From a virus (lineage: Duplodnaviria > Caudoviricetes), in IMG/VR virus record IMGVR_UViG_3300027963_000056, positions 29,912 through 93,911 of that record: a DNA stretch of 64,000 bases. One strand, given 5' to 3'. The position numbers and the translations under genes are program-made. Below the pieces are notes generated by a model that saw nothing but the letters and a program-made list of their open reading frames with translations, did not search any database and had not been told where the DNA came from. Shown here piece by piece: positions 1 through 64,000 of the stretch (the stretch's first letter is position 1; every line of letters starts with the position of its first letter).

Positions 1-1
1 A

Positions 2-442
2 AAGAACCTGGAAGACTTTTTTGAATTACAATATCCCAACAGTCGCAAGATCATGGTAGGTGATGGTCCCATGCTAGAAAAATACCGGAAGCAGTATCCT
101 GATGTGGAGTTTGTGGGATTCAAAACAGGCGCAGAACTGGCCCAATACTATGCCATGGCAGATGTGTTTGTGTTTCCGTCACGCTGGGAAACATTTGGCA
201 TTGTGATGATAGAAGCCATGGCCTGCGGAACACCTGTTGCAGCCTACCCTTGTCAAGGTCCAGAGGATGTGATTGATGAAGGCGTTACAGGTTGTATGAA
301 TGAAGACTTGAAGCAAGCAGTCACTGATTGTTTGTTCTTAAATAGACAACAAGTATGGTCAGGCAGTCAACGTTGGTCATGGGATCGAGCCTGGCACATA
401 TTCCGAGACAATCTCACTCCCAACCACTTGTGGACCAAGTAA
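2..442 (+). CDS. GT-B (GT4) glycosyltransferase, 5'-truncated by window edge
   Basis: Frame open from base 2 (KNLEDFF...). VGDGP, ADVFVFPSRWETFGIVMIEAMACGTPV are GT4 C-terminal motifs. Confidence 0.9.
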   Translation, partial: KNLEDFFELQYPNSRKIMVGDGPMLEKYRKQYPDVEFVGFKTGAELAQYYAMADVFVFPSRWETFGIVMIEAMACGTPVAAYPCQGPEDVIDEGVTGCMNEDLKQAVTDCLFLNRQQVWSGSQRWSWDRAWHIFRDNLTPNHLWTK

Positions 443-461
443 ATAAACCAAAGGAAATTCA

Positions 462-1070
462 ATGAAAGAAATACTACAAACACTTCGCGAGCAACGCTGG
501 GACGACCATCGTTACTATCATCATAGCAGAATCAATCAATTCTTGCACTTGATTTCAGCCACAAGTTTCTTGATTGCCTATGTGTATCTGTTCATTGATC
601 CTGTTGTGAGTGCATACATTGCATGGTTGATTGCCATGACCACTCGTCAAGCCGGACATTTTTTCTTTGAGCCGCACGGCTACGATGAATACAACAAGGC
701 CACATTTGACCACAAAGAAAAAATCAAAATTGGATTTAACTTGAAACGCAAACGTGTGCTACTGACCTGTTGGGCGGCTGTGCCTGTGCTGGCGTACTTT
801 GATGCTGAACTAATGAACCTGCTGATTCCCGACAACGACCCAATGACATTTGTGAATCGCGTGGGCATGGGATGGTTATGGCTGGGTGCGGCCGGTGTTG
901 TGTTTAGAATGATTCAACTGACCGCACTGCAAAGCCGACGAGTTGCACTGGTCTGGTGTCTAAAGATCATAACTGATCCGTTTCACGATGTATGGATCTA
1001 TCGCAAGAGCCCCATATACTTGATGCAGGGCCAGTTGATTGACCCTGACCTTCGCCAAGATTACTCTTGA
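462..1070 (+). CDS. His-rich integral membrane protein, Mpo1/DUF962-like
   Basis: HRYYHHSRINQFLH and RQAGHFFFE motifs plus several hydrophobic segments; TAAATA upstream. Confidence 0.55.
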   Translation: MKEILQTLREQRWDDHRYYHHSRINQFLHLISATSFLIAYVYLFIDPVVSAYIAWLIAMTTRQAGHFFFEPHGYDEYNKATFDHKEKIKIGFNLKRKRVLLTCWAAVPVLAYFDAELMNLLIPDNDPMTFVNRVGMGWLWLGAAGVVFRMIQLTALQSRRVALVWCLKIITDPFHDVWIYRKSPIYLMQGQLIDPDLRQDYS

Positions 1071-1771
1071 TTGCGCAGTCTAGCAAGCCCTAGCAGTCTA
1101 AACAGGCCAAGCCACATCCAGCCTATATCAAACTCCCACCACTTTTTAGAGAGGCGGGCACTCGCTGGGTCCAAGTGGTGGTTGTTATGCAACTCTTCGC
1201 CGCCAATAACAATGCCCCAAGGACTAATATTACGACTATGATCTTTAGTTTTGCCATTTTTATATCCTATCCAATGGCCTAGTCCATTGATAACACCTGC
1301 GGCCCAGAATGGAATCCATATCATCTGGACGCCCCAGATTAACATTCCCCACCAACCAAACACCAAGATGTCTAGCAAAAAGAGAATGCCAATGCCAAGT
1401 CTAGAGTAAGGCTGGTATACGTGAAGCTCCATCCAATCAGCAGGAGTATCACGACCGTATGCGTCAACCATGACTTTATCTTTTGATGCCGCATGATATA
1501 ACATTGCTCCTTTGAATAATACCTGCCATATACCGTACACGTGAGGGGTATGCGGATCACCTTCCACATCACTGTATCTGTGATGTTTGCGATGTATGGC
1601 CACCCACTGTCGGGTTACCATGCCTGTTGTGAGCCATAACCAAAATCTCATGAAATGTTCAAGGATGGGATGAAACTCAATGCCCTTGTGAGCCTGGCCA
1701 CGATGCAAATACAATGTGACACAGACGATGGTAATGTGTGTCATTACCAGTGTTGCGATTAGTTCTGTCAT
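1061..1771 (-). CDS. desA: Membrane fatty-acid (acyl-CoA delta-9 type) desaturase
   Basis: Three His boxes: YLHRGQAH, HRKHH, GEELHNNHH; WWEFDIGW tail. Confidence 0.92.
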   Translation of the reverse strand: MTELIATLVMTHITIVCVTLYLHRGQAHKGIEFHPILEHFMRFWLWLTTGMVTRQWVAIHRKHHRYSDVEGDPHTPHVYGIWQVLFKGAMLYHAASKDKVMVDAYGRDTPADWMELHVYQPYSRLGIGILFLLDILVFGWWGMLIWGVQMIWIPFWAAGVINGLGHWIGYKNGKTKDHSRNISPWGIVIGGEELHNNHHLDPASARLSKKWWEFDIGWMWLGLFRLLGLARLRNQE

Positions 1772-1830
1772 GTTTTATTTACTCATATGTATGTGCTTTT
1801 GTTTTTATAAGTCTGTTCTAAATACGTGAT

Positions 1831-1971
1831 ATGAGTAGTATCTTTGAAGACCTAAACGATCTAGTGACAGATAATCCTGCTGGCAAGGTGCTGGGTGTTA
1901 CTCTATTGATCCTTGTTTTGTCTGGGGCCATTGCTCTGGGCTTTGCCTATTGGCTGACTCACAGACACTAA
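1831..1971 (+). CDS. Small single-pass membrane protein (46 aa, not in ORF track)
   Basis: Hand translation MSSIFEDLNDLVTDNPAGKVLGVTLLILVLSGAIALGFAYWLTHRH; TAAATA just upstream. Confidence 0.6.
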   Translation: MSSIFEDLNDLVTDNPAGKVLGVTLLILVLSGAIALGFAYWLTHRH

Positions 1972-1972
1972 A

Positions 1973-2746
1973 TTATCTTCCTGAATATCGTTTGGGTTCT
2001 GCTTCCTGTTGACGTTGACGTTCTGTTTTGGGTACAATACCTGTGCCTAGTTCAGGATACTTTTGAATTCTGTCTTGTACTACCCATACCATCATCAGTC
2101 CAATGGCACAAGCAATAACAATGGCTGCCACTCCCCACACAGCATTGGCCCACACAGCATCCATGCGTCTGCGATGCCTGACAGCACTGGCATGATCTGC
2201 TCGCATTTGCCGGGCAATAAGAATTTTTTGTTGCTTGCCCATCTTTTCCATCATGTCTTCAACGTCCGAGTGCAAGGCACCCAGTTCAGGAGGCGATTGG
2301 TACACCATTATCTCACGCAGTTCTGTGCCCATCTGTTCCAGTTGTTTTTTCATCAGCACACGCTGTAGAGCACGTTTGCCTAGACTGGCATCACCTTGAT
2401 AGATCTCATGCTCGTGATGTTTTTCTTCCTCCTCAAATATGGCCATACACTTGTAGTAGTTGTCATAGTAGGCACCCAGGTGCTCGCCTAGTTCAGTATA
2501 GATGCCTGCAGTCTCACCATCGCGTTTGTTCAATTCTATCACACGATTTTTTTCTTTTACAAACTGATTACGTGCTTCTACACTTGCGGGTTTGTCTTTG
2601 TGTGCGTTGTGAAACTGCTCGTCGAGATCCTTGAGAACAGCCTTGACATCGCCTGAGGCACCTTTGATGTCCTTGTACAGTTGACAGCCTTTTTTCACAG
2701 CGGCAACCGCTGTATTGGCCAGAGCAAATAATGTTATGGGATCCAT
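1973..2746 (-). CDS. Hypothetical coiled-coil protein with C-terminal TM segment
   Basis: 257-aa ORF, helical, hydrophobic stretch VWGVAAIVIACAIGLMMVWVV. Confidence 0.8.
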   Translation of the reverse strand: MDPITLFALANTAVAAVKKGCQLYKDIKGASGDVKAVLKDLDEQFHNAHKDKPASVEARNQFVKEKNRVIELNKRDGETAGIYTELGEHLGAYYDNYYKCMAIFEEEEKHHEHEIYQGDASLGKRALQRVLMKKQLEQMGTELREIMVYQSPPELGALHSDVEDMMEKMGKQQKILIARQMRADHASAVRHRRRMDAVWANAVWGVAAIVIACAIGLMMVWVVQDRIQKYPELGTGIVPKTERQRQQEAEPKRYSGR

Positions 2747-3000
2747 TACTTTATCTCTTTCTTCAACCGATACTCAACACAGATCAAGATTCTATTGTTG
2801 ATGTCACCAATCCAGGCAGTTCTTACACATTCGGCAATGCCGTGGTTGAGTCGGACTTCTCGTTCTCTAGAGGGTAGTTCTTGGGCAACACTGGGTCGAT
2901 TGCCTCCGTACATGGGTGAACTTGATACCATCGCGGAAGCACATAGTATTAGCAATGATACTAAGATTACAGTTCTATAGATGGCCCCATATTTTTTCAT
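2746..3000 (-). CDS. Hypothetical secreted/membrane protein
   Basis: N-terminal hydrophobic segment, GGAG RBS, stop overlaps next start. Confidence 0.65.
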   Translation of the reverse strand: MKKYGAIYRTVILVSLLILCASAMVSSSPMYGGNRPSVAQELPSREREVRLNHGIAECVRTAWIGDINNRILICVEYRLKKEIK

Positions 3001-3069
3001 TGTACTCCATGCCCTTGTTGTTCAGGGCTTAGAGTATTTACAGGATCCTGGTGCTAGATTAAACTGGGT

Positions 3070-3615
3070 TTAAAACAAGGTGGGAATCCAGAGCCAGATG
3101 GCCTGACTCATCAGCACCATTGCGATGCCGCCTACGTACAAACTGGCTGTATACAAGCGATTGTTCACTGCCAATATACTAGCACTTAATAACACAATGG
3201 CAATCTGGAATAGTGATCCAGCAAATGTATACCAAGGGCTACGTTGTTTGGCCACAGCACGATCTGCTTCTAGAGCACGAGCCTTGGCCATAAGTTCTTT
3301 CTTGCCTTCGCCTGTTACAGGATCTGATTCATAACGTGCAATCTTCTTGCTGAGTGAGGCAACCTTGTTCACATCCTTACGAGCCATAGCATCATCTAAT
3401 GACATTTCGGCCAAGGTACCCTTGATTGATTTTGCTTGATAAAATGCCCAAGTGTTGTTGGCTTCGATTGTGTCGTTTAGTATACGACCCGAGTTGCCAC
3501 TGCCTAGATATGTGTTGATGGCCAAAAATGCCGCGAATACAACAATTACCCATCCTGCTTTATCTTTGATGACGGCTTCACGTTCTGAGCGTGAGAGTGA
3601 TTTTTGTTCTGCCAT
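3070..3615 (-). CDS. DUF4337-like membrane protein
   Basis: WAFYQAKSIK motif, QIAIVLLSASIL, three TM segments. Confidence 0.75.
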   Translation of the reverse strand: MAEQKSLSRSEREAVIKDKAGWVIVVFAAFLAINTYLGSGNSGRILNDTIEANNTWAFYQAKSIKGTLAEMSLDDAMARKDVNKVASLSKKIARYESDPVTGEGKKELMAKARALEADRAVAKQRSPWYTFAGSLFQIAIVLLSASILAVNNRLYTASLYVGGIAMVLMSQAIWLWIPTLF

Positions 3616-3633
3616 GATCGTTTCCTTTGTGTA

Positions 3634-3894
3634 TTATTCAGCCAGGGGTTTTTTGGCTCGTGGTTTTTTGGACGCCACTGCTGGTTTTGCAACAGGTGCC
3701 GCTTTGGGCCGGGCAGGTGCTCGGGGCTTTTTGACAGGAGCAGTTGTGGCTACTGGAGCGGGTTCCGGAACAATTTCAGTTGCTTTGGGAAATGGCCAAT
3801 CGGTGCTGGGTGCTTCCACTTTGTATGGTGCTGTTGGTGGCAAGGTATCTGGGTGTTTTGGCTTGGCAAAAAAGCCTTTTAAAAATCGTAACAT
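3634..3894 (-). CDS. Hypothetical Pro/Ala/Lys-rich protein
   Basis: AGGAG RBS, TAAATA upstream, basic low-complexity tail. Confidence 0.75.
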   Translation of the reverse strand: MLRFLKGFFAKPKHPDTLPPTAPYKVEAPSTDWPFPKATEIVPEPAPVATTAPVKKPRAPARPKAAPVAKPAVASKKPRAKKPLAE

Positions 3895-4035
3895 ATGGTT
3901 CTCCTGTGCAGTTATTTATTAGTGATCGCTCACTAGAGAAAACCATTGATTTGTGGTTGCGAAATCATATATAATACTACATAGGACGCTGGACAGGCCG
4001 GGTCCTATAGTAAACTCGCTTTATAGGAGAACCAT

Positions 4036-4311
4036 ATGTTTACAGCAGACGCAATCATCGACACCGTTCAAACCGGTAAAAAAACTTTCGTTAACACATT
4101 CGTTACAAACGAAACTGCCAAAGAATCAATGATCAAATTCATTGACGCACAAGCAGACTATACCAAACGAGCCGCCAAGGTTGGTACAGATACTTTCACT
4201 ACACTTACAACTGAAGCAGTCAAAGCAGTTCAAGAAGCCGCTAAATTTGACTATTTCAAATCATGCGAAGATTTCTTCAAGGCGCTCAAGCCAGCAACCG
4301 CTAAAAAGTAA
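4036..4311 (+). CDS. Hypothetical helical protein, possibly phasin-like
   Basis: Strong AGGAGA RBS; amphipathic Ala/Thr/Lys-rich helices; function is a guess. Confidence 0.7.
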   Translation: MFTADAIIDTVQTGKKTFVNTFVTNETAKESMIKFIDAQADYTKRAAKVGTDTFTTLTTEAVKAVQEAAKFDYFKSCEDFFKALKPATAKK

Positions 4312-4325
4312 TACTCAAGTATTAC
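4308..4325. promoter_or_regulatory. 18-bp palindrome GTAATACT-CA-AGTATTAC
   Basis: Perfect inverted repeat; variants at 12542, 22706, 26352. Confidence 0.7.
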
Positions 4326-4332
4326 AATTTGC

Positions 4333-4358
4333 AAGGCCCCAGATTTTGGGGCTTTCTC
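4333..4358 (+). terminator. Probable intrinsic terminator
   Basis: GGCCCCA-GATTT-TGGGGCT hairpin followed by TTCTCTT. Confidence 0.6.
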
Positions 4359-4387
4359 TTGACCAATAATTCGTCATTTGCTATAAT
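4359..4387 (+). promoter_or_regulatory. sigma70-type early promoter
   Basis: TTGACC-N17-TATAAT. Confidence 0.85.
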
Positions 4388-4393
4388 ACGGCT

Positions 4394-4813
4394 ATGGACA
4401 CAAAACTTTACTTCGGCTACGGCATGAACACCAACTTGCATGAGATGGCGTATCGGTGTCCGCAGGCCCAGAGCCTTGGCCCTGCACGACTGCTAGATAA
4501 TGCGTTTCGCTTTGCTATTCATGCTGATGTGGTAGTGGTTCCTGACTGCTATGTGGACGGAGTGCTGTGGTCAATCACCGAAGAATGTTTACAGAAACTG
4601 GATGCCTTAGAAGGCTTCCCACACTACTACAATCGCATTGAGATGGTGGTAGAACACAACGGCGAGACGAAAGATGCCATTGTGTATTTTATGAATCCAG
4701 GTCAGGCAGATGGATTGCCTGGGCAAGGTTATTTTGATCTGGTACTAGAAGGTTACACCCAACACGGTGTGCCCACTGATCAGTTGTACAACGCTCTGGA
4801 GTTATGGGCATGA
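4394..4813 (+). CDS. Gamma-glutamylcyclotransferase (AIG2-like) family protein
   Basis: YFGYGMN, VDGVLW, LDALEGFPHYY motifs. Confidence 0.85.
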   Translation: MDTKLYFGYGMNTNLHEMAYRCPQAQSLGPARLLDNAFRFAIHADVVVVPDCYVDGVLWSITEECLQKLDALEGFPHYYNRIEMVVEHNGETKDAIVYFMNPGQADGLPGQGYFDLVLEGYTQHGVPTDQLYNALELWA

Positions 4814-5055
4814 TCGGTCGACTGCTACCCATCGTGTTGCTCACTGGTTGTGCCGCAACCGTGAACTACAATCCACCCGCCAGTGTGTCAGCCATGCCCA
4901 ATGATTGTGCCAATCAAGTGGCCATGATCAATTGGTTGGAAACCCAAGCCCGCGTCCCACGTCACTCCCTAGAAAGGCAAGAAGATTATGAAACCAGCCG
5001 TGCATCGTTCCGTCATCGCATCTGGCATTTGCGTTATGTGTGTCGTCCTGTTTAG
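4810..5055 (+). CDS. Small lipoprotein
   Basis: Lipobox LLTGC; ATGA overlap with upstream stop. Confidence 0.7.
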   Translation: MIGRLLPIVLLTGCAATVNYNPPASVSAMPNDCANQVAMINWLETQARVPRHSLERQEDYETSRASFRHRIWHLRYVCRPV

Positions 5056-5314
5056 TGGCTGTGCCAATCAAATTGATCCCCGTCGTGTGCCGATGAGCAC
5101 TCGAGACCTCAATCACTTTCAAGTTGATTGCAGAATCAAATCACAGCAGGTGGCCATGTTGCAAAGCATGAGACAAAGCCGTGATGAACAATTTGCCTCC
5201 AGCATGCGAAGCACGTTTCGTCCATTCTCATGGACACCAGATCATGACATTGCACACAACCACCCCAACAAGTATATTGACTTCCATCTTAACCAATTGA
5301 GTTACTGCCAATGA
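4988..5314 (+). CDS. Small lipoprotein (paralogue of 4810..5055)
   Basis: Lipobox LFSGC; shared DC..QVAM..L.Y.C pattern; exact start uncertain. Confidence 0.65.
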   Translation: MKPAVHRSVIASGICVMCVVLFSGCANQIDPRRVPMSTRDLNHFQVDCRIKSQQVAMLQSMRQSRDEQFASSMRSTFRPFSWTPDHDIAHNHPNKYIDFHLNQLSYCQ

Positions 5315-5871
5315 AACGATTGCTATTAGCGGCCCTGATTCCCATACTGGCACAGGCCGAATGTGTGATGACTGATCGCACCACTACTTCGGCCACAGTG
5401 AGAATTGAAGAACGCAGTGACGTTCGCAAGGACATTGTGCCCAGTCCCAGCCAAGGATATCGCAGATGCCAAGTGAGTTACAAAGCCAGAATTGGTGCTC
5501 AGTGGTACTTGGCCACAGGCGTGTATGATTGGCCGGGCAACGCACCTGACACCGAAGCCTGTGCTGTGGCCATGAGCCGAGCAGATGCCAGTGTAAGAAC
5601 ACATGTGGCTCCAGTTGGTGTGCGTGGAGAAAGCACCATGGTCTGTACTGATCGCCCCAATATGGACACCCTAAGACGAACAGCAGTGGGCACACAAGGA
5701 CGCCTGCACCAGTTTAGGCCGCACCCGGATTATCCTCGAGAGTTCTGGCACAATGGCACTCGGTGCCGTTGGTTTTTGGATACCGAATGGGCCCAGACCG
5801 ATGTGGTCACACGTCAAGGCATTATCTGCAGATTGGAAACGGATCAGTGGGTAGTGGTTGACAAAATATAA
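5311..5871 (+). CDS. Secreted Cys-containing hypothetical protein
   Basis: Signal peptide MKRLLLAALIPILAQA; six Cys. Confidence 0.8.
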   Translation: MKRLLLAALIPILAQAECVMTDRTTTSATVRIEERSDVRKDIVPSPSQGYRRCQVSYKARIGAQWYLATGVYDWPGNAPDTEACAVAMSRADASVRTHVAPVGVRGESTMVCTDRPNMDTLRRTAVGTQGRLHQFRPHPDYPREFWHNGTRCRWFLDTEWAQTDVVTRQGIICRLETDQWVVVDKI

Positions 5872-5886
5872 TCAATCCTGTATAAT
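5858..5886 (+). promoter_or_regulatory. sigma70-type promoter
   Basis: TTGACA-N17-TATAAT (perfect consensus). Confidence 0.85.
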
Positions 5887-5919
5887 TTAACTATCGTAAA
5901 ACTAACCTGAAAGGTATGT

Positions 5920-6726
5920 ATGTTAATCAAGCGTTTATCAACCGTGGCCGTGGCAGTGAGTCTTGTGGCCTGTGCCAGCACACAAAAGGCCGAAACAATA
6001 GCACCTACGCCGGCTCCGGCTGCTCGAGTGGTTGAGATTGCGCCACCGCCGCATCCTTACGCCTTGCCCCAGGCACAGGCTCGAGTGGTACCGCAGGCAC
6101 CTGCTTGGTTTGTGAACTTGCCCCCAGACACTGAAGACATGACATTTGCTGTGGGCACTGCAACATCAACAGATGAGCAGATGGCCTACGACAAAGCACG
6201 TATGGCCGCAGAGCGCAAACTGGTTGAACAAATGTACAGCCGTATTACAACACAGACCAACAGTTACAAAGCCGATCGTGGAAGTGTCACAATCGAAAAC
6301 TATCAACAAGTCACTCGCAAAAATGCCAATGGCGAATTGAGTGGCGCCCAACGAGTTGACAGTCAGGCCACACATGATGGTCAGTACTACAAGGTCTATG
6401 TGTTATTGCGTTTGCCTACAGGCGCCAACAATGCAATGCAAACACGCAGAGATCAAACTCGTATGCAACGTGAAGCAGAGATCCGTGGTCGCGCCGCAGA
6501 GCGTGATATGGACGCCAACGAAGCCCGTGATTCCAAGCGTGAGCAAGATGCTGATTCTGCACTTGAGCGTAGATTGACTCCACAGAGCCGAGTTGCTCCT
6601 GTAATTGTGCCCACAACGTCAGGTGAAGTCAAGTTACTTGATGTGGACAATGCTGAATACCGACAAAAACGGGATGAAGCACTGGCCAAACCCGGTGCAG
6701 TAATCGGCCAAACCACCGTACGATAA
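5920..6726 (+). CDS. Lipoprotein, LPP20-like domain
   Basis: Lipobox LVAC; PAWF...FAVGTATS...AYDKARMAA...YKVYVLL pattern. Confidence 0.7.
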   Translation: MLIKRLSTVAVAVSLVACASTQKAETIAPTPAPAARVVEIAPPPHPYALPQAQARVVPQAPAWFVNLPPDTEDMTFAVGTATSTDEQMAYDKARMAAERKLVEQMYSRITTQTNSYKADRGSVTIENYQQVTRKNANGELSGAQRVDSQATHDGQYYKVYVLLRLPTGANNAMQTRRDQTRMQREAEIRGRAAERDMDANEARDSKREQDADSALERRLTPQSRVAPVIVPTTSGEVKLLDVDNAEYRQKRDEALAKPGAVIGQTTVR

Positions 6727-6732
6727 ACGGCG

Positions 6733-6740
6733 TATAAATA
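6733..6740 (+). promoter_or_regulatory. T4-like late promoter
   Basis: TATAAATA ahead of clpP-like gene. Confidence 0.65.
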
Positions 6741-6774
6741 GAAGCGGTGCCAACAACACCGCTTTTCCTCTTTT

Positions 6775-7356
6775 ATGATCATGCCAACTATTGAAACTAC
6801 CCCGACAGAACAAACTCACGCCCAAGCACTTGCCGATTCCGGCATGTATGTTTTCATGGGAGATGTAGATGAAGAAAGTATCAAACCAGTTGTGGAATGG
6901 TTGCTTTACGAAAACTATGTGACCAAGAAAAAGAAAAAAGAACTACTGCTCATGGTCTGCTCCAACGGAGGAGACATGGGTGCGGCCTTTGCCTTGATTG
7001 ATGTCATGATGAGTTCTCGAATTCCAGTAAAAACTGTGGGACTAGGAACCATTGCATCAGCAGGCTTGCTAATCTTCATATCCGGCACTCACGGACGCCG
7101 GGTGCTCACTCCCAACACAAGTATTCTAAGCCATCAGTTCTCATGGTACAACGAAGGCAAGGCACATGAGTTGTTTGCTACCATGCGTGAGTTTGAACTC
7201 ACACAGGCTCGAATGATTGCACACTATGAATTGTGTACAGGACTGGGTCGGGAAGAAATACGCACGAACCTGTTGCCACCACAAGACATCTGGCTGTCAG
7301 CCCAAGAAGCACTAGCACTGGGCATCTGCGATGACATCAGTGTGGTCAAGAGTTAA
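6775..7356 (+). CDS. Divergent ClpP-family (S14) protease
   Basis: CSNGG, IASAG (Ser), SHQ (His), DIWLSAQEAL..G..D (Asp). Confidence 0.88.
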   Translation: MIMPTIETTPTEQTHAQALADSGMYVFMGDVDEESIKPVVEWLLYENYVTKKKKKELLLMVCSNGGDMGAAFALIDVMMSSRIPVKTVGLGTIASAGLLIFISGTHGRRVLTPNTSILSHQFSWYNEGKAHELFATMREFELTQARMIAHYELCTGLGREEIRTNLLPPQDIWLSAQEALALGICDDISVVKS

Positions 7357-8933
7357 CCTTTTTTCTTACGTCCCAGCGTCTTTTCGTCAAAGTCGGGCTC
7401 TTGACTTTGTCTGGATGCTCGAGCACCTGGACCAGACAGTCTAGGTTCAGAACCTACCTGATCAAGTTTTGCATTCTCAGCATCAGTGTCGCCTACCGCA
7501 GTGGTGGTTACATCAGTATCCTTATTGCCACCACCGTTGTAACTAAAACTCACACGCCCAATAATACCGGTAGCCGCATAAACTTTAGTAGCATCTAGTC
7601 CCACAGTTCCTTTGAAATCTGGCGGATATTTACTGGTAAATCCAGTGACAGTATAATTGCCGGATTTTTCAGACCCGTTTAGGTGCAACTGAATAATAGG
7701 ACTGGAGTTAAGAAACTTTAAACAAGCCTCACCAAACTTGGGATCTGAATTTACGTTCTTGGCCACACGTCGAGCCAAGGCGGCCAAAGTGTGATACCCT
7801 GTATTGTAACGTGGGTTATCTGTTTTGGCATTGATGTCACCCATAAGATCCAGGATAGTCGGATTGGTAGGTGTGGCATTGGTTTTAACCAACTGCTTTA
7901 TTTCTGCTCCAGTGTCCTGATCAATGATGCCTTGCTCTATGCCATACACTATGGGAAAGTCTATAGCACTCATGGATCCAATTTTTTCAATAATTTCCAC
8001 CTGCGACGCATACGTGTCAAGCAACTCAGTCATGCCCTTGTTACGTGCAGTAGTCACACCATCCGAAATATTTTTAACTGATGCCGACGCACCTTTTTCA
8101 CCCTTGCTAGAGATACCAATCTCTATACCACTTGGATGAAACAAGTAACTGTCTACTAGACCGTTGTTTTTGTCAGCTGGGAAATTGATCGCGCTTCCAT
8201 CATAGGTACCATCTTTGCCAAGTATATCTTTACGTGCGGCTTCAGCACCCACTCCCATATCCATGCCCTGGATCAAAGCAATAGGCCCAATGGTTTCTCC
8301 TAGGTCATCACGCACAGCAGTGACCATGTCGCCCATGTTTTCAAACTTTGGCAATTGACCAGCCAGCAACTGATCCATGCCAGGTCGTACTTTATCAATG
8401 CTGGCCATTTGATCGGGTGTTGTTCCTGGTCTAGTGCCCATGGCAGCCACGGTATCTGATGGAGTATCGAACGTAGAATTTGCTGGAAACAAGTCAGCAG
8501 GTTTGAGTTTGTAATACGCACCTTTTAAACTTACTGCTTTGTTCAATTGCCAACCTCCGGGCAGTTCGGAGTTTTTCCAAAAGCCCGCCATGTCAGGTTT
8601 TATTTCATTGAAAAATCTACCAAAATATGTTTGTTGCCCGGCCTCGGGACCGTTGAATGTAACAATAGCAAAGGCCTTGCTGGCTTGTGTGGGTTTGTTA
8701 CTCCAAGTAATACTGGGATATTGTTTGAACAAATCTGCACCTGTTAGCGACATTTCATCATAGTTGGCATAGGCACCTGGCATGCCAGGAAAGTAGTCAA
8801 CCTTGTCAAATACAATTTCAGCAGTGGGGTTATCCTTGGATCCTTGGAAAAACGAGTCGCCCGCATCGCGATACAATAGGCCACGACTTTTTTCCATAAG
8901 AACATTATCAAGTAAATTGAGTAGATCACGCAT
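7353..8933 (-). CDS. 526-aa late protein, putative internal virion protein with possible PD-(D/E)xK-like nuclease core
   Basis: Long ORF; TAAGTA upstream; leader [14 protein letters not shown]; DLGE...GLVDSY...GISSK pattern. Confidence 0.6.
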
Positions 8934-8984
8934 TGTTTTTTCCGTAAGAATATGTTATACTTATGCTTTGAACAAGGAGACCCC

Positions 8985-9575
8985 ATGCCAAATCTAGTGC
9001 CAATTGTGCTTGAACAAACCTCAAAAGGTGAACGCAGTTATGACATCTACAGCCGATTACTAAAAGACCGTGTGATCATGCTGGACACAGAAGTATCAGA
9101 ACACACAGCCAGTTTGCTGGTAGCACAGATGTTGTTTTTGGAAAGTGAAAATCCAGACAAAGACATCAGCCTGTATATTAACTCGCCTGGCGGATCAGTC
9201 ACAGCAGGCATGGCCATCTACGACACCATGCAGTTTATTCGATGTGACGTACAGACCATTGTGATGGGACAAGCATGTTCCATGGGAAGTCTGCTAAGTA
9301 CAGCAGGAGCCGCAGGCAAGCGCATGATTCTGCCCCATGCTCGACACATGATTCACCAACCATCAGGTGGTGCTTCAGGACAAGCCACAGACATCCAAAT
9401 CCAAGCAAGAGAAATCCAAAAGATGAAAGAATATCTTACTACGATCTATGTCAAGCACAACTCAGCGGGCAAAACCTTTGAGCAGTTGAGTGCAGACATG
9501 GAACGTGATTTCTTTATGTCAGCTCAAGAAGCCTTGGACTATGGATTAGTGGACAAGATACTCGACAAACGTTAA
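8985..9575 (+). CDS. clpP: ATP-dependent Clp protease proteolytic subunit
   Basis: [53 protein letters not shown]; start set at ATG after AGGAGA. Confidence 0.96.
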
Positions 9576-10840
9576 TGGCACTAAAAAATCATTTTTGCCC
9601 AAGCCCATGGTTCCACATGCGTATTACCAACAATGGCGGTATGACCTATTGCCGTTGGGCAGACAAAAACACAACAGAAGTCAACATCCGGGACGTTGAT
9701 CCTCAAAGTTTTTTTCAACAGCACATGGCCGGTGTACGCACCACCATGTTGCAAGGTGAACCAGTGGCGGGGTGCAATAGATGTTATCTCATGGAGACAC
9801 ACAACAAGGTCAGCGGCAGACAAAAACAACTACTCAAGATTGGTGTGCGGGTTGAACAGTTTGAAAAGACCCTAGCATCAAGTCCTTGGGTCAACACCTT
9901 GGCCTCGCAGGAATTCTCACAGTTGCCCCAAGATTGGCAAATAGATCTTGGCAATCATTGTAACAGTGCTTGTATTTTTTGTCACCCCAATGCCAGTTCA
10001 CGATTGGCCACGGAATGGAAACGCATAGGTTTTATTGATCAACTGCCGGCACCAAACTGGACCGATAATCCAACACTGGTCAATCAATTCATTGCCATGC
10101 TGGAAGCAAGTCCGCATATTCAGTATCTACACTTTATTGGTGGCGAGACCTTGATAACTCCGGCGTTTCAAACCATACTACAAGCCATGATCCGATCAGG
10201 GTTGAATCGCACAGCCACCATTGGATTCACTACCAATCTTATCACGTGGAATCAGCCCGTGGTTGATTTGCTTTCACAATTTGCCGGCGTAAATCTTGGC
10301 ATGAGTATTGAATCATTTGACACGGTAAACGATTATGTGCGTTGGCCTGCTACCATGCCCAAGATACATCAGTACCTGGACCAATGGATTGCTATAGCAC
10401 GGGATCACAATTGGCTCATGCAGTTCCGTACCACTCCCACAGCATTGACCATTGACTCTTTGTTGAGTGTGTACCAGTATGCCTGGGATCGATCAATAGC
10501 AATCGAAAGTTGTAATTTTTTAGATCAACCTGAATGCATGCGCCCTTCGGTACTGCCCTTGAGTCATCGTCTGCCCATAATCGATCGTATGGAATCTTGG
10601 ATTGCGGAACATGATACCAACAGCAAAACCATTGTGAACACTCGAGATCCATCAGTGGCTCAACAACAGATTGTGCAAGATCTACAAAGTTACGTGAACT
10701 ATTTGAAACGTGAATCCGATGAAAGTTTTAGATTGCCTGCACTAGTGACCTATCTAAAACGCATTGAAGCCGGCCGTGGCAACAGCGTACTAACTTATCT
10801 ACCCCAATATGAAGAACTTTTCAGAACTGCTGGCTACTGA
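9575..10840 (+). CDS. Radical SAM enzyme with N-terminal SPASM/twitch-like domain
   Basis: FCPSPW...YC...CNRC, then CNSACIFC (CxxxCxxC) and GGET. Confidence 0.88.
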   Translation: MALKNHFCPSPWFHMRITNNGGMTYCRWADKNTTEVNIRDVDPQSFFQQHMAGVRTTMLQGEPVAGCNRCYLMETHNKVSGRQKQLLKIGVRVEQFEKTLASSPWVNTLASQEFSQLPQDWQIDLGNHCNSACIFCHPNASSRLATEWKRIGFIDQLPAPNWTDNPTLVNQFIAMLEASPHIQYLHFIGGETLITPAFQTILQAMIRSGLNRTATIGFTTNLITWNQPVVDLLSQFAGVNLGMSIESFDTVNDYVRWPATMPKIHQYLDQWIAIARDHNWLMQFRTTPTALTIDSLLSVYQYAWDRSIAIESCNFLDQPECMRPSVLPLSHRLPIIDRMESWIAEHDTNSKTIVNTRDPSVAQQQIVQDLQSYVNYLKRESDESFRLPALVTYLKRIEAGRGNSVLTYLPQYEELFRTAGY

Positions 10841-11057
10841 TTTAAAACTAAACGTTGTTGTGAATGACCAGGCCGTTGATGCCAACCTACACGACCCGTT
10901 GTTTTTCAACGCAGATGACACTGTCACCGTTGATGGTGTTGATATATTACCTAGGTATTTGCATCTAGCAACCAACGGCACATTGGCAATCAATGAGCCA
11001 TTTTATCACTGGTACCACCGAGTATCAGACCAAGGCTGGTTATTAACCCCACACTAG
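10809..11057 (+). CDS. Hypothetical protein
   Basis: 82-aa ORF overlapping the rSAM stop. Confidence 0.65.
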   Translation: MKNFSELLATDLKLNVVVNDQAVDANLHDPLFFNADDTVTVDGVDILPRYLHLATNGTLAINEPFYHWYHRVSDQGWLLTPH

Positions 11058-11112
11058 GGATGAATTTCCCAACCTTCACGAGCCCAGCGATACAGCATCA
11101 ATATATCTGCAA

Positions 11113-11232
11113 TCATTTTGCGTATATGGCCTTGGCTTCGTTTATTTTACCTGCCCTGGCCAATACTGTGGCTGCACGGGCTTCGCCCATGGCTTCAAGA
11201 AAATTCCAAACTGAGTTTAAAAATTGTTTCAT
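11113..11232 (-). CDS. Small hypothetical protein (39 aa, not in ORF track)
   Basis: Hand translation MKQFLNSVWNFLEAMGEARAATVLARAGKINEAKAIYAK; ATGA-coupled to upstream ORF. Confidence 0.6.
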   Translation of the reverse strand: MKQFLNSVWNFLEAMGEARAATVLARAGKINEAKAIYAK

Positions 11233-11399
11233 GCAAAATTCCTATCTGATTGTTTGTCGTACTGACGTTGCCAGTATTCTACGTCTGATGCGCTGGTTAT
11301 GCATTTGGTGCTTAAATACTGTTCCAAACGCGATTGATAACCTTGCTTGGGGAACATCTCAGCAAGACGTTCTATAAATTGAATAAACATTTGTGACAT
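11229..11399 (-). CDS. Small DUF3563-like protein (56 aa, not in ORF track)
   Basis: MSQMFIQFIERLAEMFPKQGYQSRLEQYLSTKCITSASDVEYWQRQYDKQSDRNFA; AAGGAG RBS and TAAATA upstream. Confidence 0.65.
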   Translation of the reverse strand: MSQMFIQFIERLAEMFPKQGYQSRLEQYLSTKCITSASDVEYWQRQYDKQSDRNFA

Positions 11400-11451
11400 T
11401 TATTTTTCTCCTTCGCCAGTATTTACCACTACGTAGAAACCATTATATATT

Positions 11452-12525
11452 ATGAGAATCAGATTAATTGGACAAAGAAACCAGTACGGAATAGGCGTAC
11501 ATTATAGCAATTTTGCCGATGCTCTTCGACGTATAAGTCACATAGGCAATCTAGTGGAAGAAATCAACTGTGACAATCAGGATGAAGTCTGGGCCGGGGT
11601 TGAACGCAGTCGTCCCGAAGACATCAATATCTCGTTTGTGAGCATGCCCATACAAGATCACTATCAAGGCACAAACATTCAATGGGTTGTGTTTGAAAGT
11701 ACTCGAGTGCCACCCACTGTGATGAACACCATGCTGACCGCAGACCAAGTATGGGTTCCCAGTGAGTGGGGACGGAAGATTTTAGTTGACGGTGGTGTTG
11801 CGGCTGACCTGTGTCATGTGGTACCCGAAGGAGTAGACAGTGCTCGATATCACCCATACGCACCCAGAGTAGAATCACCTATCTTGAGTTATCTCATTGC
11901 CGGCAAGTATGAACTGAGGAAAAGTATTATAGAAACCATATATGCCTGGATCCAGGAGTTTGGCAATGATTCTGACGTGGAACTTGTGGTCAAAAGCAAT
12001 TATTTTACCAACCAAGCGGCCAAGTACAATGAACTGTCTGGTTGGATCGAAAGCACTGGCGTTCAAAACGTGCGAGTGTTATGGGGCACCAGTTCAACAT
12101 CTGACCTAATTGACCTGTATCAACAAAGCCACATTTTTGTGTTGCCCACCAAAGGTGAAGGTTGGGGACTGCCACTAATTGAAGCCGCGGCAGTGGGCTT
12201 GCCCATCATCACAGTCATGCACAGTGCGCACACAGAATTTTTACAGCACATACCTTCCAGTGTGGTACCTGTGGAGTTTGACATGGCTCCTATTGCTTGT
12301 GAGGAATATAAATCTTATTACCCCACTGATGATGGCAACTGGGGTTCATGGGCACAACCCAGGGTTGACAGCATCCGCTCAGCATTAAGAACCTCGCGAG
12401 ACAACTATGTCACACTACAATCAAGGGCCTTTGCCAACAGTTCTATCATACGTGATGCATTTTCGTGGGATCGATCAGTAGATCGTGCGTTGAGCATACT
12501 TCATGCCAACGAATTATTGAAGTAA
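11452..12525 (+). CDS. GT-B (GT4) glycosyltransferase
   Basis: VWVPSEW, VVPEGVD, RKS, FVLPTKGEGWGLPLIEAAAVGLPII. Confidence 0.9.
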   Translation: MRIRLIGQRNQYGIGVHYSNFADALRRISHIGNLVEEINCDNQDEVWAGVERSRPEDINISFVSMPIQDHYQGTNIQWVVFESTRVPPTVMNTMLTADQVWVPSEWGRKILVDGGVAADLCHVVPEGVDSARYHPYAPRVESPILSYLIAGKYELRKSIIETIYAWIQEFGNDSDVELVVKSNYFTNQAAKYNELSGWIESTGVQNVRVLWGTSSTSDLIDLYQQSHIFVLPTKGEGWGLPLIEAAAVGLPIITVMHSAHTEFLQHIPSSVVPVEFDMAPIACEEYKSYYPTDDGNWGSWAQPRVDSIRSALRTSRDNYVTLQSRAFANSSIIRDAFSWDRSVDRALSILHANELLK

Positions 12526-12541
12526 AAATGTAACCCAAAAA

Positions 12542-12625
12542 GTAATACTCAAGTACTACCAAAACCCTACAGAGATGTGGGGTTTTCTTTTGGTTGACCA
12601 ATAATGGTCCTTTTGCTATAATATA
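12542..12625 (+). repeat. Regulatory cassette copy 1: palindrome + terminator hairpin + sigma70 promoter
   Basis: Near-identical to 26352..26435 over the first ~57 bp; TTGACC(12594)-N17-TATAAT(12617). Confidence 0.88.
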
Positions 12626-12654
12626 GACATAGAGTAACAAAACAGGAGCACCAA

Positions 12655-12906
12655 ATGCGCCACGTAGCAGGATTTAGTAACAGCACCCGAATTCGTTTTA
12701 TTGTCAACGGTTTTGGTATGTACGGTACTATCAACGACATCTACACAAAAACAGCCACAGCGAGCCACGGTGCCGCTCTGCGACTGGCCATACAGAAATT
12801 GGCTTATGATCGCCGTCACAGTAGTTTTACTGGTGCTGGTCGCCCAGTGGGTGTGAACATCACCCACGAGGGACATGACGTACAAATCACACTGATGGCC
12901 AATTGA
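12655..12906 (+). CDS. Hypothetical early protein
   Basis: AGGAG RBS, directly downstream of promoter. Confidence 0.8.
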   Translation: MRHVAGFSNSTRIRFIVNGFGMYGTINDIYTKTATASHGAALRLAIQKLAYDRRHSSFTGAGRPVGVNITHEGHDVQITLMAN

Positions 12907-12912
12907 TTTTGG

Positions 12913-12941
12913 TTGACCAATATTTCTCGATCGGTTATAAT
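12913..12941 (+). promoter_or_regulatory. sigma70-type early promoter
   Basis: TTGACC-N17-TATAAT; downstream ACTTGTATAGAAACTAAAA shared with the 26404 promoter. Confidence 0.85.
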
Positions 12942-12970
12942 ACTTGTATAGAAACTAAAAGGAGCCAGAA

Positions 12971-13255
12971 ATGAGTCACAGTTATTATGTTGTCAGCAAA
13001 GGTTCAGGTCTAATTGTCAACGACGGTCCTGCCAAAACTCGTGCATACAAAACTTTTGGTGCCGCAATGGCCACCCGCACTCGTCTCTGCCGCAAGTCGG
13101 GTTGGAACATCTCCGAACTTGCTATCATTGCTACCAATCACTACAAACCCCGGATGGTTACCCGCACTAATCTTATGACTGGCCAAGAATATCAAGAGGA
13201 CGTGAATACTCCTAGATCTTGCTCGCCCAGTTCAGAACTTTTTTGGACAATGTAA
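12971..13255 (+). CDS. Hypothetical early protein
   Basis: AGGAG RBS; NLMTG...NTP..CSPSSE.FW tail seen in phage early proteins. Confidence 0.8.
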   Translation: MSHSYYVVSKGSGLIVNDGPAKTRAYKTFGAAMATRTRLCRKSGWNISELAIIATNHYKPRMVTRTNLMTGQEYQEDVNTPRSCSPSSELFWTM

Positions 13256-13410
13256 TGATAGATCCCAAAGACTATTGGTTTAAAATGTCGTGGACACAAC
13301 CCTATGCAAGTTGGCCCAAGCCTGCGGGCAGGCCAACAGAATATCGGGAACCCGAAATTGTAGACTTTGCTGAGGCACGTGAAGTCATAGCAAGGATCAT
13401 GGCCAAATGA
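13255..13410 (+). CDS. Small hypothetical protein
   Basis: Coupled TAATG start and ATGA end. Confidence 0.55.
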   Translation: MIDPKDYWFKMSWTQPYASWPKPAGRPTEYREPEIVDFAEAREVIARIMAK

Positions 13411-13754
13411 AATGGTTTGCTGAAACTACTGACTACCGAGATAATACACCTAATGGCGTGTACTTATTAGATGATGGCAAGAGCAAGATGTATGCTTTTA
13501 AGCCGTTTGGTACAGGCACAATCAAAGTATTTAAAAACCCAATCCGCATTGATCTGCGTGGCCGTAAGTTTACCATTAACTCTGTTCAGTTTGAAACTGA
13601 CTTGAAAGAACCTGAACCTGAAGGTCGTGTGTTCACTGTGACAGGAAGCAAAGGCGATCAGTACACAGTGAACGAAGTGCGTGGCTCATGGTCATGCACC
13701 TGTTCAGGATTCAAATTTAGAGGCGAGTGTAAACATATCAAGGAGTTGTCATGA
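13407..13754 (+). CDS. SWIM zinc-finger protein
   Basis: GSKGDQYTV...WSCTCSGFKFRGECKH. Confidence 0.85.
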   Translation: MKWFAETTDYRDNTPNGVYLLDDGKSKMYAFKPFGTGTIKVFKNPIRIDLRGRKFTINSVQFETDLKEPEPEGRVFTVTGSKGDQYTVNEVRGSWSCTCSGFKFRGECKHIKELS

Positions 13755-14047
13755 AATTGACTCTAATTGCGGCATTGTTGTTTTCGAGCAGTATGGCGTC
13801 TGCGCAAAGTTACAACATACAATTTGAAGCCCAACCCAACCTGCCAGAAAAAATCATACGCTGGGTGGTAGTGGAGAATGTGAGTGCAGTTTGCCAAAAC
13901 AAGATTCCAGCCTTGGCTGGTCAACGCATCTTGGCCTGCTCAGAATACAACAATCGTGCCTGTACCATCTACACTGGACTGGTCACTGACATGGCCATAG
14001 TGGGTCATGAAATACGCCATTGCTTTGAAGGGCAATGGCATCGGTAA
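13751..14047 (+). CDS. Small secreted protein with HExxH motif
   Basis: Signal peptide; GHEIRHCFEG. Confidence 0.75.
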   Translation: MKLTLIAALLFSSSMASAQSYNIQFEAQPNLPEKIIRWVVVENVSAVCQNKIPALAGQRILACSEYNNRACTIYTGLVTDMAIVGHEIRHCFEGQWHR

Positions 14048-14058
14048 TTCTGCTACAC

Positions 14059-14092
14059 TCACAAGAAAGCTCCTTTCGGGGCTTTTGTTTTA
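14059..14092. terminator. Bidirectional-type intrinsic terminator (repeat copy A)
   Basis: AAAGCTCC-TTTC-GGGGCTTTT hairpin; 31/34 identical to 15597..15630. Confidence 0.8.
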
Positions 14093-15568
14093 TGCACGGA
14101 GCCAACATCCTTGGAAGTATTGCGGTACAATACTTGAAAGAGTAGTACATCCAGTAATGTTGGTAACATACGCTAAAATACACTGTAGTTGATCACCAAC
14201 TGCAAGATACACAAGTGTGCTAATAGAAGATGAACTTATTGCCCATCCAACACCGGTTAATATTTTAAGTTCTTGAAACGGACCAGATGCCACCGGAGAG
14301 CCATTTTTGTATATTCCAATTAGTGCAGATCCATAATATGCAGTGGAGGGAATAATCGATAAAGGAGGAAATCCTCCAGCACAAGCACTAATCTGATAGT
14401 ATCCAGCAACAGGTGCAATAAATTTTCCAGCATTAGTTCCTGACACCTGATAACCATTACTAATATTTTTACTAACACTATTATATACAAGTGGATATTG
14501 CGTTATCGAAAGGGGCGATACAGGAAGACTTTGCCCATTAGTTATTGTGGCTATAAATGCTGGACCACTAGTTGCAATATAAGGGGTTCCATTAATATTT
14601 CCAACAGTCAAGTTTGTAGCAATAACATTAGGACTGTTAATCATTGATCCAATTACTACGCCGGCAGCAGATATGTATCCCGCTGTAGCAATATTACCAG
14701 CAAACACATTGCCACTGGCGCTGATTGTGGCTGGTGCAAAGGCTCCAGTGATTGCTAAATTTTGTGCGGCGATATTACCTGCGGCAGATATTGATCCAGT
14801 TGTTCTTAGATAATTAGCCTGTAGATTTCCAGATATTGAAACTGCATTGCCTACATTTAAATTAGTAGCCACCACCGAATCACCTATGACTGTACCAGTG
14901 GTCGATATTGTACCAGCAGTGGTGATGTTGCCACCAGTTATATTACTACTGACCACAAGTGATGTCAGGGTACCAACACTAGTAATGTTTGGTTGTGCGG
15001 CGGTGGTCACTGTGCCAGCGGTACCTGCTGTACCTGCATTTATTCCACTCAACTGACTGCCGTTTCCAACAAACACGCTACCAAATACTGCCCCGGTTGC
15101 TGAAACAACACCAGCGGTTAATATGTTGCCACCTGTGGCATTTCCGGTTACTACAATATTAGAGCCTGCCAACGCACCTGTATAAGTTGGCAAATAAGCC
15201 GCAACGTTGGCATTGGTATATGAAGTACCACCAGTGCTGATACCAGTCAATTGTGAGCCGTTACCAACAAAGTAAGCACCTGTGACATTTCCACTAGCCG
15301 AAACAGTTGAGCCAGTTAGGGCACCTGTGTAAGTTGGCAAATAAGCCGCTACATTAGAGTTAGCATAAGAACTACTGGCAATACCAGTCAATTGTGAGCC
15401 GTTACCAAAAAAGTATCTGCCTGTTATGTTTGCACTGCCTGCATTTATTGATCGAGTGGCAGTGATATTGCCAGCATCGACGTTGGCTGCTGAAACATAG
15501 GTTCTAGCACTGACATAAGTGGTAGCACTAACAAAACTCTGGGATTGTACATTTGGGAATGATGACAT
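14090..15568 (-). CDS. Fibre-like virion protein with C-terminal C1q/TNF-like domain
   Basis: GNGSQLTG and ANITGGN repeats; GKFIAPVAGYYQI...IYKNG...LVYLAVGD...FQG. Confidence 0.8.
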   Translation of the reverse strand: MSSFPNVQSQSFVSATTYVSARTYVSAANVDAGNITATRSINAGSANITGRYFFGNGSQLTGIASSSYANSNVAAYLPTYTGALTGSTVSASGNVTGAYFVGNGSQLTGISTGGTSYTNANVAAYLPTYTGALAGSNIVVTGNATGGNILTAGVVSATGAVFGSVFVGNGSQLSGINAGTAGTAGTVTTAAQPNITSVGTLTSLVVSSNITGGNITTAGTISTTGTVIGDSVVATNLNVGNAVSISGNLQANYLRTTGSISAAGNIAAQNLAITGAFAPATISASGNVFAGNIATAGYISAAGVVIGSMINSPNVIATNLTVGNINGTPYIATSGPAFIATITNGQSLPVSPLSITQYPLVYNSVSKNISNGYQVSGTNAGKFIAPVAGYYQISACAGGFPPLSIIPSTAYYGSALIGIYKNGSPVASGPFQELKILTGVGWAISSSSISTLVYLAVGDQLQCILAYVTNITGCTTLSSIVPQYFQGCWLRA

Positions 15569-15596
15569 AAGCGGTCCTTGACTTCTATTTATGTAG

Positions 15597-15630
15597 TCAC
15601 AAGAAAGCCCCTTTCGGGGCTTTCTTTTTA
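15597..15630. terminator. Bidirectional-type intrinsic terminator (repeat copy B)
   Basis: AAGAAAGCCCC-TTTC-GGGGCTTTCTT. Confidence 0.85.
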
Positions 15631-15855
15631 CGCCTGGTCTACAAACTTTTTAAGTTCTTCGGCCTTGACCACAATGTCCGTACTGGACGGAAAATCGGGC
15701 ATGGTTGGATAAGGAAGAGTTCCGCGATTGGCATCATTCAGTTTGGAATGATATTCGTCGCTTAGGCTACTGCGTTTTTCGTAGACTGGCGCTTGAAGAA
15801 TTTCCTTGGCCAAGGTCAAGAGTTCGAGACGGATCTCGTAAGGTGTTTTGCTCAT
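15628..15855 (-). CDS. Hypothetical phage protein
   Basis: TPYEIRLELL..AKEIL...AEELKKFV; AGGAG RBS. Confidence 0.8.
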   Translation of the reverse strand: MSKTPYEIRLELLTLAKEILQAPVYEKRSSLSDEYHSKLNDANRGTLPYPTMPDFPSSTDIVVKAEELKKFVDQA

Positions 15856-15927
15856 GTTTTTCTCCTGTGTATGTGTGTGTCGCTCCGGTCCCGCCCTATG
15901 CAGGACAAGATTGCTACACGAGCAAGA

Positions 15928-16359
15928 TTACTTATAGATGTAATTGACGGTGTCAGAATTTTCGCGGTAGATGCCAGCACCATTCTTTAGGTGGAAACGT
16001 CGGGCCATCTCGGTCTTGGGACTGAGTGTAACGTAGGTGTCGATGTTGGGAAATTCCGCTTTGATTGATTCTTGAGCCCGAACAATCAGTTCACGCCCTG
16101 CCCCAGATGCATACGACCAAATTGTGTAAAATACCGCAGTTTTGGCACTCCCGACCAAGTCCACCAAGTCATCCACTGCCGCAGGAACCACATCCAAAAA
16201 CTTCACACAGGTGATTGCTCTGGTTTGGTCGCCGTCCTTGAGCATGTATATTCGACTGTTTTGATTAACACGGTCGGTGGCAGGTATCTCAGGTCGCACT
16301 GGGTCGTCCTTTAGGAGATTGACAATTTCGTCGGTAATACTTGTGATGGTGTGTAACAT
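15928..16359 (-). CDS. Hypothetical phage protein, possibly GNAT-like fold
   Basis: DDPVRP, VFYTIWSY..GAGRELI, TLSPKTEMARRFHLKNGA. Confidence 0.7.
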   Translation of the reverse strand: MLHTITSITDEIVNLLKDDPVRPEIPATDRVNQNSRIYMLKDGDQTRAITCVKFLDVVPAAVDDLVDLVGSAKTAVFYTIWSYASGAGRELIVRAQESIKAEFPNIDTYVTLSPKTEMARRFHLKNGAGIYRENSDTVNYIYK

Positions 16360-16425
16360 AATACGCTCTTTATATGCTTGCAAACCTATTTATCAAAGGT
16401 ATGTAGAAAAAGAAAACAGGGCCCT

Positions 16426-16695
16426 TCAGCCCTGTATTTCTCGATACTTTTGTAAAGCCCGTATCCTGGCTATGAGTAATCTAGTCTTTACATAGTCACT
16501 TAGTTCTTCATCATCATCCAGATCTGGTTGAAATGGTTGAACTCGGGGCTTACGTGCCTGACTAGAACACAGGAATTCATCATCCGGTGCATCATATGGG
16601 TTGGTACCCTGCAACCGGATGGCGGTAAACCTGTTGGGATTACTTCTTAGTAGTTTCGGCTTTGGCGGCAGGCGCGGTAGGTGCGCTTTTGGCAT
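16426..16695 (-). CDS. Hypothetical protein (start uncertain)
   Basis: C-terminal half looks protein-like; annotated start overlaps upstream gene by 56 nt. Confidence 0.45.
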   Translation of the reverse strand: MPKAHLPRLPPKPKLLRSNPNRFTAIRLQGTNPYDAPDDEFLCSSQARKPRVQPFQPDLDDDEELSDYVKTRLLIARIRALQKYREIQG

Positions 16696-16840
16696 CAGCC
16701 TTGGCAGGTGTACTGGCTGCTGGAGCAGGCGCAGTAACAGCAGGCTTGGCTTCTACTTTCTTTTCTTCTTTCTTGGGTGCATCTGCGGCAAACACAGAAA
16801 CGGCAAACACGGTAGCGATGAGAGCGACGAATTGTTTCAT
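16640..16840 (-). CDS. Small secreted Ala/Pro/Lys-rich protein
   Basis: Signal peptide ending VFA; AAGGAG RBS. Confidence 0.85.
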   Translation of the reverse strand: MKQFVALIATVFAVSVFAADAPKKEEKKVEAKPAVTAPAPAASTPAKADAKSAPTAPAAKAETTKK

Positions 16841-17020
16841 AGTAATCTCCTTTGATTTGAAACTAGCAAGAATTTCTCTTGCTGTATATACAACGCCACA
16901 GCCCTACAAAAGGTTGACACAGTTTGGCAATGTTGCCAAAACATGTTGCGATTGTGTTACAGTCGTACTATAATACTTAGATGCTGTACGCAACGGCTAC
17001 ACTTAAGAAAGGTAAAAATT

Positions 17021-17290
17021 ATGCGTTTTAATGAAGATACCAAGACTTACAAAGTCTTTTCCGCACTCCAAGCAGGCGAGACATTGACTCCTGCCCAGGC
17101 ACAACACCGTTTTGGTGTTAAGAACCTCAGCGCCGAAGTCAGCCGCGTTCGCCAGGCTGGTTTCTGTGTTTATGCCAACAGCCGTGTTGCTGGTAATGGC
17201 GTTAAGGTTACTGAGTACCAAATCGGCAAGCCAAGCCGAAAACTTATTGCCGCTGGTTACAAGGCGCTTGCAATGGGCATCGTAGCCTAA
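17021..17290 (+). CDS. Winged helix-turn-helix protein
   Basis: L..GETLT..QA..RFGV.NL.A.VS.VR..G pattern; TATAAT at 16969. Confidence 0.75.
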   Translation: MRFNEDTKTYKVFSALQAGETLTPAQAQHRFGVKNLSAEVSRVRQAGFCVYANSRVAGNGVKVTEYQIGKPSRKLIAAGYKALAMGIVA

Positions 17291-17317
17291 AAAATCTAAC
17301 ACTATTATTCAATAGTG

Positions 17318-17896
17318 TTATATGCCCGGGTGCAATGCCCGGGCTTTTTTATGACCAGCCGGATATTGCCAAGTCCAACTTCCATCATCTTTGTACAATC
17401 TTTTTCTTCCAGTTACAGTAGCAGAAATTTTAGCGGCACTTCTTCTCCCAGTTTCGGCAGAGTACGGTCTTGGTTTACCTTTGTGTGCTTGTCTAATTTT
17501 TTCTCTTACTTCTGGTCGAGAAGAAGCATTTCGATCTCCAGTCGCAGGTCCTTTTTTTGTCTTAGGTACGCCCATACCTTTATTCCACGGAATCTTGTTA
17601 GCATGTGCCCGGCGTTGATTCTCATTCCATTTGCCGCCACCAAATCCATCACCACCTGCGGTCATGTTTCGAAGTATCCCGGTACCCAAATCCTTGCGAC
17701 CATACCAAGAGATAAGTCTGCGTTCTATAGCACAGGCTCCAATATTGGTTAGGTTTGATTCTACAAAAACAATTCGATCTTGTGGCGGCACTTTTACCTT
17801 GTGGTCTCGATCCCAAGCCCTGCGACCTTTGCCCTTGCCGATATAGTAAGGTGTGCTATCTTTGCGTAGATAGGCGTAAACGTAGTAAATATTCAT
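17318..17896 (-). mobile_element. Free-standing GIY-YIG homing endonuclease with NUMOD3-like DNA-binding motifs
   Basis: YYVYAY...[38 protein letters not shown]. Confidence 0.88.
17324..17350 (+). terminator. Intrinsic terminator
   Basis: GCCCGGG-TGCAATG-CCCGGGC followed by a T run. Confidence 0.8.
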
Positions 17897-17957
17897 GCTG
17901 ATTGCTCCTTTTAAGCATTAGAGTAGTTGGGAATTCCCGTTCCGCGAACTACACCTA

Positions 17958-17969
17958 TATTTATAAATA
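17958..17969. promoter_or_regulatory. Back-to-back T4-like late promoters
   Basis: Palindrome TATTTATAAATA gives TATAAATA on both strands between divergent ORFs. Confidence 0.7.
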
Positions 17970-17984
17970 CTCAAAGGATTTATT

Positions 17985-18440
17985 ATGGCAGCAGGCACAG
18001 CATTAAACGCATGGACAGCAGATTTTATTAACACTATCATACCGGCTATAAACACAGCCCTTGCATATTGGTCTAAAAGAAACAGTACCACCAGCCTGGA
18101 GAGAGTTACAAATGACAAATATGAGAAAGGTAGCAGGAATGCTAAGCCAAAATTTATAAGTGTGCCTTTTACTTTTGATCAAAAATATGCCACTACTCTT
18201 CTTAACAGCGCCGTTGATAGCGCGGCTTCTGCTAGAGTAAAATTGGTCAATTTGTTGTCTATTCCTGAGATAAATCCAGCCACGGCCAATGGGTTATTAT
18301 CTTCGTTTGATAAAGCATTTCAACCTTTAGCCGATTTTCAAAAGAATACAAATTTACCAGTACCAAATTCTGTAGGGCAGGCGCTATTTGATTGGTACCT
18401 AAAAAATCTCAGATCAATATTGATATCTTTGGGTGTCTAA
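17985..18440 (+). CDS. Hypothetical protein (AT-rich)
   Basis: 151-aa ORF with AAGGA RBS after the late motif. Confidence 0.7.
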   Translation: MAAGTALNAWTADFINTIIPAINTALAYWSKRNSTTSLERVTNDKYEKGSRNAKPKFISVPFTFDQKYATTLLNSAVDSAASARVKLVNLLSIPEINPATANGLLSSFDKAFQPLADFQKNTNLPVPNSVGQALFDWYLKNLRSILISLGV

Positions 18441-18458
18441 TCACACGGGACACTACGC

Positions 18459-18487
18459 AAAAAACCCTGTTCACGACAGGGTTTTTT
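18459..18487. terminator. Intrinsic terminator
   Basis: AAAAAACCCTGT-TCACG-ACAGGGTTTTTT. Confidence 0.85.
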
Positions 18488-18488
18488 C

Positions 18489-18517
18489 TTGACTGAATAT
18501 TCCTAATCTTGTATAAT
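18489..18517 (+). promoter_or_regulatory. sigma70-type promoter
   Basis: TTGACT-N17-TATAAT. Confidence 0.8.
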
Positions 18518-18523
18518 AGTGAT

Positions 18524-18976
18524 ATGCTTAAAAAACTCTTTGAATCATGGGGTCGGTACCGTATTATCATGGACCGGGTAGACAATCAACCTTACCTGGA
18601 ACGCTACTACGTGTTTCTCCGGGATCGTGAACGATTTCCGTTCAACATCTTTGTACACAAGTTTTTGAAAAGTGATACCGAAGATGTGCATGATCATCCT
18701 TGGCCGTTCCTGACTGTGATTCTCAAAGGTGGCTACTGGGAGTGGCGGCCACAGTTTGACAGCCAAGGTCAAAAGGTCGGAGAGATTGCCAAGTGGTGTG
18801 GACCGGGAAGCATGCGTTGGGCCCGTGCCAGTCAGTATCATAGAGTAGAACTAGACCCAGACGTCACATGTTGGACACTATTCTGTCCCGGACCAAAACA
18901 ACGTGACTGGGGATTCCTGGTTCGCAATCAATGGATCCAGTGGGAACAATATTTGAAACAAAGGAAGTCAGTATGA
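18524..18976 (+). CDS. Cupin-like phage protein
   Basis: YLERYY, HDHPW..TVILKGGYWE, YHRVEL, WTLF, WGF. Confidence 0.75.
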   Translation: MLKKLFESWGRYRIIMDRVDNQPYLERYYVFLRDRERFPFNIFVHKFLKSDTEDVHDHPWPFLTVILKGGYWEWRPQFDSQGQKVGEIAKWCGPGSMRWARASQYHRVELDPDVTCWTLFCPGPKQRDWGFLVRNQWIQWEQYLKQRKSV

Positions 18977-19269
18977 ATTGGTTAAAACGTTGGTTGGCTC
19001 GAGCAGTGGTAGAAGGGCATGAAGATTCAGATCGTCAAGACCGTGTGTACGCAACTGCTGTATCCAAGTTGTCTGTCGGGCGAGACGTTGAAAGCGATGA
19101 TGGACTCAATATCACAGTACGCAAAGCCATTGGTGGCCGGATTGTGACGTTCAGGCATTATGATGTCAAAACTGACCGTCATAATCACCGGCTGTATGTT
19201 GTCCCAGAAGACTTGGATTTTGAGAGAGAGTTAGGCAAAATGATCACCCTAGAATCCATGAGAGGCTGA
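18973..19269 (+). CDS. Hypothetical protein
   Basis: ATGA-coupled ORF. Confidence 0.75.
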   Translation: MNWLKRWLARAVVEGHEDSDRQDRVYATAVSKLSVGRDVESDDGLNITVRKAIGGRIVTFRHYDVKTDRHNHRLYVVPEDLDFERELGKMITLESMRG

Positions 19270-19282
19270 AAGTAAATACACT

Positions 19283-19651
19283 ATGGAACTACTAAATTTT
19301 ATACTTGATCTTGTGTTTTGGGGCATTGTGTCCTGGTTTGTGTTTACCTGGCTAGTGAGTCGTTATTTGGAACAACGCCAAATTGGCCAAGTGGTTAGAG
19401 ATCTTGACCAGGAGCAGTTGATTCCACTCACAGTAGAGGTTGACCAAGATCAATATTTTTGCTATAATAGTATTACCAAAGCATTTGTGTGCCAAGGATA
19501 CAATTTGAAGGAAATTGTAGAACGTTTTCGACAACTGTATCCGGACAAGTCTGCCGCCATCTATGATGGTGATGAGACTGCGGTGCGTATCCTTAAAAGT
19601 CAATTGAAAGAACTCGGTGAAAATTTCTCTAGTGTCAGACGTACATCTTGA
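19283..19651 (+). CDS. Hypothetical protein with N-terminal TM anchor
   Basis: Hydrophobic N-terminus; FVCQG motif; TAAATA upstream. Confidence 0.75.
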   Translation: MELLNFILDLVFWGIVSWFVFTWLVSRYLEQRQIGQVVRDLDQEQLIPLTVEVDQDQYFCYNSITKAFVCQGYNLKEIVERFRQLYPDKSAAIYDGDETAVRILKSQLKELGENFSSVRRTS

Positions 19652-20471
19652 ATTTGGAGACCTTGATTTTGAAAATGATCAAGGTGCTGAAGTCTTGATC
19701 TTGAGCGGCGATATCTGTGTTGCTCATGATATCACACAACGTGACCCTTACGGCGTGATGGGTCCAGAATATCGTAGCAATCGATTCCATGACTTCTTTC
19801 AACGCTGTCATGATCGGTTTCCACACGTGATCTATATTGTGGGCAATCATGAATACTACAATGGCGACTTTGCCACCGCTTTTGCACACCTAAAGGACGT
19901 GCTGGGCTACTTGCCTAATCTGCATGTGCTGGAAAAAGAATCTATCATGATCGATGATGTTACATTCTTGTGTGGTACGCTGTGGACTGACATGAATCGC
20001 GAAGACCCACATACCTTGTGGGAAATTCGACGCTACATGAATGATTTTAGAATCATCAAGGACAGTCGCCATCCTGTGCATTACAAGGACTCGGAAGGTC
20101 ACCGTCACACACGTGATGGCAAATTCAGCCCCGAGGCAACTGTGGAAGAACACCGGGCCATGTTGAAATTTGTTGAAGAGTCCGTTGACGCCAACCCCAC
20201 AGGTAAGTATGTGGTAGTTGGGCATCATGCACCCAGCCGGGCGTCAACTCACCCACAGTATGCAGATCAAACCATGGTGAATGGTGCTTACAGTTCAGAT
20301 CTGGATCAGTTTATTCTTGATCGTCCACAAATCAAATTGTGGACGCATGGACACACTCATCATGAGTTTGACTACATGATTGGCTCATGCCGTGTGATGT
20401 GCAACCCACGTGGCTATGATGGCTATGAACAACAGGCGGAACAATGGAAACTCAAAACAGTAGATATCTAA
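19617..20471 (+). CDS. Calcineurin-like metallophosphoesterase
   Basis: SDVHLE, LSGDI, GNHEYY, HHAPS, HGHTH, NPRGY. Confidence 0.93.
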   Translation: MKISLVSDVHLEFGDLDFENDQGAEVLILSGDICVAHDITQRDPYGVMGPEYRSNRFHDFFQRCHDRFPHVIYIVGNHEYYNGDFATAFAHLKDVLGYLPNLHVLEKESIMIDDVTFLCGTLWTDMNREDPHTLWEIRRYMNDFRIIKDSRHPVHYKDSEGHRHTRDGKFSPEATVEEHRAMLKFVEESVDANPTGKYVVVGHHAPSRASTHPQYADQTMVNGAYSSDLDQFILDRPQIKLWTHGHTHHEFDYMIGSCRVMCNPRGYDGYEQQAEQWKLKTVDI

Positions 20472-20650
20472 ATTGGTTCCGGTACAGTGGGATCAGTGTT
20501 ATTGTTACACTGAACCCACTGCATTGGCGCTTGATACCTGGTGCTAGACGTGAGCCCAACGATGGTTGGCCCAGTCCCAATGAACGCACCTGGAGTGTGG
20601 GTTGGTTGTTCTTGACCATACGTGGTTGGGTTGACAATGGTGATTGGTAA
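20444..20650 (+). CDS. Small Trp-rich hypothetical protein
   Basis: Tiles between neighbouring genes. Confidence 0.6.
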   Translation: METQNSRYLNWFRYSGISVIVTLNPLHWRLIPGARREPNDGWPSPNERTWSVGWLFLTIRGWVDNGDW

Positions 20651-20802
20651 TGCGAGAGCATGCAGAGTGGATTGTACTTGCTGTGCTGATTGCGTTGGCT
20701 GTGATCAACAACTCGGTAATGGGGGAAGACAGTGAACGTACGGCACTGGATCGGGTACGCAACTCAAGTGGATACTTAATACGATATGAACCAACAGACT
20801 AA
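20650..20802 (+). CDS. Small membrane protein (50 aa, not in ORF track)
   Basis: Hand translation MREHAEWIVLAVLIALAVINN...; TAATG coupling. Confidence 0.5.
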   Translation: MREHAEWIVLAVLIALAVINNSVMGEDSERTALDRVRNSSGYLIRYEPTD

Positions 20803-21055
20803 ACAACTAGCAGAACAGGCAGGCTTTGTACTGGATGAATTACCAGACTCAGTACTACAACCATTAGAAACATTTGCTGATCTATTGCGAGCCGCAAACA
20901 CTCGTGAAGTGATTGCATTGTGTGCCAACACAATTAACAATAATCTCAATGAGCAAAAGCAAAAAACAAAACATCGTTGGGACATTGTGGAAGCCGTTGT
21001 GATCGTCACAGCATTGGCTGTCTGGGTCACCTGGTGGTACACTCAATATCATTGA
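20786..21055 (+). CDS. Hypothetical protein with C-terminal TM
   Basis: KQLAEQAGF...LETFADL pattern. Confidence 0.7.
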   Translation: MNQQTKQLAEQAGFVLDELPDSVLQPLETFADLLRAANTREVIALCANTINNNLNEQKQKTKHRWDIVEAVVIVTALAVWVTWWYTQYH

Positions 21056-21067
21056 TAAAGGATAAAC

Positions 21068-21781
21068 ATGAAAATATATATTGGTAAACCGCGTGATCAC
21101 TGGATCTCACCTTACACAATCATGGATTATGTGTTCTGGTGGACCGACTGGTCCAAGTGTAGTCGTGACCGGCGTATTCGCAGTCTTGAAGAAGAAAGCA
21201 CGTATGTTGAGCATCCGGCCTGGGTAGAACGCTGGAGTGATCGTCTTGAACCCATTAGTCGTGCGATCCAATGGATCTTGGATCGTGTGCATCCGGCCAT
21301 CAATTACGTAAAAATTGACTACTGGGACACCTGGAGCATGGACCATACCTTGAGTCCCATCATCCTGCCCATGTTAAAGCAGTTAAAAGCAACTCAGCAC
21401 GGTGCAGGATTTGTGGACGATGAAGATGTGCCCGAAGAACTAAAAAGTACCAGCGCACCTGCCAAAGAGAACGAATGGGATACCGATGCCAATCACTTTG
21501 CTCGTTGGGAATATGTACTGGACGAAATGATATTTGCGTTTGAGTGCAAAACAGATGACTCCTGGGAAGATGCGTTCCGTGAGGGCGAGATTGACATATT
21601 GTGGGTGCCTGTGGACCGGGATGGTAATGAAGTGCCCCGAGGTGAACACAAGCACTATCAAATGAAAGACGGTCCCAACAACACACACAAGTGTGATTAC
21701 GAAGGTATGAAAGTGGTTGAAGCACGTATACAAAACGGCTTTCGCTTGTTTGGCAAATACTACCAAAACCTTTGGGATTGA
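21068..21781 (+). CDS. Hypothetical phage protein
   Basis: DTWSMDHTL..IILPML, WEYVLDEMIFAF, GFRLFGKYYQNLWD. Confidence 0.85.
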   Translation: MKIYIGKPRDHWISPYTIMDYVFWWTDWSKCSRDRRIRSLEEESTYVEHPAWVERWSDRLEPISRAIQWILDRVHPAINYVKIDYWDTWSMDHTLSPIILPMLKQLKATQHGAGFVDDEDVPEELKSTSAPAKENEWDTDANHFARWEYVLDEMIFAFECKTDDSWEDAFREGEIDILWVPVDRDGNEVPRGEHKHYQMKDGPNNTHKCDYEGMKVVEARIQNGFRLFGKYYQNLWD

Positions 21782-21782
21782 G

Positions 21783-22037
21783 ATGACATTCAAACACATG
21801 ATCAGAGACATGATGACCTATGCTGAAAATTTGGGTGTAGAATTCACTCCCAACTCCGTCCCCCGAAGCGATTATGAGCAGTGGCGGAAACAATACACCT
21901 GGGACGCTCTGCATGATCTACGCTATGGTCAAAGTTTCTGCAACTACTTTGGCATCACAGATCACAGACTCTTCTTTGAGCGAAACTGGTTGGTGTGCGA
22001 CACAGTGATTCAGCGAGAGTGGCTTGCAAGATCCTAA
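21783..22037 (+). CDS. Hypothetical protein
   Basis: LRYGQSFCNYF motif; tiles with neighbours. Confidence 0.7.
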   Translation: MTFKHMIRDMMTYAENLGVEFTPNSVPRSDYEQWRKQYTWDALHDLRYGQSFCNYFGITDHRLFFERNWLVCDTVIQREWLARS

Positions 22038-22266
22038 CTTTCCACACGGTGCTCAAATATCATGGGGCAGAGAGTATGACACAATCACAGCCTGGGACAC
22101 AATTGCCACCTGGGGTGTAGAGTTTTTTGGCCTGCCCGGCGATCGTTATGTCACCGACATTCACATCAACGATATGACCTGGTGGTTTCGATCCGAACAT
22201 GACAGGTTGCTGTTTGTTTTACGCAACGGCCTGGCTCGATGCATACAGTTAGAGTCCACAACATAG
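22024..22266 (+). CDS. Small protein, aromatic C-terminal-motif family
   Basis: W..EFFGLPGDRY...WWFRSEHDRLLFVL; TTG start. Confidence 0.7.
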   Translation: MQDPNFPHGAQISWGREYDTITAWDTIATWGVEFFGLPGDRYVTDIHINDMTWWFRSEHDRLLFVLRNGLARCIQLESTT

Positions 22267-22457
22267 AAGTTTTTGATGCAATTGACCTAAAGAATCAATT
22301 GCTCCAGGCGGGCCTGGCAATAGAGCAAGACTTTGAATGGGCCTGGATCACTGCTGAATACAACAACGTAGAAGGATGGACACGGCAGAAACATGCAGAA
22401 TTTCGATTCCATGATCCAGCCGTGGCCACGTTTTATCAGTTGAAATGGGCACGATAA
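22239..22457 (+). CDS. Small protein, aromatic C-terminal-motif family
   Basis: FRFHDPAVATFYQLKW. Confidence 0.7.
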   Translation: MHTVRVHNIEVFDAIDLKNQLLQAGLAIEQDFEWAWITAEYNNVEGWTRQKHAEFRFHDPAVATFYQLKWAR

Positions 22458-22463
22458 TAAGTA

Positions 22464-22709
22464 TTGTTGATGAAGCGCACTCATGAACCCCTGTTTGAAA
22501 TTCGTCTTGGCGATAGTTTTAACTATGCCCGAGAAATCAACAAACCTTTTGGTGCGCTGGACCGGGTACTGGCCTGGTGCAAAACTGAACTAACAGGTGA
22601 ATGGCGTTGGCAACTGGTAGACGTCAGCACAGACCAACGACCAGGTCGTTACATTTTCTATTTTGATGATGAGCGTGATTACTTTGCTTTCACGTTGTAT
22701 TGGCAGTAG
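22464..22709 (+). CDS. Small protein, aromatic C-terminal-motif family
   Basis: WCK...W.W...FYFDDERDYFAFTLYW. Confidence 0.75.
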   Translation: MLMKRTHEPLFEIRLGDSFNYAREINKPFGALDRVLAWCKTELTGEWRWQLVDVSTDQRPGRYIFYFDDERDYFAFTLYWQ

Positions 22710-22752
22710 TACTTAGGTAGTACTTGACAAATAATCCCAAACCTTGTATAAT
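22706..22752 (+). promoter_or_regulatory. Degenerate palindrome abutting a sigma70 promoter
   Basis: GTAGTACT-TA-GGTAGTAC then TTGACA(22724)-N17-TATAAT. Confidence 0.8.
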
Positions 22753-22782
22753 CAACACATAGCAACTTTAATAGGTGTCAAT

Positions 22783-23019
22783 GTGAGCATAGAAATAAAA
22801 AATCTAACCGCCGAGCAGGTAGAAATGCTAGATATCATGTGGAGTTTTGATTCCGCAGAAGAATATCTAAACTGGTACCACCTGCTGGACGCTGAGGATC
22901 AAGACATGGCCGATGTACTGCAACGCATGATCATTCTTGAGACCATGGATGAGATGCTGGAAGAAGTTAGCGATAACTACGCTGATATCAAATCTTACTT
23001 GAAAAAGTTCATGCTATGA
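22783..23019 (+). CDS. Hypothetical acidic protein
   Basis: GTG start downstream of promoter; LT.EQVEMLDIMWS. Confidence 0.7.
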   Translation: MSIEIKNLTAEQVEMLDIMWSFDSAEEYLNWYHLLDAEDQDMADVLQRMIILETMDEMLEEVSDNYADIKSYLKKFML

Positions 23020-23348
23020 ACCATCACTTTGTTGTGATGTGGGACAACACTGGCCTAGAGTATATAGGCGATATCACTGCTGACGAAGTAAACCGTAGTT
23101 GGTCGGCACTACAAGGTCGACCCGTTGGTAGTGCCTTGCCCAACCTCAATCACATGATACTCCGTGCTAGATACAACCCACAGCGTCACTATGAGATTTA
23201 TCAGATTGAAGCCACAGATGGCATCACTGCCGACGACATACGAGACATGTTTGCGGCCAGTCCCCAAACAGCCGCGGACACAATCCGCAGACTTGGTCAC
23301 TGTTACTTTAGTGACCGAGTGCAAGAAGACCGCGTGGTAATACGTTAA
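23016..23348 (+). CDS. Hypothetical phage protein
   Basis: MWD..GLE...LRARYNPQRHYEIY. Confidence 0.8.
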   Translation: MNHHFVVMWDNTGLEYIGDITADEVNRSWSALQGRPVGSALPNLNHMILRARYNPQRHYEIYQIEATDGITADDIRDMFAASPQTAADTIRRLGHCYFSDRVQEDRVVIR

Positions 23349-23351
23349 AAT

Positions 23352-23996
23352 ATGGCAACTCTACAACAAGTTTGTGACTACAACAGAACCCGGGTCAATT
23401 GGATCAAGATGTATTCAATGATTGATACTCTTGGTACAACTATGAACAGTCAAAAGGATCGTTTTGACAAAAGTGATCTCATTGAAATGGGACTGGAAGT
23501 CTACAGTAACAGCGACATTAAATATATAAACCAGCCCGGCATAGATCACGAACTGGTAAACCTATTAGATGCTCAAGGCGTGCCAGTTACACAAGAAATG
23601 AAGTTTGTTAGTACACTTTTTTACAAAGATATTGTCATTGAACGTGCTAACCGGCGGCGAGGAATCAAAGGCACAAAAGAATTGCAACGATCAAATCAAC
23701 CTGTTACAATAAAGTTGGTTAACTCAATGGGATCAAACACTCATACAAAGTTGCCTGCAACATACGCAAAATTTTTATTAGTAGCAGATAACAATAGTGC
23801 TCATGTGATTGAGATTGCTACACTATTGCCGTATTTGGTATTTGGTGGTGATGGAATTACAGCCGTTGATGTTCCATCAAACTTGTTTACCCAAGTGATT
23901 GGCCCAGATGATATTACTGCCAGACAGCCCTTAGCAAACTTCAACTACAAAACTGAAAAGTTGATATTTCAACGTGATTTTTTAAACAGGTTTTAA
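23352..23996 (+). CDS. Putative PD-(D/E)xK restriction endonuclease
   Basis: LIE helix...GID...QEMK pattern; immediately upstream of a DNA MTase; AT-richer. Confidence 0.55.
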   Translation: MATLQQVCDYNRTRVNWIKMYSMIDTLGTTMNSQKDRFDKSDLIEMGLEVYSNSDIKYINQPGIDHELVNLLDAQGVPVTQEMKFVSTLFYKDIVIERANRRRGIKGTKELQRSNQPVTIKLVNSMGSNTHTKLPATYAKFLLVADNNSAHVIEIATLLPYLVFGGDGITAVDVPSNLFTQVIGPDDITARQPLANFNYKTEKLIFQRDFLNRF

Positions 23997-23997
23997 T

Positions 23998-24873
23998 ATG
24001 ACATACCAAGTTTACAACCAATCTTGTATAGAAGGCATGCGTGAGCATGTGGCCAATGACAGCATTGACTTGATCTTTACCGATCCGCCTTATGGCATCA
24101 AAGGTGATGAATTGGATGTGCATTACCACAGAGACGAATCAAAGGTAGTGCCAGGCTACGTTGATGTGCCACTCAGCGAGTATGCCAAATTCAGTCTGGA
24201 CTGGATTCGAGAATGTGAGCGTGTGCTACGTCCAGGTGGCAGTATGTACATTGTGAGTGGCTATACCAATCTGCATCATATTCTCAATGCGCTACATGCC
24301 ACTGGCCTGGAAGAGATCAATCACATCATTGCCAAGTACAGTTTTGGCGTCAGTACCAAGAACAAATTTGTGAGCAGTCACTACCATGTGCTATTTTGGA
24401 CCAAACCAGATCGAGGTAGCAAGAAACGCACTTTCAATTCCAACTACAAGTACACGGATCAAAAAGACAGTTATCACGATAGGTTGAGTGTGCAAGACAT
24501 GCCCAGAGACTACAAACCCGGACAAGTCAAAAACAAAAATCAATTGAGTGAAGACTTTATTGAAAAGTTTATCATGTACTCTAGTAACCGAGGTGACACT
24601 GTGTTAGATTGCTTTGGTGGTGGATTGACCACAGGCAGAACAGCACTACGCTGGGGTCGTAAGTTTGTGGGGTTTGAACTCAACACTCATGCCTATGATG
24701 CATTTGTGCCCACGTTAGATACAGTAGAAGAGTTACCGGATCCTGTGCCCAGTACACCTGATGCTGTTGAACTAGCCAAGCGTCAAAAACTACGAGATGG
24801 TTGGAAACGGGATCGGCTGGCAAAAAAAGCAAACAAAAGTACTACTCAGCCAGTGGTTGACCAAATTCAATAA
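23998..24873 (+). CDS. N6-adenine/N4-cytosine DNA methyltransferase, beta class
   Basis: IDLIFTDPPY (motif IV) precedes VLDCFGGGLTTG (motif I) and FVGFE. Confidence 0.93.
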   Translation: MTYQVYNQSCIEGMREHVANDSIDLIFTDPPYGIKGDELDVHYHRDESKVVPGYVDVPLSEYAKFSLDWIRECERVLRPGGSMYIVSGYTNLHHILNALHATGLEEINHIIAKYSFGVSTKNKFVSSHYHVLFWTKPDRGSKKRTFNSNYKYTDQKDSYHDRLSVQDMPRDYKPGQVKNKNQLSEDFIEKFIMYSSNRGDTVLDCFGGGLTTGRTALRWGRKFVGFELNTHAYDAFVPTLDTVEELPDPVPSTPDAVELAKRQKLRDGWKRDRLAKKANKSTTQPVVDQIQ

Positions 24874-24885
24874 ATCTGATATAAT
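24857..24885 (+). promoter_or_regulatory. sigma70-type promoter
   Basis: TTGACC-N17-TATAAT; AGTACTAC half-site at 24838. Confidence 0.82.
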
Positions 24886-24913
24886 ATACACATATTAACT
24901 ACTGGAGCCTTTG

Positions 24914-26047
24914 ATGATTCCTGCATACGAAGATGTTGTGCGTAAGCCAAACGTCATGAAAAACAGAAACCCGCTTAAACAAAAAACCAGTCGGATTGTG
25001 GCGTTGGCAGATCGTGTGGCACAACTGCAAACATACAAAGGTTGGCAACGATTGATTGCTGAATATCAAAAACAAGGCATTCAAATTGATCCTAAATTAC
25101 GACCATTGATCAAGATGGTCAAGTTGAAATTGTTGTTCATCGACGAAGACATTCAACGAGCACTAGATGCCAAACATTGTACCAGCATCGCAGGTATTGG
25201 TAATTTCAACCCAATGTACCTGCAGGTGTTTTATTGTGTTAAAATACCGGGCAAAGAAGAATACCATTCAGTTGATGCCCAACATACTGCCACACTAGTT
25301 GCGGCCTTGATTGATGCTGGGGTGTTTACCGACGAAACAGATTGGCGTGAAGTAGAAATGCCTGTGCTGTATATGGAAACCAATAGCAAGGCATTTGCTC
25401 GTAAAGCATTTGCACTTATCAACGGCAAAGGCAAAAAGAAAATTAGTGCGTGGTACGAACATCGAACCAAAGTGATGAGTGCTCGAATTGATCAAAGCAA
25501 TGACGACGACGACCAAGAAGCATTAACCAAGCAAGAAATTTGCGAAAAATACGATTGCTACCCAGTAGACAAAGAAAGTGATTTTATAGGTTTGCCCGGT
25601 ACGTTTACTCATATGCAAGCACTGAGTCTTGACAATGAAATTTTGGAAATGGCCTGTAAATTTCACAGCGACTATTTCCACTATGATGAGATCAATGGTT
25701 CACTGTGGTTTATGATGGAAGATTTGTTCAAGGCATTCAGGGCTGCCAAGATCAAAATCACAGACAAGTTCCTGGGCGAACTTGCTGGAATTCTGCAAGG
25801 CTACTTTGCAGGACTTGCAGGCTTTCACGAGGCTGTACATCATGCACATCGCCAATGGGGCGAGCATACATATGGCTATGAAGTATCTTGGCAAGATGAG
25901 GCCATTGCGGCCGTTTTAGTACTACTTTATCAACGACTGGGTGGTACCCAACGCATTCCAAAACCCTTGTTGGATCGATTTGAAAAGATACTTGACTTTG
26001 TGGCAGATGACATCAAAGCACTCTACGAAGAAGTTGAAACAGCATGA
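24914..26047 (+). CDS. ParB/Srx-like (DGQH-type) domain protein
   Basis: IDEDIQRAL...SVDAQHT...AFALING, matching the QR...DGQH...F..IN pattern. Confidence 0.6.
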   Translation: MIPAYEDVVRKPNVMKNRNPLKQKTSRIVALADRVAQLQTYKGWQRLIAEYQKQGIQIDPKLRPLIKMVKLKLLFIDEDIQRALDAKHCTSIAGIGNFNPMYLQVFYCVKIPGKEEYHSVDAQHTATLVAALIDAGVFTDETDWREVEMPVLYMETNSKAFARKAFALINGKGKKKISAWYEHRTKVMSARIDQSNDDDDQEALTKQEICEKYDCYPVDKESDFIGLPGTFTHMQALSLDNEILEMACKFHSDYFHYDEINGSLWFMMEDLFKAFRAAKIKITDKFLGELAGILQGYFAGLAGFHEAVHHAHRQWGEHTYGYEVSWQDEAIAAVLVLLYQRLGGTQRIPKPLLDRFEKILDFVADDIKALYEEVETA

Positions 26048-26355
26048 GTTACTTCTACATCCTTCCCGGGCCATTCCGAACAGGATTTGGCATTACTGGT
26101 GACCACGAACGTCGAGAAAAAGACTACACCGGTGCCTGGGGAGGTGTAGCACGTTTTTCATACCTGTTTGAAGGCACTAGTACACACATCAAGCGATTAG
26201 AAAACATCATCAAAATTCAAAATAGAGACATGCTGTGGAAAGTAGATGAGTGGGAAACCGAGTGGCTGGACAATGACTGGACTCCTGAACAGTTACTGGG
26301 ATTCGTGCAAGAACTAGTAGCAGAACGCCACCTAAAAGTAGTACAAATAAGGTAA
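26044..26355 (+). CDS. Small GIY-YIG-like protein
   Basis: YFYI...GFGIT.D.ERR..DY...LE..I...EW. Confidence 0.55.
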   Translation: MSYFYILPGPFRTGFGITGDHERREKDYTGAWGGVARFSYLFEGTSTHIKRLENIIKIQNRDMLWKVDEWETEWLDNDWTPEQLLGFVQELVAERHLKVVQIR

Positions 26356-26435
26356 TACTCAAGTACTACCGAAACCCTACAGCAATGTGGGGTTTTCTTT
26401 TGGTTGACTGAATATTCCCTTTTTGCTATAATACT
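26352..26435 (+). repeat. Regulatory cassette copy 2: palindrome + terminator hairpin + sigma70 promoter
   Basis: Matches 12542..12625; TTGACT(26404)-N17-TATAAT(26427). Confidence 0.88.
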
Positions 26436-26462
26436 TGTATAGAAACTAAAAAGGGGTTCAAA

Positions 26463-26933
26463 ATGGGAACACGTAGTCGCATCGCAGTCATGCACGGTCC
26501 AGTTGCCAAGTCAGTTTACTGCCATTGGGACGGCTACCTAGAGCACAATGGTGCCATCCTGTTGGAGCACTATGACTCCTCCAAAGCCAATCAACTGGTT
26601 GCCCTGGGCGACATGAGTAGTCTGCGTCCTGAGATTGGAGTAAAGCATCCTTTCTCTTGTTTAGATGCTGATGCTGGTAGCGACTATGAAGAACGTTATG
26701 GCAACATGTGTACCTTTTACGATCGTGATCGCGGCGAAACAGAATGCACTTGGTCAGTAGATCACACGTTTGAAGATTTCCTGAACCGTGCCAAAGGTTG
26801 CGGTGCTGAGTTTTACTATGTGATGAAAGATGGTGTATGGTATGTGGGTGACACTTATGATTCTACTGAATTAAGTAATAAGTTAACACCACTTGCGGAA
26901 GCCATGCAAGCCGTGGAAACGGTTGACCAATAA
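26463..26933 (+). CDS. Phage early protein (YCHWDGY family)
   Basis: MGTRSRI...SVYCHWDGY...GDMSSL...EFYY..DG.W. Confidence 0.85.
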   Translation: MGTRSRIAVMHGPVAKSVYCHWDGYLEHNGAILLEHYDSSKANQLVALGDMSSLRPEIGVKHPFSCLDADAGSDYEERYGNMCTFYDRDRGETECTWSVDHTFEDFLNRAKGCGAEFYYVMKDGVWYVGDTYDSTELSNKLTPLAEAMQAVETVDQ

Positions 26934-26951
26934 TCGCCGAACTGCTATAAT
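26923..26951 (+). promoter_or_regulatory. sigma70-type promoter
   Basis: TTGACC-N17-TATAAT; ATACACATATTAA shared with the 24857 promoter. Confidence 0.85.
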
Positions 26952-26981
26952 ATACACATATTAAGACAACTAGGAGCCCGT

Positions 26982-27761
26982 ATGCCAGGATTTGTAGACG
27001 TATCAAACATGACAGCCCGTGAAATTCGCATGATGGATCATGCGGCTGACGCCGATGAAACCGATCAGCCACGTCAAACTTGGAAACCCAAGGCCAAGCC
27101 CGCAGGTATTACTTACTCTGTAGACAATGTGTGGGGTGCGGCAGTGGCGGCACAACGTATCAATGGCTCTTACGTTAAAGAGACCATGTACAAGGTTGAT
27201 CCAGAAACGTCCAGCAATACTGTGGTAGACAAACGTCGCAACCGCGACATCATGCTTGACATCTTGGCCAACCCTGCTGTGCTCACCGTGGAAGATATTG
27301 CACAGGGTCAGGAGTGCCGCAAGTTCCTGCAAAACGACATTACCTTCCGTGCCCTCAAAGGCCGGCTGACAGACTTTGACTCTTCAACCAGCAAGGTCAT
27401 TGCTGTGGAAGATGAATTTGATACTGTAAAGCACAAGTTGGAACTGGCTGTGGTTGCATGTCTGCCTGCAAGTCATGCTCGCAGTTTGGAGCGTGAGGCT
27501 GTGCAGGAACGTGTGCGCCAAACATCAGGAGCCTTGATCGGCACCTCTGGTATCAAAGTTCAACTGGCAGTTGAGATTGTGAAATCCAACTACAGTCAGC
27601 AATGGAACACCTGGTACGCCACTGGCGTTACCGCAGACAATTCTGCTGTGTTTTTTGCATACCGCCAAGAACTGGCTAAAGGTGCAAAGTACACTATCGT
27701 AGGAACCGTCAAGGCTCACAGAGACGGCTCCACCCAACTCAACCGTGTGAGCATTATCTAA
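26982..27761 (+). CDS. Hypothetical protein with C-terminal OB-fold-like domain
   Basis: Ends I.GTVKAH....TQLNRV; AGGAG RBS. Confidence 0.75.
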   Translation: MPGFVDVSNMTAREIRMMDHAADADETDQPRQTWKPKAKPAGITYSVDNVWGAAVAAQRINGSYVKETMYKVDPETSSNTVVDKRRNRDIMLDILANPAVLTVEDIAQGQECRKFLQNDITFRALKGRLTDFDSSTSKVIAVEDEFDTVKHKLELAVVACLPASHARSLEREAVQERVRQTSGALIGTSGIKVQLAVEIVKSNYSQQWNTWYATGVTADNSAVFFAYRQELAKGAKYTIVGTVKAHRDGSTQLNRVSII

Positions 27762-27770
27762 GGACATGTC

Positions 27771-27899
27771 ATGAGCAAACTCATAATTGGATTCATTTTA
27801 GGCTTGGTGGTCAGTGCCGTTGGATTTTCGGGCATTGCTCGAATGTTTGACAAAGGCGTACAGACCATCCAAACTCAGAGCAAGGAACTGGCCCAGTAA
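27771..27899 (+). CDS. Small membrane protein (42 aa, not in ORF track)
   Basis: MSKLIIGFILGLVVSAVGFSGIARMFDKGVQTIQTQSKELAQ; AAGGA RBS. Confidence 0.65.
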   Translation: MSKLIIGFILGLVVSAVGFSGIARMFDKGVQTIQTQSKELAQ

Positions 27900-27936
27900 A
27901 ACGGGCAAATCGAACCAAAAATTATTGCAAAAGTGG

Positions 27937-27965
27937 TTGACCATAATATCATCTTTTGTTATAAT
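27937..27965 (+). promoter_or_regulatory. sigma70-type promoter
   Basis: TTGACC-N17-TATAAT. Confidence 0.82.
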
Positions 27966-28032
27966 TTAGGTATGTTGTGCAGAGATGCAAAACATTTTTT
28001 AAACTTTAGGCAACTTTGAAAGGCAACCTATC

Positions 28033-28368
28033 ATGTCAGCAGACAAACTCTTTACAGTAGCAGGTACCGCTACAAATTCCGATGGTACTACTAAGGCTCG
28101 CTTTGCGAACGACTTGGTAGCCCGCATTAAGATCCTTAACAAGGCCAAATGCACCAACATCAACTTGGTAGAATTGCCTAAGGCAATGACCAAGTTAGAG
28201 GCTCTCCAGTTCTTGACTGAACAGGGCATTACAGACGGCGACGCTGGCTATGCTGTGGCCAACAAATTGGCTGAGAAGTCAAAGGTCGCCAAGAAAGGCG
28301 AAGTCATGGTCAAGGCTGTGAAAGCCTCTGCACCCAAGACCACTGCCAAGACTGCTGTGACAGCATAA
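28033..28368 (+). CDS. Basic hypothetical phage protein
   Basis: FTVAG...KARFAND..RIKIL...INLVELP..MTK. Confidence 0.8.
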   Translation: MSADKLFTVAGTATNSDGTTKARFANDLVARIKILNKAKCTNINLVELPKAMTKLEALQFLTEQGITDGDAGYAVANKLAEKSKVAKKGEVMVKAVKASAPKTTAKTAVTA

Positions 28369-28383
28369 GCACACTGGAGTGCC

Positions 28384-28410
28384 AAAAAAGGCGGCTTTCG
28401 GGCCGCTTTT
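28384..28410 (+). terminator. Intrinsic terminator
   Basis: GGCGGCT-TTCG-GGCCGCT followed by TTTT. Confidence 0.8.
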
Positions 28411-28444
28411 CTATGGCTTTTTGTTTGAGTACATAATTAATACT

Positions 28445-28696
28445 ATGTTAGAACAAGACGAATTCTTACACGAGCGTATCCAAACGGTCATGCTTGAAGT
28501 CATGGGTGTGCTTTACGGCAACAACATTACCTTGGTACACATGGGTGCCATGATGAGATTGTTGGGAGTGCCAGACGCCAAGGCCGCTGAGCATGACAAC
28601 GAGATGTTGGAACTGGACGAACAGTTTGGTGCCATGCTTGCAGAATTAAACAAAAGCATACCAAAACAAGTCCCCAAAGACGCTATCATACATTAA
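28445..28696 (+). CDS. Hypothetical protein
   Basis: Start reset to ATG downstream of the terminator. Confidence 0.7.
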   Translation: MLEQDEFLHERIQTVMLEVMGVLYGNNITLVHMGAMMRLLGVPDAKAAEHDNEMLELDEQFGAMLAELNKSIPKQVPKDAIIH

Positions 28697-28944
28697 TGAC
28701 CATACCCAACTATCGTGCAGTGGAACCACTGTACATTGTGATCTTGCGCAACACCAATCAAGCCGAAACAATGTTTCGAACCTGGATCAAAGAAAACAGA
28801 ATCGAACATGCCAACATCTCGGGCAATCGAATGATGCTTCACGACCAACGTGCATTTGAACAGTTCCGCGTGACTTGGTCACACAACATGAATTCTGTCA
28901 CTGTATGGGATACCTGGTTGAGACGACACATTTATCTTGACTAG
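28696..28944 (+). CDS. Hypothetical protein
   Basis: Coupled ORF. Confidence 0.7.
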   Translation: MTIPNYRAVEPLYIVILRNTNQAETMFRTWIKENRIEHANISGNRMMLHDQRAFEQFRVTWSHNMNSVTVWDTWLRRHIYLD

Positions 28945-28971
28945 CAAGAGTGCCAAAAACCTGGCATTTTA

Positions 28972-29000
28972 TTGACAAACACCTTGTATGACTGTATAAT
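28972..29000 (+). promoter_or_regulatory. sigma70-type promoter
   Basis: TTGACA-N17-TATAAT. Confidence 0.85.
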
Positions 29001-29028
29001 TACTATTGTCGTTACAAGGAGAATATCA

Positions 29029-29214
29029 ATGACACAACACGAACAAATCGTAGCCGCTTATGAAAACTATTTGGCTGAGAATGCCAAGTTCACTGAAAAA
29101 GGTGTCAAAGCCGCCGCCGCCCGTGCTAGAAAAGCCCTGCAAGAAATGAGCAAGGGCATCAAAGAGCGCCGTAAAGAAATCACTACAGAAAAAGAAGCCT
29201 TGGCTGCCAAGTAA
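29029..29214 (+). CDS. Histone H1-like (Hc1-type) small basic protein
   Basis: KF.EKGVKAAAARARKALQEMSK..KERRKEI; AAGGAG RBS. Confidence 0.75.
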   Translation: MTQHEQIVAAYENYLAENAKFTEKGVKAAAARARKALQEMSKGIKERRKEITTEKEALAAK

Positions 29215-29408
29215 TGCCTGTAGTTCAAGTAGTGGAAGACCCAGACAATCCAGGACAACTCTTGTTGGATTTGGGTCTTGAACTGTGTGCTGAAATCGGA
29301 TGGAAAGTAGGCGACACAGTGCAATGGATAGACCAAAAGGACGGTTCATGGCTACTAAAGAAGAAAGTCTTGACGAATACCTCACCCGACTCAACTCAAG
29401 ATCATTAG
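29214..29408 (+). CDS. AbrB/MazE-like small protein
   Basis: V.ED...G.L.L.L..EL...GWK.GD.V.W.D..DGSW.L.K. Confidence 0.65.
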   Translation: MPVVQVVEDPDNPGQLLLDLGLELCAEIGWKVGDTVQWIDQKDGSWLLKKKVLTNTSPDSTQDH

Positions 29409-29863
29409 AAGACACTTACGTTACGTGGACCGCAGAGCCTATTGATCCGCAGACAACTTATAGTATATCTAGTGGTGGTACATTTAATCCCGCATACGGT
29501 TCTGTGCCTAATGTGTCCATTAGTGGGATGAGTGCCACTGGTAGCAATGTTAGTCCTGTTTGGACTACAACTACTAATAACACTGGCGCATATACTTTTG
29601 CCAATCAAAACATTCAGCCCAACAACACAGTTCATATTCGGGGTGAAGACGCCGATCTCTTGATCAATGACAAGAGCCTAAAGATCTGGATGGAGCGAGT
29701 GGAGGAACGACTGAACATTTTGACACCCAATCCTGAACTGGAAAAAGAGTGGGATCAATTGCGTCGATTAGGCGAGAGATATCGCAAGTTAGAAAAAAAG
29801 TGCCAAGAACAATCAGACATGTGGAAGCGACTGAAGAGCATGCCTAAGCCTAACATCAAATAA
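29348..29863 (+). CDS. Hypothetical protein
   Basis: Ser/Thr-rich middle; EERLNIL.PN.ELE..W..L motif. Confidence 0.75.
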   Translation: MATKEESLDEYLTRLNSRSLEDTYVTWTAEPIDPQTTYSISSGGTFNPAYGSVPNVSISGMSATGSNVSPVWTTTTNNTGAYTFANQNIQPNNTVHIRGEDADLLINDKSLKIWMERVEERLNILTPNPELEKEWDQLRRLGERYRKLEKKCQEQSDMWKRLKSMPKPNIK

Positions 29864-29949
29864 TTTAAACCGCGCCGTTTACCACAAAACGGCACCATTT
29901 TGTCCCGGTCTTTGCCCGGTTCTGCAACCATTGAGTAAGTAAAACTACC

Positions 29950-30537
29950 ATGAAAGCACAAGTAAACCACCTCAGCGATCAAATCGCAATTTGGAGTTTG
30001 AGGGCGTTCCGAGTCGCAGGACTTTGGATCATTGCCCTTGCTGTGATCGCTGTATGCAATCACAAGTTAAATAATCTCCGCGCAGGCGTGGAATCCATGC
30101 CCGCCGGTTACGTGTCAGCCACAGAAAAAATTCGATCCTTGGATTGTTTGACACGTAACATCTACTGGGAAGCCGCTTCAGAGCCTTTTGAAGGCAAAGT
30201 TGCTGTGGCCCAAGTCACAATGAACAGACTGGCATCGGGACGCTTTGGCGATTCGGTATGCGGTGTGATCTATCAGAAAAACGTATTCTACGAACGAGTA
30301 ATCTGTCAGTTTAGTTGGGTGTGTGAAACCACACATAAAACTCGACCAGTACATCCGCCCTTGTGGGCAGAGTCAGAATTAGTGGCTAAAAAAGTATTGT
30401 TGGAAAACTTTAGACTGCCCAGTTTAAAAGGCGCACTTTATTATCACGCCGACTACGTTAGCCCGGGTTGGCAAAAACCCAAAATTGATAAAATCGGTCG
30501 TCACATCTTTTACGGAGAGCGTAATAATGCCCTTTAA
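29950..30537 (+). CDS. Cell-wall hydrolase, SleB/Hydrolase_2 family
   Basis: CLTRNIYWEA, GKVAVAQVTMNR, CQFSW, ALYYHADYV.P.W, IGRHIFY. Confidence 0.92.
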   Translation: MKAQVNHLSDQIAIWSLRAFRVAGLWIIALAVIAVCNHKLNNLRAGVESMPAGYVSATEKIRSLDCLTRNIYWEAASEPFEGKVAVAQVTMNRLASGRFGDSVCGVIYQKNVFYERVICQFSWVCETTHKTRPVHPPLWAESELVAKKVLLENFRLPSLKGALYYHADYVSPGWQKPKIDKIGRHIFYGERNNAL

Positions 30538-30841
30538 TTTTCCTGTTGCAATTGTTGCCCTTCGTGACTACGTTACCAACAGCCTGACAAAACTCAGTGC
30601 AGACACATTGGGTTGGTTGGCGGCCATTGTGTTGCATTGTGCAACCCTGCCCAGTTTCCTGGCACTCATGACTGGGCTTAGTGATCGAACTCCAAGCCTG
30701 GACATCATTTTGTTCTTGTGGAGCGGCCTGGTGCTGTTGTTCATGCGAGCCGTAGTGCTCAAAGACATGCTGAACATCATCACAATTGGATTTGGATTTA
30801 TACTACAAGCCGGATTCATGGCCTTGATCCTGTTTAAGTAA
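30527..30841 (+). CDS. Small multi-pass membrane protein
   Basis: Three hydrophobic segments; GGAG RBS. Confidence 0.75.
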   Translation: MPFNFPVAIVALRDYVTNSLTKLSADTLGWLAAIVLHCATLPSFLALMTGLSDRTPSLDIILFLWSGLVLLFMRAVVLKDMLNIITIGFGFILQAGFMALILFK

Positions 30842-30851
30842 AAAGTACTAC

Positions 30852-30880
30852 TTGACTACAAATGCTTGATCTGCTATAAT
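30852..30880 (+). promoter_or_regulatory. sigma70-type promoter
   Basis: TTGACT-N17-TATAAT, directly preceded by an AGTACTAC half-site. Confidence 0.82.
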
Positions 30881-30902
30881 ATAGCATGATTGAGAAATTG
30901 TT

Positions 30903-31124
30903 ATGAAACTGTGCCCTAATTGTGACGAGCGAGCCTTGTGCTGTGACCACTGTGCCTATTTCCAGTTCAATGGAGATGAGAGCGGTGCCTACACTGGCAA
31001 CGGCCATTGCCGACTGCACAAGCGAGCAGAAGATCCGGGCAGTTTGTGTGACGAGTATTTTTGTTTTGAACTCTTAGCAAAGGACCTGCCCAATGAGCAT
31101 GCATCTACACCATCCCAGTCTTAG
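30903..31124 (+). CDS. Small Cys-rich (metal-binding) protein
   Basis: CPNC, CCDHC, C..H, C...FC. Confidence 0.6.
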   Translation: MKLCPNCDERALCCDHCAYFQFNGDESGAYTGNGHCRLHKRAEDPGSLCDEYFCFELLAKDLPNEHASTPSQS

Positions 31125-31485
31125 TCTCAACGGTAAAAAGAAGGGCCGAGTGAAATTTCGCAACGCAGACGAAGCCCGCAAGGCACGTGAACTAGATACT
31201 TCGTGGAAAGAATTAAAAAAGAAGTGGGACGTGGATCTTGAAGAAAAGCGCCGTAGTCGTGCCATGAAGGCCGAGCCCTTGGTATACAAATTAACCGGCG
31301 CCACAGATCGTGCAGGTACTGCTCACATTCCCAGTGTCAACACAGGTGGCAATGCTACCCTGGCTCCGGCCAAAGTGTACACAGGCACCAAGGTCAAAGG
31401 TATTGCTACTATGCACAAGTCTAATGCTGTGCCTGTGTTCTCAGACGAAGAGGCAATTGAAATTTCCCGGATGCGTCGTGGATGA
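31093..31485 (+). CDS. Basic phage protein
   Basis: YTGTKVKGIATMHKSNAVPVF motif. Confidence 0.8.
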   Translation: MSMHLHHPSLSLNGKKKGRVKFRNADEARKARELDTSWKELKKKWDVDLEEKRRSRAMKAEPLVYKLTGATDRAGTAHIPSVNTGGNATLAPAKVYTGTKVKGIATMHKSNAVPVFSDEEAIEISRMRRG

Positions 31486-31742
31486 AAGACTTGTACGCCA
31501 CGCCCGAAGCAAGACTGGACACCATACTAGGCGAGGTCTCTTTTTGGGCACAGATGCAACGATGCAGAACATCTGAAGAAGGTGAGAAGAATTGTCGCAC
31601 AGGCGCAGACACAATCACATGGTTTAGGGACACTTGGGGTATACAACTGATACCTTCGGATGATACCATATTTGGATTCCAGCGTGGAGTCAACATTGTG
31701 GATGAGCAAAAGTACATGATATTTTTATTGAAGTGGGCATGA
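31482..31742 (+). CDS. Small protein, aromatic C-terminal-motif family
   Basis: IVDEQKYMIFLLKW. Confidence 0.7.
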   Translation: MKDLYATPEARLDTILGEVSFWAQMQRCRTSEEGEKNCRTGADTITWFRDTWGIQLIPSDDTIFGFQRGVNIVDEQKYMIFLLKWA

Positions 31743-31780
31743 TTAAAAAACGTTTGTTAACCTATAAAGGAGATTTTGAA

Positions 31781-32173
31781 ATGGGTAGTATGTGGGAAAA
31801 AGATGAAGTGGTTCGCTTGCTCAAAGGTGTGCCTGGCACACAGTATCAAGAAGGTGATGACCAAATCAAAGAACAGATACGTTCATGGGTTAGGGGTCTG
31901 CTGACCAACAGTGAGATCAACATAACATTTACCAAAGCAGATGGCACTGACCGTGACATGCTGTGTACTTTGGATCATTCAAGAATTCCAGTCAGCGTAG
32001 CAAAGCCGGTATCAACCACTGCACCAGTAGATGGTATTGTGCGTGAAAGTCGAAAGCCCAAGAAAGAACCTGATCCGCATAGTATCCGTGTGTTTGATTT
32101 GGAAAAGCAAGAGTGGCGTAGTTTCCGTTTTGATAGGCTCAAAAAGGTCACAGCCACCCTGGATTTCCAATAA
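31781..32173 (+). CDS. WYL_2 / Sm-like SH3 beta-barrel protein
   Basis: ITFTKADGTDRDMLCTL...VFDLEKQEWRSFR. Confidence 0.85.
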   Translation: MGSMWEKDEVVRLLKGVPGTQYQEGDDQIKEQIRSWVRGLLTNSEINITFTKADGTDRDMLCTLDHSRIPVSVAKPVSTTAPVDGIVRESRKPKKEPDPHSIRVFDLEKQEWRSFRFDRLKKVTATLDFQ

Positions 32174-32183
32174 GTAATACTCA

Positions 32184-32402
32184 ATGGCAAAAGAAGATAT
32201 TATTAGCATGGAGGGGCGGGTTGAAGAAGTACTACCAGCCGCCATGTTCCGGGTCAAACTAGATAACTTAAACAATATAATTTTAGCGCACCTTTCGGGT
32301 CGCATGCGCAAAAACAACATCAAGGTCCTGCTGGGAGATCGGGTAGAAATGGAATTCTCACCCTACGATCTCACCAAGGGACGTATTACTCGTCGCAAAT
32401 AA
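32184..32402 (+). CDS. infA: Translation initiation factor IF-1
   Basis: [45 protein letters not shown]. Confidence 0.97.
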
Positions 32403-32404
32403 AG

Positions 32405-33958
32405 ATGTATCATATAAAATTGAGTGATCCAGCAAATCAAGTACTGTTCCTTGGCAACAACGATGAATCTACAGACCGGCTCGTGACGATATTGGCAAAG
32501 AAACACAAAACTATCAATCACGGTCTTGTTTCAGAATCAGAGTTTGATCCTTCTTTGCCGGGATTTTATCATACTACCATTGTGGATATTCCTTTTGGAA
32601 ATTTAATTGGATTTGCACAAAAATTTGACTTGATTGTTATGTTGGATCAACCACAATCCCAATGGAGTCATTGGAAGTGTCTGCAGGCCACTTTCAAGTT
32701 GATGTTGAAACTGGAAGAACTCAACAAACCCACTGTGTTTCGAGATAACAAAAATATAAAGAAGATTTTATATTGGTCTGATTTAGTATATAAACAAAAT
32801 AAAAGTTTTTGCATATATCCATGGATCACTTTTGTAGATGATGGCGACAGGTTAAAATTGTGTTCTCGAGATGGTCCTGGCATAACAACCAAAGACAAAT
32901 TCACGGAATGGACAACAGACCCAGCCTACACCCAAATTCGAAACAAAATGTTACAAGGAGAACTTCTACCGGATCATTGTAAAACTTGTTACAAGTACGA
33001 AGAACATGGCATCGAAAGTTACAGACAATTTGAAACCATGGACTGGGTAGTTCCATTGGAATTAGAAAATATTGAAGATTTATCTAGACTTCAAAAACCC
33101 TATTTTTATGAAGTACATGCAGGAAATCACTGCAACATCAAATGCAGAGGTTGTCAGCCCGGCAAAAGTGCGCCAATTGGCAAAGAAATAAAAAAGTTCG
33201 ATATCAAAGTTCCATTTCCAATAAGTTGGAAGCCAAATGCTTCTTCAATAGATTCAATAGACATCGATACATTAGACAAAAAAACTTCAGTATATTTTCA
33301 AGGCGGTGAACCCACTATCATGCCCGAAGTATTGAATTTTATGAAACAATGTATAGCAAAAAACAAAACTGATTTTTTCCTTACCATGGCCACCAATGGG
33401 GTTAAGTTTTCTGATGAATTCTTGGAAACAATTTCACATTTTTCCAACACTAATTTTAGTTTTAGTCTAGATGGTTATGCAAAGATCAACGACTACTGGA
33501 GATCTGGAACTAACTGGAAAAAAGTCATAGCAAATGCACACATGTTGCAAGCCCGCGGCCATGCTATCAGCATTAACAGTGTACCGGGCATTTACAATGT
33601 GACCAATTTGCATTTGTTGTTTGAGTTTTTGGATCGCGAATTTCCGTTCACTGCCATTTATGTTCAAGTCAATCATTTGCCCGCACAATCAGCCCTAAAT
33701 CACCCTCTTAAAGATCTAGTGATAGAATCCATGCTCAAATGTATGAAAACCTCAGTTTATCATTCAAACGGTAAAAGTTGCAAAAGTGGTATAGACAGCA
33801 TTTACAATCATTATATCAATGATCCTGTTTGCAACATCAAAGATCTTCGAGACTTTTTTGATTATAATGATCAACTGGACCGTGTGCGTGGCACAAAGTT
33901 GGCAGATTTTATACCCGAATTAGAAGCCGCAAGAAGTTACATCGCGGAATTAAAATAA
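32405..33958 (+). CDS. Radical SAM enzyme with extra N-terminal domain and SPASM/twitch-like segment
   Basis: FCIYPW...LC...CKTC, CNIKCRGC, GGEPT, TNG, FSLDG, YWRSG. Confidence 0.88.
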   Translation: MYHIKLSDPANQVLFLGNNDESTDRLVTILAKKHKTINHGLVSESEFDPSLPGFYHTTIVDIPFGNLIGFAQKFDLIVMLDQPQSQWSHWKCLQATFKLMLKLEELNKPTVFRDNKNIKKILYWSDLVYKQNKSFCIYPWITFVDDGDRLKLCSRDGPGITTKDKFTEWTTDPAYTQIRNKMLQGELLPDHCKTCYKYEEHGIESYRQFETMDWVVPLELENIEDLSRLQKPYFYEVHAGNHCNIKCRGCQPGKSAPIGKEIKKFDIKVPFPISWKPNASSIDSIDIDTLDKKTSVYFQGGEPTIMPEVLNFMKQCIAKNKTDFFLTMATNGVKFSDEFLETISHFSNTNFSFSLDGYAKINDYWRSGTNWKKVIANAHMLQARGHAISINSVPGIYNVTNLHLLFEFLDREFPFTAIYVQVNHLPAQSALNHPLKDLVIESMLKCMKTSVYHSNGKSCKSGIDSIYNHYINDPVCNIKDLRDFFDYNDQLDRVRGTKLADFIPELEAARSYIAELK

Positions 33959-33965
33959 ATACAAG

Positions 33966-34514
33966 ATGAAAATACGTGACTCAATCAATCTAGTAGAAGC
34001 CAGCACTCGTCCATCAAAACTGGAAACTACCCCTCTTCCTTACGGCGAAAAAGATCTTGAGCCAGTGCTGAGCAAAGAAAGTTTGGAATATCATTATGGA
34101 CACCTGGCCAAAGGTTATGCCAAGCGTTACAATGCAGGAGAAGGCAATGCGGATTTTAATCGCGCTGGCAGTTTCCTACACAATAAATTTTTCCCCCAAC
34201 TTCGGGCTCCCAAAGGTGCCAACCGACCACGCGGTGCTGTACTTGCGCTAATAGAAGAAAAGTTTGGCACCTGGGAAGACTTCAAGGAAGCATTCAAAGA
34301 AACTGCAATGAAGATTCAAGGGTCTGGTTGGGTTTACTTGAGTACCGGTGGTGACATCAAAACCATTGCCAATCATGCAGTACGCACAGACATCTGTGTG
34401 TTGGTAGACTGGTGGGAGCATGTGTGGGCCACTGATTATCAGTGGGACAAAGAACGTTATCTGGACAATATTTGGAAGATCATTGACTGGGACGTTTGCA
34501 ACGAAAGACTATAA
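33966..34514 (+). CDS. sod: Fe/Mn superoxide dismutase with N-terminal extension
   Basis: LPY...LEP...EYHYG, FLHNKFF, QGSGW, DWWEH; four metal ligands present. Confidence 0.9.
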
Positions 34515-34834
34515 TGAAACTAGAAACTGGTGCTGTGGCTAAATTGCGTGACTTGGTGGCCGAAGAAGGCAATCCAAATCTCATGCTACGTGTGTTTGTG
34601 CAGGGCGGCGGATGCTCGGGCATGAGTTATGGATTCACGTTTGATGAAATGCAAAATGAAGACGACTTTGACTTTGCTTATGAAGATGTGCGGGTTGTGG
34701 TTGATTCAATGAGCATGCAATATCTTCAAGGTTCTTCAATTGACTACAAAGAAGACATGATGGGTGCTAGTTTTGTAATCAACAATCCACAAGCGCAAAC
34801 CACTTGCGGTTGCGGATCTAGTTTTTCAATTTAG
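34514..34834 (+). CDS. erpA: Iron-sulfur cluster insertion protein (A-type carrier)
   Basis: [40 protein letters not shown]. Confidence 0.95.
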
Positions 34835-35060
34835 CCGGATTATTGGCATCGGCCAGCCAGGCTTTGTAACTGGTAATAATAGGACCATGGTCCTGAGGTG
34901 CTACTGCTTTTTCGCCCTCTAGAATATAAAGAATCAACGGAGTGTTGGGCATGATTTTGTTGTAAAAATCAGCGTTTCGTGTCAGTTGCTCAAACACTAA
35001 CGATCTACCTTCGGTATCTAGTGAGTGAAACTTTTTTGTCAAATCGTCTACAGAAAACAT
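34818..35060 (-). CDS. Hypothetical protein
   Basis: 80-aa ORF starting 3 nt after the preceding minus-strand gene. Confidence 0.65.
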
Positions 35061-35063
35061 ATT

Positions 35064-35528
35064 TTAATCCTTTACTAATTTTGCCTTGGGGCAATTTTTT
35101 ATGGCATCGTACAAGTCTGACGGTTTGACTTTCTTAAAATTGTCATCAAAAAATTTGAATCCAATTTTTTCCAATCCCATTGCACAAAATTCTGAACACA
35201 TCCATTGTTTGTGATCTTTCCACTGTTTTTTAGTTCTGGGAATCAACACATTAAATGGAGCCAATGCTGTGTAATCGTAGGGTTTGCCCAGTTCCTCTTC
35301 ACACCAATCGCGTAGGATTTGTTCTTGCTCAGCGGTGATATCCAGTTGGTAGTGGTATTCCCATCGATATTTTCTATTTCTTGTGGCAATGACTCTGCCT
35401 GTTTCCATGGCTGCAACTATCTGTATGCTGTCACTAAATTCAAATTCACAATGACTCACTCGGCTCCAGGTCCATAGTCTTATCAACGGACTCAGCGGTA
35501 GTAAACTTGCCATAAATCTAATCTTCAT
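35064..35528 (-). CDS. Permuted papain-like (NlpC/P60, YiiX/YebB-type) enzyme
   Basis: SHCEF (His) precedes GKPYDY and WMCSEF (Cys); PSDL. Confidence 0.8.
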   Translation of the reverse strand: MKIRFMASLLPLSPLIRLWTWSRVSHCEFEFSDSIQIVAAMETGRVIATRNRKYRWEYHYQLDITAEQEQILRDWCEEELGKPYDYTALAPFNVLIPRTKKQWKDHKQWMCSEFCAMGLEKIGFKFFDDNFKKVKPSDLYDAIKNCPKAKLVKD

Positions 35529-37612
35529 ATGTTCTTTCTAAATATCCATTGACGCAGTCTACTCTTGAACCACCTGTTGAGATAAGGGTACACAGAGTCT
35601 CTGTTTTTCAATGCCCACGCCAGTGACTTACCTAGTATTTTACTACAAACATTGTTGTTTTGCAATATGTAATTGGTTAACTTGAGCATGTAATTAAAAA
35701 TTAAAATTTGTTGTGCAGGACTTACGTTTTGATTTTCTAAGTTATGCACATAATTTTCGTATGTGGCTTGATCTAAGAACCCTTTTTGTACCAAAATATA
35801 ACTGCCGCCGGTTTTGACAATGTTGCTGACCCGAACACCATTGGCATAATGACTTTCGCCTGTTTCCAGCATCAGATTGTAGACTGTGACTGCTTCTGTA
35901 ATTTTTTTCTTGTTGGCAACGTCAACAATTTTGATTGGGCCCAACCAAGGTGCAAGTGTGGCTGCCAAATCGCTGATAGCACACAGTTGATTGGTATCAT
36001 CGTACCAAGGATGCTCTTCGGTGATGTATGGGTCGATGTCTTGACTGAGCGAAAATATCCACTTGTCAACATCGTGTGCTCGAGTTTTGATGCCTATCAC
36101 TCGGGCAGGCTTGTTGGATAATGCTTCAAGAACGATGTCGCCTGCTACAATATCTTCAATAGATTTGAGAGTGCCATCAATCATGATAATTTGTGTGCCT
36201 GCCAAGAAACAACTACCACCTCCGCCACCACCGTCCTGGCCACCTGCATCACCACCAGGGTTGGTTACTTCGCCTGATTGTGTTTCCTGTACACCGCTAC
36301 GTGGATTTACTCCAAACCTGTTGGCAATATTTTCAAATGCCGGAGCAATAGAACCATTGATTGGTATCCAGACACCGCCCTGTTTAATGTAGATAGATGA
36401 GATTGAATTCCATTGTCCATTAGCCTTGATATAGGTTTCATTAACTGGAGTAAACGAACCACCATTATGCACAAATATACCTGAAACATCAAATTCAAGC
36501 ATGGCAAAACCAGTGACACCAAGGCCACTGTTGCTTGCACCACCACGGCCTGCACCAGACCAATATTGATTATTAGTGCCTCCAGGAGTTCTACCACTTG
36601 GATTGGCTGTGGTGTTTCCTTGGCTTGATCCGTAATAGCCTGCATACCCACCTTGGTCACCACCGGGCGTGGTGCCACCGTTGCCACCGGCATAGCCTCC
36701 GCCGCCGCCGCCTCCGCCACCACCATCTTGGGCTTTGTTGGTGCCGTTTTGTCCAGCATTTTCACCTGGGGAGGCTTGACCATTAGGGCCCGGTGCTGTC
36801 CCGCCGGTGGCTGCTCCTGAATTGCCGCCTCCACCGCCGGCGCCTCCACCTCCAGCAAGGCCAAGTACTCCACTGTTTAAAATCAACACAGTGGCACCGC
36901 CACCGCCGCCGCCTGCGCCAGAACTGCCTGCTGGGCCTGAATTGCCACCGCGGCCACCACTGTAACTGGCGCCGCCACCAATGGTCAATGCCACACCACC
37001 CGGTCCTCCTGTGTTGTTTCCTAGAATACGCACAGTATGATTTCCAGCATCTACTGGATAACCAATGGTCCAAGGAGCAGTGAAATTGTCAGCACGAAAC
37101 GCCTCCACGCCATCAATAAAGAATGTAGCGGAATTGTCTGCACAACATGTAAATTGATAGTTACCAGTGGAGGGGAAGTTCACAGTGTATGTTCTATCAA
37201 ACACAGCCGCACTGGTCGGGTTAACCCACACCCCAAAGGTATTTAAAAACGTACACCACGCTGAATTAAACTGTGGAAACACTGTGGGAGAGGCTGCCGC
37301 GTCGCGAGTGTTAAACAAGTAATCTGCAACATAACTAGCACCTGCACTTCCTCCTGCCGCATCGCCTGCACTACTTTGACCGCCACCGCCACCACCACCA
37401 ACTGCGACCTCAATGGTATCACCCTCATTCACAGTAAAATTTACCACGGAGAATCCTGCACCACCGCCATCGCCGCCGGAGGCACTATCTGCTCCGCCAC
37501 CACCACCACCGCCACCCCAAAGGTAAGCGGTTGCCGGAACAGCATTACCTTGATTCCAAATTATACGTTGAAGTGAGCCAGTATAGCCGGCTGGTCTAAC
37601 TACTATTGCCAT
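35525..37612 (-). CDS. Gly-rich virion protein with beta-sandwich insert and C-terminal Hint domain
   Basis: LWGGGGGG...VAVGGGG Gly-rich blocks, ADNSATFFIDG, YIK..G.W repeats, then CFLAGT...TEEHP...VYNL...ANGVRVSN. Confidence 0.85.
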   Translation of the reverse strand: MAIVVRPAGYTGSLQRIIWNQGNAVPATAYLWGGGGGGGGADSASGGDGGGAGFSVVNFTVNEGDTIEVAVGGGGGGGQSSAGDAAGGSAGASYVADYLFNTRDAAASPTVFPQFNSAWCTFLNTFGVWVNPTSAAVFDRTYTVNFPSTGNYQFTCCADNSATFFIDGVEAFRADNFTAPWTIGYPVDAGNHTVRILGNNTGGPGGVALTIGGGASYSGGRGGNSGPAGSSGAGGGGGGATVLILNSGVLGLAGGGGAGGGGGNSGAATGGTAPGPNGQASPGENAGQNGTNKAQDGGGGGGGGGGYAGGNGGTTPGGDQGGYAGYYGSSQGNTTANPSGRTPGGTNNQYWSGAGRGGASNSGLGVTGFAMLEFDVSGIFVHNGGSFTPVNETYIKANGQWNSISSIYIKQGGVWIPINGSIAPAFENIANRFGVNPRSGVQETQSGEVTNPGGDAGGQDGGGGGGSCFLAGTQIIMIDGTLKSIEDIVAGDIVLEALSNKPARVIGIKTRAHDVDKWIFSLSQDIDPYITEEHPWYDDTNQLCAISDLAATLAPWLGPIKIVDVANKKKITEAVTVYNLMLETGESHYANGVRVSNIVKTGGSYILVQKGFLDQATYENYVHNLENQNVSPAQQILIFNYMLKLTNYILQNNNVCSKILGKSLAWALKNRDSVYPYLNRWFKSRLRQWIFRKNI
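35822..36211 (-). other. Hint (intein-like/BIL) auto-processing domain, about 130 aa
   Basis: Block A CFLAGTQI, block B TEEH, block F VYNL, block G VSN followed by Ile. Confidence 0.85.
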
Positions 37613-37619
37613 ATTTTAA

Positions 37620-39290
37620 TTAAATTTGATACCAAATGTCGCCATCACTGCCGCCCGCCGGCGCCGATGCACTAACATATCTTGTGCCATAACCATTGGA
37701 GTTGGCTGCAATGGCCAAAGTCACATTGGCTGTCAATGCGCCGCCGCCTGACAATCCTGCGCCGGCTGTCACGGTAGTGGCACTGGCAGCCGCACCAAGA
37801 TTGGTTCTGGCATCAGCGGCTGTGCTGGCACCAGTACCACCATCTGCTACTGTTAAATCGGTTATTCCTGTGATTGATCCACCGGTGATGGCCACATTGC
37901 TTGCACCAAAATTAGTTATCCCAGTTATACTGCCGCCAGTGATGGTCACTGCTGTTGAACTTTGTGTTGCTATGCTACCTAGTCCAAGATTTAATCTTGC
38001 ATTAGTAGCCGTGTTAGCACCAGTACCACCGTCAGCAATACCAATAGTTGAACTTAATCCAGTGATATAGCCACCTGTGATAGCCACGTTGTTGGCATCT
38101 TGAACTGCCATAGTGCCAAGTCCAAGATTAGTTCTAGCACCAGAAGCAATAGTAGCACCAGTACCACCATCTGCCACAGCCACCGCACTAACAAGTCCGC
38201 TCACAGTGCCACCGGTGATTGCCACCCCGTTTATGGTACCACCAATAAATGCCACATTGCTGGTATTCATCACAGCAATGTTTCCTAACTGTAGTGCGGT
38301 CCTTGCACCAGCGGCTGTGCTGGCACCAGTACCACCATCTGCCAGTGCTAGATCAGTAATACCAGTTATGGAACCACCAGTGATGTTCACAGCATTGGCA
38401 TTCTGCTGGCTCATGGTAGGCAGAGCATTGGTCCAGTCGGTCACAAATCTTGTGGTGGCAATTTGCGTATTGCTCACTGTGATTGCGGCAGTGGGTGCTA
38501 GTGGAACACCAGTAAACGTAGGACTGAATTTTTCACCTTGTACAAAAGCAGTGGTAGCAATCCGAGTGGAATTATCGTTATATGTTGCGTTAGGTGCGAC
38601 AGGAGTACCAGTGAATACAGGACTGAGTTTTTCGCCTTGAACAAAAGCAGTGGTAGCAACCTGTGTGGTATTGGCACCGTAAGCGGCAGTGGGCGCAATT
38701 GGAGTGCCAGTAAACTGTGGACTGGCAGTGACAAAAGCAGTGGTGGCCAATTGTGTGGTGTCTGTACCTTGAGAGGCTGTGGGCGCTGTGGGAGTGCCGG
38801 CAAATGCTGGACTACTGGTAACAAATGCTGTGGTGGCCAATTGCGTGGTGGCTGTTCCTGTTGCGGCAGTAGGTGCAATTGGAATGCCTGTAAACTGTGG
38901 ACTTTGACTTACAAAAGCAGTGGTAGCAATTTGTGTGTTTGATGTTCCGGCAGCGGCAGTGGGTGCTGTGGGTACGCCAGTAAACGCAGGGCTAATTTTT
39001 TGTGCCTGCACATAATCTTGTGAGGCCAATGCTATCCAGGCGTTGGCGGTACTGTACGAGGAAATAACATCAGTGGCGCTGTTGTACCAAAGTTGTCCCA
39101 GAATTGGTTGTAAAGGTGCAGATGAGTTGGCAAAATTCTCCAACAAATACACGTAGTTTTCGTTTTCGTAAGCGCCGTAATCTGTTAGTGCTCGACCCAC
39201 CAGGGCCAAGTCTGTGGCGGTGGTGTTTACAGTGCCGTCTGCGACGATGGCAACTACATTTCCGCGGCTGTTGTTGATAATATATGACAT
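37620..39290 (-). CDS. Tail-fibre/baseplate-attached protein
   Basis: LLENFA...GQLWY N-domain; six SP.FTG.P.APT...ATTAFV repeats; four ADGGTGA...AR..L repeats; GDIWYQI end. Confidence 0.85.
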   Translation of the reverse strand: MSYIINNSRGNVVAIVADGTVNTTATDLALVGRALTDYGAYENENYVYLLENFANSSAPLQPILGQLWYNSATDVISSYSTANAWIALASQDYVQAQKISPAFTGVPTAPTAAAGTSNTQIATTAFVSQSPQFTGIPIAPTAATGTATTQLATTAFVTSSPAFAGTPTAPTASQGTDTTQLATTAFVTASPQFTGTPIAPTAAYGANTTQVATTAFVQGEKLSPVFTGTPVAPNATYNDNSTRIATTAFVQGEKFSPTFTGVPLAPTAAITVSNTQIATTRFVTDWTNALPTMSQQNANAVNITGGSITGITDLALADGGTGASTAAGARTALQLGNIAVMNTSNVAFIGGTINGVAITGGTVSGLVSAVAVADGGTGATIASGARTNLGLGTMAVQDANNVAITGGYITGLSSTIGIADGGTGANTATNARLNLGLGSIATQSSTAVTITGGSITGITNFGASNVAITGGSITGITDLTVADGGTGASTAADARTNLGAAASATTVTAGAGLSGGGALTANVTLAIAANSNGYGTRYVSASAPAGGSDGDIWYQI

Positions 39291-39309
39291 TGATAACTCC
39301 GAGTCCTTG

Positions 39310-39360
39310 TATTTAGCGACGGATTGTGTTCGCTGTGCCCGGCGTAAAGTTTGGTAAATA
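39310..39360. promoter_or_regulatory. Divergent late promoters
   Basis: TATTTA (minus-strand TAAATA) and TAAATA between divergent structural genes. Confidence 0.65.
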
Positions 39361-39381
39361 CAGCACTAGGACTGCAAATTT

Positions 39382-39648
39382 ATGACACAGCAAATAATCA
39401 ATGTAGGCAACGTTGCCAATGACGGGCAAGGTACTCCGCTACGCACAGCGTTTCAATATATAAACAGCAACTTTACTGAACTTTATAACAATGTTCAAAC
39501 CTCACCTCCTACTTCTTCAAGTGGGCAAGAAGGTGATGTACCGGGCATGATTGCGTTTGATCAAGAATATCTATATGTGTGTGTTTATGAGTATGACGCT
39601 ACCACTATAATTTGGTATCGCGTGGCGTTTGACCTCACCCCTTGGTAA
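39382..39648 (+). CDS. Small virion structural protein
   Basis: INVGNVANDGQGTPLRTAF..IN.NFTELY (T4 gp9/gp10-like N-terminal motif); G.IAFD..YLYVC. Confidence 0.8.
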   Translation: MTQQIINVGNVANDGQGTPLRTAFQYINSNFTELYNNVQTSPPTSSSGQEGDVPGMIAFDQEYLYVCVYEYDATTIIWYRVAFDLTPW

Positions 39649-39658
39649 AAAACAAAAT

Positions 39659-42600
39659 ATGAGTCAACCAATTTGGATCACTCCCGCAGGCAGTTTAGGT
39701 AGCATACCCGAAGGTGTGTTCTATCAAAATACCATGTTGGTCACAACAGATGCCTTGCCATTCGCGCCCACTTGCACGGCTACCACAACAGGTACCAACG
39801 TGATCACTTGTGCCAGCACCACTGGTATCTATGCAGGACTCACTGTGGTGTTTTCGGGCACAACATTCGGAGGAATAGATTCCACCACAAGGTACTATGT
39901 GCTGAATGTGGTCAATGCCACTCAATTCCGTATCACCACCACAGACACCAGTACTACCCCTGTTGTATTGACCACTGCCGCCGGCACAATGAGCACTGTG
40001 TTTAGACAGGATATTTATTATGCTGTGATTGCAGGGCAACTGCCGGCCGGAATACAGTGTTCTTCTAATGGAACAATTGTGGGAGTACCGGATGCATTGG
40101 CCAGTTTGCAAGGGGTTCCATTTGACGTCACAAGGTCGGTCACAAGCAAATTTACTCTAAGAGCATATACAGAAAATCAAGACGAGACCATTGACCGTAT
40201 CAGAGATCGAACTTTCAGTCTCACAGTGGTCAATGTCAACGCACCTGTGTTTACCTCTGCCAGTGACCTTGGCACATACTATGATGGTGACAGATTAGAC
40301 ATTCAGATTGCCATTGACAATGTTGGTCCCACTACTCCTGCTGTGGTCACACTGGTAGGCGGAGAATTGCCTGGCGAAGTTTCGGTCAGTGCCACAGGGT
40401 TGATATCGGGTTACATTCAGCCGGCTGTGAATGTTGATGAGGTTCCAGGATATGATTTGACTCCTCAAGATGTTGATCCTTATGACTTCCTTACCAGTGC
40501 CATCAACAAGAACTATCAATTCACACTACAGGTCACTGATGGTATCAATACCGACTTGCGGACCTTTAGTTTTTATGTGTACGACCGTACTACTCTCAAT
40601 GCCAGCACCACACAGATTACTGCTGACAATTCCAACATCACTGCTGATGAAGGTCGTGAACGCAGACCATTTATTGTGAATTCTCTGCCTGAGAACCTGG
40701 GCACTGTGCGCGGAGACAATTATTACGCACATCAGTTTATTGCCAACGACTATGACACACCTGATCTCAAATATGCTATCAGTGTGAATGAAGGATCGGG
40801 ATTGCCGCCAGGCCTGGCAATTGATCCCAACTCAGGTTGGTACTACGGATACATACCCGATCAAGGAGTTACCAAGATTGAGTACAGTTTCAATGTCGTG
40901 ACCTATCAAGCAGATTATGTGGGAACACCAATCACTTGCACTGCCACCACATTTGGCACAAACATAATCACTTGTGACAGTACCTCACAGATCGAAACTG
41001 GGCAACCCATTGTGTTTACCGGAACCAGTTTTGGCGGCATCACTGCGTCAGCCACTCAAGTTTACTATGTGCTTGACCAAGTAAGTGCCACAGAATTTAC
41101 CATAACCAACAATCTTGATAGCACTACCTCTGTGCCGTTGACCACTGCGGCTGGGTCCTTGACCGCCAATCTAATTGTGGCCAGTGATCCGTACCCATTC
41201 ACCTTGACCATATCTGGCACAGCCAATGCCGAAGTAGTTTGGTTTACTCCAAGCGATCTCGGCACAATCGAAAACGGTGCCACAAGTATGCTGGTGATTT
41301 CAGCAGAGAACACCGGCGGACGTGTACTAAAATATCGCCTCAAACCCGGCGCCAGTATAGCCCAGTTGCCATATGCCTACGTGCCAGGAGTATATAATCT
41401 CTTGCCACAAGGACTAAAATTACTGGAAACAGGAGAGATCTCCGGGCGTGTTACTTTCAACACATTTGCTGTTGACCTTGGGTCCACAACATTTGATGCC
41501 ACTCAGGCAGTCACAAGAAATCTAACCGTTCAGGAAACCACGTTCGACAGCACCTTCGTGTTCACAGTAAATGCCTATGCAGAAGATTCTCAACAGGTAC
41601 TTTACAATGTAAACGCAATCACAGTTGACAACGGCGGATCAGGATATAGTTCAGGGACTCCACCCGTGCTGACATTTAATACCCCCGTGGGTGCCAGTGC
41701 CAGAGCCGCCACAGTGGGCGAAATCACCATAATTGGTGGTGCTGTAACTGCTGTGGCCATTGATGATGGCGGTTCAGGATACACATTGTCAGATCCAGCC
41801 GTGCTCACAATTTCAGCAGGGTACGGCGGCTCAGGTGCAGAATTTACAGCAATCATGAAAGCCATTGGCACACGAGATGTTGTGAGCGTGGACAAAGAAT
41901 TCACAGTAAAAGTCCAACGTGTGTACAACAAACCCTATCAGAACTTGTTGATAGAAGCCATGCCCCCGGCCAATGATCGTGTGATGATAGCCGACCTCTT
42001 GGATAACGAAGAAATTTTTGTGCCAGACTATATCTACAGAATTGACGATCCTTACTTTGGCAAATCACATCGTGTGATCTACCAACATGCATTTGGCCTG
42101 GCCCCGGACACCTTGGAAACTTATGTGGCCAGCCTGTACGAAAACCACTACTGGAAAAATCTTGTGCTGGGTGAGATTTTAACAGCACAGGCTCTGGATC
42201 CTGTCACAGGCGAAGTTGTGTACGAAGTGGTATACAGCAAAATAATTGATGATCTTGTGAATGCCGCAGGCACCAGTGTGAGCAAAATTGTAAACTTACC
42301 CTATGCTATCGTTGATCCTGCAGACGGCAGTACACAACTCACACAAGTGTACCCCAACAGTTTGATCAACATGCGAGATCAAGTGATTGATGTTGTGGGA
42401 CAGATATCTACCAAATTGCCATTGTGGATGACTTCACCGCAGACTGATGGACGAGTTTTAGGATTCACCCCGGCTTGGGTCATGTGTTATGTCAAACCAG
42501 GGCGTAGTCGACAGATTGCGTACTATGTGCAGACACAGTTCCAGGGACACTTGAATGCTGTAGACTTCAAGGTTGATCGTTATGTGTTGGATCGCACCTT

Positions 42601-43783
42601 GAGTCGTAACTGGGATACTGCAACCCAGGACTGGACTCCTACTCCTAGTTTGACCACGTTTGACAGATATGGATCTGGACAATTCCCATTTGTTGGCTAT
42701 ATTGACATAGCCACAAGATTAGCCTATGCTGACATCAATAATCGTACATTAGAATATATTGCTGATCTTGGCGGCCTTGATGGACAACTTTCTAATATCA
42801 ACGGACAAACAATAGTTTTTGTCAAACAAGAATACTATACTGATTATGCTACCACTAGTGACGCCTGGCAAAGTTATACTGATCTGTATGGCACTGTGTA
42901 CAGCCCTGAAACTGTTGGCGAATACTTTGATGAAAGTTATACCATATCTGGCGGAAATACATACAATTGTACCAACACTTATGTCACCACCAATTATATA
43001 AAGGCAGCAACTACAGCAGACATGTATACCAATGACCCTGTGTGGTTTACTGGTGTTGTGTTTGGCGGTATAGATGACAATGGCACCAATGGACTAACTC
43101 AAATATATTATGTGACCGATGTTGTTCACACCACCTGCACTGCTACTGCTAGTGGAACAAACTTGATAACTTGTGCTGATGCTACCTATCTCAACACCAA
43201 CGATGTGGTATGGTTCTATGGCACCACATTTGGAGGAGTAGATGCACTTACCGCCAGCAATACTATTCAAGAATATTATGTGACCAAGATATCCGGTACT
43301 ACATTTAAGATTTCATTGACACAAGGCGGCGCTTTTGTGGCTTTATCGACTGCATCAGGATCAATGACAGTGAACACCAGTTATTTCACAGTGAGTGAAA
43401 CTGCGGGCGGCAGCAATGTTGTGTTGTCCACTGCCGCAGGCAGCATGATTGTGAACTTTGGCAACACACGAATGGCAGTGTACACAATCAGTGTGGATCT
43501 TGTGACCACGTTGGTCACCCTTGTACCTACCCAACTCACTGCAGAAACACAATATATTCAGATCAATCGCGGACAACAATATGCAGGTCAACAGTTGTAT
43601 TATCCTACTAGCCCGGCACAAGGTTACACCCTAATTGCCTGGACCAATGTACCTGAAGCCACTTCGACAGAAACCACGTTTGATGGTGGTAGCATGGCAT
43701 TTATACAACCAGTTGATATGTACGATCCCACTGATCGGTATGATAAATATCTGGTATTTCCCAAAGCCAATATATTGGTATAA
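39659..43783 (+). CDS. Large virion structural protein with Ig-like repeats
   Basis: 1374 aa; P.W.TP.G.LG, G.LP.G...G.ISG repeats, V..GGSGY repeats, DKYLVFPK end. Confidence 0.85.
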   Translation: MSQPIWITPAGSLGSIPEGVFYQNTMLVTTDALPFAPTCTATTTGTNVITCASTTGIYAGLTVVFSGTTFGGIDSTTRYYVLNVVNATQFRITTTDTSTTPVVLTTAAGTMSTVFRQDIYYAVIAGQLPAGIQCSSNGTIVGVPDALASLQGVPFDVTRSVTSKFTLRAYTENQDETIDRIRDRTFSLTVVNVNAPVFTSASDLGTYYDGDRLDIQIAIDNVGPTTPAVVTLVGGELPGEVSVSATGLISGYIQPAVNVDEVPGYDLTPQDVDPYDFLTSAINKNYQFTLQVTDGINTDLRTFSFYVYDRTTLNASTTQITADNSNITADEGRERRPFIVNSLPENLGTVRGDNYYAHQFIANDYDTPDLKYAISVNEGSGLPPGLAIDPNSGWYYGYIPDQGVTKIEYSFNVVTYQADYVGTPITCTATTFGTNIITCDSTSQIETGQPIVFTGTSFGGITASATQVYYVLDQVSATEFTITNNLDSTTSVPLTTAAGSLTANLIVASDPYPFTLTISGTANAEVVWFTPSDLGTIENGATSMLVISAENTGGRVLKYRLKPGASIAQLPYAYVPGVYNLLPQGLKLLETGEISGRVTFNTFAVDLGSTTFDATQAVTRNLTVQETTFDSTFVFTVNAYAEDSQQVLYNVNAITVDNGGSGYSSGTPPVLTFNTPVGASARAATVGEITIIGGAVTAVAIDDGGSGYTLSDPAVLTISAGYGGSGAEFTAIMKAIGTRDVVSVDKEFTVKVQRVYNKPYQNLLIEAMPPANDRVMIADLLDNEEIFVPDYIYRIDDPYFGKSHRVIYQHAFGLAPDTLETYVASLYENHYWKNLVLGEILTAQALDPVTGEVVYEVVYSKIIDDLVNAAGTSVSKIVNLPYAIVDPADGSTQLTQVYPNSLINMRDQVIDVVGQISTKLPLWMTSPQTDGRVLGFTPAWVMCYVKPGRSRQIAYYVQTQFQGHLNAVDFKVDRYVLDRTLSRNWDTATQDWTPTPSLTTFDRYGSGQFPFVGYIDIATRLAYADINNRTLEYIADLGGLDGQLSNINGQTIVFVKQEYYTDYATTSDAWQSYTDLYGTVYSPETVGEYFDESYTISGGNTYNCTNTYVTTNYIKAATTADMYTNDPVWFTGVVFGGIDDNGTNGLTQIYYVTDVVHTTCTATASGTNLITCADATYLNTNDVVWFYGTTFGGVDALTASNTIQEYYVTKISGTTFKISLTQGGAFVALSTASGSMTVNTSYFTVSETAGGSNVVLSTAAGSMIVNFGNTRMAVYTISVDLVTTLVTLVPTQLTAETQYIQINRGQQYAGQQLYYPTSPAQGYTLIAWTNVPEATSTETTFDGGSMAFIQPVDMYDPTDRYDKYLVFPKANILV

Positions 43784-43797
43784 CTAGGACAAAAACA

Positions 43798-44679
43798 ATG
43801 GCAAGTCAAATTAACCCAAATGACATCGACGGAGCGTATCCGGTCGCTGGACAAGACAACAACTCGCAAGGTTTTCGTGATAATTTCACCAACACCAAAA
43901 CAAACTTTACCTATGCGGCCGACGAAATTACTGATTTACAGAACAATGTGTTGTTGAAGTCTGCACTAACTGGTACTACATTGGACAACAACATGAACAA
44001 TGGTAACATTTATGCTGTGAACTTGAATGATGTTAGTACCAATCGCATAACCATTGCCACAACAACAGGTGCTATTGCTGTGAACTATGCCTCGGGACAA
44101 TACCAAACAATCGGTGCGACCACAGGTAGTATCACTTTGAGTTTTACAAACTTTCCGGCCGCTGGTTATTACGGTTCAGTTTGCCTACAAATCACAATTG
44201 GTAGTGCCGCACACACTGTGACCTTGCCCGCGGCTGTGAGTGTGAATGCAGTTGGCGTTCAAGGATATGCGTCAAATGTAATCACTTTTGCTGCCGCAGG
44301 TGTTTATGAGTTCAATTTTGGCTCCAGCGACGGTGGTAGTACAATTACTATAACTGAAAACAATAAAAAAATCCAACCTCTCAACAACAGCAGTGAATCA
44401 CTGGCTAGTGCCGGTGCCGCCAGTTTGGCCTTGACCACCAGTTACTTTACCACAAGTGGAACTGCTACATTGGCTGCAGGTGTGAGTGGACAAATCAAAA
44501 CGTTCATGCAAACTGCCAGTACCACTGCCATGGTTTTGACTGTGACCAATGCTGGTTGGAAAAGTTCGGGCACTGGTACTATAACCTTCCCAGCAACCAC
44601 ATACGGAACAGGATGCACCTTGCAATACGTCAACAGCAAATGGTACGTTATTGGTAACAACGCTTGCACATTCGGTTAA
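43798..44679 (+). CDS. Virion structural protein
   Basis: YPVAGQDNNSQGFRDNF N-terminal motif; Thr/Ser-rich beta structure. Confidence 0.8.
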   Translation: MASQINPNDIDGAYPVAGQDNNSQGFRDNFTNTKTNFTYAADEITDLQNNVLLKSALTGTTLDNNMNNGNIYAVNLNDVSTNRITIATTTGAIAVNYASGQYQTIGATTGSITLSFTNFPAAGYYGSVCLQITIGSAAHTVTLPAAVSVNAVGVQGYASNVITFAAAGVYEFNFGSSDGGSTITITENNKKIQPLNNSSESLASAGAASLALTTSYFTTSGTATLAAGVSGQIKTFMQTASTTAMVLTVTNAGWKSSGTGTITFPATTYGTGCTLQYVNSKWYVIGNNACTFG

Positions 44680-44686
44680 CCCGCAC

Positions 44687-44715
44687 TTGACATCCTACAT
44701 GTTCTAGTGTAAACT
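44687..44715 (+). promoter_or_regulatory. sigma70-type promoter
   Basis: TTGACA-N17-TAAACT. Confidence 0.65.
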
Positions 44716-44721
44716 AACAAC

Positions 44722-44964
44722 ATGGAACATCCTTTAATCGGTGACATAAACGAATTAACCATTGATGAACTCAGTGCTCGAGTCAGCGAACTCTCCAATA
44801 AACTCAACATAGCCATCGGAATGGGCAATGCCCATTTATGCGATCAAATCAGAATGGCCCTGGAAACTTTTCGAAACAAGTATCAAGACAAACTTCGAGA
44901 ATCTTACAAGAAACAAGAAGAAATCAACCACATCAACTTTGACGACAAGATCAATATCAAATGA
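44722..44964 (+). CDS. Hypothetical helical protein
   Basis: Coupled to the next gene. Confidence 0.75.
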   Translation: MEHPLIGDINELTIDELSARVSELSNKLNIAIGMGNAHLCDQIRMALETFRNKYQDKLRESYKKQEEINHINFDDKINIK

Positions 44965-45560
44965 ATGTTAGACTACAATACGACCTAGATTTCCTTGCAG
45001 GTGTCTACTACGAAGATCAACTGCAAATGAATCGATACACAGTGAGTCTCAACTTGCTGACCAAAAGCAAAGATTCAGCCAGTACTAATATTGCACTGGA
45101 TCGAGCCAAGGCATTTGTGCATGGTGCCCTAGAGAGCACAGTTTTTATAAATCAAGCCAACGTGGAACGAGCCGAGTTCATGCAAATGATAGGTATCAAT
45201 GTTACCACCTTGCCCCAAGAGCCGGTTGACCAGATTGTTGGCATGATGTTATACTACAAACTCAACGCTGTGATGGAACAGCGCATGACTGTGACTGGAC
45301 TGGATATTGCCAGTTCACTAGGTGACAATGTTTGGTACCAACACGATGAAGAAGATCTGTCCGGACCATTTGCTGGGGACGGTTGGTGGTATCGGGCCAG
45401 CATGCAACATGAAAGTGTAGAGCGTGATCCTGAGCCCGGTAACATTGTCAAAGTAATGTCAACTGGTTGGTATGAGTTGGATCTTGAATGGCCAGAGAAC
45501 ACAACGCCAGCCAATGACAACACAGTGGTATATGCAAACTTTCCACGAAATGAAAAGTAA
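44961..45560 (+). CDS. Hypothetical phage protein
   Basis: 199-aa ORF; LP.EP.DQ.VG..LY.KLNA. Confidence 0.8.
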   Translation: MNVRLQYDLDFLAGVYYEDQLQMNRYTVSLNLLTKSKDSASTNIALDRAKAFVHGALESTVFINQANVERAEFMQMIGINVTTLPQEPVDQIVGMMLYYKLNAVMEQRMTVTGLDIASSLGDNVWYQHDEEDLSGPFAGDGWWYRASMQHESVERDPEPGNIVKVMSTGWYELDLEWPENTTPANDNTVVYANFPRNEK

Positions 45561-46068
45561 TCAATACGGTGAAATAATACTTGATGAAACTGACTTGTGT
45601 GATTTAATCATGCAAGGTCGTGATCTCACACAGATGAAATGTGTGGTGGATCCGGGTGTGGATGTAGAATCAGCGATTCATTTGATAGAAGATCCCGGAC
45701 AGTTGGCAACATGGACATTCCCCGACGACAGCGATATCAGTGTGCCTGACTGGGATAACTTGCAACAAAGACGCTGGCACATGCCCCCGGAATATCAGCA
45801 GTTGGACATTGCCGAGCATGTGGTTGGATTATGTGACACAGCAGAAAAATTACAACGTGTGGCTCACGAACTGCTGTTATATCAAGAGCGTGGATTGTTT
45901 GATCTGCTACGATACTTGAAATATCTAGTGGATGTGATGAAAAACAACTGTGTGATCTGGGGAGTTGGGCGTGGTTCCAGCGTGGCCAGTTATGTGCTAT
46001 ACTTGTTGGAAGTACACCGAATAGATTCAATGTATTATGATTTAGACGCAGGCGAGTTCTTGCGTTAA
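45550..46068 (+). CDS. dnaE: DNA polymerase III alpha-subunit fragment (split DnaE)
   Basis: RV..EL......L.YLVD.MK.N.V.WGVGRGSSVASYVLYLL.VH.ID...Y.L...EFL; only 172 aa. Confidence 0.8.
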   Translation: MKSNQYGEIILDETDLCDLIMQGRDLTQMKCVVDPGVDVESAIHLIEDPGQLATWTFPDDSDISVPDWDNLQQRRWHMPPEYQQLDIAEHVVGLCDTAEKLQRVAHELLLYQERGLFDLLRYLKYLVDVMKNNCVIWGVGRGSSVASYVLYLLEVHRIDSMYYDLDAGEFLR

Positions 46069-46089
46069 ATATGTTTTTAGGAGATAGCG

Positions 46090-46308
46090 ATGACAAATGA
46101 AGTATACAAATCAGCCAATGGCAAAACTGTAGACATGGGCGCCTTGCGCCTGCAAAACGAAAAGGTTCGTGCTGTGGGCAACATGCGTGTGAATGCTCGC
46201 GGCGATGTTATTAATGACAACAATGAAGTTATTCGCACTAGAAACGAACAAGTTTCAAAACAATATCAAAAACAAACCCAGCCAAATTCACCTAAAGGAC
46301 GTCAATGA
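46090..46308 (+). CDS. Small phage protein
   Basis: Y.SANGK.VDM..L...NE...AVGNM.VNARGD; AGGAG RBS; TAAATA. Confidence 0.8.
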   Translation: MTNEVYKSANGKTVDMGALRLQNEKVRAVGNMRVNARGDVINDNNEVIRTRNEQVSKQYQKQTQPNSPKGRQ

Positions 46309-46706
46309 CCAAACCAGCATTCGAAGCGCACAGATTCAATCGTGATCAAATTCGTCCACTCAACGATGTGGTTATTGTGGGCGAGATGGTGTTTACCGAA
46401 CGTTTTACCAACACAGGCATTGTGTTGCTCAGTGACAACGGCAAAAGTTCAGGCATTCGCCCGCGCTGGGGCCAGGTGTATGCAGTGGGCCCGGATCAAA
46501 AGGATGTGCGTGTGGGCGAGTGGGTTTGTGTGGCACACGGTCGTTGGACCCGCGGAATTGACGTGGAAGACGAGTCTGGCAAGCATACCTTGAGACGAAT
46601 AGATCCCAAAGATATCTTGTTAAGCGCAGATGACATGCCCGATGATTTGACATTCTCGGGTGCAATACATGTAGAAGCCAAACCCACACACATGCAACAC
46701 ACATGA
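46305..46706 (+). CDS. groES: GroES-like co-chaperonin
   Basis: IRPLND.VIV...GIVL...GQVYAVGP...V.VGEWV. Confidence 0.8.
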   Translation: MTKPAFEAHRFNRDQIRPLNDVVIVGEMVFTERFTNTGIVLLSDNGKSSGIRPRWGQVYAVGPDQKDVRVGEWVCVAHGRWTRGIDVEDESGKHTLRRIDPKDILLSADDMPDDLTFSGAIHVEAKPTHMQHT

Positions 46707-46948
46707 CCACGGACTGGAATGTGCAAACCGTTATTTGGGAATGCCAAAAAATGTACCACGGAGCAAATGATCCACACATGACGGGTTTTGTCAATTGGCC
46801 TTGCAAACAAGACTTGTATCGTGTAAAATTTGCTGTAGACGAGATGCTCCGGAACACTGGCACATTTGTTGGTGAACAGGAGTGGTTGGACGAACAGCAA
46901 AAGGAAAAAATGTGGAAGGCACTAAATGACACAACATCTAATAAATGA
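46703..46948 (+). CDS. Hypothetical protein
   Basis: ATGA-coupled. Confidence 0.75.
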   Translation: MTTDWNVQTVIWECQKMYHGANDPHMTGFVNWPCKQDLYRVKFAVDEMLRNTGTFVGEQEWLDEQQKEKMWKALNDTTSNK

Positions 46949-47138
46949 AGCAGGTGGTATTCGAACCTATATCGAAACACAAGAATTGGCTAATCCTCAA
47001 CACCAGGAATGGCGTCGTGTGAGAATTTACACAACATATGAAAACTCACGTGATCCCGAATACCGACAAAATCAACTTGATTTGTGCCTGGAACCAGGAG
47101 CATTTGCAAATCTCAAAGCCGTAGTAAACAGTCTTTAA
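46926..47138 (+). CDS. Hypothetical protein
   Basis: Tiles between neighbours. Confidence 0.65.
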   Translation: MTQHLINEAGGIRTYIETQELANPQHQEWRRVRIYTTYENSRDPEYRQNQLDLCLEPGAFANLKAVVNSL

Positions 47139-47152
47139 GAAAGCAGATACAG

Positions 47153-48076
47153 ATGAAAGAATTATGGGTAGAAAAGTATCGTCCTCGAACCGTGGACGGT
47201 TATGTGTTTGTGGATGATGCACAGCGTGAACAGGTACAACAATGGATCCGCGATGGATCAATTCCGCACTTGATGTTTTCGGGATCAGCAGGCACAGGCA
47301 AAACAACCTTGGCCAAAATGTTGATCAATGAACTGGGCGTGGACGAATACGACGTGATGTTTGCAAACGGTTCCAAAGAGGCTCGCAAGGTCGAATGGGT
47401 AGATAGACTGATCTCATTCTGTCAAACCATGCCGTTTGGCCAGTTCAAGGTTGTGTTGATCGACGAAGCAGACTACATGAATCCCAACTCAGTACAACCT
47501 GCACTTCGCAACCTCATGGAAGACTACAGCCAAACAGTGAGATTTATTCTTACTTGTAACTATCCTTCAAAGATTATTCCGCCCTTGCACTCACGCTGTC
47601 AGAAACTACAAATCAACAAAACCGATCACACAGAGTTCACTGCTAGAGCCGCCACGGTGTTGGTCACAGAAGGCGTGGAGTTTGATCTAGATGATCTGGA
47701 TACCTATGTCAAAGCCACATATCCAGATCTTCGAAAATGTCTAAACTTGCTACAGCCCAATTCACAAACTGGTCGATTATTGCCGCCTAGTTCTACAGAC
47801 AAAAGTGCAGGAGACTGGCGCCTGGATTGCGTGGACTTGTTCAAACATGGACGTGTGCGTGAAGCCAGAACCTTGATGTGCCAAAGTGCCAGCCCAGAAG
47901 AATCAGAAGAAATATTCCGTTGGATGTACGACAACCTGGAATTGTTCGGTCAATCTATCGAGCAACAGGACCAAGCCATTGTGATCATTCGCGATGGTAT
48001 TGCCAAAATTCCCTTGGTTGCTGACCAAGAAATCAACTTGAGCGCCACACTAATTGAACTCACTAATATCACTTGA
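47153..48076 (+). CDS. Sliding-clamp loader AAA+ subunit (RFC small / T4 gp44-like)
   Basis: LWVEKYRP, GSAGTGKTT, IDEADY, FILTCNY, SRC, DLRK. Confidence 0.95.
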   Translation: MKELWVEKYRPRTVDGYVFVDDAQREQVQQWIRDGSIPHLMFSGSAGTGKTTLAKMLINELGVDEYDVMFANGSKEARKVEWVDRLISFCQTMPFGQFKVVLIDEADYMNPNSVQPALRNLMEDYSQTVRFILTCNYPSKIIPPLHSRCQKLQINKTDHTEFTARAATVLVTEGVEFDLDDLDTYVKATYPDLRKCLNLLQPNSQTGRLLPPSSTDKSAGDWRLDCVDLFKHGRVREARTLMCQSASPEESEEIFRWMYDNLELFGQSIEQQDQAIVIIRDGIAKIPLVADQEINLSATLIELTNIT

Positions 48077-49172
48077 ACCAGCCATAGATCCCAACAATAA
48101 AATCACATTCTTATTAGATTGGGAACTCACAATGAAGTGCAATCTAGATTGCACATATTGTACAACAGGTATCTATGGCGGCCACGATAATACACAACGG
48201 CATCCCCCTGTGGCAGAATGTTTGCGTACTATTGACTTTATGTTTGAATATGCTGACATCTACATGGCCACCAAACCCCAGGGCATTCGCTATGTGATAC
48301 TTAATGTGTATGGCGGCGAAGCATTACACCACCCTAATATTGTAGAAATATTGAGTGTATTACGTGAGAGATATCAACCATACCAAGATCGCTGGCACCT
48401 GACTGTGACCACAACCACCAATGCTATTATTGCACCGCATCGCCTGGACCGCATCATTCCCTTTATTGATGAATTTACTGTGAGTTATCATAGTGAAAAT
48501 ACCGCGGAACAAAAGCAACAGTTTTGCGATAATTTATTAAGAATCAAGGAAGCCGGGCGTAGTCAAAAATGTGTGGTACTCATGCACTCTGAACCAGACC
48601 ACTTTGCAGATGCACAAGAAATGATTGCATGGTTGAACAAAAACAGTATCAAGAACCTACCAAGACAACTGGATCATTTTTCTCCATTTACTTTTAATTA
48701 CAATCGGCAACAAGTGGTTTGGTTTGAAGGTTTGTACAAAAAAACTTTGGATCATGCTGTAATGCGTGGTGATAACAAGGCCGATCTGGCGGACACTGGA
48801 AGAGCCTGTTGTGGCGGTCGGGAATTGTGCGCAGATCAAAATTATAGGACTAGGCAAAAGTTTGTAGCAAACAAATTCCCTGGTTGGTATTGCAGTGTAA
48901 ATCATTTCTTTTTGTATGTAAAACAAGTTAATGGCGAAGTTTACGTCAATAAAGATTGTAAAATGAACTACGACGGTACCGTGGGACCAATTGGCAATCT
49001 AAACAACACAGCACCAATTTTGTTGCAGGCACGTGACTCTGACAAACCGATTATCCGATGTGCCAAGGAACGATGCTATTGCGGACTTTGTGCGCCCAAG
49101 GCAGCCGACCTAGATACATACAAATCCATTATGAGGAAATATGAGATACCTAATCCTGACATACCTCACTAA
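48054..49172 (+). CDS. Radical SAM enzyme with C-terminal SPASM-like Cys cluster
   Basis: CNLDCTYC, GGEAL, TTN, VSYH; WYC...DC...C...C.CG.C; TTG start. Confidence 0.88.
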   Translation: MNSLISLEPAIDPNNKITFLLDWELTMKCNLDCTYCTTGIYGGHDNTQRHPPVAECLRTIDFMFEYADIYMATKPQGIRYVILNVYGGEALHHPNIVEILSVLRERYQPYQDRWHLTVTTTTNAIIAPHRLDRIIPFIDEFTVSYHSENTAEQKQQFCDNLLRIKEAGRSQKCVVLMHSEPDHFADAQEMIAWLNKNSIKNLPRQLDHFSPFTFNYNRQQVVWFEGLYKKTLDHAVMRGDNKADLADTGRACCGGRELCADQNYRTRQKFVANKFPGWYCSVNHFFLYVKQVNGEVYVNKDCKMNYDGTVGPIGNLNNTAPILLQARDSDKPIIRCAKERCYCGLCAPKAADLDTYKSIMRKYEIPNPDIPH

Positions 49173-49452
49173 ACCTAGTGGCCAAATTGACGAAGTCATG
49201 ACAGTGGCCCGAAGCCTAAAAGCCCGTGATCATCAAACGGCAAATGTAATACTTGACTTTAAAACCTTAACTGTGTTAAAATGTAGTATGAGCGGTGTAA
49301 CAGTTCCTAGAGACTTTGACCGCATTGTGGAATACTACCACCAACACTACGAATCAACCATCTCAAGGTTGTTTCAAGAAAATGGATATGAAATTGTCAA
49401 ATCTGATCAAACTACCGACACGAAACAACCTGCAGAAAACAATCCTAGTTGA
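49141..49452 (+). CDS. Hypothetical phage protein
   Basis: MRYL..TY..KP.GQIDE...NVILDF. Confidence 0.75.
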   Translation: MRYLILTYLTKPSGQIDEVMTVARSLKARDHQTANVILDFKTLTVLKCSMSGVTVPRDFDRIVEYYHQHYESTISRLFQENGYEIVKSDQTTDTKQPAENNPS

Positions 49453-50008
49453 TGCAGATGGTGTGTTATTAGACTGGGAGTATGCATTCTCGGTCTGGAT
49501 GGACGAACACGGACATGAAAAACAAGCCGGCTCGGAATTCATATATGACATTGGAGATCGATATGGCATCTCTAAAGAACAAGGTCGTAAATTAATTAAA
49601 ATTTTCAACGAATCAGCCGCAATTGGTTTCTTGCCACCCTTACGTGATGCCATGTATTATGTCAAACGACTGCATGAAGAACACGGATATGTGTTCCATT
49701 GTATTACCAGCCTGAGTCTAGACGTCAACGCCGGCCGATTGCGTGAAATGAATCTGCGCAAGTTATTTGGCAAGACAGCATTTGAACGAATTGTGTGCTT
49801 GGCAACCGGTGCGGACAAAAATGACGCACTGGAACCCTATCGTGGATCCAATCTCTACTGGGTCGAGGATAAAATTGAAAATGCTGACCTTGGGCACAGC
49901 ATGGGATTGCACAGCATATTAATGGAACACGGGCACAACATGAATCATGAGTGCCCGTATCCGGTCGTCAAAAATTGGCGGGAAATCTACGAAATTATCA
50001 CCTCCTAA
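49388..50008 (+). CDS. HAD-family 5'(3')-deoxyribonucleotidase-like protein
   Basis: ILVDADGVLLDW, ITS, WVEDK..N. Confidence 0.85.
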   Translation: MKLSNLIKLPTRNNLQKTILVDADGVLLDWEYAFSVWMDEHGHEKQAGSEFIYDIGDRYGISKEQGRKLIKIFNESAAIGFLPPLRDAMYYVKRLHEEHGYVFHCITSLSLDVNAGRLREMNLRKLFGKTAFERIVCLATGADKNDALEPYRGSNLYWVEDKIENADLGHSMGLHSILMEHGHNMNHECPYPVVKNWREIYEIITS

Positions 50009-50739
50009 ACTGCGTAGAGTTTCAACACTGACCCAATGATCTTGTGGCGTTGAACGTCACGAGACTCCAATGTGCAAACAGCAATACCCTGTGTGGGCAT
50101 TGACTGCAAGCGTTCACAAAGATCCAGCAGGCCGTTGTCTCCGCTATGTCGGTCGGCCTGCTCCACATCTCCTGTGATCACTATCTTTGAATTCGTCCCT
50201 ATTCGAGTCATCAACATCTTGACCTGTGCCGGGGTTGCATTTTGCATTTCATCGGCAATAATCCATGAGTTTTTAAAGGTACGGCCACGCATGAAAGCCA
50301 GAGGCGAAATCTCCACTACCTGATCTTCTATAAGGGCTACAATGTCCTGGGCACGATAATATTCGCGCATGACATCTAATAAGGGACGAGTCCACGGTTC
50401 CATTTTGGCAACCAAATTGCCCGGGAGGAAACCATGACTTTCTCCCTCCACACCCACTGCTGGGCGTGTCATTACGATCCTGTCACACTCACCTTCTTTT
50501 AGTGCCTTAACGGCCGCCTGCATGGCTAGATAAGTTTTGCCCGTACCTGCGGGACCTACTGTAACTACTATGTGGGCGTCAGGGTCTTGTAGAGCCATGA
50601 CCAAGCGTTCTTGATTTCGTGTGCGAGGGATCAAGTCTATGCGGCGTTGGGCCGTTCTAGGTGCTGGGTTAAAGCTAATGGTGTTTTCTACTGCCTGATT
50701 CATTCTTTTTTGTGCTTTCGCTGATCGCTGTCTACTCAA
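50005..50739 (-). CDS. phoH: PhoH-family ATPase
   Basis: GPAGTGKT, TRPAV, GFLPG, PLAFMRGRTF, DEMQN, TGD..QAD. Confidence 0.96.
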   Translation of the reverse strand: MSRQRSAKAQKRMNQAVENTISFNPAPRTAQRRIDLIPRTRNQERLVMALQDPDAHIVVTVGPAGTGKTYLAMQAAVKALKEGECDRIVMTRPAVGVEGESHGFLPGNLVAKMEPWTRPLLDVMREYYRAQDIVALIEDQVVEISPLAFMRGRTFKNSWIIADEMQNATPAQVKMLMTRIGTNSKIVITGDVEQADRHSGDNGLLDLCERLQSMPTQGIAVCTLESRDVQRHKIIGSVLKLYAV

Positions 50740-50914
50740 GTTCTATTCTCCTGGTAAAAGTCCTTTCGGACCAACCTATTTACGGTGTGTGTGAAACTGA
50801 TAACCTGGTGTTATTTTCTATAGATATGGTCACTAAATACTGACCAGGCGCGGGCAGTTCAGGGATATTGTCAAGATTGAGTTTTGGAATAAATATCCAG
50901 AGAGACTCAAAATC

Positions 50915-53900
50915 ATGCCCACAAATAACAATATCAACTATGCTCCAACCGCAGTAGACACTGGCGCTGCCGCACCTGTCCCAATTGGACCACTTGACAC
51001 AGGCCCTGCGGCTGTTGATCCGGGTCCTGGATTGGGGGTAACCCCAACCACTAGAGCGCCTGTTATTCCACAAGTGGAACAACCGGTACAAACACAGTTG
51101 ACTCCAGAAGGAGCCAATGGTCCAAATGTTGGTGGGACCAATCAACAACGATATATCACTATCCTTTTTGATGGCACAGTTGTTACAAATAATGCTACAT
51201 CTTTGAATTTTACAGGAAACGGAGTTTCTGTTTCTAATTTGGGAACTACTGGTGCTAATATTGTGATCACTGCAGGTGGTGGCGGAAACGGCAACTATAG
51301 CAATAGCAATGTCAGTGCCTTTTTGGCTGCATTTGGAAGCAATACAGTAAGCACCACAGGCAATGTAACTGCTGGATATGTGTTTGGTAATGGCTCACAA
51401 CTGACAGGTATTGTGGCAACTTCTAGTTATGCCAATGCCAATGTTGTGGCTAACCTGGCTGCTTTGGGCACGAATCCAGTGTCAACAACAGGTAATGTCA
51501 CAGCAAGTTACTTGTTTGGTAATGGTTCACAACTGAGTGGTATTACTGCAAATTACAGCAACTCAAATGTCAGTGCGTTTTTGGCTGCTTTTGGCAGCAA
51601 CGCAGTAAGTACCACAGGAACTGTGACTGCAGGCAACATCACCGGTGGTAATATGTTAACTGGTGGATTAATATCAGCAACTGGTACTGTAACTGGCTCT
51701 AGTCATTTGGGCGCGGTTGTATCAGTCACTGCCAACATAACCGGTGGTAATATTGTGACAGCAGGCTTGATCACAGCCACAGGTAATGTAGCAGGCAATT
51801 ATTTTATTGGTAACGGCTCCCAACTAACAGGTATTACTGGAACGTATGGCAACTCAAATGTGGTGGCTAATCTGGCTGCCTTGGGTTCAAACCCAGTATC
51901 AACAACAGGAACAGTGACGGCGGGCAATATCACAGGTGGTAATGTGTTAACAGGTGGATTGGTCAGTGCAACTGGCAATATCGCCGGCAACGTGTTTATT
52001 GGTAACGGATCACAACTGACCGGTATCACTGGAACATACGGTAATGCCAATGTGGTTGCTAACTTGGCTGCCTTGGGCAGTAATCCAGTATCGACTACAG
52101 GTAATGTAAACAGTGGTAACCTATTGACGGGTGGTTTGATAAGTGCTACTGGTACTGTGACTGGTTCAAGTTTGTTAGGTTCAGTAGTATCTGTCACTGC
52201 CAACATCACAGGTGGTAATATCCTAACTGCTGGTGTTGTATCGGCTACAGGCAATGTGTCTGGTAATTTCTTTATTGGTAACGGATCACAACTGACAGGT
52301 ATTGCGGCTTCATATGGCAACGCCAATGTGACCACATTGTTGAGTACTTTGGGCAGTAACATTATTAGTGGAACTGGCAATATCACAACAACTGCCAACA
52401 TCTCGGGCGGTTATATCCTGGGTAATGGTTCACAGTTGACTGGATTACCAGCAAATTATGGCAATGCTAACGTGGTAGCCAACCTGGCTGCCCTGGGTAC
52501 TAACCCGGTCAGTACAACAGGTAACATAACAGGTGGCAATCTATTAACAGGTGGACTGATAAGTGCTACATCAACCATTACTTCAGCGGCAAATATCACA
52601 GGTGGTAATGTACTAACTAGTGGCTTGATAAGTGCTACATCAACAATCACCAGTGCGGCAAATATCACAGGTGGCAACATCTTGACAGGCGGACTAATCA
52701 GTTCAACTGGTACTATTACTGGCACAAGTCACTTGGGTTCAGTTGTATCTGTTACTGCCAACATCACTGGTGGTAATGTCCTAACAGGTGGTGTAGTATC
52801 AGCAACTGCTAACGTCACTGGTGGTAATATCATCACCGCAGGCGTGATCACAGCCACTGGCAATATTGCTGGTAATGTGTTTATTGGTAACGGCTCACAA
52901 CTGACAGGTATTACCGGAACGTATGGTAACTCAAATGTGGTGGCCAACCTGGCTGCTTTGGGCTCAAATCCAGTTAGCACCACTGGCAATGTCAACGGTG
53001 GTAATTTGCTTACAGGTGGCCTAATAAGTTCAACTGGTACTGTGACTGGCTCAAGTTTGTTAGGTTCAGTGGTGTCAGTAACTGCCAACATCACAGGTGG
53101 AAATGTCCTGACTGCTGGTTTGGTTTCCGCGACATCAACTATAACTTCAGCGGCAAATATCACAGGTGGTAACATATTGACTGCCGGTTTGATATCAGCA
53201 ACTTCAACAATCACCAGTGCTGCCAACATAACCGGTGGTAATGTACTAACAGGTGGGTTTGTTAGTGCCACAAGCACAATCACATCAGCCGCAAATATCA
53301 CTGGTGGTAACATATTGACAGGTGGATTAATCAGTTCAACTGGTACTATTACTGGCTCTAGTCATTTGGGTGCAGTGGTAAGTGTGACGGCCAACGTTAC
53401 AGGTGGTAATGTACTAACTGCTGGACTAATCAGCGCAACAAGTACAATTACCAGTGCTGCCAACATTACAGGTGGTAATGTTTTATTTGGATCAGGTATT
53501 GTTTCTGGTACTGGTAATATCTATGGCGGAAATATTATTGGTACACTAGCACCTACAACTTTAGTTGCAAGTGGTAATATCACTGGCGGTAACTTGCTGA
53601 CAGGTGGCTTGATCAGTGCTACTGCCAATATCACAGGTGGCAATGTCATAACTGGCGGATTGATTTCAGCAACATCAACCATTACCTCAGCAGCCAACAT
53701 CACAGGTGGTAACATCTTAACTGCTGGATTGATCAGTGCTACTGCCAATATCACAGGTGGTAATTTGTTGACTGCTGGTCTTATTAGTGCAACTTCAACA
53801 ATCACAAGTGCGGCAAATGTAACCGGTGGCAATGTATTGACTGCTGGTGTGATATCAGCAACATCAACTATCACAAGTGCCGCAAACGTGGTAGGTGGTA

Positions 53901-54664
53901 ACATAACCACCGCAGGCTTGATTACTGCTACTGCCAACATCACAGGTGGTAATTTGTTAACAGGTGGATTGGTATCGGCCACTGCTAACATAACTGGTGG
54001 TAACATCGCCACAGCAGGTTTGATCACAGCAACAGGTAACATTACCTCTGTGGCCAACATTGCCGGTGGTAACATCTTGACTGCTGGCATAATGAGTTCA
54101 ACAGGTAATGCCACACACGGCAACATACTAACTGCTGGATTGATAAGTGCTACTGCCAACATAACTGGTGGCAATTTAATTGGTATCCACGCCAATGGAA
54201 CCAGTAACATCAGTATTCCTACTATCAGTGCAAACATACTGTTTAGCACTGCCGGCAATGCCAACGTGTTGGTCATAGCCAACACAGGTATTGTGGCCAA
54301 CGTGCTGGCACCCACCACAGCAACTCCAGCCAACGGTGTGGGTTACATAGGTATGCCAGTGAGTACCATAACTGGTACAGGTACACTGACCATTGTGGAT
54401 GCTGGTAAACTGGTTTACATCACAGGCGCCAGCCAGACTGTGACTATCCCTGCCAACGGTTCAGTGGCGTTCCCAATTGGAACTGCCATAACATTCATTG
54501 CTGGTCCTGCTTCAAGTGCCACCAGCATTGCTATCACAACAGATACCATGTATCTGGCAGGCACAGGCACAACAGGCACAAGAACAATGGCTGCCAACGC
54601 CATGGCCACTGCGGTCAAAGTGGCCAGTACCACCTGGTACATCAACGGAACAGGACTGACATAA
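50915..54664 (+). CDS. Long repetitive fibre protein
   Basis: 1249 aa of ANITGGN.LT.GLISAT and GNGSQLTG...YGN.NV repeats; C-terminal VTIP.N..VAFPIGT.I...W.I.G domain. Confidence 0.88.
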   Translation: MPTNNNINYAPTAVDTGAAAPVPIGPLDTGPAAVDPGPGLGVTPTTRAPVIPQVEQPVQTQLTPEGANGPNVGGTNQQRYITILFDGTVVTNNATSLNFTGNGVSVSNLGTTGANIVITAGGGGNGNYSNSNVSAFLAAFGSNTVSTTGNVTAGYVFGNGSQLTGIVATSSYANANVVANLAALGTNPVSTTGNVTASYLFGNGSQLSGITANYSNSNVSAFLAAFGSNAVSTTGTVTAGNITGGNMLTGGLISATGTVTGSSHLGAVVSVTANITGGNIVTAGLITATGNVAGNYFIGNGSQLTGITGTYGNSNVVANLAALGSNPVSTTGTVTAGNITGGNVLTGGLVSATGNIAGNVFIGNGSQLTGITGTYGNANVVANLAALGSNPVSTTGNVNSGNLLTGGLISATGTVTGSSLLGSVVSVTANITGGNILTAGVVSATGNVSGNFFIGNGSQLTGIAASYGNANVTTLLSTLGSNIISGTGNITTTANISGGYILGNGSQLTGLPANYGNANVVANLAALGTNPVSTTGNITGGNLLTGGLISATSTITSAANITGGNVLTSGLISATSTITSAANITGGNILTGGLISSTGTITGTSHLGSVVSVTANITGGNVLTGGVVSATANVTGGNIITAGVITATGNIAGNVFIGNGSQLTGITGTYGNSNVVANLAALGSNPVSTTGNVNGGNLLTGGLISSTGTVTGSSLLGSVVSVTANITGGNVLTAGLVSATSTITSAANITGGNILTAGLISATSTITSAANITGGNVLTGGFVSATSTITSAANITGGNILTGGLISSTGTITGSSHLGAVVSVTANVTGGNVLTAGLISATSTITSAANITGGNVLFGSGIVSGTGNIYGGNIIGTLAPTTLVASGNITGGNLLTGGLISATANITGGNVITGGLISATSTITSAANITGGNILTAGLISATANITGGNLLTAGLISATSTITSAANVTGGNVLTAGVISATSTITSAANVVGGNITTAGLITATANITGGNLLTGGLVSATANITGGNIATAGLITATGNITSVANIAGGNILTAGIMSSTGNATHGNILTAGLISATANITGGNLIGIHANGTSNISIPTISANILFSTAGNANVLVIANTGIVANVLAPTTATPANGVGYIGMPVSTITGTGTLTIVDAGKLVYITGASQTVTIPANGSVAFPIGTAITFIAGPASSATSIAITTDTMYLAGTGTTGTRTMAANAMATAVKVASTTWYINGTGLT

Positions 54665-56013
54665 TGAGTGGAATAATGGGCGGACTGCTGAGCAGTTACA
54701 GTATCCAGACACCAGCCACGCTGGTAATGAATTTGGACGCCACAGTTGGTGCCATGCCTGGTTCCAACATAACAACCAGTGCCAGTTTTGACGGTTCAAC
54801 ACAACGTCTAAGCACCACTGGTTTACTGGCCACTGGCGCTGCCGAAGGCACAAACATGGGCACTGGTAACTTTACCTGGGAATGTTGGGTACGACCCACT
54901 GCCAGCATAGGCTACCAAGCATTTATAGACACTCGTGGGCAAGAAACAGGATATTCAGCAGTGGAAACAGATGGTGCTTTTTTTGGGCTCAACAACAATA
55001 CTCTTTTTCCTATATATTATTCATCAGGGGCACTAATCACATCTTCAATTGCAGTGACGCTGAATACGTGGACGCACGTGGCTGTGGTCAGAAATTCAGG
55101 CACAACCACATTGTATGTGGGCGGAGTCAGTGGCGGCACTTATGCAGACAGTTTGGATTTGTCAGCACCTTATGTTAATATAGGTGGCACGGCCATTGGT
55201 GGTCTTTGGCTGACAGGACAAATATCCAATTTGCGCATGGTTAAAGGCACAGCAGTCTATACAGCAGGCTTTGTTCCACCAACAAGTACACTAAGAGCCA
55301 TTGCTGGCACACAGTTGTTGTTGCCACTTGCTGCCACAGTGTTTACAGACATGTCCTCAAACTTGCTTGCAATAACAAATACTGGAACAGTGATAACAAC
55401 AGCACAAGCACCAACACTTGCCGCGGCCACCACTGACTTTACAGGAACCTACGCTATTACCACAACCAATGCAGGCGCTACTATTACCTACAACAGTGCC
55501 AATGGTGGCGTGTTTAGAAAAAGCACTAGTTCGGGTGCAGATGTCATGATACTTGGTCCAAATTATGTTACTGGACAGAGTTACAGTGTATTCATGGCCT
55601 ACAAAATATCTGCAACATCGGCTGGTAGATTGTTGAACACTAACAGTGAAGCAACTAAAGATTGGTTGTTGGGAGCCTACAATGGTAATCCCAACGCATT
55701 CTATCCCAACTTCTCAGTGAACTTGCCTAGTACAGGTGCGGACACTGTGTGGCATTTTGCATGGGGCACATTCAATACTGGCACAAGTCTGGGACAACTG
55801 TACACCGCAACCAGTGCTCAGCCAACCGGTACATCATTTGCTGTGACCAATGCCGGCGGAGGTGGGTTTAACCAGCTAAGATTGTTTAGTCGTTCGGCCG
55901 GCTCTGAAGTGCAAACTGCTGACATAGGAATGATCAGAGTGTACAATGGTGTGGTGACTTTGGCGCAAGTTCAGTCACAGTACGCGGCCTTCAAGGCAAG
56001 ATTTGGATACTAA
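54664..56013 (+). CDS. LamG/concanavalin-A-like lectin domain virion protein
   Basis: NFTWECWV, WTHVAVVR...LYVGG, GQISNLR; second jelly-roll ending RVYN...Y...K.RFG. Confidence 0.85.
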   Translation: MSGIMGGLLSSYSIQTPATLVMNLDATVGAMPGSNITTSASFDGSTQRLSTTGLLATGAAEGTNMGTGNFTWECWVRPTASIGYQAFIDTRGQETGYSAVETDGAFFGLNNNTLFPIYYSSGALITSSIAVTLNTWTHVAVVRNSGTTTLYVGGVSGGTYADSLDLSAPYVNIGGTAIGGLWLTGQISNLRMVKGTAVYTAGFVPPTSTLRAIAGTQLLLPLAATVFTDMSSNLLAITNTGTVITTAQAPTLAAATTDFTGTYAITTTNAGATITYNSANGGVFRKSTSSGADVMILGPNYVTGQSYSVFMAYKISATSAGRLLNTNSEATKDWLLGAYNGNPNAFYPNFSVNLPSTGADTVWHFAWGTFNTGTSLGQLYTATSAQPTGTSFAVTNAGGGGFNQLRLFSRSAGSEVQTADIGMIRVYNGVVTLAQVQSQYAAFKARFGY

Positions 56014-56038
56014 TAGCAGTATCCATAAATAAACTATC

Positions 56039-56653
56039 ATGCAAACACACAACCGACATGGCGTCCGCGATCGCGATCTATTTAAAGATCACACCGACTA
56101 CTGGCAAGTAGCCGACAACATTCGCGACATCTACATGAGCGAGGGCAGTTTGACTACCCTGCTGGACTTTGAGCGTGTGCTGGACGAAGTAGATATCTAC
56201 GCATTCAAGAACTGGGAAATTGGGGAACTTGTGGACGGTCCCGAAATTGGCAAGTACCGTGTGACTTGTACGTTTATGTGGCCTTTGCGAATGATGCCCG
56301 ATCCCCGTGGTGGACGCAGATTATTAGCATTTGACTGCGAAGTTGAATATCAGCGCAAAGAAATAAAGATTCCCATTAAGATCACAGATCCGTCGGATTA
56401 TCGTCCGGGCACCAAAAAGGCCAAATTGGTCACTAAAGACGTGTGGCTGGTCACAATCACCATGCCCAAGGCCTTGATGAATGACATCCGCACAGGATCA
56501 ATCGAAATGGAAGATCAGGACATTGATCTAGATGAATTAGATCAGGCCTACGAAAACGATTTGGACAAAGAGGAAAATCAAAGCGATGAACAAGCCAAAG
56601 CCGCTCAACAATCCCTTCAACAGCAGCCAGCCGCTACCGGCCCTGCTGTCTGA
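56039..56653 (+). CDS. Late phage protein
   Basis: LLDFERVLDE.D.YAF.NW..GELV.GP, MPDP.GG.RL; TAAATA upstream. Confidence 0.8.
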   Translation: MQTHNRHGVRDRDLFKDHTDYWQVADNIRDIYMSEGSLTTLLDFERVLDEVDIYAFKNWEIGELVDGPEIGKYRVTCTFMWPLRMMPDPRGGRRLLAFDCEVEYQRKEIKIPIKITDPSDYRPGTKKAKLVTKDVWLVTITMPKALMNDIRTGSIEMEDQDIDLDELDQAYENDLDKEENQSDEQAKAAQQSLQQQPAATGPAV

Positions 56654-57176
56654 GGGTCTGCAATATAAAGACCTAGAGGGCATGATGAAGCCCACTATTC
56701 ACGTGGACGAATTTGCGGCCAAAATGGGTGATGACGATGATATCATTGTGCTGAGTTTCTTTGTGCGTGATTTGTCGGCTGCCAAAGATCTAGTGGGTTG
56801 GTTCGAAAAGGGCTATGATTTTGTGTTGGACGCTGATCGTTCACCTGGTGAAATCAAACCCAGCCGTTATCTAGTGTATCTTGAACTGCGTCGACGTCGT
56901 AGTGCCGCACAGCATGTGCAAACGCTACTGGATGATTTGTCAACACTTACAGAATTTGCCCCAGAAGAATGGCGCATGAAATACAATGGTCGAGATCACG
57001 AATGGTCTGAAAAGACCTTTGCTGAACTGGTTCCATTAACTCCCGATGCCTACAGAGCCACACACGAAGATGATCTGAATGAAGTGCGCACAGCGGCAGG
57101 CATTACACCCAAACGGATTCACGAAAAATTGCCCGATGATGTCAAATCATTGCAATCAATGGCGGGGATACGATAA
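56586..57176 (+). CDS. Late phage protein
   Basis: LLSE leader, DEF..KMG.D.D..VLSF, EKGY.FVLDAD.S.GE; ends AAGI/MAGI. Confidence 0.8.
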   Translation: MNKPKPLNNPFNSSQPLPALLSEGLQYKDLEGMMKPTIHVDEFAAKMGDDDDIIVLSFFVRDLSAAKDLVGWFEKGYDFVLDADRSPGEIKPSRYLVYLELRRRRSAAQHVQTLLDDLSTLTEFAPEEWRMKYNGRDHEWSEKTFAELVPLTPDAYRATHEDDLNEVRTAAGITPKRIHEKLPDDVKSLQSMAGIR

Positions 57177-59029
57177 TGAAGATAAATGACATACTGGTAG
57201 AATTTGCACCCTCAGGTGGCGGTGGTTCAGGCAACTACTTTCAAGCACTAGCAAGTGCTTGGTACAATGGTACCTTTGACACAGGCAGTCTGCAAAAAGG
57301 CATCAAGAGTCAACAAGATGTTGAACGTTTACTGAATCGTGGCATTGTGTGTCCCGATGGCAAAACACGCAAACTGCATATTGATTACAACGCAGACTTT
57401 GACGGTGTGGAAATCTACAGTGATGACTATTACGAATACGGTGATCACGATGACACCATAGACAGTCGCACAGGCCAAAAATGGGGACCATATGATTTTA
57501 TGGCCTTTTCAGATGAGGATCTGAGTGAAGGCCTTAATGAATTTGCAGCCGATGGTGATTCAGGACGCTGGTACACAGATGATCAAATGACCGACCTAGT
57601 GGGTGATGGCTGGTGGCAAGACATGGACATCAGCGGTGCAAACATTGGCGTGCCTGATTCAGAAGTACCAAAAGCGTACATGATCCAACAGGCACAACGC
57701 TGGTTAAAACGTCAAGGTCATAATGTACAAGTTCTCAATGTTCGAGTAAATGACGATGACGTTGAATGGTATATTGAAGGCGCATTTCCTAAAGATCTAA
57801 CGGAATTTGCAGCCGATGATGGTGACAGCGGCGAAGACGATGTGCTACGCAAATACGCTCAAATGTGGTGGAACGGTGATGATGCAACACAACAGCAAAT
57901 TGAACGTGCTCTTGCAAAAATGGGCTGGGAAATTGGCGAGGACGAAGGCGGCTACGACAACGGTGGTGTGTTTGTGGTACGTGCTGGTGACGAACATGGT
58001 CGTAGTTATACATCCTGGGCCGCAGAAGATTTAGTGGAAGGTGTGGCGGAAGGCTGGAGAGAAGAATCGCAAGATTTAGAAGATTGGGCAAAAGAAGTTA
58101 ATAAAAAATTATATAAAGCCCATGCAAGTCAAAGACCTGCTCTAGCACAACAACTAAGTCAATTGGAACATAAACATTTTGGTAGTCCCGCTAACCCATT
58201 AACTAGAATAGTTAAATCAGCATTAACAGCATTACGTAATGGACAAATGCCACACTATGATTCAGATAAAGTAGGTGCAATGCCTTTTGGATCTTTAGTA
58301 GGAGACGATGCAAAAGAAATAGCCGCCGCCAACTTACACGCCAGCGAGAATCAAGGATATAGCATACTAAAAAGAAATCGTATAGTTGATACTGTTGATG
58401 ACTTTCTTCGACTAGTAGATGTTGTACAGACATTACCGCCGGAGTATCTATTCAAGTATAAAGATGCAGGTGGCCAAGCCTGGTTTGAAATTGTTAAAGA
58501 CATTGGATGGTCAAAGGATGATGCTCCTGGACAAAGATACAGAGTATCTCAGGGCGTAGCGGAGGGTGACTTGAATGAAAAGTCAACAAGCCAAGCACAG
58601 TTCCGCACAATGGCAGCGGCTGCACATGATCCCAAATTTGCAAAAAAGGTTGGTATTAAACCATCAGTGGCACGAGAGTTTAATCGGGCCGATAAGGGTC
58701 AAGATTATAAGTCATTGCCCAAAAAAGCCACTGAAGGTGCTCCTGTCACAACCACGCCCGGGTCCGTTGAACCAGGTGGCGCAGTTGACAACTTCAAACA
58801 GCAAATGGCCAACAATACTGAAAAACAAGCAGGGGTAGCAGAAGCCATTCCATTGAAAACACTCAGATCTCAGGGCCGTGATGAAAAGGAAGCTGACTAC
58901 GGTGATGATTACCAACAAATGGTTTTGCGTTTGAAAAAATTGGCCGGTGCTGGTCCATTAAAGACACAATACGATCCCAACAAGCGTGTGTATCGAAACA
59001 TGCCCACAGCGGTGCAACCAAAAAAATGA
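57176..59029 (+). CDS. Modular putative internal-head polyprotein
   Basis: Leader MKINDILVE; segments joined by L.EFA(A/P) x3 and GVAE x3. Confidence 0.75.
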   Translation: MKINDILVEFAPSGGGGSGNYFQALASAWYNGTFDTGSLQKGIKSQQDVERLLNRGIVCPDGKTRKLHIDYNADFDGVEIYSDDYYEYGDHDDTIDSRTGQKWGPYDFMAFSDEDLSEGLNEFAADGDSGRWYTDDQMTDLVGDGWWQDMDISGANIGVPDSEVPKAYMIQQAQRWLKRQGHNVQVLNVRVNDDDVEWYIEGAFPKDLTEFAADDGDSGEDDVLRKYAQMWWNGDDATQQQIERALAKMGWEIGEDEGGYDNGGVFVVRAGDEHGRSYTSWAAEDLVEGVAEGWREESQDLEDWAKEVNKKLYKAHASQRPALAQQLSQLEHKHFGSPANPLTRIVKSALTALRNGQMPHYDSDKVGAMPFGSLVGDDAKEIAAANLHASENQGYSILKRNRIVDTVDDFLRLVDVVQTLPPEYLFKYKDAGGQAWFEIVKDIGWSKDDAPGQRYRVSQGVAEGDLNEKSTSQAQFRTMAAAAHDPKFAKKVGIKPSVAREFNRADKGQDYKSLPKKATEGAPVTTTPGSVEPGGAVDNFKQQMANNTEKQAGVAEAIPLKTLRSQGRDEKEADYGDDYQQMVLRLKKLAGAGPLKTQYDPNKRVYRNMPTAVQPKK

Positions 59030-59193
59030 CAAGACGCACAGCCACCGGTCGCCCTGTTCCTGTGCTTCAAGGCTCAGCAGGACCGGTAGCACCCAACCCA
59101 CAAATACCACCGCCCATGCCCCCACAGCAGGCCGTCACACGCCTGCCACAGCCAGTTATATCAATGGGCCTGGGCCTGAAACTAAACCCATGA
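59026..59193 (+). CDS. Small Pro-rich protein (55 aa, not in ORF track)
   Basis: MTRRTATGRPVPVLQGSAGPVAPNPQIPPPMPP...; ATGA overlap at both ends. Confidence 0.55.
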   Translation: MTRRTATGRPVPVLQGSAGPVAPNPQIPPPMPPQQAVTRLPQPVISMGLGLKLNP

Positions 59194-59393
59194 GAGCCCA
59201 AGAATTCGTCACTGAAAAAAAGCGAATGAAGCGGCTGAAAGAACTCACATTCATGGGCATGAGTCCTTGTACCAAAGACTGCTCAGGACACCGTGCTGGT
59301 TATAAATGGTCAAAAGCACGTGGTGGTGTCAGCACAGCGTCATGGTCAAACAGTTTCAACAAGGGTGCAGAAATAGCCAAGGCTGGCTATTAA
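59190..59393 (+). CDS. Small basic protein with CTKDCSGH motif
   Basis: Leader MRAQEFVTE; CTKDCSGHRAGYKW...SNSF.KG. Confidence 0.75.
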   Translation: MRAQEFVTEKKRMKRLKELTFMGMSPCTKDCSGHRAGYKWSKARGGVSTASWSNSFNKGAEIAKAGY

Positions 59394-59423
59394 CTGTTAA
59401 AGAGTTCACCTGCTAAATACAGG

Positions 59424-59867
59424 ATGTGGATTTTACATTTTCTTCCTGACGCCTTTATCTTATGGTTTTGTAACCTACTACTCCTAGCAGGCGTGGCAGC
59501 CACTGTGGCCGGCTGGATTGCGCATCGAGTCGCTGTATTGTGGCCCTATCAACTGGCGTTCAAATTGGCCGGTATTGCACTGCTAGTGCTGGGTGTTTAC
59601 TTTCGCGGCGGGCTTGCTGTAGAACAAGAATGGCGTGAGCGTGTGGCAGCAGTAGAAGCAAAACTAGCCCTGTCTGAAAAGGCCAGTGCTGAAGCCAATC
59701 AAGCAATTGAACAAAAGACACAAAAACAAATAGCCGCAGTACGTCAGCGTACAACATACATCCGACAATATGTAGACCGTGAAGTTGTTAAATACGATGC
59801 TGGTTGCGCAATTCCTGAACCATTCGTTCGAGCGCACAACACGGCCGCAGAGGCACCCAAGAAATGA
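59424..59867 (+). CDS. Putative inner-membrane spanin (Rz-like)
   Basis: N-terminal TM segments, coiled coil, C-terminal C.IP; TAAATA upstream. Confidence 0.7.
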   Translation: MWILHFLPDAFILWFCNLLLLAGVAATVAGWIAHRVAVLWPYQLAFKLAGIALLVLGVYFRGGLAVEQEWRERVAAVEAKLALSEKASAEANQAIEQKTQKQIAAVRQRTTYIRQYVDREVVKYDAGCAIPEPFVRAHNTAAEAPKK

Positions 59868-60907
59868 AAATAACAGATATATTGTCAGAAGCCAGTGACG
59901 ACTCAGGTGACTACCAACAGATGCTGGCATTTACCCGTGCCAACAGAGTGGGCGGCGTTCCTGATTCACAACAAATTCCCTTGGCCCTGTTTAAAGAACT
60001 AAAGAAGCAACAACAACAAAATCAAGCACTGGGTGCTGAACTAGACGCGGCTGAACAGCGAATTGATCAAGCCATGAAGTCAGATGAACTCAGCAAACAA
60101 GAACTGGGCATGCATCGCACGGAACTGGACCGTGAGCGTGCGGCAGGCGACGAACAAAAGGCCACTGTGTCACAACTGGGACAACAGTATGCTGAACGTG
60201 AACAGGCCAGCACAGAACAAATCAAGCAATTGACCGGACAATTACAACAGGTGCGCAACATGCCTGGTGTGAACAAAAAGGCCGCTGAGGAATTAGAAAA
60301 GCAAATAAAAGAACTGGGCGAAAAGAGTGTGCCAGTGGCAAGACTAGCAGAACTAGAATCTACTATTGCTCAAATACAAACCTCAAGCATTGCAGATGAC
60401 AGCACAATAAAAGACCTTGTGCAACAAGTAAAAAATGCGCAGGCTGCCAGTGACACCCGTGTGGACATGGTCACGCAGATGCGTCAAGATATTGAACGAC
60501 TGAAACAAGTTGAAACAGATCTTGAACAAGAACTCAATGATCTCAAAGACAGTTATCAAGAAACTGATGCCACATTGTGGGACATAGAATCACAGACCAT
60601 TCCCGGTATAACACAAGATATTGACCAACTCAAAACTGCTGGGGCAGTCAAAAACATACCAACTCCAGCGCCAGTGGGACAACAGGTGCAGACACCTGAA
60701 CCCCCACCACAACAGGCTCCTGCATCCGAGCCTGCGCCTGCCGCAACACCAAACGTCACACAAGAACCAGCAAATCAACCAGCCTGGAAAATAGACAAAG
60801 AGGCTATTTTCCAGAAAATGAAAGATGCAGGGCATTTTCAAGATCAGAAAGTGGCCGAGGATCAAATGAATCGTGCCATTGCATGGGCAACAGGAAAGCA
60901 ACTATGA
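59864..60907 (+). CDS. Coiled-coil protein, putative internal head protein
   Basis: Leader MKITDILSE; long heptads, Pro-rich linker, KVAE near the C-terminus. Confidence 0.75.
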   Translation: MKITDILSEASDDSGDYQQMLAFTRANRVGGVPDSQQIPLALFKELKKQQQQNQALGAELDAAEQRIDQAMKSDELSKQELGMHRTELDRERAAGDEQKATVSQLGQQYAEREQASTEQIKQLTGQLQQVRNMPGVNKKAAEELEKQIKELGEKSVPVARLAELESTIAQIQTSSIADDSTIKDLVQQVKNAQAASDTRVDMVTQMRQDIERLKQVETDLEQELNDLKDSYQETDATLWDIESQTIPGITQDIDQLKTAGAVKNIPTPAPVGQQVQTPEPPPQQAPASEPAPAATPNVTQEPANQPAWKIDKEAIFQKMKDAGHFQDQKVAEDQMNRAIAWATGKQL

Positions 60908-61638
60908 AAGCAAATGAATTTATAACTGAAAAGTGGAGTCAAAAGTACAAGAGCAGTATCAACTGCTCGCACCCTCGAGGCTTCAGCCAGCGAGCACATT
61001 GTGCCGGCAAGAAAAAACACAACGAATCAGTTGAAATGGAAATGGTGTGTGAAGATTGTGGCATGTGTGAAACCCATGGCAACGTTATGGAGATTCGGAA
61101 GGGCCAGAAAGACTCAAACGGATATACACGTTGCTGGCCCGGCAAACATGCTGAAGGTACAAAGAAAGGCAAGAATGGCGGACCGGTGCGCAACTGTGTG
61201 CCCAATGAAAGTGCAGAACTAAACGAAGAATTTGATCTCATTGAGAGTATCATCGAAACAATTGCTGAACATAATGGCGTAGATGCCGAAGTCTTATGGG
61301 AAGACCTAGAAACATTGACTGAAGATGAACTGTATGTGTTTGCTGTGACATCCCAACCCATCATGGAGTCAGAAGCCTGGCAAAAGGCCAATAAAAAGGA
61401 CAAGACAGATGGCATGAGTCAAAAGGCTGTGAACTCTTATCGTCGTGAACATCCTGGATCTAAACTAAAGACTGCTGTGACTACCAAACCCTCAAAATTA
61501 AAGAAGGGCTCCAAAGCCTCCAAGCGCCGTAAGAGTTATTGCTCACGCAGTCGTGGTCAAATGAAGATGCACAGCATCAGTTGCGCCAAGACGCCGGACA
61601 AGGCCATTTGCAAAGCACGACGTCGTTGGAACTGCTAA
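60904..61638 (+). CDS. Modular basic Cys/His-rich protein
   Basis: Leader MKANEFITE; INC..P.GFSQ.AHC, CWPG...NCVP, PGSKLKTAVT...RRKSYCSR...RRRWNC. Confidence 0.8.
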   Translation: MKANEFITEKWSQKYKSSINCSHPRGFSQRAHCAGKKKHNESVEMEMVCEDCGMCETHGNVMEIRKGQKDSNGYTRCWPGKHAEGTKKGKNGGPVRNCVPNESAELNEEFDLIESIIETIAEHNGVDAEVLWEDLETLTEDELYVFAVTSQPIMESEAWQKANKKDKTDGMSQKAVNSYRREHPGSKLKTAVTTKPSKLKKGSKASKRRKSYCSRSRGQMKMHSISCAKTPDKAICKARRRWNC

Positions 61639-61639
61639 A

Positions 61640-61906
61640 ATGAAATACGCTGTAATACTTGCTTTGTTGTTGTCAGGATGCTCAACAGTAGTACCTGTTG
61701 TGGCACGGTTTCCTGAGCCTCCCAGTAAGGGCGCAACAACTGCATGTCCTGCTCTACAGAAACTAAAAGACGATGCAAAGTTAAGCGACGTTACTACCAC
61801 TGTGACAGTGAACTACGGTACCTACTATGAGTGTGCTGTCAAAGCAGATGCCTGGCAGGAATGGTATGCAATACAAAAAATTATACATGAAAAGGCTGGA
61901 AAATAA
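61640..61906 (+). CDS. Putative outer-membrane spanin lipoprotein (Rz1-like)
   Basis: Lipobox LLSGC, FPEPP, C..L, NY..YYEC. Confidence 0.75.
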   Translation: MKYAVILALLLSGCSTVVPVVARFPEPPSKGATTACPALQKLKDDAKLSDVTTTVTVNYGTYYECAVKADAWQEWYAIQKIIHEKAGK

Positions 61907-62523
61907 TGAGCACAATCTTGACACTAGACCAATTAAAACAAATGGTCAAGAATCCGCATATTGATCACTGGTATGCTGTACTAGAACAATTGCTGGATGA
62001 TTATGATATCAACACTCCATTAAGAGTTGCACATTTCATAGCACAATGCGCTCACGAGTCAGGAAATTTTGTTTTCATCCGAGAAAATCTCAACTACAAG
62101 GCCGCAAGCCTACAAAAGATTTTCGGCAAGTATTTTGCCACAGCAGAATTGGCAGCGCAGTATGCCAACAAGCCCGAACAGATTGCCAACAGAATCTATG
62201 CATCAAGAATGGGCAACGGTCCCGAAGCGTCAGGTGATGGTTATAGATACTGTGGACGCGGACTTATACAACTAACGGGCCGAGACAACTACACATTCTT
62301 TGCAGGAAGTCTAGGTATCACAGTGGAAGAAGCGAGTGAATACTTGGCAACATTTGAAGGCGCCGCACAGAGTGCCTGTTGGTTCTGGGAACAAAACAAT
62401 TTAAATCGTTTTGCTGATGCAAATGATGTCAAAGGACTCACACGTGCCATCAATGGTGGCTATATTGGTCTGGATGATCGCATCAGCCACACAGAACATG
62501 CATTACACGTACTGGGTGGATAA
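61906..62523 (+). CDS. GH19 family endolysin
   Basis: FIAQCAHESG, ENLNY, RMGNG, GDGYRY.GRGLIQLTG..NY, INGG..GL.DR. Confidence 0.93.
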   Translation: MSTILTLDQLKQMVKNPHIDHWYAVLEQLLDDYDINTPLRVAHFIAQCAHESGNFVFIRENLNYKAASLQKIFGKYFATAELAAQYANKPEQIANRIYASRMGNGPEASGDGYRYCGRGLIQLTGRDNYTFFAGSLGITVEEASEYLATFEGAAQSACWFWEQNNLNRFADANDVKGLTRAINGGYIGLDDRISHTEHALHVLGG

Positions 62524-62526
62524 ACC

Positions 62527-63237
62527 ATGCCAACAATAGGTCCAGGAATCACCATTGGTCCAGGAATCACAATAAGCAGTCTCAGTGTGGTCACCACAGG
62601 GTTACAAGTGTATATTGACGCTGGACAGACCGCCAGTTACCCCGGCTCAGGCACTGCCTGGACTGATTTGAGTGGTAATGGCAACAACGGAACATTGGTC
62701 AATAGTCCCACATTTACATCTGCCGGAGATGCAAGTTATTTTAGTTTTGGAAGTGCTGGATCACAAAGAACCAGTTTTACCTATCAAACGCCGGTGCAGA
62801 CAGCGGCCACTGCATTTACCTGGAACATCTGGACCTATCCAACAGCAAATCAAGACGGTTATGTTCTCATGGGCTATAGAGGAACCACACCACTCCAGTT
62901 TTACAAATTGACCACTCAAAAATTTGAAATGTATCCTGCAGAAATATTCCAATTGTTCACGCTCAACGTCTGGCAGAATATATGTGTGATTTACGATGGA
63001 ACACAGGCCGGCACAGCCAACATGAAGATGTATGTGAATGGCACACAAGTGGGCTTGAGAGACGCTGACCAACCAGATTTATCACCCAGTGCCATGCCAT
63101 TTTATGTGGGCGGAGACCCTATTGCCAGTGAATTTGCCACAGCAAGAATTTCACAAGTGTTGGTGTACAATCGTGCGTTATCCACCATCGAAATCGCACA
63201 AAATTATAATGCGGTAAAAAGCAGATATGGATTGTAA
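62527..63237 (+). CDS. LamG/concanavalin-A-like virion protein
   Basis: GL..YIDAG...SYPGSG..W.DLSGNGN.GTL, W.NI...YDG, YNRALS..EI.QNY. Confidence 0.88.
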   Translation: MPTIGPGITIGPGITISSLSVVTTGLQVYIDAGQTASYPGSGTAWTDLSGNGNNGTLVNSPTFTSAGDASYFSFGSAGSQRTSFTYQTPVQTAATAFTWNIWTYPTANQDGYVLMGYRGTTPLQFYKLTTQKFEMYPAEIFQLFTLNVWQNICVIYDGTQAGTANMKMYVNGTQVGLRDADQPDLSPSAMPFYVGGDPIASEFATARISQVLVYNRALSTIEIAQNYNAVKSRYGL

Positions 63238-63259
63238 TAAATATTAAAAAGGGGCAGAC

Positions 63260-63769
63260 ATGGCAGAAGAACAAAAACCGATATCAGAGTCAGAAAAGAA
63301 AAAAGAAGACTGGATGAACTCCAAGTGGAGACCGGCCATGGGTTGGATGTACATGTTGACATGTATGACTGACTTTATTTTATTTCCTATCTTGTGGAGT
63401 TTGTTACAAACAGTCACAAAACAACCAATCACACAATGGCAACCTCTCACACTTCAAGGCGCTGGACTATTCCACATTGCCATGGGTGCTGTGTTGGGTA
63501 TTGCGGCCATGGGTCGCACACAAGAAAAACTAGCAGGAGCAAACAATGGCGGAGCAGGCACAACCACACCATCAAGCGGCAGTTCAGCATTTGGCTTACC
63601 TACAGCAAACCCAGCGCCAGTCACCAACAGTTTTGGCTCACAACCCCTGGGCGGCACACCAACAGCAGGCTTTGGTAGCAGTACAGGATTTGGAGCGCCA
63701 GCGGCTGAAGTCACCACAGGATTTGGGGGCAAGCCCGCACCGGTAATCCCACCATTCCCAGAACGATAA
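63260..63769 (+). CDS. Holin-like protein (GTA 3TM holin family)
   Basis: WMNSKWRPAMGW, WQPLTL.G.GLFH.AMGAVLG...GRT.EK. Confidence 0.75.
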   Translation: MAEEQKPISESEKKKEDWMNSKWRPAMGWMYMLTCMTDFILFPILWSLLQTVTKQPITQWQPLTLQGAGLFHIAMGAVLGIAAMGRTQEKLAGANNGGAGTTTPSSGSSAFGLPTANPAPVTNSFGSQPLGGTPTAGFGSSTGFGAPAAEVTTGFGGKPAPVIPPFPER

Positions 63770-63785
63770 CAACAAGGAGAAAACT

Positions 63786-64000
63786 ATGGCAACTAAGAAA
63801 CCAGAAATGAACGAGAATCTCACTTCAGCAGTGAGTGAAGTACTAGAGGGTCAAATCACCGGCAAGAAATGGTACTACAGCAAAACATTTTGGGCCAACA
63901 TCATAGCAGGTGTGGCCGTGATAGCACAGGCCAGTTATGGCTTTGTGTTGCCTGTGGAATATCAAATGGTAGCACTGAGTTTGGTAAACATGGGTCTGCG
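63786..64000 (+). CDS. Small membrane protein, holin-like, 3'-truncated
   Basis: AAGGAG RBS; hand translation ...KKWYYSKTFWANIIAGVAVIAQ... Confidence 0.65.
   Translation, partial: MATKKPEMNENLTSAVSEVLEGQITGKKWYYSKTFWANIIAGVAVIAQASYGFVLPVEYQMVALSLVNMGL

Follow-up and report, generated by a model that had tools for sequence, protein, structure and literature searches.

The closest described counterparts of the gene reported here are the internal proteins of phage T4, in which, as the available parts of the literature present them, variable and unrelated bodies follow a common leader (PMC3012670, PMC9026906, PMC12373910). IPI, IPII, IPIII and Alt carry a short N-terminal leader ending in hydrophobic-x-Glu; the relevant sections of one review report that the 10-residue T4 capsid-targeting sequence is enough for packaging, that the protease gp21 cuts after L/I-X-E, and that an Asp at position 10 prevents the targeting sequence from being processed (PMC9026906). 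In giant phages such as phiKZ, 201phi2-1 and SPN3US, whose inner-body and ejection proteins are processed by gp175/gp245, many head proteins are described in the portions consulted as being cut after Glu within a three-residue motif, and long propeptides with redundant sites occur (PMC9026906, PMC10052503). Phage polyvalent proteins, as set out in the accessible part of their description, join many domains in one polypeptide, are extremely mosaic, lie among virion genes and are predicted to be delivered along with the DNA (Iyer et al. 2017, PMC5512222). At the level of DNA, the PeSLs of T4-type phages are presented in the excerpts seen as short conserved motifs at the flanks of variable units that serve as recombination joints (PMC2839356; Comeau et al. 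2014, PMC4122927). A literature search found no published description of a head-cargo polyprotein built from swappable modules.

The gene examined here lies in a 64,000-nucleotide stretch of viral DNA, referred to as the window. A first-pass annotation had read it as a string of unrelated modules joined by linkers that act both as prohead-protease sites and as micro-homologies for module exchange. In our view its product is a head-cargo polyprotein, made by an uncultured giant freshwater phage whose head is of the T4 type; we assign this reading a probability of about 0.6.

Organization of the 617-residue reading frame

Translation of the 64-kb window gave a reading frame of 617 residues (57176-59029, plus strand) with the order leader-A-B-C-D-E-F-G (Table 1) and modules of 36-171 residues. 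The linkers fell where they had been read, at MKINDILVE/FAPS, DLSEGLNE/FAADG, DLTE/FAADD, DLVEGVAE/GWRE, QGVAE/GDLNE/KSTS...AAAAH, KKATE/GAPV and AGVAE/AIPL, and each joint is terminated by hydrophobic-x-Glu. Cuts are predicted after residues 9, 122, 210, 292, 463, 468, 520 and 556. Acidic pI values of 4.05-4.6 characterize modules A, B, C and F, and only E and G are basic. Module D is AT-richer, as had been noted, to a moderate degree: its GC is 0.398 and its GC3 0.228, against 0.45-0.53 and 0.35-0.42 in the other modules, and 5.7% of 1270 equal-length windows of the 64 kb are equally low.

The possibility of an assembly chimera was ruled out, because the identical protein is recorded from 12 contigs and the whole gene is tiled by one freshwater run with 0-2 differences per piece. 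An RNA library supplied a contig that spans 58385-58661 with 2 differences; it was not counted as expression because carry-over of DNA is possible.

Table 1. Features of the 617-residue reading frame and its neighbours (window coordinates)
Feature	Coordinates	Strand	Remarks
Upstream gene 1	56039-56653	+	PHROG "virion structural protein" family
Upstream gene 2	56586-57176	+	PHROG "virion structural protein" family; joint-like VDE/FAAK, LTE/FAPEE
Leader MKINDILVE	57176..57202	+	Ends L-V-E (residues 7-9); candidate capsid-targeting propeptide
Module A	57203..57541	+	aa 10-122, pI 4.3, mixed alpha/beta, ends DLSEGLNE
16-nt direct repeat, A/B-joint copy	57539..57554	+	GAATTTGCAGCCGATG; codes E-F-A-A-D
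Module B	57542..57805	+	aa 123-210, pI 4.2; rare cassette between two 16-nt repeats
16-nt direct repeat, B/C-joint copy	57803..57818	+	GAATTTGCAGCCGATG
Module C	57806..58051	+	aa 211-292, pI 4.05, ends DLVEGVAE
GVAE joint 1	58040..58051	+	GGTGTGGCGGAA, the canonical codon-locked family spelling
Module D	58052..58564	+	aa 293-463, pI 6.2, all-helical; no interior [LIVMF]xE; AT-richer
GVAE joint 2 and GDLNE mini-linker	58553..58579	+	GGCGTAGCGGAG, non-canonical; tandem candidate cut sites
Module E	58580..58735	+	aa 469-520, pI 10.2, helical, KSTSQAQFRTMAAAAH..., ends KKATE
Module F	58736..58843	+	aa 521-556, disorder predicted; ends in GVAE joint 3
GVAE joint 3	58832-58843	+	GGGGTAGCAGAA, non-canonical
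Module G	58844..59029 incl. stop codon	+	aa 557-617, pI 9.9; conserved basic C-terminal tail
Small ORF, leader MRAQEFVTE	59190..59393	+	T4 capsid-targeting-like leader
347-aa coiled-coil-like ORF	59864..60907	+	Leader MKITDILSE, akin to MKINDILVE
ORF with leader MKANEFITE	60904..61638	+	Body is an internal module of relative P0106; C-terminus DUF6321

Predicted structure and identity of the modules

In the full-length AF2 model modules A-E are folded, and pLDDT falls below 50 at residues 1-17, 119-127, 207-217, 290-295, 459-472 and 509-576, which together cover all joints. With a pTM of 0.30 this is, as far as the AlphaFold output permits, the pattern of independent domains that the first-pass annotation had anticipated. 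A further dip in pLDDT, at residues 365-374, lies inside module D and carries no motif. Block means of pLDDT in module A were 75-92 over residues 21-120, and a separate model of module D reached a pLDDT of 73.8.

Searches for known relatives of the modules gave little. The module D model had a best Z of 5.8 against the PDB, below the noise of helical models, and no match at E <= 0.001 among viral structures (best E 1.2). For the full-length model nothing in the PDB reached E <= 0.001, and its sole match in the viral structure library was the module E homologue of 201phi2-1. Modules D and A found no usable feature match in the ESM Atlas (TM <= 0.5). No Pfam family matched the 617-residue protein at E <= 0.1, and seven long relatives yielded one Amidoligase_2 match and nothing else. 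PHROGs named module E only (phrog_16759, E 3.6e-16, function unassigned), and tblastn against phage records likewise matched module E alone, in 9 records. The stand-alone homologue of this module is gp383 of Pseudomonas phage 201phi2-1, whose record bears no virion-protein flag; that of its neighbour gp382 does. None of the modules could be tied to a known family or fold, and the earlier suggestion that they are injected effectors is left without support.

Leaders and genomic context

The 94-kb contig from which the window derives has 699 ORFs, and these were searched, at any Met, for the leader pattern M[KR]x(1-4)[DEQ][FIL][ILVA][STVA]E. Only four matches were found, in four ORFs, all within 57176-60904. 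All four leaders are like the T4 capsid-targeting sequence; for MKANEFITE and MRAQEFVTE the likeness is to the ipII/ipIII leader MKTYQEFIAE, taken from the T4 record. The leader ATG of the 617-residue frame shares bases with the stop codon of the upstream gene (ATGA), and the frame is translationally coupled to two genes of PHROG virion-protein families (phrog_12928, E 2.1e-28; phrog_13138, E 4.5e-14). Neither Pfam nor PHROGs gave a family match for the small ORF at 59190..59393. The 617-residue frame is next to genes for lysis and fibres, outside a head module.

No protease or capsid gene was found on the window's own 94-kb contig, a fragment for which CheckV gives a completeness of 27%. Among five related long records, three contained PF03420 (the gp21-type, S77 protease) above the cut-off. 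One relative, G002, is syntenic with window positions 44000-63900 at 67-91% nucleotide identity, and its genes run in the order portal, acidic ORF, protease, phrog_10922 and major head protein (gp23-type); the acidic ORF between portal and protease carries the same QGMAE motif. The S77 protease gene of this syntenic relative is at L053:4275-4919 (minus strand). A megablast search of window positions 50000-64000 against 50,697 phage records gave no match. The sequence TATAAATA, which we take to be the T4 late-promoter motif, was found at three places in the window, where 1.7 would be expected, none of them near the 617-residue gene; T4-style late promoters find no support, as the motif is not enriched.

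Distribution of the cleavage motif

In the 617-residue protein 9 of the 10 [LIVMF]xE sites fall at joints, the lone interior site being IGE255; shuffled interiors averaged 5.3 sites (P = 0.015). The P3 residue of its joints is one of L, V, M and I, apart from the Ala of ATE-520. The same bias was seen across the family, where the interiors of modules A, C and D contained 8, 11 and 0 sites against expectations of 18.4, 24.6 and 6.6, respectively, whereas module B alone was not significantly depleted (in 42 of 300 shuffles the count was no higher than the one observed). Interiors thus held 0-0.45 of expectation, as against an observed/expected ratio of 1.06 in 71 other ORFs of the same genome, these figures being for a short motif and computed over related sequences.

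The residues upstream of a module, counted in distinct contexts, ended in [LIVMF]xE for 125 of 132 contexts of A, 71 of 94 of C, 28 of 29 of D and all 56 of E. For module F this held in 19 of 37, rising to 36 of 37 when A, S or G was allowed at P3, and P1 was Glu in all 37. Over these five module types (A, C, D, E and F) P1 was Glu in 317 of 348 distinct contexts, with neighbours differing. Because the joints fit L/I-X-E, the leader is T4-like, a syntenic relative encodes an S77 protease and the interiors are depleted in the motif, the proposal that the linkers are candidate prohead-protease sites is well motivated.

Module exchange among relatives

Searches retrieved 254 relatives, and the resulting 255 proteins, query included, fell into 102 module architectures, of which 21 had the modules differently ordered; the order A-B-C-D-E-F-G was seen in the query only. 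Module A was the commonest (203 of 255 proteins); C was present in 142, G in 126 (almost always C-terminal), F in 75 and B in 18. In all, 1687 clusters (50% identity) match the gene at E <= 1e-3. It had been predicted that the modules would recur in other orders or proteins with the same linkers at their edges, and this is what the relatives display; they are clearly not collinear homologues of fixed content. Interior HSP ends (n = 207) lay within 8 residues of a joint in 60% of cases, against 18% in the null, whose highest value over 2000 draws was 27.5%, with 5 of the 7 joint positions used being off by one residue. Homology at the DNA level likewise stops at joints.

Copies of module D that are 96-100% identical occur in six proteins (P0003, P0006, P0007, P0045, P0090 and P0121), and in P0003, P0006, P0007 and P0090 the preceding module is different each time. 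Lake metagenome contigs from three runs skip D, with breaks at 58033-58055 and 58559-58586, and lake contigs from different years either carry D alone or skip it. Comparison of these predicted proteins shows the joints to be the places at which modules are added, dropped and rearranged among relatives, and one tag could therefore load a variable set of small proteins.

DNA repeats and codon usage at the joints

The 64-kb window contains two copies, and no more, of the 16-nt repeat GAATTTGCAGCCGATG that had been reported at the linkers on either side of module B, one starting at 57539 and the other at 57803 (0 of 100 shuffles gave two copies). Relatives L002, L005 and L006 pass from A to C through a single copy. 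The repeated spelling claimed for the GVAE linkers was also recovered: GGNGTNGCNGAR is present three times in the window, counting both strands, always within the 617-residue gene, at 58040, 58553 (given earlier as about 58552) and 58832. This count alone is only mildly unusual, because three matches were reached in 3 of 100 shuffles. At GVAE joints throughout the family, the rare codons GTG and GCG are used in 87% and 79% of cases against backgrounds of 22% and 8%, and GGTGTGGCGGAR is common to 62 of 78 GVAE sites in distinct contexts, compared with 1 of 7 in non-family ORFs at the same loci.

The joint DNA is probably recombination micro-homology. That part of the first-pass annotation is sustained by the single repeat copy where B is missing, by the family-wide codon lock and by environmental breaks at linkers, and it is weakened by the locked spelling being present at only one of the three GVAE sites of the 617-residue gene; selection for in-frame junctions could yield part of the pattern. 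Somewhat unlikely, in our judgement, is the alternative that the spelling is no recombination device but stems from pausing at rare codons between domains, from a signal in the RNA or DNA, or from recent common descent, module changes being confined to joints since junctions elsewhere disrupt folds and are eliminated. The scarcity of GTG and GCG in the background of these genes would suit such an account, as would the single canonical joint among three and a repeat length of 12-16 nt, which is short for homologous exchange. It would have to accommodate, however, the exact direct repeat around B and its one remaining copy, in the same place, in relatives that lack B, the disparity in GGTGTGGCGGAR between family and non-family sites, and the points where DNA homology stops and where environmental contigs break, which lie within about 20 nt of joints. 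Short conserved cassettes, moreover, are described in the available part of one study as mediating modular shuffling in T4-type phages (PMC2839356).

A more specific proposal can be put forward only tentatively, at rather less than even odds: that the joints are dual-coded, being head-protease sites in the protein and codon-locked recombination cores in the DNA (CAA-GGT-GTG-GCG-GAA-GGC and GAA-TTT-GCA-GCC-GAT-G), and so form an in-frame cassette array. With the same reserve, the array may be a protein-level analogue of an integron in a giant freshwater phage lineage that trades small capsid-delivered proteins. Module D may be a recent import, since it is AT-richer, is 96-100% identical in six relatives and is carried alone or skipped in lake contigs; this too falls short of an even chance.

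Discussion

In the head-cargo reading, the nine-residue T4-like leader would take the chain into the prohead core, where the phage's gp21-family (S77) protease would cut after Glu at residues 9, 118/122, 210, 288/292, 463/468, 556 and probably 520. Seven pieces would be freed, namely the acidic folded modules A, B and C, the neutral helical D, the basic E and G and the disordered F, and the basic pieces would probably remain with the DNA, like T4 internal proteins. Several observations speak against this reading. The ATE/G site at 520, with Ala at P3, follows the phiKZ/SPN3US rule and not the T4 rule; modules A-C are acidic, as against the small basic T4 internal proteins; gp383 is unflagged as a virion protein; and the contig itself has no head genes, the late-promoter motif is not enriched and the pLDDT dip in D is free of the motif.

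Two other fates of the chain were weighed. The pieces, once targeted and cut, might serve as scaffold or core mass that is mostly expelled before or during packaging, like T4 gp22, gp67 and gp68. The acidity of A, B, C and F agrees with such core filler, as does the QGMAE motif in the acidic ORF that separates portal from protease in G002; according to the relevant sections of PMC9026906, gp21 cuts T4 core proteins to several fragments, and the tandem joint sites (LSE-GLNE, LVE-GVAE and VAE-GDLNE) recall the redundant phiKZ propeptide sites described there. Core proteins, however, are conserved, and the 102 architectures among 255 proteins, together with near-identical copies of D in varied contexts, fit an accessory role of fast turnover better. 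The basic E and G (pI about 10) are like DNA-associated internal proteins, and the gene adjoins lysis and fibre genes and not the head module, so that we regard core filler as improbable. Slightly less probable still is an uncleaved chain of domains, a whole multi-domain protein, virion or non-virion, with flexible acidic linkers that tolerate insertions and fit the motif by coincidence. The motif does specify just two positions, and the part of PMC5512222 that was available indicates that polyvalent proteins can be packaged unprocessed, as with the N4 virion RNA polymerase. Set against this are the location of the motif sites at joints and their depletion in interiors relative to other genes, the prevalence of Glu at P1 despite differing neighbours, and a leader, shared by three neighbouring genes, that ends in the same motif.

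If the head-cargo chain is indeed loaded and cut, a single targeting tag would deliver a set of small proteins that is re-dealt by recombination at the joints, and the T4 internal-protein idea would be extended from one tag and one protein to combinatorial cargo. It would also account for a very large unannotated family of metagenomic proteins, and cutting such chains at the motif, then putting the pieces through a screen, would be a defined and cheap route to candidate anti-defence or host-takeover proteins of uncultured giant phages. Protein and DNA codes would also overlap in an unusual way, with one short sequence used both for protease cutting and for recombination.

Comparison with known systems

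The T4 internal proteins are the nearest match. MKINDILVE is of the T4 type, about 10 residues long with an L/I-X-E ending, a gp21-family protease is encoded in three of five related records, the window's own 94-kb fragment having none, unrelated bodies vary behind a common leader, and a lysozyme gene is adjacent both in T4 and in this window. Unlike the T4 proteins, which are single, small and basic with one N-terminal cut, the 617-residue protein places seven modules with internal sites behind one leader, most of them acidic, and exchanges modules within the frame itself. For T4 both packaging and cutting have been proven; here both are predicted from sequence.

With seven modules and its many architectures, the family falls within the 2-15 domains and mosaic arrangement of polyvalent proteins, and its gene likewise lies among virion genes. 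It differs in that Pfam showed none of their conflict domains (MPTase, ART, ParB-like and others) in the 617-residue protein. Where processing of polyvalent proteins is proposed, the consulted part of PMC5512222 assigns it to a metallopeptidase domain of their own; here the joints carry a head-protease motif and a fixed DNA spelling.

The phiKZ-type substrates likewise belong to giant phages and are cut after Glu in a three-residue motif, as is predicted for this protein, and 201phi2-1 encodes a homologue of module E. Judged from the P3 residues of the joints, mostly L, V, M and I, and from the T4 S77 protease that relatives carry beside a gp23-type capsid gene, the protein does not follow the S/A-X-E motif and protease of that type, none of whose substrates is portrayed, in the literature consulted, as a string of exchangeable modules. 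PeSLs, finally, combine an intergenic early promoter with a stem-loop terminator and move whole genes; the repeats here are coding, in-frame, 12-16 nt long and also candidate protease sites, so the likeness is one of working and not of membership.

Gene organization and predicted structure

The window makes up the terminal 64 kb of a linear viral contig 93,911 bp long; CheckV puts the contig at 27% completeness, and it is therefore a fragment of a giant phage. The ATG of the polyprotein gene overlaps the stop of the preceding gene (ATGA), and both upstream genes are members of PHROG families annotated "virion structural protein" (the immediate neighbor of phrog_13138, E 4.5e-14; the next of phrog_12928, E 2.1e-28). 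The translated ORF agrees with the leader, linkers, and modules read by the first-pass annotation, and candidate cuts were placed after residues 9, 122, 210, 292, 463, 468, 520, and 556. The AT-richer stretch noted between the first two GVAE sites, module D, is a real dip (GC 0.398; GC3 0.228 versus 0.35-0.42 in the other modules) but not an extreme one, as 5.7% of 1270 equal-length windows are equally AT-rich. Directly downstream of the gene, 59000-59200 is GC-rich (0.59 versus about 0.46) and overlaps a GTG-started 135-aa ORF (58986-59393); the small MRAQEFVTE ORF shares its frame, and the two starts are alternative candidates.

Features of the polyprotein gene and its neighborhood (window coordinates unless given as aa)
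Feature	Position	Strand	Remark
Polyprotein gene	57176-59029	+	617 aa
Leader	aa 1-9	+	
Module A	aa 10-122	+	
Module B	aa 123-210	+	
Module C	aa 211-292	+	
Module D	aa 293-463	+	nt 58052-58564
GDLNE mini-linker	between modules D and E	+	
Module E	aa 469-520	+	
Module F	aa 521-556	+	
Module G	aa 557-617	+	
T4-like leaders MKINDILVE (polyprotein gene), MRAQEFVTE, MKITDILSE, MKANEFITE		+	pattern scan of 699 ORFs
Rz-like ORF	59424		PHROG spanin matches, E 1.5e-3 and weaker
Lipoprotein ORF	61640		weak Rz1/LysC match, below cut-off
GH19-like ORF	61906		below cut-off
3-TM holin	63260		PF11351, over cut-off

A full-length AF2 model from a 62-row alignment had a mean pLDDT of 68.7 and a pTM of 0.30. Every joint lies inside a stretch with predicted pLDDT below 50 (1-17, 119-127, 207-217, 290-295, 365-374, 459-472, 509-576, 591-598, and 612-617), and the dip at 365-374 has no matching joint. 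Modules A, B, and C are modeled as mixed alpha/beta, D and E as helical, and F as disordered; module D modeled alone reached a pLDDT of 73.8. Fold and family searches returned no match that would give a function to the modules.

Relatives are mosaics of the same modules

Relatives were collected by a word-indexed protein search (7999 candidates scored, 863 at E <= 1e-3, the best 120 of the 863 being the query and 119 relatives) and by an exhaustive phmmer search over 1.84 billion cluster representatives, in which 1687 representatives matched at E <= 1e-3; 972 of these remained at <= 1e-10, and 270 at <= 1e-30. The stretch matched by phmmer was mostly one module, at any position in proteins of 104-1648 aa. 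When the seven modules were mapped in 255 proteins (the query and 254 relatives from both searches), 102 distinct architectures were found. The order A-B-C-D-E-F-G occurred once, in the query itself, and 21 of the 255 had another order, e.g. D...F...A or C-A; module A was carried by 203 proteins, C by 142, G by 126, E by 112, F by 75, D by 27, and B by 18. The relatives are thus mosaics rather than collinear homologues of fixed content, and the expectation that modules would recur in different orders and proteins between the same linkers was borne out.

At the protein level, six relatives (P0003, P0006, P0007, P0045, P0090, and P0121) carry module D with 96-100% identity; among the remaining 19 aligned D-bearing relatives, identity is 50-57% in 18 and 79% in P0056. 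The module preceding D differs in each of P0003, P0006, P0007, and P0090. Between the same joints, relatives also carry a CxxCxGxG zinc-finger unit, an SH3-like unit, and a unit with a twin-arginine-like signal. The first spans 40 aa between GVAE joints and stands in for module D in P0002 and P0021 (precomputed Pfam families DnaJ_CXXCXGXG and Anti-TRAP). In P0003, P0014, and P0029, the module right after a GLTE joint opens with the twin-arginine-like signal (VDRRGFLKGLGAAAVAGAAGG...); if this joint is cut, the freed piece would bear an N-terminal Tat-type export signal, a hint that it may be bound for the host periplasm.

Homology breaks and module turnover at the joints

For BLAST alignments with >=60% identity, 60% of the 207 interior ends lay within 8 residues of a joint, compared with 18% under a uniform null (maximum 27.5% in 2000 draws), with five of the seven joint positions used being one residue off. 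At the DNA level, the gene was compared with 49 viral loci (L001-L049), of which 46 aligned and the protease loci L047-L049 gave no alignment. Alignments ended at gene offsets 366, 622-630, 866-891, 1387-1400, 1554-1560, and 1648; the joints have offsets of 366, 630, 876, 1389, 1404, 1560, and 1668. At three loci (L002, L005, and L006), A is fused straight to C via a single GAATT[TC]GCAGCCGATGATGG copy, and in the window module B is flanked by two copies of a 16-nt repeat. This is the footprint that would be expected of B insertion or deletion, in either direction, by exchange between repeats. The orthologous locus of the relative G004 retains the flanking genes and module A at 89% match, has neither B nor D, and carries about 690 nt of other sequence between F and G.

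Sampled words from 56600-59400 were present at 79-96% in seven freshwater metagenome runs and at 17-19% in fourteen more, and contigs of four runs were aligned to the window at a likeness threshold of 90%. Contigs that skip module D were found in run X8 (58033 to 58576, with 32 other letters between), run X9 (58050 to 58559 and 58054 to 58577), and run X1 (58055 to 58586, with 17 letters between). Because module D spans 58052-58564, these breaks fall in its two joints. Two X8 contigs link 58055 back to 57558/57560 by a new EFAP- or EFSQ-type linker and therefore place a B-like module after C, and a 1305-nt X8 contig matches the window only over 58038-58609 (6 differences) and is unlike it thereafter. 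The rearranged contigs have short joint sides (29-35 nt) and derive from relatives, not from this genome; they are limited evidence about this genome itself, but rearrangement in relatives is what the comparison was designed to detect.

The 16-nt repeat GAATTTGCAGCCGATG, reported by the first-pass annotation, has two copies in the window and no more (57539 and 57803; 0 of 100 shuffles matched twice). The GVAE codons are found at three places across the window, each within the polyprotein gene and as anticipated (58040, 58553, and 58832); 3 of 100 shuffles reached three. In the family ORFs of the collected loci, 54 of 111 G[VMI]AE sites read GGTGTGGCGGAA, and codon choice departs from background for Ala GCG (79% versus 8%), Val GTG (87% versus 22%), and Gly GGT (82% versus 42%). 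GVAE is spelled GGTGTGGCGGAR at 62 of 78 sites, each 8+8-residue context counted once, compared with 1 of 7 in the 546 ORFs of these loci that lie outside the family. In the polyprotein gene, the canonical spelling is seen at the first site only (58040), and the second and third depart from it at three and two silent positions; the codon lock is therefore a family property, partial in this gene. The clear repeat of the gene itself is the 16-nt core that encodes EFAAD.

Joints as candidate protease sites

According to PMC9026906, T4 gp21 cleaves after Glu at L/I-X-E, the first 10 residues of IPIII are enough for packaging, and residues 8 and 10 govern processing. The polyprotein contains ten [LIVMF]xE sites (residues 9, 118, 122, 210, 255, 288, 292, 463, 468, and 556), nine of them in joints; the single interior site compares with 5.3 expected from composition-preserving shuffles (P = 0.015). 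Family-wide, with representatives reduced to below 0.8 similarity and 300 shuffles, interiors held 8 sites versus 18.4 expected in module A (1 of 300 shuffles as low), 11 versus 24.6 in C (0 of 300), and 0 versus 6.6 in D (0 of 300); counts in B (2 versus 4.5) and E (0 versus 0.6) are not informative. The observed/expected ratio in 71 other ORFs of the same genome was 1.06. Counting distinct upstream contexts, and regardless of which module precedes, the motif stands right before the start of module A in 125 of 132 cases, of C in 71 of 94, of D in 28 of 29, and of E in 56 of 56; before F it is found in 19 of 37, or 36 of 37 with A, S, or G allowed at P3. Among the C misses listed, many are the same motif shifted 1-2 residues by start projection. 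Both the context and the depletion counts come from related sequences and hence are not independent events.

The densest [LIVMF]xE content in the genome is that of ORF 60883-61638 (11 in 251 aa versus 4.1 expected by composition), which has a C-terminal DUF6321 (E 2.4e-9) and an N-terminal Cys-rich part that recurs within the relative P0106.

Leaders, head genes, and neighboring genes

Scanned at any Met inside the 699 ORFs of the contig, the T4-like leader pattern gave four matches only, all in ORFs within 57176-60904; in the T4 record, ipII and ipIII share the leader MKTYQEFIAE. The body following MKANEFITE is an internal module in P0106, and stand-alone tagged genes and polyprotein modules are therefore interchangeable.

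On the window's contig, a 27% complete fragment, PF03420 and PF07068 had no match. Among five long related records, three combine Peptidase_S77 over cut-off (E 6.5e-26 to 1.9e-23) with Gp23 at about 1e-98; the remaining two, which lack these matches, are 38-41% complete. The relatives G002 and G004 form syntenic blocks with window 44000-63900 at 67-91% nucleotide identity, and the phage of the window would have the type of head that its relatives' genes suggest. The gene order in G002 is portal (phrog_213), an acidic ORF, head maturation protease (phrog_207), phrog_10922, and major head protein (phrog_138). The acidic ORF (L053:4929-5819, minus strand, 297 aa) has no PHROG match and contains the QGMAE motif also found at polyprotein joints. 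T4 prohead core genes are located between the portal and protease genes.

From 59424 to 63769, the genes of a lysis cassette are interspersed with those that bear leaders; T4 ipIII likewise adjoins the lysozyme gene e. A 1249-aa ORF (50915-54664), nearly all degenerate NITGGN-[IVL]-LT-[AG]-GL-[IV]-SAT-type repeats, has no Pfam match and zero [LIVMF]xE sites and is probably a fiber; Laminin_G_3 (concanavalin-like) ORFs lie downstream of it at 54664 and 62527. ORFs 32405-33958 and 48054-49172 match PHROG radical-SAM families (E 6e-17 and 2e-8) and adjoin a clamp-loader gene (47084; phrog_168, E 4.7e-78) and a fragment-sized DNA-polymerase match (45472).

Proposed mechanism and comparison with known systems

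The comparisons show a modular build, motif sites placed at the joints and depleted within modules, leaders shared with nearby genes, and turnover of modules at these joints, both among relatives and in lake populations. They confirm what the first-pass annotation observed and partly support its interpretation; the cutting, host entry, and micro-homology roles are ones we infer. The leader would bring the chain into the prohead, where an S77 protease would cleave it at the joints; basic pieces would remain with the DNA, some pieces would go into the host, and the joint DNA may act as recombination micro-homology. We put the probability that the polyprotein is packaged and cut at roughly 0.6. 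The full dual-code reading, in which each joint is both protease site and recombination core, is more tentative and falls somewhat short of even odds, and any specific effector role of the modules is far less likely still.

A full-text literature search, mostly at title level and confined to main articles, found no description of protease-jointed cassette polyproteins, and PMC12619734, on large aquatic phages of a lineage that may differ from this one, lacks the terms "polyprotein," "internal protein," and "modular." PeSL cassettes are known DNA-level shuffling joints of T4-type phages but are intergenic (PMC2839356), and phiKZ and SPN3US substrates carry an S/A-X-E motif served by a different protease lineage (PMC9026906, PMC10052503). 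Polyvalent proteins (PMC5512222) share the mosaic multi-domain idea but, unlike the polyprotein, are made of known conflict domains without head-protease joints. The closest known system is the T4 internal proteins with their targeting sequence, of which the polyprotein would be a variant in the style of T4 head cargo; each T4 internal protein is one tag on one small basic protein (PMC3012670, PMC9026906, PMC12373910).
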